The translations under genes and the position numbers were made by a program. Below the pieces are notes generated by a model. It was not told the origin of the DNA. It did no database searches and saw only the letters and a program-made list of their open reading frames with translations. 64,000 nt of DNA from Gnetum montanum. Lineage: Eukaryota; Plantae; Gnetophyta. Where the stretch lies: positions 62,001 through 126,000 of the forward strand of contig MNCI01000685.1 in the NCBI GenBank assembly GCA_015680685.1, written 5' to 3'. This document shows, in pieces, positions 1 through 64,000 of this stretch. The first letter of the stretch is position 1. Each line of letters opens with the position of its first letter.

Positions 1-948
1 ATGGATAAACAACGGAAAGAGCAATCTTAGCATTGGTGGCAACACGCTTCATTTTCTTTGTCTCTCTTTCTCTACAAGCTATCAAATAAAATCTTGGATG
101 TCATTTATGTATGAGTATTCATCACAATGGTCATGAACACTAATGTTGTAATATGCTTATTGATCCATTCACTGGGCACATTGAGCTTGTCATCCCATTG
201 CATCATTAGTTGTCAGTTATTTAATAATCCCATACCTACCCAATATTTTGTAAAGAACTTCTTTCTCTTCTTCTATACTCGAGGACGAGTTTTCATTCAA
301 TCATGGGGGTATGATAAGAGTGGTTACTCTAGCAGTTATTCTAGTTATTAGAGCAGTTACTTTAGCGGTTACTCTAATTATTAGAGTGGTTACTCTAGCG
401 GTTACTCTAGCAATTATTCTAATTATTAGAGTGGTTACTCTAGCAGTTATTCTAATTATTAAAGAGGTTACTCTAGTGGTTTTTTTAGTAGTTATTCTAA
501 TTATTAGAGTGGTTACTCTAATTATTAGAGTAGTTTCTCCCAAGTCTATAAATACAGTGCCTATGTGCACAATTGGGAAGGAAGTCTTTTAGCAATCAAG
601 TAGCAAAACTCTTGTAGTCTGTTTGAAAGTTAGAGTATTTTCTAAGTGCTCGCAATAGGAGGTCTAAGTATGGATGGATCTTTATTCGAGCATTATGTAC
701 CTGAGCACACCTTGTGTACAGAAATAAAGATGAGCTCTTCGATTCATCCTTGTAGCACTTGAGATTTGTTTTCTTATGCATTTCTTTTATTTTATTTTCT
801 TATGCATTTATTTTATTTTATGCACATTACATTTCTTTTATTAGCATAGCAATTCATTTTGATCAATTAAGAAAATTGTTAAATTACACAAGCACGACCA
901 CTTCGAGCATGCATGTAATTCTTGGTAACCTAGTAACGATTAGCATTT
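1..948 (+). mobile_element. 3' end of Athila-like Gypsy LTR retrotransposon (3' UTR, PPT ~304-311, 3' LTR from 312, cut by assembly join)
   Basis: Colinear with 37520-38490 of the element at 28787-38848; TGGGGGTA PPT followed by TGATAAGAG LTR start at 312; ends at single n 949. Confidence 0.9.
318..535. repeat. U3 tandem repeat of mixed 12-bp (GTTACTCTAGCA) and 21-bp (GTTATTCTAATTATTAGAGTG) units in Athila-like LTR
   Basis: Directly visible; contains near-palindrome ACTCTAATTATTAGAGT; same array at 37838-38075 and starting at 28795. Confidence 0.9.
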
Positions 949-1175
949 NTTACTTTTATTTTTCTTTCTTCTACTTGGTTCAAAAACCTTTCTCTTAGTA
1001 GATGAATCAAAAATCACTTTTGGAGACCTAGAAGTAGTTAATCTTTCTTTCGATCATAGATTATATTGATTTTCTTCCTTGTTATTACACTCTTCATCTA
1101 ATGATATATCTTCTTCGAAACTTGATAGGGAAGAGGTATCACTAGATCCATTGTTGGAAGATTTGCTTACATAAT

Positions 1176-1241
1176 TGATGAGTGGCAAGGTACCCCTACA
1201 CTCAACCATACGAATATGAGCATTTCACACATGATCCAATC
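1176..1241 (-). mobile_element. Terminal 66 bp of Athila-like LTR lying on a mis-oriented contig (950-1241)
   Basis: TGATGAGTGGCAAGGTACCCCTACACTCAACCATA is the reverse complement of the LTR ends at 38815-38848 and 61998-62032; contig bounded by n at 949 and 1242. Confidence 0.9.
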
Positions 1242-1502
1242 NGAAAGGTTTTTGAACCAAGTAGAAGAAAGAAAAATAAAAGTAAAGAAGATCAATTAGA
1301 GCAAAGTACTCAAAATCAATCTTTTAATAAATGGATGAAGAAACTAGACTTTTATGGAGATGGAGAATATCATCTAGTTAAGGATCTCAAAAATGTTAAG
1401 GCCAATATTAGCATATATCAATTGTTATAGGTAGAAGATTAGCAAAGAAAAGATTTGGAACTTATTAAGGATAAAAGGAGAGTTGGAGAGTTAGAGTTAA
1501 GC

Positions 1503-1859
1503 TATGGAATATGATGACTAGATGTTCCACAATAGAATTAGATAGATCTCATCTATAAATTTATATTAAATAAGATGAGATACTATTCGTGTAATTTTTA
1601 TCCAATTCCATGTTTAGTACATCCTATATTAAGAAGATCTTTAAATAAGATGATAAGGATCATCCCCATGATTTCCAAGATTCATGCTTATCTCTCCAAA
1701 TCTATTCTTGGGAGATAAAGGCCTATATAATTGTATCAACACATATTCATTCATAAGAGAAAAGATGATACAAAAGTTAGAAAGTTTAATAACAGTTCTA
1801 ATAAAGTTATTTATTTCCTTTAAGCTTAGATCATAGATCTAGGGCTCTTTAGATCTTCA
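1503..1859 (+). repeat. 5' LTR of Copia element
   Basis: Direct repeat of 6931-7296; starts TA (TG mutated), ends TTCA. Confidence 0.93.
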
Positions 1860-1861
1860 TT

Positions 1862-1873
1862 TAGTATCAGAGT
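1862..1873 (+). promoter_or_regulatory. Primer-binding site, tRNA-iMet (mutated)
   Basis: TAGTATCAGAGT vs canonical TGGTATCAGAGC directly after the 5' LTR. Confidence 0.8.
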
Positions 1874-1910
1874 AGGTTAGCTTAGATTCTTAACAATAGA
1901 TCTCTCTAGA

Positions 1911-4900
1911 ATGGCCCAAAATCATGGATCCTTGTCTCTCCAAGTTCCTGTATTCAATGGAGAGAATTATGAATATTGGACAATCAAGATGTAGACGTTT
2001 TTAATCTCACAAGATATATGGGATCTTGTTGAAAATGGATTCCAAGATGTTGATTAAGCAACATTTCAAGCCTTGAAGGAAGATGAAACGAATGAATTTA
2101 AGGAGCTTTGTAAGAAAGATGCAAAAGCATTATTCATCATTCAATTTGGGTTAGATCTAACAATCTTTCCCAAAATTGTCATGCATCAAATTAGCAAAGC
2201 TACATAGGACACACTAGAGACTGCATACAAGGGATCATTAAAAGTTCACGTTGTCAAGTTACAAGTATTAAGGAAAGAGTTTGAATCTTTGCGCATGCTA
2301 GGTTTAGAGAATATTGATCAATACATCAACCCATTTCAACAAACTTTAAATGGACTTGAATCTTGTGGAGAAATTCTTGAGGAAAGGCATGCTATTGAAA
2401 AGATCCTTCGAAGTGTAACCTGACGATATGATCCTATCGTTGTGGCTATTGAAGAAGCAAGAGATCTTGATAAAATGACCATGGTTGAGCTCGTAGGAAG
2501 CTTAAGGACATATGAGCAAAGAATTGCTGATCATGAGGAATCAATAGTGAATGCATTTCAAGCACAATTTCAGTGGCCATATAATCAAAATCAAAATCAA
2601 CATCAAAGATCCTTAAGTGGATCCTCATTCAGAGGACATGGATGCAGTTATGGTAGATTTGGAGGTCATGTTTGTAGAAGATCAAATCAAGCAAAGGAAG
2701 GTAAGCATTGTGATTTCTGTGGTACCAACACCCACAATACTCTTGAATGTTGGTCAAGGAAGAAGTATGAAAAGAAGGGTAAAGTAAAAATCGTAGAACA
2801 TGAAGATCAACAAAAATGTAAGAAATTATTTTACATTGAAAAGGAGGAAGATCAACTCTTGATCTCTACAATGGTACCATATGCTAGCAACAACAATAAT
2901 ATTTGGTATGTTGATAGTGGGTGTAGCAATCACATGACAGGGAATAAGAAACTGTTCTCAAGCTTTGAAAAATATGATGGAAAGGTAACTACAGGTAATG
3001 GAAAGAAGTTAACCATTGCTGGGATTGGATCACTAGCCTTGACTGCAACTCCAGGTAACAAATATGTTATTTCCTAGATATATCTTATTCCAAATCTTTC
3101 AAAGAATTTATTAAGTGTGAGGCAATTATGTCATAATGGGTATTGTGTTGAATTTGAAAAATATGTTTGTAAAATTTTTAAGGCTAATGATGATAAAGGT
3201 ATTACCATTATCCCTATAAGCAAGAATCAGATGTACAAGTTGTAGATGCAAAAGGATGTTCATTGTCTCACTGTCACTGAAGACATAGCATGGTTATGGC
3301 ATGCTCAGTTAGGACATGTCAACTTTGGCTCAATGGACCGCATGCAAAAAGGAAAAATTGTAAGAGGTATGCGAAATTTTTCTTTGCCAGATAATCATAA
3401 TTGTGGCATATGTCAACTAGGAAAAATTACAAGGTTGTTGTTTTCTAGAAAAAAACATAGATCTCAAGAAAAATTAGATCTAGTTCATATGGATTTATGT
3501 GGTTCTATGCAAACATTGAGCCTAGGTAAAAACTGATATATGTTAATCATAGTGGATGATTTTTCTAGATTTTCTTAGGGGTATTTTATGAAATGAAAAG
3601 ATCAAACATTGGAATTTTTTAAAGAATTCTAGGTGGAAGTAGAAAATCAAAGTGGCAATACAATTAAGAAAATTCGAATAGATCATGGTGATGAATTTTT
3701 ATCAAATGAATTTGATGAATTTTGCAAGAAAAGTGGAATTATTCATCAAACTACCACATCGTTTACACCTCAACAAAATGGCATCGTTGAGAGAAAAATA
3801 GAATAGTGGTTGAAATGCAAGATGTTTACTCCAAATGTCAAGTTTAGAGAATAATTTTTTGGCAGAAGCTTGTGCAACATCAATTTATCTTTTAAATAGG
3901 GTGTCATCAAGGTTAATTCTAGACAAAACACCATATGAATTATGGAATAGTTATCCACCCAATATCTCTCATTTGAAAATTTTTGGCTCACCTTGCTATG
4001 TCCAAATCCCTACACAAAATTGTTAAAAATTAGATATGAAATCTACACCATGTATTTTTCTTGGATATGCTTTAAACTCCAAAGCATACAAGTGCTATGA
4101 TGTTGAAAATAAAAGGGTAGTTGATTCATGTGACATGAATTTCATGGAGAAAATGTTACAACATACTAGAAAATCTGTAGCCAATCAAAATCAACCATAG
4201 CAAAATTGTATTTTCGGTTCAAGCAACACACAAGCCTCACAATTCAAGCTGCATTCTTCTCTTTCTTCTAGCAATAGTGGAAGTGATGATGGATTAGTTT
4301 CTCTATAGGAAGTTGCCATCACCACACCCACGCATTGGATAAAAAATAATAGCCACATCAATGTGTTGGGTCAACACGTAGTCAGAATCAAACCCACATC
4401 TAGCACTCCACCACCAATCCATCGATCTACTTTGTTGCATGCCTCCATTGGACTATTTTGCTTACAGGAATAATCGTAGCCATGGAGGAAGAGATGTGCT
4501 TGTTGCTACCAACCCAAAAATGTTAGTCTACAGGGTTGATAATTCTCATTTTTTGCACGAAGAAATAACCAACCAACCATTCTCCACTATCGCTCCTGCA
4601 TATAATCTTTTCAACCATGATATGGGACACTATGATGGTAGTTTTCAATTGACCAAATATTGCACACCTGTCCCACATGGTGCTGCTATCTTACAACCAC
4701 AGCCATTCCAATGTGGACACTCAACGTTTTCTAGTGAATACCATTTTTGCCCATAATTTGATGTTATCCAACACCAACAATACCACCATCACAAAGTTTC
4801 CTGCAATCTTCCATATTGGTATGATGCTAATCGTACATCCATTTTTTCCTCTGCCAACCATATTTTTTGGTCACCTACAACTTTCTGATAGTCCAATACA

Positions 4901-6930
4901 TATATGATGCCACAAAATTTTAGCACTTCATCCTTATTGCCACGATATTTTTCCACTCTCCAACAACATCCAAGTTGGGAGACAAATCATTCTAATGAGG
5001 CATCTATTTCCAATCTTGCTTCATGTGGGGATAAAAATCAAAGTGTTTCAAAGGTCAATGTTATGCAACAACATCATCAGATTTTATTCCCTCTTCAAGG
5101 TCAAACCTTTGCAGCAATGCCCTCCCAAATCATTCCACTTGGCACACCTTCTACATCAACAATGTCCACATCATGATAGATTCCTTCTACATCCTGGTTG
5201 GCTACCTATCATCTAGCCTTACAAATGTTGGATCTAAATTTCAATAGGCGCATGACCCATAGTCACTTTAAAGAGAACAATATACACCTAACCCATGATG
5301 TGGAAGATACTAAAAATGCTCTCTTCACTACCATGGATGATGAATTCTTTATGTTGCTTATGTTGATAGAGGGGAGCAATGATGGTTTGCTAGAACTATC
5401 CATAGTCGACAAAGCTATGCATGATTCCCAATGGATTGCTACCATGGAGAAAGAGTTGCAACAAATTCACAAAAATAATACTTAAAGCCTAGTTCTTCCT
5501 TCACCTAGTAAGCAAATCATTGGTTTAAAATGGATATTTAAAATTAAGAAAAATTAGTATGATGAAATAGAAAAATTCAAAGCTCACCTAGTTGCAAAAG
5601 AATATCTCCAACAGTAAGGTAGAGACTTTGATGATAACTTTGTTCCTGTTTCATGGATGGAATCCGTGAAGGCCTTTCTTGCCATTGCTACACAAGTTGG
5701 CTATGTGGTTTATCAACTGGATGTGGCCTCTGCATTCCTCAATGGATTTTTTAATGAAGAATTTTACGTGGAACAACCACCAAGCTTCATTGATGAAGGA
5801 AAAAATCATGTTTAGAAGCTCTATAAAGAATTATACGGGCTCAAGCAAGCTTCACATGCATGGTACACATGTATTCGTGCATTTTTCATGCAAGAGGGCT
5901 TCATCAATCTTTAGTCCCAAACAATAATATACAAAAAAGTATCTTGAGATGATTTTATTTTTATCTATTTATATGTAGACAATTTAATCTATTTTTCATC
6001 TACAATTGCATTAGGAAATAATTTTCTTAATGCCATGAAAAAAGAATTTGCAATGTCTAATTTAGGGAAGATGTCATACTTTTTGGGTTTTCAAGTTATC
6101 CAGAAAACAAAATCAATTTCCATATTTCAAATGAAATTTTCTCAATCCTTAATTGTAAAATTTGTCATGATTAATTGCAATTCTTAAGATACACCACTTG
6201 CCCTTGGTACCAAACTTACCAAGGATGAAAAATCCCCATCTATCAACCCTTCACTATACAGATCCCTAGTTGGTAGTCTAACGTATCTCTCCAATACTCG
6301 TCCAGATATCCAATATGCTATAAATTACCTTTCTCAATTCATGCAAGATCTGCATAAATCACACTAGAAAGTTGCAAAATGGGTATTGCAATACCTAAAA
6401 ACTATAACAAATTTTTGGACCATGTTTCATCGACATACAAATTTCAAAATATGGGGATACACTGATGTAGACTAGGGAGGTGACCTTAAAGATTGAAAGT
6501 CAACTTCTAGTTTTTGTTTCTTCTTCGGTCCATCACTTATCTCCTAGGGATCAAAGAAGCAATCTACAGTTGCACTCTAAATAGCAAAAGCAAAATACAT
6601 AGCTATATCAAATGTTGCTACTCAAGCTATATGGATTCACTCGATTTTTACTAAAATGGGATATATACTTGAACCTTCCATTTGCTTATACTGTGATAGC
6701 ACAAGTGTTGTTGTGATGGCTCACAATCCTGTTCATCATGGGCATTCCAAGCACATAGATGTCAAGCATCATTATCTCAGAAGCTTGATCCAAGATAACA
6801 TATTCAACATGGAACATTATGCAACAAAAGCACAAATGGTAGACATCTTTACTAAGATTCTGAGCCATGAAAAGTTTGAGTCTTTCCAAGACTTCCTAGG
6901 AGTGGAACCTCTTACCATCATGGGGGGCTT
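1911..6930 (+). pseudogene. Copia gag-pol polyprotein, many stops and frameshifts
   Basis: VPVFNGENYEYW gag start, CxxC-x4-H-x4-C knuckle (CDFCGTNTHNTLEC), WYVDSGCSNHM protease, LVHMDLCG and TPQQNG integrase, RT LYVD, RNase H YCDS/KHIDVKHH. Confidence 0.93.
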
Positions 6931-7296
6931 TGTGGAATATGATGACTAGATCTTCCACAATAGAATTAGATAGATCTTATCTATAAATCTATATTAAATA
7001 AGATGGGATCCTATTCATGTAATTGTTATTCAATTCCATGTTTAGTTTGTCCTATATTAAGAAGATTCTTAAATAAGATGATAAGGATCATCCCCATGAT
7101 TTTCGAGATTCATGCTTATCTCTCCAAATGTATTCCTGGGAGATCAAGGCTTATATAATTGTAGCAGCACATATTCATTCATAAGAGAAGAGATGATACA
7201 AAAGTTAGAAAGTTTAATAAGAGAGTACTTTTTCTAACAAAGTTCTTTATTTCCTTTAAGCTTAGATCGTAGATCTAGGGCCCTTTAGATTCTTCA
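6931..7296 (+). repeat. 3' LTR of Copia element
   Basis: TG...CA termini, preceded by PPT, followed by TSD TAAGC. Confidence 0.95.
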
Positions 7297-7301
7297 TAAG
7301 C

Positions 7302-7742
7302 TATGTATCTAACATTTATAAGATAGCAAAAACTAGCTATAGTTGTACTCTTGACAAGGAAGCTCCTTCTTTTCTTTTGACAATGAAGTTAAAGGATAAA
7401 ATCTTCATAACTGTTTAGTTGATTCTGGAGCTACATCTACTATCATACCATTGTCTATATGTAAAAAACTTAGTTTGAGTTCTAAAAAATCCAATAAAAA
7501 GATTTGTTCAAGTGGAAAAAAGTAGAGTAAAAATTGTGGATTAGTTGTTCAATGTTCTATTAGAAATCACTTTTGAACCTCATATAACAAGTGGAATAAC
7601 TATCCAAGTGGTAGACATACCAAATTCACATAGTCTTTTATTGAGTAGAAGTTGGAGTAAGAATTTCTTTGGTTATATATTAACAAATTAGTCTCATATG
7701 TGGCTACCTTAGAAAGGAGAGCCAAATCAAATATACATTTAT
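7302..7742 (+). pseudogene. Aspartic protease of host Tat element
   Basis: Translates APSFLLTMKLKDKNLHNCLVDSGATSTIIP ... LLLSRSWS ... HMWLP*KGEPNQI. Confidence 0.85.
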
Positions 7743-7824
7743 TTGGCCGATAGGCCATTACCAGTCATAATTCGGCAATGCTAATTTTTTGTACGTAACG
7801 TTGACTAACGTTGACTTTTCCATG

Positions 7825-8089
7825 GGCCATTTCGGTAATGCAACTTTGTGCACAATGATGACATGTAACTAAAATTCCAGACAGGCCATTTCGGTAATGC
7901 AACTTTGTGCATAACGCTGACGTGTAGCTAAAATTCCAAACAGGCCATTTCGGTAACGCAACTTTGTGCACAATGCTGACGTGTAATAAAATTCCAAACA
8001 GGCCATTTCGGTAATGCAACTTTGTGCATAACACTAATGTGTAATAAAATTCCAAATAGGCCATTTCAGTAATGCAACTTTGTGCATAA
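7825..8089. repeat. 58-59-bp tandem repeat, ~4.5 copies
   Basis: GGCCATTTCGGTAATGCAACTTTGTGCA recurs at 7825, 7884, 7943, 8001, 8059. Confidence 0.95.
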
Positions 8090-8507
8090 AGTTATGGCTA
8101 AAACCTATGTTAGAACCATGGCCTCTACTGCGACCATGACCAGTAGATCTATCAGAGCCGTGGCCTACCCTCTTCATAGTTTTTGCTCTATTGTAGGATC
8201 TTCGGCAGCCATGTCACGATGTTGCATAGTCTACAATGCAAATATGCCATGGCCATCAGCCTAAGAGGGATGTAAATATCTCTGACAAGAATCGTGGTGA
8301 TCTGCTGATGATGTGGCAACCATACCACAGTGCTGCACAGTGATGTACAAAGGTCACGAGATGCACAGTGGTGTACAAAGTTCACGGGATGTGCATGGGA
8401 GAGTCCAACACGGGCAAATGCATAGCGCCACCCTTAAATTTGAGTGTAGAGTAGCGAACAGAAACGTAGAAGCATCGAACAACGTGAGTAGCAAACTGGA
8501 ATGAAAA

Positions 8508-8745
8508 ATGGTGCAAGGGACTATGCAAGGATTGTTCGCAAGCAACGAGGAGGAAGTAGAGGGTCAGAAGGCTACGTAGCTATTCATTTTTGCATTTGCA
8601 AAAATGTTCACGGCAATGGCAGCCTTAAAGCTGGGCATTCCAGATATTCTAGCGGTGGAGGGTCCAAACGCCAAGCTAACGCTTGCAGAAATTGGGCAGC
8701 GCCTACAGAGTAAGAATTCGCTCGATCTGGACGTTCTCAAAGTAG
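8508..8745 (+). pseudogene. Captured 5' fragment of a plant class II (COMT/AEOMT-like) O-methyltransferase, dimerisation domain
   Basis: Frame from 8508: MVQGTMQGLFASNEEEVEGQKAT*LFIFAFAKMFTAMAALKLGIPDILAVEGPNAKLTLAEIGQRLQSKNSLDLDVLK, matching the EEE.GQ..W...FAF......A..LGIPDI.A.EGP.A.L...EI...L OMT N-terminus; W codon changed to TAG at 8577. Confidence 0.85.
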
Positions 8746-9269
8746 GAAGTTTGAGTTGCATAAGGTTTTGAAAAAATTTTCTTGAAGTTGGTGGTGGCGT
8801 TGCCTGTGGCATGAAAATAAGTTGGTGGTGACTTTTTTTTTAATTTTTTTATATGTTTAAATATATGTAGAGGCTAATCCCAAACAACAAATTTGGCCGA
8901 GGGTGAGAGCATACACTAATTCATGGAATTTTTTTTCAGAAAACCCATCCTTAGGAAAAATAAGGTACAGAACTCTTGTTCTTCGTCCAGAAGGCATGAA
9001 AATTTGGGTTTTTAAATCTTGTTCTTCATCCAGAAGTCATGAAATTTTTTACTCAAAGAACTTTTTACTTATAAACAAATAAGATTCTCTTGGCCAATTT
9101 ATAGATATATATTATAAATATATAACTAAGCTAGTAGTGAACCTGTGATGATTTAAAACATTACTTCAAATAGAAAAAATAAAGTTACTGAGATAAGAGC
9201 TTTTGATACTAGAATATACACACTTCAAGAATTTGATAACTTTGAGAAAGAAGAATCTCAAGATAAGAG

Positions 9270-9660
9270 AAAATGAGAATTATACTTCGATGGTTCTTGT
9301 AACTCTGAAGGTGCAAGAGCTAGAGAAGTTCTTGTAAAGGATGATTCTCCAAAAATACTTAAAGTAATTCATCTATCTTTCCCTTGTGCTAATAACAAGG
9401 CTGAATATGAAGCTTTGAGTATTGAAATTAAAATAGCCTTGGAAAAAGGAATAAAGTTAATTACCGTAAAAGGAGACTCAAGATTAGTTTGTGAATAGAT
9501 TAAAGGTAATTTTGTGGTAAAAAGCTCATTCTTGTGACCTTATAAACAACTTGGCTACAAAATGTTGGATCAATTTCATTACTACAAAATAAATCATATA
9601 GGTAAAGAACATAATTATATAGCAAATGATTTAGCAAAAGCAGCTTCAACATTAGATGTG
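9270..9660 (+). pseudogene. Additional (archaeal-type) RNase H domain upstream of RT
   Basis: ELYFDGSCNSEGA, FPCANNKAEYEAL, VKGDSRLV, HIGKEHNYIANDLAKAAS. Confidence 0.88.
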
Positions 9661-9960
9661 AAAAAGATAGAAGGTTATGAATGTATAATGATTGAGAAAG
9701 AACATAAACCATTGGTACCAGATGACATAAAGCATTTAAAATAATTTGAAGATGATGATAAATTGCTTAGATTCTTAATGAATAAACAAGAATTCAAAAG
9801 TCAAATCATACCTGAAATAGCATCAAGGTTTAAGACAAATTCTATTTCCAAAAAGGTGATTGATTATAAACATGAGTTTAGTAAAAATTTGCTTACCAAA
9901 AAAGATATATAGAACCTAGATGATCAAGCTTTTGAAGTAGTAAATCTTCGATCTACTAAA

Positions 9961-12640
9961 ATGTCAAAGATGTTAAATGTCACAAAGGAAAATAATTTAG
10001 TTTTCAAGCAAAATTTATCATTACTCTTGAAAAATAATTTGAAAAATTTTTCTTGTTCTTATGATGATCTTAAAGCTTTTAGACTAGATGTGATGACACA
10101 TAAAATTCCTTTGGTAAATGATTCTAAGATAGTTAAACAAAAACAAAGAAAATTTAATCCATCATTTGAGCTAGCTATGGAAGTTGAGATCAAAAAGGTA
10201 TTGTAAGCGCAAATCATATATCCAATATGATATTTGACATGGCTTGGTAACCTTGTTCTAGTAAGAAAGAAGAATGACGATATTAGGCTTTGTGTAGATT
10301 TCAAAAATTTGAATGAAGCCTTAGAAAAAGATAAATACACACTTCATAAAATTGATGAAATGTTCATTAAAGTATCAGGTTGTCAAGTATATTCTTTCCT
10401 AGATGGTTTTTCAGGCTATAATCAGATCATGGTAGATAAGGGTGATAGATATAAAATAGCTTTTATCATCAAATGGGGAACTTTTGCTTACTAAAGAGTG
10501 ACATTTGGATTTTCAAATGTTGGTACTTTTCAAAGAGTAATGGATTTAGCTTTTAAAGGTTTAATAGGCAAGTTTGTTGTTGTTCATTTGGATGATATCA
10601 CTGTCTTCTCAAAAAGGAAGGAAGATCATATTAGTCATCTTCAACAAGTTTTTGACAAATGTCATGAGTATGGTATTTCATTAAATCCTAAGAAATGTAT
10701 CTTTGGGGTTAAATCTTGAAGTTTACTAGGCCACATAATCTGTCAAGAAGGAATTGCTATAGATAACTCTCGAATTCAAGTAGTACAAAATATTGAGCAT
10801 CCTACAAGTAAAAAGTCTCTTAGATATTTCTTTGGAAGGATACATTTTGTTAAGAAATTTATCCCTAGATTCACTGAAATTACTAAACCTTTAATGCATA
10901 TGCTAAAGAAAGATGCCCTAGTAGAGAGAACACTAGAATTAGAAAGAGCCTTAGTAGAAATTAAAAAGGCCATTCAAGAAGCTCCTTACTTGGTAAAACC
11001 AAAATTGAAAGAAGATTTTTGATTATATGCTTTTACTTTAAATGATTCAGTTGTTTTTTTAACTTAAAAAGATGAAGGTCAAGATAAACCAATTGGAATT
11101 TTTAGATATCAATTGAAAGGTTCAGAATTAAATTATTCAAACTTAGAGAAATAGGGATTTGTAATCATTAAGGCACTTTAGCATTTCAAATATCACTTGG
11201 AAAACTCATTAGTTCATATTATGCTAATAGAGCCTACAATCAAATAACTCTTAGCCCAAAATGAAATTAGATTAAAAAGAAGGAAATAACTTATAAAGCT
11301 TGAAGGTTTTAGGTTTTCATTGGAAATAAGTAAAACTATTAAAGGATTCAGATTAGCCAAGTTAACTTCTAGAGAAGATGAAATATGTGTGTTAAAGACT
11401 CATGAAGGGAACTGGTATGATGAAATTCTAGAATTCCTTAATACACAAAAGATTCCAAATAACCTAGTTACAAGTCAAAAGAGAGATTTCTTCAAAAGAG
11501 TGAATAAATTTGTGATTAAAGATGAAATCTTATACAGAAAGGATTTTAAAGAGATTTTGTTGGAATGTGTTAATAATGATCAAATTGGTCCTTACTTAAA
11601 ACAATTCTATGATCATTCAAATTTGTTTTATGAATCCCCTAAGTCTAGCATGCAACATATACTCTCCTATGGTTTTTATTGGCCTAATATGTACCAAGAT
11701 ATTAGTTTGAAAATGCAAAGATGTTACAAATGTTAAATTCATGGACCAAAAATCAAAAAAGCTAGAGCTTCCTTAAAACCAGTAATTGTAAATAGACCAT
11801 TTTAACAATGGGGATTAGATTTTATTGGTACAATTACTTTTTTAAGATTGGACATAAGTTTATTCTCACAACTACTGATTACTTTACTAAATGGTCTAAA
11901 GCAAAGGATCTAAGGAAAAGTTCAGCATCATACGTGATTAAGTTCTTGGAAAATTAGATTCTAAGTCAATTTAGTCTACCTTAAGTATTGGTATCTGACA
12001 ATAGACCTACTTTTCAATTTGAAGAGTTTATAACATGGGCATTGGCAAAATCCATCTTTCTATTTTCTTCTTCAAATTATTATCCTCAAGAAAATGGCTT
12101 AGTTGAATCTACAAATAAAAAGCTTATTTCTTACATTAAAAAGTTGAGGAATGGGAATCCAGGAAATTGGATTGATTATTTGCAATTTGCATTATGAACT
12201 GATCATATTAGATTTAAGAAGGCTATTCTGATGTCATCTTATAACCTGACCTATGGTTTTCCTGCTAGAATTACGAACAAGAATATAAGTTCTACCTTAG
12301 ATTTTGTGCAAAAGTATAGTGAAAAAATCAATAAAGTTAGAAGCTTCATGATCTTGCTCATCAAAATAAAAGCTAAAATGAATAAACCTAAAGATAATTT
12401 ATTAAAGAATGTTTCTTAAGTCAAAAGGTGGTTTAATAGAAAGGCTTTGAAAAGAACTTTTAAAGTTGGTTATCTTGGATTATTATGGAATATAAAGAAG
12501 CCAAATAAATTTTTGACAATATGGATTGATCCATTTAAAATTAAGGAGCAATTATCAGAAGATATGTACAAGTTATCAAAATTAAGTGGGATAGAGTTGT
12601 AGTTTCTGTATAATGTTTTACATATAAAACGTTATTTTGG
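9961..12640 (+). pseudogene. RT, RNase H and integrase of host Tat element
   Basis: RLCVDFKNLN, FLDGFSGYNQI, VHLDDITVFS, YSNLEK, GFYWP..CYKC, WGLDFIG, SSNYYPQENG. Confidence 0.92.
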
Positions 12641-13148
12641 GCAACTGACCACAACTTGAATATATATATATATAATTAATATATGTATATAATATAGCAG
12701 TATATATATGTAACTATAATAATATTTAGTATACATAGTAGTAAGTAATAAACTTTAATATGTATATGCTTAATATTAACATATATAATAAATAACATAT
12801 ATATTGACTTATATAATATTTAACCATAACATATATATCCTATACTTATGCTTAGATAAGTCTATATAGTATTATTAAAACATGTATACGTTACAGTACT
12901 AGTTTAAATAATATTTAATTTAAAGTATTAGTTAAATTATTTNTAGAATTTGAATTAGCCAACCATATAATGCGATGGAAATTAAATAAGTTTTGGATAA
13001 GTGGCAAAGTTGGTTAGTAGAATTGGTGGGAATTTCAACTTTATCTTACACTATAGAAAGAGATGTTAATTGTTTGGAAATGCATCATTTCTCAATTCAA
13101 CACTTAAGTGAGAGGAGCAAGTGAAGTGTTTAAGTGTGAGGTAGAAAA

Positions 13149-13631
13149 ATGGTTCTTGGAGAGAGGGTAACAAGAAGACCTTTTATCTCATATGTTATGG
13201 GATGCTACCCAGAGCATGTCTTAAGAGCCTATTGTAAGGAAACTATTCATGGAGCATCTAGTAAAGGGCCTTTCTTACTTTGGCTTTCAGATGGGTTTAG
13301 ATTTCTCATTGGTAGACTTTCTATACGTTCTAATGTGTAGGATAGCTTTCATGAATGCACCACTAAAGCTGAGTACCAAAGAGAGTCCAATAAAGATGAT
13401 TCTTGGTAAGAGGCTTTCATGTCTCAAGACACAGAAGCAACTAGTTTAGAAGAACCTCAAAAATCAGTAGTTAAAGAGTTGGATGCAAAAGAAACAAAAA
13501 AAGTTGTTGAAGACAAAGTTGAAGACCAAGTTGAGGCTTGAACTAGGCAAGAAGAGAAAAAAAGAACATTAATCACTACTAAAATTACATATGAAAGGGT
13601 CCATGATATGAGAATCCCTAAAAGAGTTTAA
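13149..13631 (+). pseudogene. Possible extra ORF in the Tat 3' region (~160 codons, three in-frame stops, acidic/lysine-rich C-terminus)
   Basis: ORF 13149-13340 continues in frame to 13631 (EEPQKSVVKELDAKETKKVVEDKVEDQVEA); no recognised domain. Confidence 0.4.
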
Positions 13632-15518
13632 CTATTCTTTACCCACCTACAGAATAGTTGTATGAGATTGTGCTTGTATAGTTTCCTAAGTTTTATTAGA
13701 AATGAAGTTTTTATTTCACCACACCTTAAGTTTGATGGAGGTTTTCCTTAAAAAAGATTTCTTTTTCTATGTAAAGGATGTTCTTAATAGAATTATTTTC
13801 CTAGCTGATGTGTAAAAAAGGGGGTAAGCAATGTTGTCACATAAGGCCATTTAATTGTGCAAGCTTTGTGAAGTTAAGTGTAGAAAATTTAATCAATTAA
13901 AAACAAAGGAAAGTGAATAAAAAATATCACTTTTCTTTGAAATTGTTTTGATTGATGATTTAGCTTTAGCTTTGAAAGATGTTTTGGGGTTTTGAGAATG
14001 TGAAGGTTTGTGACTTTGTGCATTTAGGAATAGGCTAATAATTCCTTTGTTATGCTAGAAAACAAGGATAGAATAAGAAGTTTAAAGGCTTAGGTTACCA
14101 ATGTTATTTCTTTTTTTTTTTTTTTAAAAAAAGGTATATGTTGAGAGCAAAAACTTTTCAAATTAAGTTGAGTTTTTTGTGCATGAAACACAATAGGGAT
14201 ATAATGATGTTGGCACATTCAATATATACAATAGGCTACATTACCCCGACATCAAAGTTGACTTGAATTTGCTAGATGAAAATCTTATTAAAATGCTACA
14301 TTCATTACCTTGTTCCAAGTACAAAGTTGTTAATAAACAACCTGACACAACAACTATCGCTTTCATTGACTATTTTGAGTTCAACATGAAATTCACTCAT
14401 GTAAAGAGAAAGTTCAGGATTCCACTTCCTCATATAGATGAAAGGAAGAAACTAAAACTGATAAAAGAGGTGAGTTGTAATAGACATCTTGAATCACAAA
14501 GGATAAAGATGAAATTGATATTTTTAAGAATGTGACATGAAATATTGTATTGGCTAGAATTATTTGGTGCAAATTAAAGTGGTTAATATGCGATTTTAAA
14601 AGAACATATATCAAATTCTATTACAGAAGTTCATGGCAAAGCAAGTTTGGTTTTAACCCATAACGTCATCCTAGAAGCAGTGTTGTAAAATTGGTTCATG
14701 AATCTCAAAGGCCTATTTTAAAGTAATCAAATGAAAGAAACCAAGAATCACATTGGTAAACTTATGAGCATTATATTTTATTTTCTGTTGAACAGATCTA
14801 AAGCTTGATGAGAGCATCCATAAGAGGCATATCTTGCAACCATGCAATTATAGGGGATAGTATTTCTGAGAGCCAATTCATCAATACCTATTGCGCATCT
14901 TGCAAACCTATCACCAAACAAATATTATACCCATTTTTTCTCTCAATCATCTTACTAAAAACATAAGTAAGAATGTTTGTAATATTATAATTCTATTAAG
15001 ATTTGCCATAGAAGAGCTTATGTTGTTGAAAAGCCTGAAGAGCAATTTAATAGTAATTTCTTAATAAAATTACCTTTTTTAAGCATAAAGGATTTAGGAA
15101 AATCTTTGGTATTTTGAGATGACTGAAATAGCTTAATTGTTTTAAAGTGTATTGCCTTGGCATTTCAATCCTAAATTATCAAATTTTTTGAAGGCTTTGT
15201 TGAATGCAATCTTTGACAACTATTAACTAGCCAAAATATAGACTTGTACTTTGTTATTTACATAGCATTTTTTATAGTATAATAGGATTGTCTTTACAAA
15301 ATTGCTTGTTGAGCTTAGAGGGTTTGAACAATTCATAGTTAGATTGAACTAAAATAGCTTTATTACAAAGTGTTTTCTTTTGTCAATTTATCTTGCTTAA
15401 ATATTTGAGATTTCACACAAATCTACTTTCTTTTATTTCTTTTTCTAAGTCCATTTAATCTTGCTCTATTTCTAGTTTTCATATGGAACTTTCTCTCTGG
15501 GGGAAATTAGGAGTAGAT

Positions 15519-15906
15519 TGGTAGAATTATGCTCAAATATTTTTGCAAAATTTTATTTGTTATAAGTAACATACTATAAGGACTATGTAGGCTAAGTGAT
15601 TAGAAAAAATAGAAATAATTCAAGAACTCATAATATTTGATAAAGTTAGTCAAATCTCTTTTATGATAGTTGATTATAGTTTTATACACAACCCAACCAT
15701 TTCAACATTCGCAACAGCAAACACATACTCATGATTAGTTTGTTTTATAACTATTAAGTCTATTTGGAGGTGTTTGGTCCTTGGTGTTGCTAGAGACTAG
15801 TAAGCACCTAAATCCTATTTGAAGAACACCTTTGATCTCATGACCCCCAGTCATGCGAACGAAGGCTTATAATTGTTGGCAATCTTGTCCCAAATGGTTG
15901 CCAACA
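15519..15906 (+). repeat. Probable 3' LTR of the Tat element
   Basis: Follows purine tract; ends ...TTGCCAACA exactly where element A accessory exon homology begins; partner LTR not in window. Confidence 0.55.
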
Positions 15907-17816
15907 AGTTTTCCCTCCATATCTTCTACTAATTCTTCTAACATTAGTTACTTATTCTTAACATTAGTCCAGATTCTTTTCTTCATTTCTATAAAATCCA
16001 AACATTAGCTAAGTTATTCTAACATATGTGTAAGATCATGTTAACTTTTGACGTCATGTCAAAGTTGATGTAGCATAAAACATAGAAAACTTGAAATTTA
16101 TCACTTCCTTAATCCACTTGTAGATCTTCTTGTCCTTTAAAACTAGTCTACTTGGTGGTGAATTTATCTCTTTAGGGGAAGGAATATCTATTTGTAGAAG
16201 TTCATGTCTTCCTCCATCCATCTCCTTACTTTCTTATTATTCTTATCTTGTTTCATTTGAATCCAAATCGAAGAACTTAGAATGCAAATTAACACTTTGT
16301 TTATTGGCCTCTTCATTTTATTCTAATTAAAGTAAGTTAGTAAGAAAATCTAACTTCTTCTCATTCATATATTCCATTTAACCTTTGGGGATGGAAGGAA
16401 GAGTGCATTAGAGCTTCTTTACCTCTCATTCCATGACTCTTTTTTCTCATGTAGTCCCTACAAATATCAAGTCTTATTAATGTCACATCATTTACAATTA
16501 ATGTAGTATTAAAATACAATGTTATGTCACTTACACTTAGCAAATAAAGTAACTTAAAAAAATGTTCTTGATACTTATTTTCTTTTGTAGCATCTCTTGA
16601 GATACCTTCATTACAGGAGTCTTTGAGGATACATCTTCCTCTTGGAAAAGAGGCTTTCTCTTCCTTGAAGTCTTCTCTTTTTTAACTATTTTGGAGGTAC
16701 TTTCTAAAATTTCCTCCTTTACTACTATGACATCTTACTTATTTTCTTCTATGGCTCATTAATGCTTTTCATCATTGAGGACACCACCTCTTTCTTGATC
16801 TTTGATGTTGACATCAAAGAACCCTATTCATCAATGTTATACATAGACACTAGACTCCCCATAGTTGATACAATGGGAACCTAAAGTTTGGCTTAGAAGC
16901 AACATCTAATTGCTTGCCTTCTCCTCTAGTAAAAAAAGTTTCCATTGGTCTTAGCAAGCCATAACAGAAATCAAGATTAAGCCTCTTACTCATCATGTTT
17001 TTTTTCCTTCTTGTTCTCTTGAGGTAGTTTTTCTATATCCTCTACTGTTTCCTTATAGATAACTGGTCCCTTCTCAAGTATCCTTTTCTAGGACATAACT
17101 TCATATAAGCTATACAATTACTTGGAAACTAGCTGCTATTTGTGACTAATTTTATCACAAAATAACCACTCAATGAATAAGGGGAAGAGGTTCTTTAAGT
17201 ATTCATTCATTTCCTTGTGCATATTGATGATGTTTCTTTTCTCAAATCCCACTCATTTCTCCACCACCGTTAGCTCTATTGGGTCAAGTGTCGAGCCATC
17301 AATCTTTATTCCTTACTTAGGGAAGCATAATTAATACCTTAGTATTGCAGGATCCCAAGTGATGAATACCTGCTTCTAATCCATGTGAACTACAAAAATA
17401 GCTTTCTCTATAGGATAGCGTTTAACTAATCCTACGTACTTTTTTGCACCAGAATAGGGATGGATTAGACCTAAGGCACATAAGATTCTAGCTCTATATA
17501 ACTTACTAAACTACCTCATTCATTCTTCTTTTAATAATCAATTTTGGGTACTTTGTGTCTCATTAGTTATCTTGGCTTTAAATTCCTCTACTAAGCTAAT
17601 CACATCAACAAATCTGGCATCATCAAGACTTATTTGAGCTACAATAATCATCCAAATATTGTTAGGATAGTCAAAAAAAATTCTTTTTTCTTCTAATAAA
17701 AATTTAATTACAGATGCTTACTCTTCAGTCTAAGAATGAGCCTTGGCTCCTTGGACCACTTCACATTTTGCTTGTGAGTTTCATTCTATAATGGATGGAG
17801 CCATCTCCTATTTCAT
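15907..17816 (-). pseudogene. Intron-containing accessory gene, copy A (plant-transposon-protein / Transposase_32-like)
   Basis: Peptide conserved with 51129-53050 (KQVFITWDPAILRY / KQVMITWVLATLRY; LYSLYEVMS / LYTLYETMS; SKRLN); introns at 17639-17711, 16458-16574, 15989-16073. Confidence 0.75.
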
Positions 17817-18217
17817 ACTCACTCTAGAATCTATGGAGTCTCAAGCTTCTACACTAAGCTTTAAAATATGACAAAACCTATAGTTAAAAGTTGTAATGCT
17901 AGGATAGATCTTGTAGCTCATTCTATAAAAATTCTAGATGATTTGGACCTTGCACATTAGGATTCATAAACCTACACATTCACATCATAGTTAACTCTAA
18001 CTAATACTCAACCTATTATTCATTTAGCTAGATATTTCTACTAATTATTCAAATATTTATGTCACCTTTCTACAAAGATTTGTAAACCTAGAGAATTTCT
18101 ATAGTTTGTGTCTCTAGCAACAATTTACTATCGACACTAAATTGTCAATATTCTCTTCTCTTCCATAGTGTGTCCAAACGTTTCCTATATACTAGGATAT
18201 AGCTCCTCTATCTCCCA

Positions 18218-18530
18218 TCATTTCTCATAGACAATCTTCTTTAGTTTAGCTAGAAATCTAAGGAGTATGCCCTCTAGAGCCCTTAAAATAATTTCTCCTC
18301 CCAAGGTGATCCAAATTACCATATGTAAGTAACCGATGTAGAACTTTAAGAACTCTATGGCTCCTTGCCAAGTCCATAATTTAGAGGGCATCAAGAAAGC
18401 ATAATTGAATAAGGGCTTATGCTTAATAGGTCCTACCTTCATCCCCCTATTCTTTAAAATACTTTTGTCATCTATCAAAAATAAAAGTAGTGGCTCAATC
18501 ACCATGAGCCTCGAGGTTGTAGCATCTTTG
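18218..18530 (-). pseudogene. Conserved hydrophobic coding exon upstream of the accessory gene, copy A
   Basis: KPLFNYAFLMPSKLWTWQGAIEFLKFYIGYLHMVIWITLG aligns with KPLFKDNTLILPKLWARKGVVELLIFYIAYFHVVIWMSLG at 50486-50725. Confidence 0.6.
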
Positions 18531-19811
18531 CAAAATAACAACATTTAACTTAGTTATGTTGAAAACATAGTATGATGCATCATTTTGAAATGAATGATAT
18601 TTGAAGTTGAATGCCTCTTAACATGTGGCAAAACTTTATTTTGCATTAAAAGGCTTTTACCATTACTTTTCAATATCTAGCATGAATTCCTACATTGAAC
18701 CATGCTTAACATCTAATGTTGTTTGCTCAATAATAATCTCTTTGATGTCTCACATCATAACTAGAATTGACATTATACATTAAATATCTATTTTGTATAA
18801 TAATATTAAATTACATGAATTCTTTCTACATGACACATCATATTGTACGTTGAATTCTTCATGTCATGTGATTTGTTGAAAAACCTAAAAATCCTCTTTT
18901 TCTTAGAAATTCATTAAAACTATCACAAATTGTCTTTTCAAAATGCTATAATATGCTCATTGCTATGATCTAAGCTTAAAATGCTCATAAGACCCTTAAA
19001 TCAGTTTTAGTTTTAGGATTTCTTTTTCCTAGTGGCTCTAGTGTTGCTATTTCCTACAACAATGATGAAAAATTACTTTCATACTAAAATCTAGATTCTA
19101 AATCTACTAAAACCTAAGACAAATTATTCTTTTTCTAACCATGATCAACAAATAATAACATTCATACATATGCATTTTAACTTCTGCATTAGAAAATACA
19201 AATCTATCAATCACTTAAAATTTAGGTATCACCCATGGGTTTCTTGATTCCCTTAATAAAATCAAACATAAATACTCAATGTGCATCTTAAAAATTACAT
19301 AATCTAGCTAATTCTGCTTAAATTAGACCTAGCATAACATTTGCTAATAAAATTTTTTCAAAAAATTCAAGAACCAAAATCGTTGCTATGGTAAAGCATA
19401 CAAAAGAAGTACTTAACTACATGCAAATTTCTAACTAGGATTCATGTTTCTAATATTTGAACCTTGGAAGAAAGAATGTAGGATTATGATAGTTTTCTAT
19501 TACTATTGCTTGCACCCATAGACCTTCACCTACTATAATTACTTGTCATTGTTTATTACCTAATTTCTATCCTATCATTTTTTGCTTTTGGCTTTGTTCT
19601 CATGTCAATTCCTAAGTTGATTTGTTGCAAATGAAAGATTTCATAATAATTTATTCTTATTCTTTACTTATATAGCCTAATAAAGTGACATCATTTTTTA
19701 GGGGATTTAACTTTTAACACACATTGTTGTAATGTCACTTAGTTGTGATGTTTCACATTATTTCTTTTGTAAATACATTCTTGAACTTTAGCTACTTTGA
19801 TTTTTATGCAG

Positions 19812-20528
19812 GTGAACATGGCTACCTACATATTATCCCTACTTTAGCCTCTCATCTCAGACTATCTTATAGATTAGGTATGTAGAATCCTAGAAATGTC
19901 TTTTATTAACTTTATTTCATGTTCAATAAATGTTATATCTCCCATTTCTTTTCTAGATATTATTGTGGATGAGTTACTTTCCTAGTCAAATCTCTCTTTC
20001 CTTGATTAAGAGCTCACTTTGAAAAATGATTACTTGATTGAGCTACCTATGCTAACCAATAAAGATGAGCATAAGATGCTTCAACTTAGTGCTCTTCTCC
20101 TTCAACACTACCAAGAAGCTATCTTAGCTACTTTACATAAGGACTTAGTTACTTTTGCATAGGATTATAGTGACATGCTTGGTCTAGATCCAAGGCTAAT
20201 ACACCATAATTTTGTTTTGAAAGAATACTTCAAGCTTGTTAAACAATAGGTTAGGAAAATTTGTTGAGGTATATCTCTTACTATAAAAGAAGAAATAATT
20301 AAACTCTACAATGTTGGATTTATTTATCTTGTTAACTATTCTAATTGGATCTCCAATGTGGTTGTAGTTCCCAAAAAGAATGGTAACATTCACATATGCA
20401 TTGATTTTCGAGACATTAATAAGGTCATACTTAAAGATGATATTTATATATCAAATATCGATCAACATATAGACTCAATAATTGGACATGCTCTCTTATG
20501 CTTTATGGATGGATTTTTTTGTTACTCT
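19812..20528 (+). pseudogene. Spliced 5' part of RT gene, copy A (66-nt exon 19812-19877, intron 19878-19956, RT exon from 19957)
   Basis: TGCAG|GTGAAC...TTAG|GTATGT...TTTCTAG|; RT motifs DYSDMLGLDP, WISNVVVVPKKNG, ICIDFRDINK, FMDGF; cut at 20528. Confidence 0.8.
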
Positions 20529-22033
20529 TGTGGTAGCAATTGTCATAATGAGTAGAAACTAACACAACCTACATGAAACTGAGCTAAGTAGTTCATGGCC
20601 ACCAAATGATTTGGGAAAAACTAACCTTTTAGAAAATCTTCCTTAGATCGAAAGGGAACTTGGGGATCAAAGAATAAATCTAGCAATTTGAGTTACACAT
20701 TTTTCCAATGTGAGTGGATATGGAGTAGGAAGGGATTATGTGCACATGAAAAATACCTAAGCATAGAGAAAATGTAGTGCAACATATAATCATGATTGAT
20801 AAAGCATTTGAAATAGTGCATAGAGAAAAATAAAGCTATCAATGAACATGTGTAAGCCAAGAAGGAAAATATGAGCAAAAAAGATCTAAAGCAAATCTAG
20901 AAAAAACTGGAGATAAAATATTACAAAAGGGAAAACCAAAATTTACAAATCAAAATAAAGAAACCTACAAAAGTATGCTCCCAAAGATCTACCAAAGATT
21001 GAGGGCTTCAAATGAGGAGTTTTGTTACCTTGTTCTTACTTCAATGTCTGCATTGGTGCAAATACAACATGAATGATAGTGGATCTAGTAGCTGATGATT
21101 GTAGAAGGAAGATTAGATCAATGTGTTAATATGATTCTCAAGGAATCTTTAGGTTTCAGGAGGAAAACATGAAGTGGATACAATATATCAGCAGGGAAAA
21201 GAGAGAAAAAGCAAAATAGAGCTTAAATTAACAATAGATCTTTTGAAAGCAAAGTGTTGATAAGCTCTGTCTAAAAAGTTAAAAATGCTAGCAAGATGTT
21301 TATAAATGTCAACCCTTGATATTTAGGGGTATTCTCCTATATATAGGCCAAAAAGCCCTTTTAGATAATGTAGGAATGATGTAGTTAGAATCATAGAATC
21401 TTTTGAAAGTTTCTAGATAGGAGAAATGATGTAGAATGTAAAGTTTGACATCAGACATTAAAAGTCTAATGTAGAACATCAAAAGTTGGAGACAAAATTT
21501 AATGTCAAATGTCAATAATAACTTCAATGTGAGATGTTAAAATATTTGATGTGGGATGTTAAAACTGATTTGACAATGTCAAATTTTGATGATAAAAATT
21601 GATGTTAGATGTCAAAGATGAAATTGACGTTGGACATTAAAAATATGATCATGATATCAAAAAGTAGATTTTATGCTAAGCATCAAAGTCATAAATGAAA
21701 AATTATGATGTTAAATAAGAAAGATGTGAGACATTAAAAAGCTAATGTGAGTCATGAAAACTAAATTCTGATGCTACAAGTTAAGGCTAAAGTAGAATCA
21801 AGGTGGATGCTGGAACTGACGCTAGACATTGAAACTAAGGTAAAGTCAAAATGGTGTGGTTAATCATGAAAAATATCATTTTTGGAAAGTTATAGATGGA
21901 AAACTAGAAATAACACAACAAATAACTCAAGATGTCAAATCTAGGCCACTGAAAATGACTTCAGAGGCTAAAAAAGCCATAAAGTATACCCAAGTCTTTG
22001 ACTCAAACCAAAAAATTACAAGTGGATACAACA
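20529..22033 (-). repeat. 3' LTR of element B (~1.5 kb)
   Basis: TG at 20529 where copy A RT stops, CA at 22033, degenerate PPT at 22034-22047 (minus AATAGAAGGTAA), TATA-like TATATA ~21338-21345. Confidence 0.7.
21430..21850. promoter_or_regulatory. U3 array of decayed TGACGT-N3-ACGTCA palindromes (~21-26-bp spacing)
   Basis: e.g. TGACATCAGACATTA, TAATGTAGAACATCA, TGATGTGGGATGTTA, TGATGTTAGATGTCA, TGACGTTGGACATTA; lies upstream of the LTR TATA on the minus strand. Confidence 0.65.
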
Positions 22034-23249
22034 TTACCTTCTATTGATGGATACTACTGAAAAGCTGAAGAAGAATCCATCAAGAAAAGGTACAAGTTGA
22101 TAAGTACTTGCAAGAGGATTTAGCGAAGTAGGAAAAAATAGGAAAGAAAGTCTAGAATGTTGCTAATACACATATGGTGGAGTGTTATGTTAAAGAAATG
22201 TGGCATGGCTAGATTCCAAGAATCATACATAGAAATATAGATAAAGCATTCCCTAACCCACTCAGTTCTCGTAATCACATCCTTATTGCAGTAAAGTAGA
22301 GACACTCGTTTAGCTTCACCAATGTAAAGTATAAAAGAGAAATGGGTAGAGAAAGAAAGGGAGCTAGGAAAAAGAAAAAAAAAAGAAAAAGAAAAAAAAG
22401 AGAAAGCAATAAAAAGCAAGAAAGAATGTTAGGAACATCACTGATTTACCTACGGTGGGATGCTATGTCACAAAAGTAAGACATGGCAAGATCCCTAAAG
22501 CTAACCTTTCCCTTACCTCACTCATATGTAGATCTCATACTTCTTATATCACTCTACACTCAACACTTCCTCATGGAATTAGGGAATAGACACTCATGTA
22601 GCCTCACTAATGCTGAATATAGAGAGGAATAGAAATAAATGAGGAAAGGGCATAAGAAAAGAAAGAGAAAATTATAGTATTATGAGAGTAGAAGTAATAA
22701 CGTACAAATGTAGAAAGCAAGAAGTGAAAAGAGAATATCACCCATACACCTATCATAAGGACTATGCTATGTCACAAATGTAGGGCATGGCTAAATCCTA
22801 TACACTATATGACTAAAAAGGATGTCATATACATGACAAAGTAACCCCTCACTATCCCACTCAATAATACACTCAATCATACCCTCACATGAAGTAATGA
22901 GATTGCAAGTCACTCAAAAAGCTTATTGGTTATTTAGAGCACATAGAGTAGAACATGACATATAGCATTGGAAGATAATAAAGAAAAGGCTAGAAAAATA
23001 GCAGAAAATGAAATAGAGAGAAGGAAAGATAGCAAAAGCAAGTTAAAGAAAAATAGAGTTTAGAACCAACCTATTATATTGACGTAATAGATAGCAAACT
23101 ACTGTTGAGAGAACACTCATTCAGTCTCAGTTAAGTAGCAATTTTAGTGCTATAGCATGCTTACAAGTAGTAGCACTTGAGAAAAATCCTATTGATAGGA
23201 TCTCAAAACTAATGTCCTTCTAGATCAAATAGGATGTACACATCATTTT

Positions 23250-26200
23250 GTAGAGATTGAATCACTAGGAAAGAACCCTGCTAGTTGGGAGAGAGCTTTG
23301 GAAGATTACCTTCATGAATATTTCTAACTTGAAGATGTTTGGAGGGATTGTGTTGAAAATTTGCTTGATATTCATGTAAATGATGAAGAGAAGCTTATTG
23401 ATGTTCTTCAAGAAGATCCAATTCAATGCATCGCATACCTTTGTTATCATGATTTGAACACCAATCATGTAGAGAAACATGGAGAGATGGGATATGGAAC
23501 TCAACTATTAAGATTGCCTCACACCCATAGGTTATAAAGTAAGGGGTATGATTAGTGGTTGTACAAAAAGTGGTACAATAAAACCAAAGGACATGAGACA
23601 ACTTCAAGTACTAGTTATATTGGGTTTTATCAACCATGATACGGAGAAAGCGTATAAGCACCTTATTAGTAGACATGGTCTACCCATTAGAATGAGGTAA
23701 TAAGATGATGAAAATAATTGGATAATGTGATACATAGAACAAAAATCAACTACCTCCTTACTTTTGAAATGAGATTTACTATTAGTTATAATTTGGAGAG
23801 TTATCTTGAAGCAAGATATGATATGATCAAGGATGAAACAACAGTTAACATGGGATTTGGTGGAGCATAAAGGGATGGCTTCTACCCACTTAGTGAAATA
23901 GTCCATAGTAGTTAGTAAAATTTGATGACCAGTAGATGAAGAAGGATTTATGGCACTAATTAGATATAAACCTTACTTTTAAAAGGACAATGTGATTTGA
24001 GACATATTGGGCTCTTGTGAAAGAACAAGAATAAAAGAACTATTTCCCTGACAACTATCACATGCTTTAACTAGATGATAAGCATCTTTGATTAAGGTTG
24101 ACCACGAATAGGCTATAAAAATTATACAACCAACTACGAAGTGTGAACCTCAATGTTCATTACCAACTACTACGTGAACCTGATTAAGGACTATCTTAAA
24201 CTCTGTAGGACTAAGATAATGTAGAAGAACAACCAAGAAGAAACTTGACAAAGGATATCATGATTCATTAATTGGAAATGTTGACTACATTTATGTAAGA
24301 CATCCTTTTAAGTAGGCATAAGATGACTAGGTGTTTCCCCAGTTGTAAGGTAGTGAAGAAGATCAACATATTATTGATTGTCATGTTCTACATTGATAGT
24401 GCTTACTAACATATCAAAAGATTACTTAATAGGTGTTAAGCAAATAGACTAGATGAGTTAATCATGCATGGAAGTAGGATCATCATGAATGACAAGAGTT
24501 ACTAGTGCATCAACTAGCATGTTCTCAAAATAAGGGATCTGGCTCAAAGTAGGACCAAAGAAGGAAAATATAAGTTCCTTAGCCATTTGAAGGTAAGGAA
24601 GTAGGTTGGAAGTATTGCAATCATAGTCATCATTAACTTGATTTATGATGAGTTATAAATCACTATAAACAGTAATAGTTTTAACTTAATTTTGTAAAAT
24701 GAGCAAGAAAGCTTTTACAAGAACGTCATATTCAACAATATGGTTAATTTAAGGGAAATCAAGTTTTTTAGTTTGATAAAGAACTTATTTTAGTCAAAAG
24801 AATAAGGACATAAGCTACACTAGATCTGAGAAATTTGTGTGCTCCATCAAAATAAAGAACAACATCTGAATTACCTACAAGATGTTGTAAGCTATGTACA
24901 GTATTCATTGTTTCATAAGAAGAGATGAGATCAGCTATATCTTAACCTTTGATCAAGTGTTGAGATAAGAAAGAAATATCAAACTCTATGAAAAGTCTTT
25001 CATTGAGCTAAGAAATGGTTATCAAAATGATTATTAGCCATAAACTTAAGGATATTATCTTTGTAGATGATAAAGTCCTTAGTATTTAGATGGTAGTACC
25101 TTCACCTTTTGAGAGAAGATAAAACTTAAGCAATATTTTTTGATGTTAGAATATCTAGTTTCACAATCTAAAAAGGGGTAAGATATGTAGTATACAAAAA
25201 GATCAACTCTGTCTTCTCATCATTGAGAAAGCATAGAAGAGATGAAATGGTTAGACTTAGAAGGATAAATATAATAAGGTTGGTTAAATTGCAAAGGATG
25301 AAGAATGGGAAGAGTCATTAAAGCTTCTTTAATAAAATCAAAGGCCTTTTAGCACTTCTCATCCTAAATAAAGGAAGTGGATTTATAAAGAAAATGAATT
25401 AAAGAATGACAACAATTAGTAAGTTTGGAAATGAAGCAATGAATTGATTGAAGATGACCTTGAAGGACACACATACTTTGAATATCCTTAGGAAGTGTGA
25501 GATCTAGGATAGCTTTGACTTTATCAAGATGAATGGCTATGCAATATTGAGAGATAATGGTAACCTCAAATTTTTCTTGTAAGAACTCAAAAAATATACT
25601 TTTTGGGATTAAGACACAGGTTGAACTTGTCATAGAGAGGTAGAACTTGATCTAAGTTAGAAGCATGATCAGTAGCTAAGGTAGACCTTATGGTTTAATT
25701 CTCAACGTAGTCATCAACTATATCAAACATCATATCATTAAAGATAAAGGTCGTAGTTCATTGATAGGTAGCTACAACATTTTTAATACCAAAAGGCATT
25801 TTGGTATAATACAATGTTCCCTAAGGAGTCATAAATGTGGTTCTAGATTTATTTGAACTTAATTATAATTAGAAAAACCATCTGTAAAGGAGAAAAGAGG
25901 ATGACTAGCTCTAGAATCAATTAGTTGATCTATATTAGGCAAAGGAAAATCATCCTTAAGAGTGACCTTATTAAAATCTTTAAATTCAATGCAAATATGA
26001 ATTTCATCATTGTTCTTGGGAACTATAACCATATTAGAAATTTAATCAAAATAGTCAATAGGAAAAATGGACCACTATTAAAGAGTTTTATTTTCTCTTC
26101 TTTTATAGCAAGAGCTATGGTAGGATGAATCTTCTTAACCTTCTATTTGATCGGTTTAGAACCTTTCTCCAAGATGATATTATGTTCAACAAGCTTTGGA

Positions 26201-26472
26201 TCTAGACCAAACGTATCACTATATTCCCAAGTGAAAGCAAGTGAATGATTCTATATGATTAATATCCCAAGTGAGAGCAATTGAATGATTCTATAAGATT
26301 AATAAAATAGACTCTTGAAGATCTAAAGAAAGAAGGACACTACGATGAAGGATCTTTTATTCACCTTTGCAACTTAGCATAGGAAGATTGCTCAATTAAT
26401 CATTAGTTAAGAGCGGCTTTCATTCGAAGAAAGAGAATTCTAACTAAGGCATAAGCTCATATTTAGTCTTGT
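23250..26472 (-). pseudogene. RT-RH-aRH-INT of element B (Ogre/Retand-type order)
   Basis: RT ~26470-25400; RH ~25270-24960; aRH VLYFDGA / NHIVEY / YSDL ~24870-24500; integrase DYFTKWVEAIPL and TPYFITYGCEAIL ~24200-23250. Confidence 0.9.
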
Positions 26473-26546
26473 CTAAAGAGGATAAGAGAGAAATTCAGTT
26501 TGACAGTAAGTCAAGGAAATAGGGGTCTAAAGTTTTACATACCTGG

Positions 26547-27650
26547 TGTAGTGATGGAAAAATATCTACATGAAGTAGTTTAACCCCAGATCCAATGAGC
26601 CTCAAAAAAGAATTTGAAGTACCTCAAATGGTCTAGTCAATTGCTTGAGGACTTAGAACATATGTTACTGAGTCTTAAAGGATGTAAATGAGATGGTAGT
26701 TTAAGCACTGAGTTTGATAATAAAGAGATGTAAAAATGAACATGGCAAGCAAAGAAAACTATGAACTTTATATTAAATATAATAAAAATTTATAGAAACC
26801 AGGGTTTAAAGAATACAAGTTGTTGACTTAAAAATCCCAAGAGCATAAAGAATGGCCTTGGAGTTTCGATGCAAATGGCAGGGTGTGTTCTGCAACTAGA
26901 TCTATATTTGTATATACCAAACCATCTGCTATTGAATTTTGCCTATTATTGGTTCTCTTCACTTTGATGCTTTGCACTATTTGAAAAATGACAATGGATT
27001 TTTTAGATTTCTGCTCTGCTCTAAAAGTCTCTAGTTCAACTGAAAGAAAAAAATGATTTAAAATTCCTTGAGAAGATGCAAACTTTGTCTTACATAGGCT
27101 ATGAACATCCTAGTTTTTTGTTGGTTGGTTTTTCTATGATTGTGTCTAAATTTATACAAATTTTGCAACTTTTTGGAAGCTTTTGATGGCCAAAATCTAC
27201 AACATCTAGTATACCAAATTTTTTGGCATTTTGGGCATGAAATACCAATGTATTTGGTACTTTCACCAATCAAAAAGTCCAACGTATTAACCACCAATGT
27301 TTTTAACTTTTCTTGCCAAATTTGATTGCACACTAAACTATTTTCATGGTCCCAAATTCAATGTGTATGTGACCAACGTTTTTGAATTTATTGTCAAATT
27401 TTGGCAACATATTAACATATTATGCCCCACTTGTTGGCTTAAATGAAATTCTAGCATTGTGGGCTATAAATTACATCTCACACATTAAAGAAATGTCCAA
27501 ACTTTTGCAAGAATAAGGTTGCAGAGTAGGATTTTTAATGAAAATGTAGGAAATTATTTTTGCCTTTAAGTTCCCACTAAATTACAATTTGAATTCTTGA
27601 CTCTTAGGATTTTTTTATTTTTTACATGAATTTTTCTTTGGTGTGTTTCA
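26547..27650 (-). repeat. 3' LTR of gag-PR element
   Basis: Homologous to 48021-49038; TG...CA; PPT adjacent at 27651-27664. Confidence 0.9.
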
Positions 27651-28839
27651 TTGGCCCCTCTTTGTTGATGTTTGAGGATTGACTTAAGAGACGTCAATAA
27701 AGAATACAAAACACCATTGCAAGTTCATCACTAATGCTTCCTCTCCACACTTGATTCTGTAGCTATCGAACCATGCCAAGGAGTGCTCATGATGACGAAA
27801 TAAGATCATGATGGAATGTTATGAGTTTTAGATAAGATAAAGGTTGTATTGGTTATCAAGGAACAAACACATGAGATAACAATGAATTCCAAATATTGAC
27901 ATCATGGTTATGGTATGGTGGTCACATGTGTACTAGTTGAAAGGGTCTTTATGCTTCATGCTTGAACTACTGGTTACTTGATGATGTGTCAGAGGAAATA
28001 CCCTCCATTCATGGGCTTCTTTGGCCACTAGGCTCCCCCCTTTATTTTTTTATAGTCATTCATTTGAGTTTAGGCTTCATTAGCATCTTGGCTTTCTTGG
28101 CAAATTACTTATTCATTTTTTTATGGGTAAAACCTTCATTGGGTTTCATAGCCAAGGCTGAACTTTGATTTATTTTCTTGTTAAATGAGATGTATTACAT
28201 TAAATAAACTTGATGGTGGAACATATTGAAGAAGATGTCATATGACCATGGTGCATGAATGTTAAATATAGGTTATTGTTATTATTAGGATAAGGAAGGC
28301 TATAATTTGGTTATGGGCATATGGTTCAAGAGGGGTAATAGAAGTGATGTGAGGCAAGCACTGTTGGTAAGTTCAAACAAGTTAACCAAATCTCCTATAT
28401 CAAGATCACATGATGATTCACTGCTGCAATGAGTCATAACTTTGTGATGACTTCAAGCTTCAACTTGCAAGCACAACTCCAAGAGGACAAGAAAACAAAT
28501 CAAATAATGCATGTTATTATAAGAGATTGCATAAAGCCACATGAGGTAATAAGTAGAATACAAGTCACTACTGGTTACAACTGCTAAAACATTGGAATTT
28601 GTACTTTGCTTTACATATTTATACCAAGTTTACAATATCTTGTTATGTCAAAAAGAGATAGCAAGTCACACAAGCTCGCTTGTTGTAGGCCACAAGCTCA
28701 ATCAATGTCACATTCTTGTTCAAACTTGTATAAAAAATGTCAACAACACTAAAAGAAAATATGTCAATGTTAGATGTAATCAAGGTTGATGAGAGCAGTT
28801 ACTCTAACAGTTATTCTAATTATTAGAGCAGATACTCTA

Positions 28840-29736
28840 NNNNNNNNNNNNNNNNNNNNNNNNNNNNNNNNNNNNNNNNNNNNNNNNNNNNNNNNNNNNN
28901 NNNNNNNNNNNNNNNNNNNNNNNNNNNNNNNNNNNNNNNNNNNNNNNNNNNNNNNNNNNNNNNNNNNNNNNNNNNNNNNNNNNNNNNNNNNNNNNNNNNN
29001 NNNNNNNNNNNNNNNNNNNNNNNNNNNNNNNNNNNNNNNNNNNNNNNNNNNNNNNNNNNNNNNNNNNNNNNNNNNNNNNNNNNNNNNNNNNNNNNNNNNN
29101 NNNNNNNNNNNNNNNNNNNNNNNNNNNNNNNNNNNNNNNNNNNNNNNNNNNNNNNNNNNNNNNNNNNNNNNNNNNNNNNNNNNNNNNNNNNNNNNNNNNN
29201 NNNNNNNNNNNNNNNNNNNNNNNNNNNNNNNNNNNNNNNNNNNNNNNNNNNNNNNNNNNNNNNNNNNNNNNNNNNNNNNNNNNNNNNNNNNNNNNNNNNN
29301 NNNNNNNNNNNNNNNNNNNNNNNNNNNNNNNNNNNNNNNNNNNNNNNNNNNNNNNNNNNNNNNNNNNNNNNNNNNNNNNNNNNNNNNNNNNNNNNNNNNN
29401 NNNNNNNNNNNNNNNNNNNNNNNNNNNNNNNNNNNNNNNNNNNNNNNNNNNNNNNNNNNNNNNNNNNNNNNNNNNNNNNNNNNNNNNNNNNNNNNNNNNN
29501 NNNNNNNNNNNNNNNNNNNNNNNNNNNNNNNNNNNNNNNNNNNNNNNNNNNNNNNNNNNNNNNNNNNNNNNNNNNNNNNNNNNNNNNNNNNNNNNNNNNN
29601 NNNNNNNNNNNNNNNNNNNNNNNNNNNNNNNNNNNNNNNNNNNNNNNNNNNNNNNNNNNNNNNNNNNNNNNNNNNNNNNNNNNNNNNNNNNNNNNNNNNN
29701 NNNNNNNNNNNNNNNNNNNNNNNNNNNNNNNNNNNN
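28840..29736. other. Assembly gap (N run) covering most of the 5' LTR and PBS
   Basis: Continuous N; starts inside the LTR tandem repeat. Confidence 0.99.
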
Positions 29737-29739
29737 GTC

Positions 29740-32700
29740 TAAAATAGGAAACAATCGGCAGCATAATACACATGATGTTGATCTGCCAGTCTCTCAACAA
29801 GTTTGAGTGGTATATATTCATCTCGATTGGCATATACCAGACTTCACCTTTATCCTCCATCAAGATGAACAACTGCATTGGTGAGACTTAGAAGGTAACA
29901 TAGTGTTACCTCCTGATCATTCAATCCCAAGCATGCTTCTTCGTGCTCTCACATGAACTAGCATGCTGCAATTATATGCAGAACACGTTGTGCAAGACCA
30001 TGACTCGAGAGCATACCATCCCATGGAGGCACAAAATTAAATGGATTTGCAATAGGAGAGACATCATAAGTCTTTGAAGGATAAGTGGTTGCAGGTGTTC
30101 CCACATGTCTTAAGCGAAAATAAGGGTGGTGAACCTGCCTCAGGCAATTACCCACATAATGATGTTCCTCCCCTTGACTTTGGCCAAGGGGTTCTGTATC
30201 AGAACCTTCATTCCACTATTCATAACCCAGGTTTTGATACCCATGGGCATAAAGGATTTGAAAAAGGGACACAGACACATGATAAAGATGGACATTCTGA
30301 TCATAATCGTGATCAAGGCCAAGACCACCAAAGAGAAGGTGGCAGACACCATCATGGTGACAGTTGTCCTTCTTCTTCACCTTCATCATCTCCTTCATCC
30401 TCTCCTTCAGTGTTCAAATGCATTCATAAAGAAAAAGACCATGGGGATAAAGATAGGCAAAGTGGAAGTTATAGACAAAATAGCCAGGAAAGGGAACGAG
30501 GGCACTCTAGAGAGTCACGACATAGAGGGAACAACGTAGGCATCATAGATGCCATGGATGAGACAATCATGATGAACCCCTACACGCTACTCAAAGTATG
30601 ATGGACATAACTGAGGCTATTAGAATTCTAACAAGGCACTAGAAAGATAGTAGGATCAAGAGATTAGATATGAACAATATCCCATGATTTGAAGGGGGAT
30701 ACAACATCGGTCCTTAGAATCATTTACAAGCATTCCATGATGTGTGTGCCTTACAAAATATAGAGAATGAATGGCAAAAACTTAAGTTATTTCCATGGAC
30801 ACTAGTTAAAGAAGCAGAAAGCTGGACTGGTCTTTAGAATTGGAATCCATTCATGGGTGGAGTACTATGTTAGAACTATTTAATGACAGGTACCAAATGT
30901 ACTCCTGAGTTTCTAACTTGCAAAAGCAAATCCAAGGATGGAAACAAGGAGGACATGAACCCTTGGATGCTGCCATGGGTTGATATTATGCACTGTTACA
31001 CTGTTGTCCTGGCCATGGTTATTCACAAAGGGATCAATTACACCATCTCGTGGATGGGCTTAGACATGAAACGAGAAGAACCCTTGGGACTTATGCCCAA
31101 GGAAGACTATCCGAGCTTAGGTCCTATCAAATTCAAAGACTATTGGAGCAAGTTGCTAAGGAAGAATGTGAGCTACAGAAAAGAGAAAGTGTAGAAGAGT
31201 ATAATCGAGATCCTTCCCTTTGGAGGAGGGGAGTAAGATTTTGTAAGGATGAAGAAGAGTCACCACTCAAAGAGATGGTGAATAGGAAAAATTTTCCTAT
31301 CCAAAAGATGACATAAGAAGTTTTGGCAAAGGTAGACCAAATGTAAGATTTCCTAGATAATAGATTTCAAACTATTCTTAAAATAATAAAGGAGTCTAGA
31401 AAGCAAGGTAGTAAGAAAAGAAAAAAGAAAGAGGTTGAACATGCACGTAGCAAGGGTAAGGGCAAAGTTACCATCATTGAAGAGATTGTGGATTCAGAAA
31501 TAGATAATGATAGTGGATGTGAGATATGTTAATATGACCATCCTAAGGGATGTTTCCCTATAATCTCACATCTGCAAGAGTCTGGGATGTATGCACTCAA
31601 CCCATGATTAAACAAAAGGAAAACACCTTGAAGGTTACCTTATCCTCAAGGTAACCCAAGGTAGTTCCACCAACCCTTAACATATTATCCTAGTGGAACT
31701 CCACCACAATCGATTGAGCAATATCAATAGTGGTAGCACCCACAATCATGTGGAATGCCACCACCAAGGCAACAATATCCTTACTAGAAACTTGACATGT
31801 ATGGATATTACGTGTAGTAGCCAATCTCCCCACGTGACTCTACTAATCACATCACTCCTCAACCTCACTAGCAAGCCTATGAGTATTATGGGACTCCCTC
31901 TTCTAGGGGTGATATTCCACAAGCATATCATCCTTCTCATCCAGTTGCATCTCTTCCACCAATAGCTCCACTATGACTTGTAGCAGCTATGCAGGCTGAA
32001 ATCCCTACCCAGTCGTAGCAACATAATGCCACAAGGGCTGTTAACTCTCAACCTACTATTGGTTCCAACAACCACATGAAGAAAAGACCTTTCTTTAGAA
32101 CCAACAGTCCAACCAAGCCCTTGCAATCACAAGCAGCTGATTCTTTAGATGCCTCAGTATCAATCAAAATTCAGAGCCTCCTTCAACTCAACCACCATAC
32201 TCAATGCATACGATCATGCTAACACATGCTATCACCGATTGGATCAAAGCTAGCCACCTTCCTAGGAAATTCTCTAATCCTGGGAGTCCTCTGATATACT
32301 TACAAATCGCTAAAAATGTGTCATGCACAGCTCTTTTGGATTCAGGTTTCAATGTCAACTTGATTTCTCAAGAAATGTACAAGGCTTGGAACCTACCTTC
32401 ATTAAAAAAGAGCAACATCCATCTAGAGTTGATCAACCAGTCCATTGCTATACCATTGGGACTGGTGGAAGACATTGTTACCACTATTTATGGGTGGTCG
32501 TACCTAGCTAACTTCCTAGTGATTCAGGTGAACAATAGTAAGGGAGGCTTCCCAATCATAATGAAAAGAGCATGGCTAAGCACCATCAACGCATGCCTAG
32601 GAATATGTGATCTTTCCCTAGAAATATCAAAGAAAATTACATTCAGAAAGATTGAGAAGAAGAAAGTTCCATGCATCACATATAGTGACATAGGGTGTAA

Positions 32701-35700
32701 TTACGTGTAGAGGTTATGGTTTGTGCAAAGTTTAACATTGCCTGCATGCAATCAGTGTGCACAAGTTATCAACATACAAAGATGCCTGTATGTAGCAGCC
32801 ACATAACAAGAAGGCACCTAGTAGCTGATAGCTGATTAAGAAAGTAATTCACTCATATGCATGAAACCAATTGAGGGTTTGACTTGTGCTTACATCAATA
32901 GCATAGACGCATTAGAGCAAGTCCACTGCCAACTTCCAAGTCTTAACCTTGAAAATATCAACTAGGGAAAGTTGGAAATCCCTGAGAAATTTAAGTAGGA
33001 GCCCCTCAAGCTGAAACCATTGCCCACCGGTATGGAATATACATTCATTAAAAATAGAAAACCAGTAATTATCAACACTAAGCTTGCTCCTCAACAGAAA
33101 GAAGAATTGATAAAGGTAATTAATAAATGGTCAAAAGCCTTCACTTGGTCATATCCCGAATTAACTAGAATAGATCCTAGGATATGCCAACATAGGATTT
33201 ACACTGACCCCTCCATGAGACCTCGAAGACAACCATAGAGGCATTTGAACCCAAAGTTGAAGCAAGTAGTCAAGGAGAAATCGAATAGCTTGTCAAGGCT
33301 AGGTTCATATACCCCATTGTTGATAGTGAATGGGTTAGCACCTTAGTTATTATGCCTAAAAAGGGAGGCAAATGGAGGGTGTGCATAGATTTTAGGCTAC
33401 TAAATATGACAACATTTAAAGATCACTTTTCGTTATCATTTGTTAACCAAGTCTTAGGCACCATTGCAGGGCATAGCTACGACAATTTTCTGGATGGATA
33501 TAGTAGATATAATCACATACAAATAGTCCCAAAAGACCAAGCCAAAACTATGTTCACCAGTCCTTGGGGAACATTTGCATATAAACAGATGATGTTTGGC
33601 TTATGTAATGACCCTGCAACATTTCAACGACTAGTTCTAAACATCCTCCAATAGTAGATAGGAAATGGTGTAAAGGTCTTTATGGATGACTTCTCCACTT
33701 ATGGAGCAAAATTTGATCAAGCCTTGGACCAATTGGATCAAGTGTTAAAAAGATGTGTAGAAACCAATTTAAGGCTCAATTGGTAGAAAAGCCATTTGAT
33801 GGTCCAAGAAGGCATAATACTAGGGCACAAAATCTCACACACAAGGATAGATGTAGACCCCGAGAAAATCAAAGTTATCCAAGGAATTACCCGTCAATCG
33901 GAAACTGTCAAAGATATTCAGTCATTCCTTGGACATACTGGCTACTATAGGAGATTTTTTGAGAACTTTTCAAAGGTTGCCAAATCATTGGTGGAATTAA
34001 CAAAAAAGGACATACCTTTCGAGTGGACCAAGGAATGTGAATTAGCTTTTCAAACTCTGAAACAGAAGCTAGTAGAAACACCCATTCTACAAGCTCCTGA
34101 CTGGTTCAAACCATTCCATATCATGATTGATGCGTCCAACTATGCCTTAGGAGCTGTACTTATGCAATTAGATGACCAAAAGCATCCTTATTACATCCAC
34201 TATGCAAGTAGAAGTATCGTTGGTGCACAACTTAACTACATTACCACAGAGAAAGATATAATGGTTGTAGTGTTTGCACTAGAAAAGTTTAGACACTATG
34301 TGTTGTGATATAAAGTATATATACATACATATCATAGTGCAATAAGGTTCCTCATGAATAAGCCAATGGTAAGCCCTCGTATCATACGATGGCTTGTAAT
34401 CTTCCAAGAGTTTGATTTTACGATGATCGATCGTAAAGGCACCAAGAACGTAGTTGCTAATCATTTATCTTAGTTGCGATGGGACAACAAAGAGGACAAG
34501 TATCCAATTTTTGATTATTTTCCTGATGAATTCTTCTTTGTTGGTGTAGTATATAATCAATCACCCATGGAGACAAATTGGTATAGTAGCATTTTTACCT
34601 ATCTCCTCACCCAAGAAATACCACAAGAGTTATACCTTAAGAAGAAACAACAGTTTCTTCATTGAGCCAAGTACTTTATGGAAATCAATGGGCAACTTTA
34701 CAAAGTGTGTCCCGATGGCTTGGTTTGATGGTTTTTTCCCAATATAGATCAACTGCGAGTTCTCCAAGATGCTCATGAGGATCCTTGTGGGGGTCATTAT
34801 GCTGGAAGATGAATGACCATCAAGATCTTGCGTGCAGGATATTATTAGCCTACATTGTTTTGGGATGTCCATCAATTCGTCCAATCTTGTGAGCACTGTC
34901 AATGTGATGGGGGAATGACTGCTAGAATGGAGGGTCCACAACAATGGATCCAACTATTAGAACCCTTCAACATTTGGGGAATTGAGTTTATGGGGTCAAT
35001 TACACCAATGTCCAATGGAAAAGTGTATATCATTATTACTATTGATTACCTAACTAAATGGGCAAAAGTAGCTGCTGTTAAGGATTATACATCATCTATA
35101 GTTGCATGATTTGTTCAACAACAAATCATAAATAGGTTTGGTGTGCCTCATGCACTTATTTTAGACAATGGTATCCACTTCATAGGTGCAACTTTTCGAA
35201 AATTAATGCAACACTTAGGGGTTAAGCATAAATTCACTACACCATACCACCCCCAAGTGAATGGTCAAGAAGAAGTCACCAAGAGAGAGATTATAAAGAT
35301 ATTGACAAGAACTGTTAGCAAGTTTAGGTGAGACTGGAGCACTAAACTAAACAATGCTCTTTGGGCGTACTGCTCGACATGGAAACTCCCTACAGGCTAC
35401 TCTCCCTATGAGTTAGTATATGGTAAATTACCAACACTTCCCATTCAAATTGAGCTTCGTACACTATCCATGGTATGTGACCTCAACCTTGACCTTGATC
35501 TAGCACAGAAACAATGGTTAGTAACCCTTAACTTGCTAAATGAAAACCAACTAGCTGCACTATCATCGAACGAGTTGCACAAGGCATTCAATAAACAACA
35601 TCATGACCTAAGGATTAGGAAAGTTAAATATCAACTGGGAGATAAGGTTCTCTATTGGAATCCCACACATGTGCCACAACGTACTAAATTTCAAACACTG

Positions 35701-35928
35701 TGGGAAGGACATTATTTTATTTATGCAACTTTTCCTTCAAGGGCCATGACAATATACAAACCTGAGAGCCCAGACAAGAAATTGTTGATCAACGTACAAC
35801 AAAACAAACCTTTCCATGAGCTTAGGATAGCTAGTACACATGCTACCTCTATTGATGGACAACCTTACTCACTATTTTGGATCTCCTCCTTCCAACTCGA
35901 TTGTGGGGGAGATGGCCACCTATGCTAA
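29740..35928 (+). pseudogene. Athila-like gag-pol, fragmented
   Basis: His/Ser-rich gag, LLDSGFNVNL protease, WRVCIDFR / FLDGYSRYNHI / FMDDF RT, DASNYALGAVL RNase H, IDYLTKW / TPYHPQVNGQ integrase. Confidence 0.93.
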
Positions 35929-37830
35929 ATGTTTTAGGCCCTCATTTCTTTTTGAATTTTTGTTTTACACATTTTTTCAACTTTTTTTTTTTACACCATC
36001 ATTCATATTTTTACTATTTCTTTGTTTTCTTGATTTACTTTTATTCATCATCTAATAAGTGCTCATGATGGTGATTGCATTATATCATATTGATTTCTAA
36101 TGTTTGGTTTTTACCTTTGAATTATGATGCTGATATTAAGGTATGGTTCTTTTGGTAAAATAGGCAATGAGTCCACGTCATCCACTCATCTATACAACTC
36201 TATGTCTCCTTTGGCTTGGAACTGTATAGTCCCCTTTTTCTAAGTAAATTTATTAATGAATTGGTGGCTAGGTACTTTTCAAACTAAGGAAAGACTCAAA
36301 GGATGAAAAGGGTGCAACTTCAAGGGGATTAGATGCATTTGTGTTGGCCATTCTCTTGGGTGCTTGGATGCTTGTTTCTTGGGTTTTCCACCATTCTAAC
36401 ATTGTTCAAAAATCAAGAAGCTGAGTGAATAAAAATAAGTCTATGCATGGTGTGGTTCTCATGCAAAAAAAAAAGGAGAAAGTGAGAATTAAAAGCACAC
36501 CCCTTAGACATAATAAAGCAATATGGGCTACAAGCACTGGTTATGAAATTGGAAAGACATGTTACCCATGCCTGAAAGTTCCCTCTAACTAAGGCCCTTT
36601 CTCACTTCCTACTTCTCCATCTCGCTCTCCTTGGGATGGTGGTCACTCTTTGTGAAGGCATTCTTGTTGCTTTAAGGGGATGGATTGGCCAGGTGTATTG
36701 ATGCGAGGTCACTAAATGTGGTTGGTTTGAGTCTAGATTTGGGATGAAGTTCTACTCAGTCATCTTAACCATGAAATACACAAAGGGCTTTACACAACCT
36801 TGTTCTTGGAATTCCATTCCATTCTCTCCTCTCCATCTTTCTTCCCATTTTCCACCTCATTTCCATTTTTATCATTAGTCTGTTCTAGGTTGATGCATTT
36901 TTTTTCTTTGGTGAATTCTTGTAGGTAAGTTTTTAACTCTTACTTCCAAATGACATTCCTAGAGCCTACGGACTCTTTGGTTTGTGGGTTTGTCAAGGCA
37001 TAAAAGACATGAGCCTGCTTTGGGGAGGATCCACTGGCATTCCTTTTTAGTGCAATTGTTAAGTTCTTTTCCTTAAATATTCTTGCAATAAATCATCTCT
37101 TGTTTCATCCCCATTCATGACATCCATTTTATTGGTGTTGCCATTGTTATTTTTTCTGATCTTTCTTGTTCCTCATATTTTTCCATCTTATAGCTACCAG
37201 AGGTTCGCTCTTAGTTGTGGGGGCCTTGGCACAAATTTTTAAATTTTCTCCATTTTACTACTCGTCTAACCCCTACACCTTAGGTAGTCACCTGTGATAA
37301 ATCTTCGAACCAATTTCTACCATGACCACAACTCAGCAAATATGCTTCATATCAAGGCAAGATATCAATTGCATTATGGCTTATCTATCCTTGCTCATTT
37401 GTGACTATGTTGTGTGTGCAAATGGAAATCATACAAACAATGGACTAGGCTTAGAGGAAGCACTTAGGATGGACTGGAACTGGAGCATTTATGAAAGGAG
37501 AAAGTCTGGTGGCATGGCTATGGATAAACAACAGAAGGCACAATCTTAGCATTGGTGGCAACACGCTTCATTTTCTTTGTCTCTCTTTCTCTACAAGCTA
37601 CCAAATAAAGGCTTGTATGTCATTTATGTACAAGTGTTCACCACAATTGTCATGAACACTAATGTTGTAATATGCTTATTGATCTGTTCACTGGGCATGT
37701 TGAGTCTGTCATCCCATTCCACCATCAGTTGTCAGTTAGTCAATAATCCCATACCTTCCCAATATTTTGTAAAGAACTTGTTTCTCTTCTTCTATACTCG
37801 AGGATAAGTTTTCATTTAGTCGTGGGGATA

Positions 37831-38848
37831 TGATGATAGCGGTTACTCTAGCAGTTATTCTAATTATTAGAGCAGTTACTTTAGCTGTTACTCTAGCAGT
37901 TACTCTAATTATTAGAGTGGTTACTCTAGTGGTTACTTTAGCAATTATTCTAATTATTAGAGTGGTTACTCTAGCGGTTACTCTAGTAGTTATTCTAATT
38001 ATTAGAGAGGTTACTATAGTGGTTATTTTAGTAGTTATTCTAATTATTAGAGTAGTTACTCTAATTATTAGAGTAGTTTCTCCCAAGCCTATAAATATAG
38101 TGCCCAGGCACACAATTGGGAAGGAAGTCTTTTAGCAATCAAGTAGCAAAAGTCTTGTAGTCTGTTTGAAAGTTAGAGTATTTTCCAAGTGCCCATAGTA
38201 AGAGGTATAAGTGTGGATGGATCTTTATTCGAGCATTGTGTACCTGAGCACACCTTGTGTACGGCAATAAAGACGAGCTCTTTGATTCATCCTTGCAGCA
38301 CTTGAGTTTTTTTTTTTACATTTCTTTTATTTTATTTTCTTATGCATTTATTTTATTTTATGCACTTTACATTTATGTTATTAGTATAGCAATTCATTTT
38401 GATCAATTAAGCAAATCATTAAATTACACTTAGTACGATCAATTCGAGCATGCGTGTAACACTTGGTAACCCAGTGACGATTAGTGTTTGGTAATCCCAG
38501 TAGTGTTGCGCTGGTTTAGGATGTGTACGGTAAGTGAGAACGGATACTAGTGTTAAGATTAGTTAGAACTTAGTTAATGAGTAGTTAAGTTAAATTAGTC
38601 ACTTAGTTACCTCTCTCCTTCCCTACTAGTGCAGGACATAAAAACATAAAATGTATAAAAATCATATGCCTCAAGCTTACTTAAGCATACAATCGTGACA
38701 TACAGGTAAGCTTGGGAAGACAACGTTCAACCAACCCATCCTTGTTCCACAAGGGTGGATAAGCGCTTAGTCCTTGGAATTCGACTGGATCATGCGTGAA
38801 ACGCTCGTATGCCTATGGTTGAGTGTAGGGGTACCTTGCCACTAATCA
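37831..38848 (+). repeat. 3' LTR of Athila-like element, with 12/21-bp U3 repeat at 37838-38075
   Basis: TGATGA...TAATCA termini, TATAAATA ~38090, homologous to 312-948. Confidence 0.92.
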
Positions 38849-39880
38849 AAGCTCATGTGAATATTTTCATGTTGCCATGCAAGAGTTTGATGACATCTTG
38901 AGCAAACTAAGGTTCTATTAAGGAACTTGGTTTCAAGGTTTTCTCCCCACCGTTATGGGTATTGAGATGGGGAATTCAACCAAGGAACCCTCTATGATGG
39001 TTTTAGATTCTCCAAGCTAAGGACAATTAGGTCATTGCATGACATTAAGGCTATACAGTCAAAGGCTTATAGGCTCTTGATTTTAGCATTCAAGGTCAAC
39101 TTAGTCAAACAACATCACAAGAAGGGTTCATTTAAGCTCCAAGGCTAGTCAAATTACTTTCTCATCTCCCTATCACAATCCTACATATCAACATAAGCAC
39201 ATTAAGTGGCATCTACATAATAGGATTGTTAAATAATGCGAAATATTGTGATAATAGAGTAGCATAAGGCCAAAACATAGTAGAATTAGGCTAAACAAGG
39301 CCAAAACAAGATCATAACAATATGAAGGTAAAACTAGGCAAAACAAGGTAAAACAAGTTGCAACGAGGCAAACTATGGTTAAACAAGATTAAAACATGGT
39401 CAAAACAAGGTAAAATTAAAGCCAAATAAGGTAGATTAAGGTGAAACAAGGTCAAACAAGTTTTAAAATAATAATATTTATTTTTTATTTATTAGTTATT
39501 TTTGGTTATTTTATGATTGAAATAAACAAAAATCTCATTAAAATAAGTTATAAGCTACCAAAATAGATGAAAATTTGGTGTCAACCTATTGTAAATTGCT
39601 AAAATAAGTGAAAATCCAAAGAAAATAGGCTATAAATTATTAAAATAATCAAAAAAGATAGCAAAAATTATTAAAATACTTTAAACTATCATAAAAAATA
39701 GAAAGATCTTGTGAAATAGGTTGTAAACTACCAAAATAGTGTTTTTTTTGTTGCCAACATAACATGTGCACATTAAATCCTCAATGTATAAGCTTATTTG
39801 GGTGGATTTTTAGTAGTTAGAAACTTTCTTGTTTTGTCCTATCTGTTGGTTTATATGTTTTAACAACTTATGGGAAAGAT

Positions 39881-40322
39881 TCGAATGGAATTTTCTAATT
39901 CCATATCTCCTACATTGGCATATACGTTGGCCAACATATGTAGCTTAGATTGTTAACATATAGTCAAGTTTGGAATCCAATTTTCTAATTCTATTCTTGC
40001 TACATTGGCATATATATTAGCCAACATACGTAGCTTAATTTGTCAACATATAGTTAAGTTTTAAATGGAATTTTTTAATTCCATTCTTCCTATGCTAGCA
40101 TATACATTGGCCAACATATGTAGCTTAATTTATCAATGTATAGTCAAGTTTGGAATGGAATTTTCTAATTCCATTCTTCCTACACTGATATATACTTTGG
40201 CCAACACATGTAACTTAGTTTCTTAACATATGATTTAAGTTGAAATGGAATTTTCTAATCTCATTCTAGATACGTTGGCATATACATTAGCAAACATATG
40301 TAGGTTAATTAGCAACGTAGGA
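39881..40322. repeat. 90-bp tandem repeat, ~5 copies
   Basis: AATGGAATTTTCTAATTCCA...TTGGCCAACATATGTAGCTT units start at 39881, 39971, 40061, 40151, 40241. Confidence 0.95.
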
Positions 40323-41807
40323 AGGTTTGGGCTAGTCTTAGTAACTTTTGGAACTTAATATGTTTTAGTAGCATTTGAAACTATAGAAAATATTTGGGCT
40401 TGGTATTTGACGTGTCTCAGAATTGTAGTGGCATAGGGGAGCATAGGCAGGTTTCCTTGGCAATGATGGCCAAAAGTGTGGCAATAGGGAAGAGTAATGT
40501 ATAGCTCGGCTTGGCGAAGGTAGGACAACTATAGGCGCATGAGGATAGGGGAGAAGGCCCTTACTCAATTTTCTTTATTGTTATTAGTATTATATTTTTT
40601 TTCCTTTATTGCAATGTGCAGGCATGCGTGCAAGTGGCAATGACGTGGTGAACGGTAGCACACGTAAATGGTAGCCCTGGTGCATTTCTATTATGTGTGG
40701 CAGGCATGTAGGCAAGTGTAGGTGTAGGTGTGGGCCTATGGATAGGCTAGCGCTACTAGCCGTGGTGGCTATTGGTAGGGCCTAACCCCAAAATTAATAG
40801 ATTTTAATTTAATTTTTTTCAAATTGGTTTCAAATTTGTTTTGGATTTGGTTTTAATTTTCAAAAGTATTTGAAATGAAATCATAGCCTATAGGTTTTGC
40901 ATGTCTTTATTACCAAAATCTAACTTTTATGAATTCCTCTTCATTGAGTTAGTATATTTCCAGTGGATCATGGAGACATGAAAATGAAAACCTCTCATAA
41001 CAAGGATTTAAGAGCTTCATTTCATGGCCTATGGATTCATAGTATTACTATCATTGTTTCCTTGGGTAATAGATGTATAAATGCTCTATTATGGAGCATG
41101 TTTCAGCAACCTTGGTAGGTTGTGCTGCAAGAATAAAATTTCTTTATGTTGCATACTGAGGTAGATAGTTGAATGTATGTTTCAATTACATGACTCTTCT
41201 ACATAAATTGTTAGATTTGTACAAAAAGACAAAACAAAGTTTAAAAGGCTTTGATTATTACTATTCATTGAATACAATGATAGTGCTTCTATAGAAAGTG
41301 TTGTCTAATGGCTTAGCAAGTATCGATAATTGCTCACTGTAAGATTTGAGTCATTGAGGACATATAAGATAACACAACTATTTTTACCATGTAGTAGATG
41401 ATCAATGCTATATGAAATTTGCATTCTATCTGCAATTGTTAAAAGCAAGTAATTTGCACCCATCTTGAATTTCAATTTTTTTTGGTCTCTTCAGTGAATT
41501 CACATTTTATCTATTTCTTATGAAAGCACTGAAATTTTGCCAAGCCAACAATAAGAATAGAAATTTACAATGGTGAAGCTATATGCAACCGAGAGCATGA
41601 TACACAATTTTTATTTTTGGTTGGCACAAATCCCTTGCCATTATTTGATTCTTACATCCTTCATGTCTCATTTTCCTGGCTAAATGTCCTATGTTGTGTT
41701 GTTGCAGTGTCTGTGTCATGCTAAATCCCTTGTATAAAATAAGTTTATTAAATTATTGTTTTTTTAAAAAAATTTACAGTATTTTCCTATGCAATTTTTT
41801 TTAAAAG

Positions 41808-41896
41808 ATTTGTGATATGGTTGCTATCACAAGACTTATGAATGCAACTCTTGTAATCCCAAGTCTCGATAATAGTTGCTTTTAGGGTGATTCAAG
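41808..41896 (+). pseudogene. Captured 89-nt exon of a plant O-fucosyltransferase-family (GT106) gene
   Basis: AG|ICDMVAITRLMNATLVIPSLDNSCF*GDS(S)|GC; matches family motif ICDMVA.AR..NATLV.P.LD..SFW.D.S; W codon changed to TAG. Confidence 0.88.
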
Positions 41897-43049
41897 GCAA
41901 CAATGCTTAGTTTCTACTTTCATTATTCTTACAATATTTGAGTTTGTTTAAGCTTTTCGACCATCATTCTACAAAAAATTTTATCCACCCAAGCCCCAGT
42001 GCTATCAATTTCTAGCCTCTTGTTGTGTCAAAAACTTGGTTTGTGTTTTTGATATTGTCAATTTGATGTTATTTCATGTTGTATCTTTGGTTTTCATTGT
42101 ATTTTCATGTTCTAACATTTTTAATGTTTTGTTTATATGCCTTGCAGTGTTGAAATTGATGAAAATATTGATGATATGGATTGCCCTCTTCCTCCCATCT
42201 CTTGGTTTTCACTCCCACTGAATTTGTTACATTTCACTGTTTTAATTTTATCATTGTTGTTGTATTTTATTATCACAACCTTAGAGAATGTATTATTTTT
42301 GGTTGTTGTATGTTGTGCAGTGCAATTATGGCTATGAATATTTATATTTCTTATACATGTATATTTTTTACCATGTGTTATATAGTGTAACTATGGCTAT
42401 TATTTTGGTTTAAAATTTTTATGTTTCATATATTTTATATTTTTCTATATTTTACATTTTCATGAAAACTTAAATAGTAAAAGAAGGCCATGAGCTAAGG
42501 CTAAAACTAAAGATAAGGTTACAAAGTAAAATTGATGCAATAAAATCACAAAGGAAAGGCATAAACATTAAAGTAAAACAATAAACATTACGATGAGGTA
42601 AACTAGTTATAATGCATAAACAATGGAAAGAAGAGGCTATGTATTTACCAGTTTCAGGCCCAAGGAAGTTATTGCATTGCTAATGTTAGGCCTTGATGGA
42701 TTGTTGCCTTACTAGTTTTAGGCCTTGGTGGGCCATTTTTTTTGCCAATTTTAGGCCTTAGTAGGCCATAGCCACATTTTTCTAACAAGTATGAGATAGC
42801 CTCAAAAGAGCATATAAAGATAAAACAAACAATGAAACATGATATAAAATTGTGAAGGTGAACAAATGATTGTTAACTAATGAAGTGATAAGATGTCTAT
42901 GATGTATTTGTTGCTTGATCCTTGATAAATCAAGGGACTTATTTTATATGATCCCATGCTCATCATGATTCTTATTTGATATGGAAATTGGTAGATGTTT
43001 TTGTTGATCATTTAACATTGTAGATTTGACATTGTTAACATTGTTGTTG

Positions 43050-46000
43050 TTTTTAGCCCTACCCTGAGCATCAGGACTTTTATCTTGAAACTCTACCTTT
43101 GAACCTTAGTCAATATTAACGTTGTTGATAGATGATGAACATGTGTTATCTCCATGAATGACAATTTCATAATCCTCGTATGAGAAGTGATTCTCCTTAT
43201 ACATAGGAGATGAGACTATGTGGAGCTTACCTAACCATGGTCTTCCTAGGATTAAGTTAAAACCTGGTGTCTCTTCGACTATTAGGAAGTTGGCAGAAGT
43301 GGGAAATTATTCTCTAGCTATGAAATCCAAGGTGATAGAACCTTGTACAGCTACACATGGCCTATTGAATGACTAAAGTGTAGAGGTAGAGATTTCTTGG
43401 ATATTTTCTGTTAAGCCTAGTTTCTCAACAATGGTAAATGGTACTACATTGGCTATTGCCCTATCATCTACATGAACATGATGAACTTTATACCTGCTAA
43501 TACATATCGTAATGAGGAGAGCAGCATATAGCACCTCTCTACTTTGTGAGTTAGTCTTCACCTCACTATCATGAAAGTTAAATATAGGTTGATGCCTATT
43601 TTTCTCAAGTAAAGTTTGCTCAATGATAGAGCAGATGGATTTTTTTTTTATTTTTTTTGTTAGGCATGTCTCTGCTCATAGGAATAGAGGTCAAAATTTA
43701 AGTTAGCACATCTCTATGAGCAGGGGAAATCATGACTAGGTCATAAAGGTTCAAGGATGTGTTCTATTATTTGAGGGACCATTTAGCTTGTTCCATTATT
43801 GCAAGGAAATTCTTTCTCTTAGTGTGTGATCTTTTAGCCTTGGTGGTCTTAATTTCCTCCATTCACCATATAATTTTTTATTCATATCTTTGTGTATGTT
43901 GCTTGGGCCCCTTGTCCATGGGTGTAGCTAATCTTGGTGTAGGCTTTGGTGGGTCAACTTGTTTCCAAGAGTTTTATTGTTGACTACCTTTAGTAGGGTT
44001 AGTTGCTAGTTTGGTGACAGGTTTTTTTCATTGCTATTGTGATGATTATTTCTTGTTAATCATTGAATTTTTGGCTATTAGAGCTATACTTTGGTCATGG
44101 GTTATTATGGATTTTCTTGTTGAAGGCAGGTAGACTCAGATAACAAATGGTTCCTTAGCCTTAGAAGGATTGGTAATGTGTTGTTTGGGTTATGGTATTG
44201 ATGTCACTGAAGGTGGGATACATATGACAAAAGACTTCTTAGGGACCAGAGGTTATGATACCTTGATGACAAAGGGGATTTTAGGCTTTATGTTGTGAGG
44301 TTAAGGTGGTCCCTTGATAACAAATAGTTTCTTAGGAGGATCAGATCATTTGGTTGTTGTGAATGAGGCTATAGTGTAAGAGTTATAGTTAGTGTTTGGA
44401 GAGTTGGCTTGTTTAACACTAACTCTCCATAGTCAATAATCTTTTGGAGGTCATCCATTATGGCTAGGTAGAAATTAGTATCATGACCAGTAATTTGATG
44501 ATAATGGCAAAACCTATCCAATTTGAAGTACTTTTGTAGTGTCAAATCATCTTTGGTTGCTATCTTTGGATCTCTAGCTATGTCACAAAGACGATCATGC
44601 CTCTTATGAGCTTCCTTAGATAGTTGTTTATGTTGTATATGATTGTCTTTAAGCAACTATTCTAAAAGCTCTGAGTGCTTCATAAGCAACCTAGTGTACT
44701 TTGACCTATCTTTTTGCTCAAAATTTGATCTTGGTTGGTTGGAAGCATATGAAGTAAATGGATGAGATGATTTAAAATATGTGTTGCATGGTGGTGATCT
44801 CTATCTTTCTGCTTGTTTTGTATCCTTGGATGTTGTAGCCACGGTTGTTTGCTCTTACTTAGTTTTCTCCCTATCCCTCCTCACATGTTGGTTTTTATAG
44901 GCCACATAGGCTAATTTGTTACTAACCTCAATTGCTTCCTTAATGTTTTTAGTTTGAAAAAAGGCTTGGCTCAAAGATTGGAGCTCTACGTAATAAAGCT
45001 TTGACTTAGTGAAGTCATTAGCTACTCTCTTGAAGATAGACAAAAGGTGAGTTTCAAAGATAGGCTTTGGAATCTCATTGAGTGTTGAATTTCATCTCTA
45101 AATGAACCTTTGAACTAGTTAAAGTGACTCCTACCTCACCTTTATGAGTTAATCCAATGTTGTATCTAGCTTTAAGTTGTATCTGAAGTATTTGATGAAT
45201 TGATTTATTAAGTGTTCAAGGAAAGAGATGAAATCTCTAAGCAAGGTTCGATATCAATCTAAAGCCTTTACCTTAAGGGCCATAGGGAAAATCATGTGAG
45301 GCCAATCTTGCAACAAGAGGCACTCAAAATAGAAGGTGACCAAGTGTGCATTAGAATCCCCTTTACCAGTGTATTTTGTGAAGTTCAGTATAGGCATGCT
45401 TGTAGGTAAGGTTATTTGAGGAACAATAAGACTTATGGGATCATCCTCGTAGAAATTCATAACCTTCACCATTTGTGAGCTTTAAGCTTTCATAGCCCTT
45501 TGGTAAGGACTTGGATCATTTGGAAGGCTTGATCTAAGCCTTAGAACATTCCTGATGGTTGTGGTATTTTCACTAATGGTTGTGAAGGTTGAATGGCTTG
45601 GGGCTACGCTGTGGACATCTATATAGATTAGAGAGGTTATGTAATTACTATCATAGGGGAGTTAAATAGCAAGAAGAATGTTTGAGTTGGGATATGAGGG
45701 ATGAAGGGAACAAAGGAGGTATGGGAGGTTTGTGAAGCCTAGGGTCCCAAAGAGAACCCCATTGGTATGACAAAAGAAGATGGTGTGGCAGATACCACTA
45801 GTGATGATCACATAGAATGAGGTTGTGTAGTGAACAACATTGTTGAGAACAAAGGTGCAAAATGGAACATTGACTAAGTTTGGTGCACTACTACAATGAG
45901 TGTTAAGGTGAACATGGTAGGGAATAAAGGTGGAGACTAAGGAATTTGATCTATAGAGAAGAAAGGAGGCTTATAGCTAGGAATGGTCATCTCAAGGTGA

Positions 46001-47093
46001 ACATGGTAGGGAATAAAGGTGGAGACTAAGGAATTTGATCTATAGAGAAGAAAGGAGGCTTATAGCTAGGAATGGTCATCTCAAGGTGAACATGGTAGGG
46101 AATAAAGGTGGAGACTAAGGAATTTGATCTATAGAGAAGAAAGGAGGCTTATAGCTAGGAATGGTCATCTCAAGGTGAACATGGTAGGGAATAAAGGTGG
46201 AGACTAAGGAATTTGATCTATAGAGAAGAAAGGAGGCTTATAGCTAGGAATGGTCATCTCAAGGTGAACATGGTAGGGAATAAAGGTGGAGACTAAGGAA
46301 TTTGATCTATAGAGAAGAAAGGAGGCTTATAGCTAGGAATGGTCATCTCAAGGTGAACATGGTAGGGAATAAAGGTGGAGACTAAGGAATTTGATCTATA
46401 GAGAAGAAAGGAGGCTTATAGCTAGGAATGGTCATCTCAAGGTGAACATGGTAGGGAATAAAGGTGGAGACTAAGGAATTTGATCTATAGAGAAGAAAGG
46501 AGGCTTATAGCTAGGAATGGTCATCTCAAGGTGAACATGGTAGGGAATAAAGGTGGAGACTAAGGAATTTGATCTATAGAGAAGAAAGGAGGCTTATAGC
46601 TAGGAATGGTCATCTCAAGGTGAACATGGTAGGGAATAAAGGTGGAGACTAAGGAATTTGATCTATAGAGAAGAAAGGAGGCGTATAGCTAGGAATGGTC
46701 ATCTCGAGAACCATATAGTGTAAGAGGTTCCCTATGAATATGTTTGGCTCATACTCTACTCCAAACCCATCTTGTTCCTCTTGGTTTTGGTCTAAGTTCT
46801 ACTAGTTGTGCTAGCATATGTGTATGTAAATTTGTTATCTTGATATGGTCATAAGGGGAGAGAATATATTTCTTCCTGTTTTAGTGAATAATTTTGAATT
46901 ACCATTTGCACTCTGATTTTGTGTGTGGGATGGGAAAGCTAGCTTGAATCTTAGCACAAATGAAGTTATAATATTCTTTATTAATGTTTGTGTAAGATGG
47001 GTCCAATCCCATTTGTTGAAGGGATTGCCTATATTCTACCATAGCAAGATCCTTAGGATCATAGATACAGACAAATTCTTGGTTGGGTGCCAT
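43050..47093 (-). pseudogene. Tat/Ogre-type gag and aspartic protease
   Basis: Candidate start MAPNQEF at 47093; FTKYTGKGDSNAHL gag core; CHYHQITGHDT zinc knuckle; protease VHVDD..ANV and FNLILGRPWL. Confidence 0.88.
45905..46705. repeat. 89-bp tandem repeat, 9 essentially identical copies
   Basis: Unit starts at 45905, 45994, 46083 ... 46617; one substitution seen in the last copy. Confidence 0.97.
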
Positions 47094-47996
47094 GTGTGTT
47101 GTGTTGTGAGGTAAAATTATGAAATGATGAAAAGGCATAAAAGATATAAGACTAATGTGTAAAAATGCTAACTTATGAACTCTAATGCATGAGAGGTCCA
47201 AGTTGTACAAATCTCAACATATAAGCTAGCTTATAAAACGTATTAAGCTAACTTGTAGAGCATAATGAGGTAACTTGTAAAATGTATTAAGCTAATTTAT
47301 GAAAAATCTTAGCTTGTTAGGATGCCAACATATTTAAGCTAACTTATAAGGTGCCAATGTGTTAAGAGTTTCAACTTATAAAACTATAATATATTAACTG
47401 CAACTGCAATGAAACATTAAAAATTAAAACTTTTCAAAAAATTTCTAGCATTTAACTACATTGGGGAAATTGAAATTATGCTTCAACATTTATAGCTAAA
47501 CATAGAAAAACTTTTAAAGTACAGGTGCATGAGACAGGAAAATTAGTACACACTGCAACTACAAAAAATAAATCTAAAAGTTGTAGATGCAAGAGGTAAG
47601 AGTAGCACTAGGCACTACAATTGTGGAAAAATTAAATTTTCAAATTACTGATCACAGGGAGTTGGATCTATGTACTGCCATTGTAAAAATTAATTTGGTT
47701 GTAATTTCAAGTTGCGGGGAATCTAGCCAATGCTACAAACTACCTTGTGAAAATAGTGATGAGAAAATTTGGTTTTAAGCTAAAATTGATTTATGCTCTA
47801 CAAGTTGGTGTTTTGGAAAAACCCAAAATTTGGTTTATGCTCTACATGTTGGTGTTTTGGAAAAATCCAAAAAATTGGTTTATGCTTGGTCTTGGGAAAA
47901 TCCAAAACAAATTTTAATGTTTAAAGTATATTGACAAGAAAATGCAAAAATATGTGAAGTATTGGAAAATGGGTTTTGATGAAAAAATTAGGTAGA

Positions 47997-48015
47997 GGAC
48001 CTTCTTCTAGCACCA
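47997..48015 (-). promoter_or_regulatory. Primer-binding site, tRNA-Asn
   Basis: Minus strand TGGTGCTAGAAGAAGG vs complement of plant tRNA-Asn 3' end TGGCGCTAGAAGGAGG; adjacent to 5' LTR. Confidence 0.75.
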
Positions 48016-48020
48016 AAAAA

Positions 48021-49038
48021 TATAGCAATGGAAAAATTTAGTGCTGAAAAGCCAAAAATTCCTATACAAAACAATTTAACCCTAGATCCAATGGTCTTTA
48101 GAAAAGCATCTAAAGCACCTCAAATAGTCTGGTTGATTACTTGAGGACTTAGACTATCTATTACTGAGTATTAAAAGACGTAAACCATATGGTAGTTTAA
48201 GCACAGAGTTTGATAATAAAGAGATGTAAAAATGAACATGACAAGCAAAGAAAAATGTAAACTCTGTATTAAATGTAATAAAAATTTATGGAAATCAAGG
48301 TTTAAAGAATACAACTTGTGGGCTTAAAAAATCCAAGAGAAAAAAGAATGGTCTTGGAGTTTTGATGCAAATGGCAAGGTATGTTCTGCAACTAGATTTG
48401 TACTTGTATATACCAAATGATTTGCACTTGAACTTTGCCTATGGTTGGTTCTCTTTACTTTGATGCTCTGTACTAGTTAAAAAATGGCTATGAACCTTTT
48501 AGATTTTTGTTTTGCTCTAAAAGTCTCTAGAAAATAATCCAAAAGTCCTTAAGAAGGTGCAAACTTTGGCTTAAATAGGCTATGAATGTCTTGATTTTTT
48601 GTTGGTTGATTTAGATATGATTGCTGCCAAATTTTTAACAACTTCTACAACTTTTTGGAAGCTTTGTGTGGCCAAAATCTACAACATGTGGTATACCAAT
48701 GTTTTTGGCCTTTTGGGCATGCAATACCAATGTATTTGGAACTTTCACCATCCACAAAGTGCAACATATTAACCACAAATGTTTTTGACTTTTCTTGCAA
48801 AATTTTGACAATGTATTAACATAGTATACCACACATGTTGGCTTAAATGGAATTCCAACATTGTGGGTTGTAAATTCCACCTCACACATTTAACAAATGT
48901 CCAAAATATTGCAAGAATAAGGTTGTGTGGTAGGATTTTTAATGGGGAAGTAGGCAATTATTTTTATCTTTAAGTTCCCACCAAATTACAATGTGCATTC
49001 TTGACTATTAGGCTTTTCTTAACTATTAGGGTGTTTTA
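48021..49038 (-). repeat. 5' LTR of gag-PR element
   Basis: Homologous to 26547-27650; both terminal dinucleotides mutated (TA...TA). Confidence 0.88.
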
Positions 49039-49043
49039 CTTGG

Positions 49044-49057
49044 CCTACCATGTTCAC
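49044..49057 (-). pseudogene. Micro-exon of element B RT gene (18 nt with 26543-26546), split by the gag-PR insertion
   Basis: Reconstructed CCTAG|GTGAACATGGTAGGCCAG|GTATGT, homologous to 19812-19877; downstream intron 26473-26542 ends TCTTTAG. Confidence 0.75.
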
Positions 49058-50415
49058 CTAGGCTAAAATTACAAGATCAAATTTGCTATCAAGAGAAGAG
49101 AAAACATTAAAAAATAAGCGAAAAACATCAAAAGGTTGATGTCAAAAGTCTAGGAGTGTGTATCATTTTTACAATATAAAACAATGTTGGAAGAAAAAGT
49201 TAGGTACACAACTTTCATTTACAATGAGCACTATTGAGAATCAATGCCCAAGCTTCTAAAAAGTGACAACACAGCAGGAACTCCTAGAAAAAGATGATAA
49301 GTCATAGCAGTAGTGGCAAATAAGGGACCAAAGGTGGATCTAACAAAAAGGGATTGCCTTGACCTACTTATAGTCTCCTAGAGCTCAACAATTAGTTACC
49401 AAAACCCTAGTGAGGAATTTTTATCTTATTTTACTATTACTGTAGCGTTATTGTAATGGAAGTTTTAGAATGTACCAAAATTCTAAAAGATTTGTCTAGG
49501 TATTGGATTTTGAAGCTTGAATTCAACATTGTATAGTAGTTTAGAATAGATTTAAGCTAGGAATCTAACATTTTAGTTTGATTTTATGATGGGAATTGAG
49601 AACTCCAAAACGTTACTTAGGTTTTTCATGTTTCTGGATGTTTTCTAAGATCTGTGATTAGAAATTAAATGCATGTATCAATTTCTTAGTCTACTTTGCT
49701 GTGAGACACATCAAAATCTAGGGCTTTTATGCAAATTTTATAGTAAAATTTATCAAGATTTAGAATTTTAACATTTTTGCTATTGTATTATTCAAAGTGA
49801 TGTAGCTAGGGCAATGAATATCATATTTTTATGTGATTTTGAGCTAAATTTAACAAATGTATTAGAGAGGAGGTAAAATTATAACTAAATTGATGTTTTC
49901 ATGAAATAATTTAGAATCATTTTCACAAAATCATAAGAAAACATCATATTAGGGGTTTTTGGGTCATGAAGAACATGATGCATGATTAACTTGATGAGAG
50001 ATTTTAACATGATAGAATGAAAGTGTTTATTCCAAATGCTAAGTATTGGAGACATTATGCATTCAAATTGAGTTTTCGATGTGAGACATCAAAATTCAAA
50101 GTTATCACTACATTAAGATTTTATGATGTTGTGCATCAAAAGAAATGACATATGATGTCAAAGTTATTTTTACCAAACATACTTAAATTTTGATGTAATT
50201 CATAGATTGTTTTGATGTGAAATGTCAAATTTTAGATTTATCACTTAGAAGTTTTTGCCAAACACCATAGGACAAATGATGTGAGAGATCAAAATAAGAT
50301 TTAACACATCACATAGAAGTAGCTAGGGAAATTGATGTAGAGCATAAGAGTTTTAACATGAAAAATTTCAACATTCTCTAGTGTGCTTTTGACATTATCT
50401 TTTTTTTCTCTATAG

Positions 50416-50725
50416 GGATGTTGCAACATTAAGATTACTTGTTATTAAACCAATATACTTCTTTCCTGTAGATGAAGGAAGTATTTTGGAGACTAACCAA
50501 AGAAAGGCTTGTCCAATAATAACCAAGCCACTGTTCAAAGATAATACATTGATCCTACCAAAACTATGGGCAAGGAAAGGGGTTGTAGAATTACTGATAT
50601 TCTACATCGCTTACTTCCATGTGGTGATTTGGATGAGCTTAGGAGAAGAAGTGGGCTTGTGGCATTTGGAGACAATCCTTCTAGAATTCTTTGCAAAGCT
50701 TACAGAGATTATTTACAAGTTGTAG
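50416..50725 (+). pseudogene. Conserved hydrophobic coding exon, copy B
   Basis: Follows polypyrimidine-TAG acceptor at 50415; DVATLRLLVIKPIYFFPVDEGSILET aligns with DATTSRLMVIEPLLLFLIDDKSILKN of copy A. Confidence 0.6.
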
Positions 50726-51128
50726 TCAAATGTTGAAGAGCTTACCATGGATGCATTGGTATATAGAAAATGCTTGGATAAATTGTGGGAATGAAAGGAA
50801 TATTGATATTTCAATATTGATAGCACATTACTACTAGAGATGTAGACTACTAGAGTAATGTCTAAGACACCAAGCATACAAATGTTTGTTAAAAGATGAG
50901 CTAGAAAAGATTAAAGTTAGAAGAAAGTTAGCCTTTATTGGCCAAAAAGACTAATTTTAAGTTTATGGTACAAGTTTAAGGATTGAGATATGCAAAGCCC
51001 TGATTACATGACATTCCTCTAAAATTTGCTATTACACCTATCATGACATCAAAATTGGAGACCTTAGGTGATGTCTTAGTTTAATTTGTAATACAAAATC
51101 ATAAGAACACATAGATTCTAAAAAGAAT

Positions 51129-54100
51129 ATGAAAATAAGAGATGGGTTCATGTATTAGGGAATGAAGTTCGAGGAGAGCATGCAAAGTAGCTAATGGGGT
51201 CAAGGATTATCCTAAGGCCTAAAGTTAAGCATAAGTATTTTAAGAAGTTATTTTCATGTGTTTTTTTTTCTAAAAGAAATAGTTTGTTGATAAAAGCTAA
51301 TGCCTATTTGTAGGTCAAATAGACATTAATGATGCCAAGTTCATTGATGTCATGAGAGATGCAGAGAATGTATGAGATGAGATCCATAAGTAAGGTAGTA
51401 AGTGCCCAAAAGTTACTTTTTGAAGGTGAGGAAGTCAAATATTTTACAAGGTTTGATAGGGTAGGAATTTTATGTGCTTTATGCTTAAAGTACTCCCTAC
51501 CCTAGTGTAGTAGAGTGTGTTGGCTTAATAAAGAGTTATGTAGCTAACAAGGTAGTTTTTGTCATTTTTGTAAACTAGAAACAAGTGATGATCACTTGGG
51601 TTCTAGCTACACTAAGATATTGGTTGGGCTTTACCAAAAGAAGAATAAAGATTAATATCACTAAGTTGGATTCAGTAGAGTTATCAATAGTAGAGAAATG
51701 GATAGAATCATAGAAGAGGAATGCCATTAAAATGAATAAGGGGAATAATGAGGATCTAAAAAAGACTTTTTTCTTTATTTATAAAAATACTCCTATATAA
51801 TAAAATTAGGTGAAAATGAAAATTGACCTCTGGGAGGTTGTACACATTATACGAGACTATGTCCCAAGGAAGGACAACCGACTAGGTACTAGTGATCTAT
51901 TAAGAGGTAGTTGCAGAGATAGAACAACTATCTTAGGAGAAAAAGAATGGGAAGAAGAAGAAAGTGAGTAAAAGGCTCAATTTTAGGTTTTATTATAGGT
52001 TAATAAGAGTAGCAATAACTTTGTTTACCTGTGGTGGGGACAAGCAAGCTAATATTTCTTTGGAAGCAGACTTCGGACCCCCATTATGCCAACACTTGGA
52101 AAGTTTAATATCTACCTATAGCATCAGAGGCAAAGGTCCTTTGACATCAGAATTAAAGAGTATGAAAGAAGTTAGGTCTTCAATGTCTAAAAACATTGAA
52201 GAACTCTAGAAGAAAATAAGTAGGGATGTTAAAGCAAGGAAGGAGGCAATTTTAGAGAGTACATCTAAAACTTTGAAGAAAGGGAAAGTGTCTAAAAAAA
52301 CAAACACTCTTTTAGAGGAAGATATCACTTCAAGGATGCTAAAAATCAACATATGCAAGGAAAAGTTAGAAGCACAAATAAGTAAGTTAGTTTTTTTTTT
52401 TTTTGGAATTTTTGCTAAGTATTTTCAACACGACATCATTTCTAGTTTTAACATGATTGAGAAATGATGTAATACTAACACTTAGCCATTTTCTCGATCA
52501 TAAAGGCTGCAAGAGATAGCAGGGCTCTAGAACATGAAGTAATGAAGTTATGTTCTACCCTTTTTTCATTCTTGAAGGACAAAAGGAAGGTATAATTCAA
52601 GAGGGAAAGAACTTCTTGGATAACTTATTTTCATTATAGGCAAATGAAGAAAATAGAGAAAGTATGACTTTTTCTAATTTTCTTGATTTATTTTTTTATG
52701 AAATAGGCCAAGAAGAACAAGAAGGTAAGGATGGAGGAAGAAATGAACCTTCAAAGTTTGAACTTCCTCCTCCTTCTCTATTGGACATCACTCCTCCTAG
52801 TAGACTAGTTTTGACCAATTTTGAGGTTTGCAAGTGGATAAAGAAAGTGAATAGCTTTAGATTCTCCACATCATATGGTAAGTGTAAATGATGTGATGTT
52901 AAAATTTTTGAAATTAATAAAATTTTAACACAAATAAGACTTAATCATTTTCTTCACTAGAGATGAAAAGAAAAATCTAGGCTTAGGTTATGGACAAGCA
53001 GATGATGTTAGAAGATTTAATAGAAGACATGAAGGCAAAAATGAATTTGCTATCTCAAAAGAAAGGTAAGTTTAGAAAATTATTTTTACTAAATAACATT
53101 CATTAGTTAGAGGTATAGAATCTAATGTTGTCTTGGTTAAAATGCAAAAATAAAGATAAAATTAAAATTAGCATTAGGTGACCTTTCATGATTCTTCAAT
53201 AAACATAGATGTCATGGTGAAGAAGATTGATGTAGATAAAATAAGTGTTGCTCTTAACTATGTAAAGGACATTGGAGTATTAGCCATTAAATATTCCAAT
53301 ACCAATGCCATGCTCCTAAACTCATTAGAGCAAGCATGAAAAGATAAAGAAGAAAATGACAAACAAATAAAGATTTTGTTTGACCAAGTAGAACTATTAG
53401 AAGCAGAGATCTATGGTAATAACATGGTGAGGTATAACCCTTATTCCAATGCATATTGAATGAAAAGGAATAAAGAAATTGAGTTTCAAAGAGCATTGAT
53501 GAAGAGAAAACGTTTAGCTTTGGCCATGACGCAATCCATGACAAATTTGAGAAACTTAGCCATAGCCTGGGAAAGTTGGGGAAAGAAGTAATGAATAAAT
53601 AAAAAGAGATAAAAAAGAGAGTACCAAAGGCTATTGAAAAAATAAGGAGTTTATGTAGATAAAGACTTTGTTCATTAAACGAACTAAGTTAGAAGACTTA
53701 TTCAATGATTTTGCACAAAGTATGATAATCACCACATTGGCAGAAGAATAGAGGGATCTTAAAGAGGAATCAATAGTAGAATGGAAAGATGATGACATCT
53801 CGCTAGAAGAGTTGAAAGCCTATGAAGAAAAATGGGAAACTATCCTATTAAAGATTCCAAGTTTAGCCTTTGAGAAATTAGACATAGCATATCTGAGCTT
53901 GGAAAAGATAGAATAATGAATCCTAGAAATCTATGAAGAAACCCAAGATAAGTAGTAAGACTTACAAGAATCATTTTATTTTATTCTATTTAGATACATG
54001 ATAAAATAAAACTAAATCTTATGATCATGTTTGTTTGTTTGCAAATGTCCAATGTAGAGAAGATTTACTTTAAAATTAACACTTATCTTATATTTTTCAT

Positions 54101-56210
54101 AAAGAGGTTGAGTAGGAAATTCACTTATGCTACTAGAGGAATTGTTATCCTAATAAGTAACTTTTCAGTAAACATGACCTATTTACTCTTCTTGGAGATA
54201 TAAAGAAGGTATGAAGAGAAGAAATTAAGGAAACATATAGTTCCATTTCCCTATTTAATCAAAAAGCTATGCAAACAAGCTGGTATTTTAGGGTATATCA
54301 ATGGTACACTAAGAAAGGCCCCAAATGCATCATATTCTAAAATCTCTAAGCCAATACATGTCAAGAAAGATCAAGTTTAGAAACCACCAAGCACATAAGC
54401 AACAATAACATTCACACTAGCAGGAAATACAACAACCATAGGAGTAGAACAAGCAAGGGCTAATACTTTAGTACTAGTAGTAGAGCAAATACTTTATAGG
54501 CCTACAATAAGCCAATTACAACAAATAGCTAAAATTGTGAGCTAGGGCACTAGAAATGTATTAAGCATGTTTAGAGTTAGAAAAAACTCAAATCATCCTA
54601 TAGTATCAAGAGGTCTGGCCAATGGACAAGTATCTTTGTAGTCAACAGGAGAAGATTGGATGCAGCAAATTTCTAGAAATGTTGCATTATTTCAAATAAC
54701 AGTTGAATTAGGAGAAGGAGCTATCATAGTAATCATGTAGCATAAAGGTGAATAGGAAGCTTCTAAGCTTATCACAAATCATATCAATGAGGCCATTAAT
54801 GTTCTTGTTGTGCCACCCACTAATTTCATTGGACCAAAAGATGCTCAAGTTATGGTTAGAACATTTGAAACAAGAAAAGAAAAAGAGATTATAACTATAG
54901 AAAAACATAAAGATGCCCTTCATAAGTTAATGCAAATGAGCCAAATCATGCAAGATTATTTTGACATTTTTGATAATATAACTGTAGTGCAATTAAAACT
55001 TATTTTCACAAAAGGGAAATTGGTGATATAAAAAAACAAGGCTATAGCACACTGAGTTGGAGATGTAGAATTTATAAGATGAATTATCCCAACTCAAAAT
55101 TCAAAGGCAAGATCCAGCACACTATGTGACATTAGAACAACTAGAATAATTCAAAATTAAACAAGTAAACCAGTTGATGGCCAAACATAAGAAATTAGAA
55201 ATAGAGGAAGAAAAGATAATGTGGAATGCATCTACTACAAATGCCAAGACATATCTCCATGCTAAGACCAATAAAGAGGTTAAAAAACAACAAAAAAGAG
55301 AAAAATCAATTGAGAAAAATCTTGAAACTACTTATAGAACAGTTTGTTAGGGTTAACATCAAAATTAAGTATTTGACTAGAGAAAGCAAAATCTTATCAA
55401 TGGAAGAAGTTTGCATCATTCAAAAAAAGTTTTTAATAGATACTCATGTGTGATAAAATAAGGCCAAGAAGTATGAAAATTTGAAAGAGCACTTCAAAGA
55501 CCAAGTGGAAATATGCAAAAAAATCAATGAAAAGAAGATCCAAATGGCAAAGTCCTAGATCAATAATGCGATGCAATAACTACTAAACTAGTAGCCCATT
55601 ATGGATAGTCTACCATTGGTCCATTAGGCAGAATTAAAGGTCAAGGACTTGTAGATAGAGGATTTAACATTAGACATGGAGTTAACTAATCTAAAATACA
55701 CCAACTTGGCCATGTTGATAGTAATGAGACCTAGAAATGAATTAGAGCAGTAGTAGACCACTATGCACCTATTATATGATAAAGTAGTCATGGAGAGAAA
55801 GAAACCATAGTAAAAATTACATATTGCCAACTCTAAACTATAAGTAGTCAAAGTTAGCTATCATGATAAAAACACTATAGAAATAGACTTGGCTAGATGA
55901 GTGAATAGTTATCAAGATTTACAAAAACTAGCCAAGGCCTTTAAGATTGAAAGGAACCAATTTGTAGCATGGTACATCAAATCCAATAAATTGTTCCCAT
56001 AATTGATGTGTCCTTAGGAACTGTCCATACTAATAAGCCTTGCAAATTAAACGTTGATAGTTAATGATCCCAAGATTGAAGCAAAAAAACTAAGAGCATT
56101 TTTAAATCATTTTCACATGAAAAAATTAATAGCATTAGGAAAGCAGCCTCAAGAGCCATCGATGTAGCAAGACTCATCACCATGAATGACCACATGAAGA
56201 CCGACATTGA
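51129..56210 (+). pseudogene. Multi-intron accessory gene, copy B: Transposase_32-like domain(s) plus long coiled-coil-like region
   Basis: Introns 51235-51313, 52382-52503, 52878-52960, probably 53066-~53148 and 53955-~54043; motif VPFPYLIKKLCKQAGI ~54238-54285; K/E/Q-rich decayed frame to ~56200. Confidence 0.72.
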
Positions 56211-57019
56211 CATTCTTGGATATTTTAACATACTTTGTCCATTTTTATCTAATGAATATTGTTAATGTTGTTAATCATGTTTTACATTATATTTTTATAA
56301 TTCACTAGAATTAAAATGTGGTACTCAGAGTTAGCTAGTAGTCGTTATATATATATATATAGTACGTTGTTGTGTCCATATAATGCTAAAAATTTTTCAT
56401 AACTCTATAGTCCTTTTGTTTTAACTCAAAGATGAGTTTCTAGTCAGTCGTAAAGGTATGAAAATTTGTAGTTTGTCCAATAACAACAATATTATAGCTA
56501 TGATGTTGTAGATGTGATATTGTAGATTTATCTATAATATCATAGATACAATGTAGTGGGTCATGGTTATGCTTATAAATACGAGCCCACTATCATGTCA
56601 AATTCACTTTTTGACTAGTCATGTAACTAAACCTTTACAATTTTATTTTGTGAATTTAGAGTTAGTTGTGAGTGCCTACAGTGTGATGATAGATAGTTGT
56701 ATAACATCTTTATTTAAATGGAGTATATTTGGATGCACTTCATATTCAAAAATAAAGATTAAGATTGTTTCTCACCATTATAACATTTCACTTAGATCAG
56801 ATTTACTTTCTATGTTATTTTTACATTTCATATATAATTGCATTTCTAGCATTTGTTAGTCATTTGGCAAAATGAGTATGATCAATTTTGAGTACAAAAT
56901 TATAATTGTCTAGTAGCCTAATAGTTTCTTAGCTTTATTTGATTAGTAGCAAGTCACTTGGTATTACCAATGGTGATTATATTAGCTTAGGGCATGTACA
57001 ACAAGTCGGGACTAGATAT

Positions 57020-57398
57020 TGTTAGGAAACAAATCAAGTGAAAAAACCAAGAATAGGAAAAACAAGCACACATAGAACACAAAATTTACATGGAAACCCC
57101 AAATCGAGATGAAAACCACGAGCAGAAGCAGAGAGTTAATTCATTAGATTTGAGATTGAGAGTGTACTATAGGGAAGTGATCCTCCACAAAGGATGATCC
57201 CACAAAGAAAAGGAAAGTGCAAAGGGAGAGAAAACAACGTTTCTTGAACTTCTAACCCTTCAAATTTTGTAATAGGCAACCCTTCAACTTCTGTAACAGC
57301 CAACCCTTCAACTTTTGTAACAATTAATCCTTTTTCTAGTACAATGTAATGCTAGAAAACTAGAAATAGAATTTGGGTCACCACACCATACTTTGACA
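57020..57398 (-). repeat. 3' LTR of gag-only Copia
   Basis: TG...CA; matches 60853 onward; contains three 24-bp ACCCTTCAACTT units. Confidence 0.9.
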
Positions 57399-57414
57399 AT
57401 CCCCACATTGACAA

Positions 57415-59570
57415 AAATTCCCTTACAAGGAATAGAACTCCAATCTTTGATAAAATGTCTACTCTATCTCTATTGCCACTGTCTCTTTATCTCAAAACTC
57501 CATCACCATTCTACAATGCAATAATCACCTTGATGTCATTAGAATTGCTAACTTAGTTATCACAGTGTGACTGATCACAGCCAACATTAAGCCATTCCAG
57601 AACCTACCTCAAAGTCCTAATGGACTCCTCCAAATGGGAAACTTGCTATTCTTGCCACCGAAGCAATTTCTCCACCTTAATGCAAATTCCCTTACAAGGA
57701 ATAAATCTCCAATCTTCAAAAAAGGTCTCCTATATCTCCATCGCCATCAGCTCTTCGCATCGAAACTTTGTTATCATTCTATAATGTAGCAACCACCTTG
57801 ATATCCTTGGAATTGCTAACTTGGCCACCGCATTGCAACTAATGAAAACCAACATCAAACCATTCTAGAACCTACCACAAAGTCCTAATAGACTCCTCCA
57901 AATGGGAAACTTGTTCTTCTTACCATCAAAGCAATTTCTCCATCTTAATGTGAATTCCCTTATAAGGAACATATCTCCAATCTTCGACAAAAGGTCTCCT
58001 TTATCTCTATCACTTTGGGCTCTTTGCATTGAAACTCTGTCATTGTTTTGCAATGCAGCAGCCACCTTGATGTCCTCAGAATTGCTAACTTGGTTGTTGC
58101 ATTGTAGCTGATCACAACCAATATTAAGCTATTCCAAGACTTACCACAAATTCCTAATGCACTCCTCTAAATGAAAAACTTGCTCTTCTTGCTGCCGAAG
58201 CAATTTCTCCACCTAGATGCAAATTCCCTTACAATGAACAAATCTCCAATCTTCAACAAAAGGTCTCATTTATCTCCTTCCTCATTGGCTCTTCACATTG
58301 AAACTCTATCACTGTTTGATGAGTGACGAGGTACCCCTACACTCAACCATACGAATACGAGTGTTTTACGCACGATCTAGTCGAACTCCGTAGATGGGCT
58401 AGTTGTGCTGTTTAGGTAGTTACTCGTAGATTGTAGTTCGTTGTCTTCCCACTTAGACTAGTATTAGCTTTGTCACATATGGTTTAGTTCAAAGTGAGGT
58501 GTATGATGTGTTCCTACACTAATGCTACTCCTCGGTATGATGGAAAGTAATATCAACTAAGCTAGGAGAGAGGATGAGAGAAAGAAAGAATCTAAACTAG
58601 CCTAAGTGCGATGAGCATCCATTCCTTAATCATCCGTACACATCTTGGACCTTATGCATGACTACCACTGGGATTACCAAGCACATGGCCTAGGTACGCT
58701 ACTGGTTGCCAAGTAGCCACACTTGAATGCTTGTGATGAAGTTGTACTCATTCCACGTTACTAGGAGATAAGGGTAGAGAGATATTAACTATGAAAGAAG
58801 TAAATAACAAAAAAAATTAAATAAATAAATAAGCTAAGTGGATGCTACAATGATGAAGTAATCTCAATCTTTATTGCTAGTCATGTGCATGTCCAAGTAC
58901 ATCACACTTGAATAAGGATGTCGTACAATTACAATCATCACACTACGGGCATGCACTGGGAAAAAGGGTTAAGAGGAAAAATTGACAAAAAGTCCCTACC
59001 TTAATACTAAAACTAAAAAAATAAAACTTAAAACTTTTCCAAATCTTCCTGCCTCTTATTTATAGATGAGGAGATAGGCTGTGATATTGCGTACATGATA
59101 TCATGTACGTGATATCATGGGTGTGATATCGCAGCCAACAAATTCATGATTCATCACTGTTCTACATGCAGCAACCACCTTGATGTCCTCAAAATCACTA
59201 ACTTGGCTATCTCATTGCAGCTGATCATAGCCAACATCAAGCCATTCTAGAACCTACCACAAATTCCTAACGAACTCCTCCAAATAGGAAACTTTCTCTT
59301 CTTACCACCGAAGCAATTTCTCCACCTTGATGTGAATTCAATTACAAGGAATAGATCTCCAATCTTTGACAAAAGGTCTCATTTGTCTCCTCCATCATTG
59401 GGTCTTCACATCAAAACTCTATTGTCATTCTATAATGCAGCGCCACCATGATGTCCTTAGAACCGCTAACTTGGCTATCACATTGTGGTTAATCACAACC
59501 AACATCAAGCTATTCTAAAACCTATTGCAAAGTCCTAATGGACTCCTCCAAATGGGAAACTTTCTTTCTT
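57415..59570. repeat. ~269-bp tandem repeat, ~5 copies, interrupted by solo LTR
   Basis: AAGCAATTTCTCCACCT-type anchor at 57661, 57929, 58198, 59311 (period 268-269 after removing the 845-bp insertion). Confidence 0.92.
58317..59156 (-). mobile_element. Athila-like solo LTR
   Basis: TGATGA...TCATCA termini, perfect TSD CTGTT (58312-58316 / 59157-59161), homologous to 61258-62032. Confidence 0.95.
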
Positions 59571-59739
59571 CTACTTCCTATAAGCACATCCTTCACGTAA
59601 ACCAACATCAATAGACTTCAAGTCCAATAGTCTCCCCTGTGAGGCTAGCAACTTCATTCCCTTTTTGACTCATGTGACCCAACCTTCAATGTCACAATGT
59701 TGACATTGAATTTGACATTATGTATTTTATGGTGTACAA

Positions 59740-60812
59740 TGTTTCCACCTTATTTCTCTGAGCAATGATTAGATTTCCTTTGAGTATTTTCTAGAATTCA
59801 CCTCCAAATACTGTATAGTACCCTTCAAGATTTATCTAATCCATAGAAATAAGGTTTTTTCATAAACCTGTAACATGTCTAACGTTCTATAACATTAGTT
59901 GTTTCTCATGGGTAGTCTTTATATAAACATCATCCTTCCCCACAATATTTAATGTCTCATCATTTGAATCAAGAATCCCAGATTCAATACCATTATCCAC
60001 ACAACAAACTAGGGCATCAACAATTTCTTCAGTAGCTCTATTTGTTGAATTAGCATGCTAATTCTTCTTTTCTTTGGTGCCATGCACTATTTTCCAAGGT
60101 GATCTTGTTTTGTCACAATTCCAATAGGTGACATTCTTGCGATCCTTGGATTGACTTCTTCCCTTGAACTTTGGTTTTTCAAAGCTCTAATTTTGTCCTT
60201 GCTAAATACTTCTACCTTTGCCTTCATTACTCAATGCAGAACCTGAAGATTCACTTGACTCCCTTCACTGAGAATCAAATCTCAAACTCTAGATAACTTT
60301 AGTTTTTGATCTCTTGATGAACTACTAACTATAATCACTATTGTAGACCAGCTATCAGGTAGTAATGATAATAAGATCAATGTTTTGATCTCTTCATTAA
60401 AGTTCATTTCCACAAAACTCAACTAACTCGTGATCACATTAAACTCATTAATATGATTTGTAACCTACACACCTTTAGAAATCCTTAGATTGAATAATCA
60501 GTGCATCAAATATACCTTGTTCGAGGTGGATGGCTTCTTGTACATGTCTGATAAGGCCTTCATCAAACCTTGAGTAGTCTTTTCATTGATGATATTAAAT
60601 GCAACGTTTTGTGATAACATCAAATGAATCACTCTACGAACCTGACGATCTAACAATTCCAAACCCTGTTTACTCATATGATTTGGCTTCTTCCCCGATA
60701 GTGGTTTATACAACTTCTTTTGATTGAAATAATCTTTGATTTGTATCTTTCAAAACCCGAAGTTAGTCCCATTGAACTTGTTAATCCTGACTTTCCTATC
60801 CTTAGACAGTAT
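59740..60812 (-). pseudogene. Copia gag and internally deleted protease
   Basis: LMKALSDMYKKPSTSNKVYLM, LSLLPDSWS, zinc-knuckle remnant, ILDS joined directly to NDETLNIVG, NVRHV..L.KNLIS. Confidence 0.85.
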
Positions 60813-60837
60813 TGCTCCCACTAATCCTTTACAACCT

Positions 60838-60850
60838 CACTCTGATACCA
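60838..60850 (-). promoter_or_regulatory. Primer-binding site, tRNA-iMet
   Basis: Minus strand TGGTATCAGAGTG next to LTR end at 60853. Confidence 0.9.
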
Positions 60851-61096
60851 GTTGTTAGGAAATGAATCAAGTGAAAAAAAAAACAAAAACAAGAAAAACA
60901 TGCACACACAAAACACATAGCATTTACATGGAAACCCCGAATCGGGATGAAAAAACCATGGGCAAAAGTAGAGAGGTAATTCATTAAATCTAAGATTGTG
61001 AGTGTACTATAGGGGAGTGATCCCCCACAAAGGGTGATCCCACAAAGAAAAGGGGAGTGCAAAGGGTGTCTACATAAAAGGAGGCGAGAATAATGT

Positions 61097-61257
61097 CCCT
61101 TCAACTTCTGACCCTTCAACTTTTGTAACGGTTGACCCTTCAAATTCTGTAATGACCAACCCTTCAACTTTTGTAATGGCCGACTCTTCAACTTTTGTAA
61201 TGACTGACCCTTCAACTTCTATAATGACCAACCCTTCAACTTCTATAATAGTCAACC
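61097..61257. repeat. 24-bp tandem repeat in Copia 5' LTR (about 7 units)
   Basis: ACCCTTCAACTT(T/C)TGTAATGACCA units. Confidence 0.9.
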
Positions 61258-64000
61258 TGATGAGACGCGATATTCACAAGCTGCGATATCACGTCGTCCC
61301 CTGCGATGTCGCGTACGCGATATCGTGGTCCATCGCCAAATCTATAAATAAGAGGNCCGCAGTAGGAGTCCCCAAGTAAACGGATCTTTATTCAAGCAAC
61401 TTTGTACTTGAACGCAAGTTGTGTACGGCAATAAAGACAAGCTTTGTGGATAAACCTTGTAGTGCATGGAATAGGATTTATTACTTATTATTTCCTACAT
61501 GTTATTTATTACCTACATTAGCGTGGCATGAGTACGACTTGATTACGAGCATTAACGAATGTGTACGGCTAATCAAGGAATCGGCTGCTCATCGCGATTA
61601 GATTCTCTCATCCTTTCCTCCTAGTTAAGTTCCTCAATACGACCACTTCGAGCACGTGCATTACGTGTGGTAATCCTAGTAATGATTAGCATTTGGTAGC
61701 CACAATTGCATAGTTCAAGGTGTGTACGTTAAGTGGGAACAAATGCTTACGCTAGTTAAATTAGACTTAGTCATTAGTTAGAGATAATTAGTTTTCTCAA
61801 CCCTTCACCTCATAGCATAGGAGAAAAACCAGAAAAGACCATAAAAATCATATACCTCAGACTTACTTAACCATACACCGTGACAAATATAAGTAAGTTT
61901 GGGAAGACAATGAATGATTAACACCAAGTGTTCCATGGGGCATGTAGGCATTTAGTCTGCGAAGTTCGATCAGATCGTGCGTGCTACGCTCGTTTCATAT
62001 GGTTGAGTGTAGGGGTATCTTGCCACTCATCATTGGCACCGTTGCCGGGGACTAAGTGTTTATGTGCCGAATAGAACATAAGGGATATAACTCACATTGT
62101 TGTGAGCCTTAACGAACCTTCAAGTTAATCAAAAGAAAAAAAATTATATAACAGTAAATTTAGCACACCGATAACAATGTCTTCTTCTCATAAGAGCAAC
62201 TTACCACCTAAGGACCATACTAGAGACAGTCAGCAACATAAAACACATAACCAAAATCAGCCAGTGCCTCAACAATATAAAATGACATATACTCATTCCG
62301 ATGAGTATATCCCTAACTTTACCTTTATTCTCCATCAAGACGAACAATTGCAATGGAGAGATTTGCAAGGTAACATCGTGTTAACCCCAAATCGATCAGT
62401 CCCTAACATGCTTTTCCGTGCCTTAGCACAGATTGGCATGCAAGAATTATATGCTGAATACGTTATGGATGATTTTGACATAGGGATTACCATCCCACAG
62501 ATGCCCAACGTATGAGGGACTTAAGGCAGGAGAGTCAACATACTTTTTTGAAGGGTAAAGCCCCGCACATCCTTAGCGAAATAGGAGATGAGGAACCCCT
62601 TATCATAGGTTCTTTAGCAAATGATGTTCCCCCTCCTAACAATGATGAGGAGGTTGGGTATCAGAACCTACGATCAACGATACATAACACTAGTTCTGAT
62701 GCCTGTGAACACCAATTGTTCATAGAGGGAACATTTACTCACGCTAAGGACAGGCACTTAGATCATCACCACGATCGGGGCCGTAGTAGCCGAAGAGAAG
62801 GTAAGAAACATCGTCATGGTGATGGTTTCCCTTCTTCTTCCCCTTCTTCACATCACTCAACCTCTCCTTCCACATCTGGGTGCAGCCATCATGAACACAA
62901 AGGTGAGGATAAAGGTAAGAAGGACGAAAGACCTCAACGGGAAAGTCGAGAGAGAGGACAAGGGCAAGGACGTAGGGAGAGTAGGGAACAACATAGACAT
63001 CACAGGCGTCATGAAAGAGATGATCATGATGAACCCCTACTCACAACCCGAAGTATGCTTGACATAATGGAGGCAGTTAGGTTTTTCACAAGGCATTTAA
63101 AAGATAGTCGGATCAAATGATTAGACATGAACAATATCCCACGATTTGAAGGGTTATACAATGCTGATCTGCAAAATCATTTACAGGCATTCCACGATGC
63201 CTATGCCTTGTAGAATATAGAAAATGAGTGGCAAAAACTTAAGTTGTTTCCAAGGACACTCACCAAGGAAGCAGAGAGCTGGTACTGGTCCTTGGAACTG
63301 AAAACCATCAGGAGGTGGAGTACAATGCTAGAACTGTTCAACAAAAGGATCAAACGTACTCCAGAGTGTCCAATTTGCATAAGCAGATCCAAGGCTGGAA
63401 ACAAGGTACATATGAACCCTTGGATGCTGCCATGGCCCACTATTACACATTGTTACATCGTTGCCCAAGCCATGGGTACGCTCAGTGGGGTCAACTTCAC
63501 CACATTGTGGATGGGCTAAGGTAGGAAACAACTTATGCCCAAGGGAGATTCTCACAACTTAGAGCCCATGAAGTACATAGCTTGTTGGAGTAAGTAGCAA
63601 AAGAAGAAGGTGAGCTACGAAAAAGGGAAAGTGCGAAAGAATACAACCGCGATCCCTCTCTTCAAAAGAAGGGAGTGAAATTTTGTGATGAAGAGGATAA
63701 GTCACCAATCGAAGAGTTGGTGAATAGGAAGACCTTGCCGCTTCAAAAGCTCACAACAGAAATAGCGGCTAAGGTAGACGACGTATGGAGTTCCTTAGAC
63801 TCTAAAATTGAAACTGTCTTAAAAATTATAGAAGAGTCTAAGGTAGAAAAAAGTAGTGACAAAGGTAAGAAAAAGTGGAGAGATTTAAGCCCTGCACATA
63901 ACAAGGGTAAGGGAAAAATCACTAACTCCGATGTGGTTATGGATTCAGATTCAGACGATGACGGTGGATGTGAGATCTGCCACTATGACCATCCTAAGGG
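61258..64000 (+). mobile_element. 5' part of Athila-like Gypsy element (5' LTR 61258-62032, PBS, gag from ~62177)
   Basis: TGATGAG...CTCATCA LTR; gag colinear with 29740-31550. Confidence 0.93.
62034..62051 (+). promoter_or_regulatory. Primer-binding site, tRNA-Asp (Athila-type)
   Basis: TGGCACCGTTGCCGGGGA vs canonical TGGCGCCGTTGCCGGGGA. Confidence 0.9.

Follow-up and report, generated by a model that had tools for sequence, protein, structure and literature searches.

Two copies of an accessory gene lie in the 64-kb window (the whole stretch of Gnetum montanum DNA that was analysed), which is a nest of at least six elements plus an assembly gap. Copy B (+ strand, 50416 to ~56200) and copy A (- strand, 18526-15909, truncated) are ~63% alike, and in both of them the gene is antisense to, and directly head-to-head with, a Tat-type pol. 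The layout common to both copies comprises the gene, a 1.4-kb homologous spacer and RT with its own 5' intron, with gag-protease absent between them. In related elements, the place in front of the reverse-transcriptase gene is taken by the capsid and protease genes. The gene itself was annotated as follows.

50416..50895 (+), first detected exon of copy B; acceptor score 12.0, the true first exon being further upstream
50896..50973 (+), shared intron missed by the initial annotation, A 18065-17972 (-); GT-AG in A, ends non-canonical in B
50974..51224 (+), exon 2 of copy B; to 51234 if the initially proposed donor is used
51225..51313 (+), intron 1, acceptor aligned with A 17639; alternative donor 51235
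51314..52381 (+), exon 3 of copy B; contains the region resembling PF20167 by eye only
52382..52503 (+), intron 2, A 16574-16458; phase 1, acceptor non-canonical in B
52504..52877 (+), exon 4 of copy B, from the frame-aware test
52878..52960 (+), intron 3, A 16073-15989; phase 1, donor non-canonical in A
52961..53065 (+), exon 5 of copy B; the A end at 15909 aligns to 53040
53066..53177 (+), likely further intron, candidate in B only; GTAAGT donor, GC 0.21
53954..54104 (+), likely further intron, candidate in B only; GC 0.21, ends uncertain, indels of other copies clustering at 53985-53999
54105..56200 (+), last long exon(s) of copy B, interrupted by stops and frameshifts
15909..18526 (-), copy A, 3'-truncated; introns 18065-17972, 17721 (or 17711)-17639, 16574-16458 and 16073-15989

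The backward-facing gene is real and larger than initially stated. As had been claimed, homology links B 50400-53040 (+) with A 18540-15909 (-), at 63% across 1772 alignment columns, and the exon peptides quoted in the initial annotation were found in the sequence. Its gene start at 51129 was abandoned because homology and coding signal reach back to the acceptor at 50415; the first detected exon of copy B includes a 110-codon open frame (50393-50722) and matches A in a tblastn-style comparison (E 5e-23). The gene likely has at least four introns, and likely four to six in total when the candidates seen in B only are included. Thus the notion of a multi-intron antisense gene under past selection survives, with a start and an intron number that had to be revised for the missed upstream exon and fourth shared intron.

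Judged from the sequences, the exons bear a signature of past selection. Among 700 codon pairs between A and B, mismatches by codon position numbered 229/174/322 (p 9e-11), and dN/dS was 0.41 rather than near 1, falling below a null in which frames were chosen in the same way (median 0.71; minimum 0.56 among 100). With fixed frames, 676 pairs gave 224/182/298 mismatches and a dN/dS of 0.47. This base-by-base comparison covers two copies only, both decayed, with 32 and 27 stops per 700 codons and frameshifts in each. The gene is part of a multi-copy family: four DNA runs yielded 5537-6329 placed contigs per run with 30 of 30 bins covered, 72-76% of the contigs in each run were <90% alike, and the diverged ones extend across introns 2 and 3.

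The surroundings of the gene contain the following spacers, pol segments and nested elements.

49058..50415 (no strand), spacer from gene to pol in copy B; palindromic motif sites at 50090 and 50226
18527..19811 (no strand), spacer of copy A; motif sites at 18720 and 18769
49044..49057 (-), 5' part of the B pol mini-exon, behind an acceptor; a nested element separates it from the donor
26473..26542 (-), sense-strand intron at the pol start of B, 70 nt, common to A 19878-19956
23150..26472 (-), RT-RH-aRH-INT of the element carrying gene B, degraded
19812..20524 (+), pol start of copy A: 66-nt mini-exon 19812-19877, 79-nt intron 19878-19956 and an RT stub ending at 20524
21447..21638 (no strand), palindromic TTGACGTC-like motif array downstream of INT; 10 of 15 window matches, for a pattern derived from the very regions showing enrichment
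26547..49038 (-), nested gag-protease-only LTR element; 5' LTR 49038-48021, PBS 48015, PPT 27663-27655, 3' LTR 27650-26547
45409-44993 and 43579-43136 (-), gag and protease of the nested element; HMM E 3.6e-18 and 1e-14
28787..38848 (+), element inside the gag-only element, which we take to be Athila-like from its LTR and PBS features; its 5' LTR enters the N gap 28840-29736

Homology between the A and B spacers runs along their whole length (z 14.5; controls up to 2.7), and gag and protease profiles gave no match in either of them. In 16 of 24 related loci with at least 1.9 kb of upstream sequence, a protease lies 0.9-1.7 kb ahead of the RT match. Copy B is joined to pol at 26472 across an 897-base N gap inside nested elements; with the nested gag-only element removed, it abuts the RT-RH-aRH-INT frame 26472-23150, as in A. 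The LTR pair of this nested element is identical at 837 of 1003 positions (83%), its target duplication is alike at 4 of 5 bases, and no match to RT, RH or INT was found in 38850-48100. The gag-protease at 45409-43136 was rejected as the host element's own, since it belongs to a nested element with LTR pair, PBS, PPT and target duplication.

The host pol shows the Tat clade marks RT, RH, INT and aRH, the last through an RVT_3 match (E 0.00089, 19.6 bits) slightly under the 21.6 cut-off. In an RT tree of 134 columns with no named references, A and C were placed outside a 28-row group containing all 27 fetched relatives, beside a long-branch row. The proposal that the gene resides inside an LTR retrotransposon is supported by its antisense position to Tat-type pol in both copies, but not by an enclosing LTR pair: LTRs, PBS and gag of the host were not found within the window. 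Insertions at 57021 and 61260 cut the 5' part of the host, which is probably located outside the window. An LTR match between 56200-57020 and 20528-23320 was discarded when its z of 8.3 (15 shuffles) dropped to 1.8 (60 shuffles).

The initial annotation had seen PF20167 possibly twice. A single match was obtained at 54153-54287 (E 0.0031, 17.9 bits vs a gathering cut-off of 45), covering positions 133-176 of 177, i.e. the C-terminal ~45 positions of the profile; its score is lowered by decay and exon splitting. The other occurrence is a resemblance by eye, because 51490-52000 and its A counterpart gave no match to PF20167, PF03078 or PF04195. The tail after the match is rich in E/K/Q/R (31% of 334 residues). 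No relatives were returned by phmmer for a 164-residue piece of B against 1.84 billion representatives, nor by three word-indexed protein searches, each within a length class. Metagenome and viral contig scans confirmed 0 of 257 and 0 of 213 candidates, respectively, the ESM Atlas gave no usable match (best 0.77), and a comparison of the gene with 46 fetched RT loci gave no match at E 0.01. AlphaFold, run on a two-row alignment, reached a mean pLDDT of 32.6.

Genes of DNA transposons and of the host typically contain many short introns, and the Pfam name of PF20167 is 'putative plant transposon protein'. Both points speak for a passenger: an intron-bearing gene that came from the host or from a DNA transposon, whether CACTA TnpA-like or MULE-type, and was inserted in one ancestral element, with selection predating the capture. 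Tat elements have been described as capturing MULE-related domains (PMC4408406, section 6). However, A and B kept the same spacer and pol start attached to the gene as they diverged, so the dN/dS of 0.41 reflects selection after any such capture. Neither terminal inverted repeats nor a transposase were detected around the gene, although old copies can lose both. PF20167 has, moreover, been reported in an Athila extra ORF, namely that of sunflower Athila 14; it resembles the present gene through the weak C-terminal match, but is a 487-aa ORF(+) of Athila, whereas the gene here is antisense, multi-exon and carried by an aRH-bearing element (accessible part of PMC11728184). We regard the passenger origin as improbable.

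The three introns initially noted occupy aligned columns in B and A, and 10 of their 12 terminal dinucleotides are canonical, with exceptions at B 52502-52503 and A 16073-16072. The GC content ranges from 0.19 to 0.29 in introns and from 0.28 to 0.36 in exons, and the shared introns, four in number, carry 6.4 gaps per 100 nt, 3.5 times the exon value of 1.8. In the comparison that the initial annotation had suggested, introns diverge faster than exons, and alignment of these four was poorer than that of 24 exon windows (p 0.0016), a contrast that is partly non-independent because poor alignment was partly how the introns were first chosen. Their description as unalignable applies to two (z 0.6 and 1.9), and in part fails for the other two (z 3.6 and 2.0).

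Predicted splicing restores the frame at introns 2 and 3 as initially delimited, with phase 1 on both flanks in the frame-aware test, and at intron 1 only with a donor 10 nt upstream. With the initial donor (51235/17711), the highest-scoring frame before the intron would leave phase 2 (188 vs 176), whereas the next exon starts in phase 1. The upstream donor (51225/17721, GTAAGC in A) is phase-compatible, with a 177/177 tie and GT absent in B; intron 1 is predicted to use 51225 (A 17721), and the initial donor was probably misplaced. At the fourth shared intron (B 50896-50973), the upstream-side phase scores are near-equal (378/364/372), and exon 2 starts in phase 2 (177 vs 98/106). A blind fixed-window phase test agreed in 4 of 8 cases only, and the reading of all junctions as in phase, judged from copy A alone, was ruled out by compensating frameshifts. 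When GT-AG ends, AT richness, phase and fast divergence were taken together, introns 2 and 3 had the characters of spliceosomal introns with one non-canonical end in one copy each, as did intron 1 with the shifted donor and, in part, the fourth intron. In four RNA runs (2-26% of each read used), 88-442 reads were placed, nearly all partial, and none of the four joints listed falls at a predicted intron, a coverage that speaks neither for nor against splicing; for DNA, no exact intron removal occurred among the 15 joints listed of 938.

These data bear on a second alternative, in which the antisense unit is in truth more than one gene, or in which part of the AT-rich sequence of a genuine gene is low-complexity or deleted coding DNA instead of introns. 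Of the eight shared introns examined across the two copies, four have non-canonical ends on one or both sides, and a further intron-like candidate (51968-52031 / 16989-16926) turned out to be coding, being 70% identical and open in B, with mismatches of 5/2/8 by codon position. In addition, 53040-56200 is known from B only, and 2 kb separate the C-terminal PF20167 motif from the region of first resemblance. On the other hand, the A and B intron lengths differ by 16, 6, 5 and 2 nt, only one of these differences being divisible by three, and at two junctions the reading phase is regained with clear margins. We consider this alternative improbable. That nested insertions and deletions accidentally brought the gene of another element into this layout, as the nest of elements and the missing host LTR pair might allow, is very improbable, given that the order gene-spacer-mini-exon-intron-RT is seen twice with continuous homology and that the interruption in B bears a target duplication.

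We therefore favor, with a probability of roughly 0.7, a decayed, once-selected multi-exon accessory gene lying antisense in a multi-copy Tat-type Ty3 family, head-to-head with RT-RH-aRH-INT. The gene would be transcribed from the spacer on the strand opposite to the genomic RNA, likely as a spliced accessory gene with its own promoter, so that the packaged RNA would never show its splice sites and the introns would be copied in each cycle. The initial explanation of intron survival by antisense orientation fits this scheme, but is not strictly required because both copies keep a 70-79-nt sense-strand intron at the pol start. The common acceptor, mini-exon and small intron suggest that pol was probably made from its own spliced mRNA. 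As for gag-protease, we see slightly less than even chances that it lies beyond the gene and outside the window, the gene being lodged in an enlarged Ogre-like protease-RT intron; its absence from the host and supply in trans is nearly as probable, and any other location is left with a small share. The weakest step is function, where we tentatively suggest, well short of even odds, a regulator that would bind nucleic acids in the nucleus and combine a PF20167-like domain with a coiled-coil-like tail. Its targets may be the promoters of the element itself, possibly through the palindromic motif common to both spacers and the 3' region. We give a fairly low probability to a divided retrotransposon, whose gag-less partner would have a bidirectional internal promoter, expressing spliced RT-RH-aRH-INT one way and a multi-exon DNA-binding regulator the other, and would be packaged by gag-protease-only LTR elements like that in copy B.

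The brtn unit of Boty elements in Botrytis (Zhao et al. 2011, as cited in PMC8365987 and PMC7264820) is likewise antisense inside an LTR element, but it is fungal and lies between pol and the 3' LTR. Introns are reportedly present in brtn. In plants, antisense additional ORFs are known from Tat/Retand elements, including maize Grande gene23 (with its own promoter and a nuclear product), rice RIRE2 and Silene Retand TRP28 (PMC7264820, PMC11963269). They resemble the present case as antisense accessory genes of Tat-type elements conserved between copies. However, they lie between pol and the 3' LTR and mostly contain PF04195, as TRP28 does, whereas this gene lies upstream of RT, and PF04195 gave no match in it or in stop-free stretches downstream of INT; it also likely has four to six introns, while 'intron' is absent from the main text of PMC11963269. 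Ogre (PMC6317226, PMC4408406) shares the RT-RH-aRH-INT order, with aRH between RH and INT, an intron before the RT frame and RT set apart from gag-protease. In Ogre, however, a short intron splits gag-protease from RT and the spacer averages 274 bp; here intron signals precede RT, and at least 7 kb with an antisense gene lie before it, with no protease found. The Ogre extra ORF is a sense ORF before gag, often PMD, whereas our gene is antisense and had no PF10536 (PMD) match. Multi-exon antisense Copia transcripts of Arabidopsis are spliced units inside LTR elements, but are non-coding and start in the 3' LTR (bioRxiv 10.1101/2024.04.02.587720). The wheat RLG_Sabrina/WHAM/Wilma cooperative complex includes GAG-protease-only elements comparable to the nested one here, but its partner Wilma encodes GAG, RT and INT, and the accessible part of PMC9744471 describes no gag-less pol partner with an accessory gene.

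Antisense accessory genes are thus already known; the position and the exon count may be new, no account of such a layout having turned up in the literature search. PMC6317226 also tabulates 5' reverse eORFs, which may bear on this. Multi-exon genes with short exons are easily missed, because surveys of extra ORFs in plant retrotransposons were confined to unspliced ORFs, with a minimum length of 250 codons (PMC6317226) or 600 bp (PMC11963269). A search for antisense spliced transcripts is explicitly called for in PMC7264820, and this gene family is a candidate for such a case, unusual in sitting at the protease-RT boundary. Should gag really be missing, the retrotransposon would be divided into complementary partners; if gag lies upstream, the element would splice across a whole antisense gene to make its polymerase.

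The accessory gene, initially annotated at 51129..56210, survives as two decayed copies, B on the plus strand and A on the minus strand, each antisense to the Tat-type retrotransposon that carries it (the host). Self-comparison of the window gave a single inverted homology over the gene (15909-17644 against 53040-51308, 63%), which pairwise alignment widened to B 50400-53040 / A 18540-15909. This homology reaches ~730 nt further upstream than the start proposed at 51129, and an acceptor at 50415 in B (score 12.0, computed with general plant splice frequencies) places the gene start still further upstream. Just beyond the point where copy A is truncated, sequence at 14197-14532 (+) / 15909-15780 (-) holds a fragment of the Cullin family (E 8.4e-7) and other pieces resembling genes of the host plant.

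Both copies are strongly depleted in CG and CAG and have TAG in excess, as expected from the methylation-driven C-to-T change in plant repeats. Among 700 aligned codon pairs, mismatches number 229, 174 and 322 at codon positions 1, 2 and 3, respectively. Rather than lying near 1, the value named beforehand as speaking against the gene, dN/dS was 0.41 (kappa 2); 100 neutral redraws, whose frames were chosen in the same way, all gave higher values (median 0.71, lowest 0.56). Fixing the frames in advance gave 0.47 (bootstrap 0.37-0.59), compared with 0.84 for the null median. Since decay after insertion would drive dN/dS towards 1, past selection on the gene was probably stronger than these values show.

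The three introns first proposed fall in aligned columns of the two copies, with 10 of 12 terminal dinucleotides canonical, and a fourth is common to both (coordinates as B / A):

51235-51313 / 17711-17639, intron 1
52382-52503 / 16574-16458, intron 2
52878-52960 / 16073-15989, intron 3
50896-50973 / 18065-17972, fourth shared intron

Two more AT-rich, intron-like stretches (53066-53177 and about 53954-54104) lie in the portion of the gene that is known from B only; a fifth candidate at 51968-52031 was dropped as coding. In global alignment the four shared introns scored -0.04 to 0.20 per base, compared with 0.15-0.93 in 24 exon windows of 80 nt (p 0.0016), and contained 6.4 rather than 1.8 gaps per 100 nt, a contrast that is partly circular because poor alignment first drew notice to the introns. 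In a frame-aware phase test, which permits frame shifts at alignment gaps, the predicted restoration of frame on splicing held for 52382-52503 (phase 1 on either side: 709 vs 704/659; 265 vs 254/249) and for 52878-52960 (likewise phase 1: 265 vs 193/178; 71 vs 49/41). It failed for intron 1 with the donor first given, for which phase 2 scores best upstream (188 vs 176) whereas the acceptor is in phase 1; moving the donor upstream by 10 nt, to GTAAGC in A, makes the two sides compatible, as a tie. The fourth intron shows no clear upstream phase in this test, and with fixed windows, a cruder approach, phases agreed in 4 of 8 cases.

When nested gag-protease and Athila-like elements are removed, gene B adjoins RT-RH-aRH-INT at 26472-23150 (aRH, additional RH). 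This join crosses an 897-base N gap and is confirmed by homology in copy A: the A spacer (the ~1.4-kb stretch between gene and pol start) at 18553-19821 aligns end to end with B 50312-49048 (z 14.5; at most 2.7 in four controls), and A 19876-20126 can be aligned to 26544-26303. In both copies an acceptor, a mini-exon, a GTATGT donor and then an intron (79 nt in A, 70 nt in B) precede the RT frame, the mini-exon measuring 66 nt in A versus 18 nt in B after rejoining, a difference of 16 codons. The RT of copy A ends at 20525 with a TGTTAC junction, which also marks the start of the 3' region of the B-linked pol; A may have been the target into which the B element inserted. A short RT tree places the A and C RTs outside the fetched relatives, beside a long-branch row, which hints at a separate lineage. 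Two aRH arrangements occur in the window, at 9277-12400 (+) and 26472-23150 (-), with aRH before RT and between RH and INT, respectively; PMC6317226 assigns the former to club-mosses and gymnosperms and the latter to angiosperms.

Gag and protease profiles matched nothing in either spacer. Protease lies 0.9-1.7 kb before the RT match in 16 of 24 fetched loci with at least 1.9 kb upstream (from 46 RT loci in metagenome contigs, the 8 weakest being set aside and 38 kept). The gag and protease near B were assigned to a nested element because of its direct repeats, PBS-like site, purine tract and 5-base target duplication (one mismatch). The features are:

45409-44993 (-), gag near B, HMM E 3.6e-18
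43579-43136 (-), protease near B, HMM E 1e-14
49038-48021 and 27650-26547 (-), LTR pair of the nested element, direct repeats, 837/1003 columns identical
48015 (-), PBS-like site of the nested element
27663-27655 (-), purine tract of the nested element
28787-38848 (+), Athila-like element inside the nested element, own target duplication
57021, cut of the host 5' side, Copia-derived insertion
61260, cut of the host 5' side, Athila-like LTR

Outside the Athila-like element, no RT, RH or INT match was found in the nested element. This gag-protease-only LTR element (26547-49038, minus strand; ~12.4 kb minus its nested insert; LTR pair, PBS and PPT intact) carries an 89-bp tandem array of nearly identical copies at 45816-46827 and a 90-bp array at 39859-40310. 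The Copia-derived insertion at 57021-61260 (-) has 268-bp tandem repeats, an Athila-like LTR fragment (58315-58389) and a PBS at 60840-60850, presumably of tRNA-Met type, and a Copia element whose two LTRs are 90% alike (1505-7297, plus strand) sits beside an Athila-like LTR copy (1-1240). No LTR pair of the host was found within the window; its gag may lie beyond the accessory gene or be supplied in trans.

The accessory gene would most likely be transcribed from the spacer, opposite the genomic RNA, so that its introns would be copied each round, and pol would probably be expressed via splicing of its own. Antisense orientation, originally invoked for intron survival, is sufficient but not necessary, because a sense-strand pol intron is also shared by A and B. 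This resembles Ogre, only some of whose transcripts are spliced (PMC6317226).

The encoded protein had been likened to PF20167 (Transposase_32), possibly at two places. One match was recovered: 54153-54287 aligns to positions 133-176 of the 177-position profile (E 0.0031), its 17.9 bits lying under the 45-bit cut-off; the first region (51490-52000), which resembles the family by eye, matched no Pfam family, whether translated in three frames from each copy or taken as a 216-residue A piece. Relatives were absent from protein sequence searches, including metagenome and viral contigs and the fetched RT loci, and from an Atlas search; fold prediction was uninformative (pLDDT 32.6). E/K/Q/R make up 31% of the 334-residue tail in copy B, which may form a coiled coil. 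By analogy only, we infer a regulatory, nucleic-acid-binding role. A degenerate palindrome like TTGACGTC-N-GACGTCAA after deamination matches 15 times across the window. Of these matches, 14 fall in three regions (two in each of the A and B spacers, ten downstream of INT), for which shuffled sequences averaged about 0.05 apiece; the enrichment counts as a lead because the pattern was derived from the same regions. The palindrome may be a bZIP-type site of the host plant or a target of the accessory protein itself.

The accessory-gene stretch is present in four DNA runs from three organisms (5537-6329 contigs per run, 30/30 bins), and 72-76% of DNA contigs are less than 90% alike to it. Contigs with 69-120 differences span introns 2 and 3 (among 32 listed of about 25,700 pieces). 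Coverage is several-fold deeper at 55400-57000. The gene is clearly repeated, read depth not being equal to copy number. At 56414-56461 (48 bases), all four RNA runs gave 18-43 matching reads continuing into the same unrelated flanks, which suggests that a related segment sits within a single transcribed locus.

Antisense accessory ORFs in plant retrotransposons have been described (PMC7264820; PMC11963269). Further sources describe 5' reverse eORFs (PMC6317226), the Ogre intron (PMC6317226, PMC4408406), PF20167 in an Athila ORF (PMC11728184), spliced antisense Copia transcripts (bioRxiv 10.1101/2024.04.02.587720) and gag-protease-only elements (PMC9744471). Among the openly available articles searched, we found no antisense gene with several introns lying immediately upstream of a pol that is spliced on its own. 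Judged from sequence, the accessory gene is real and once-functional, and its position is more unusual than the initial annotation recognized, yet an instance of a known theme.
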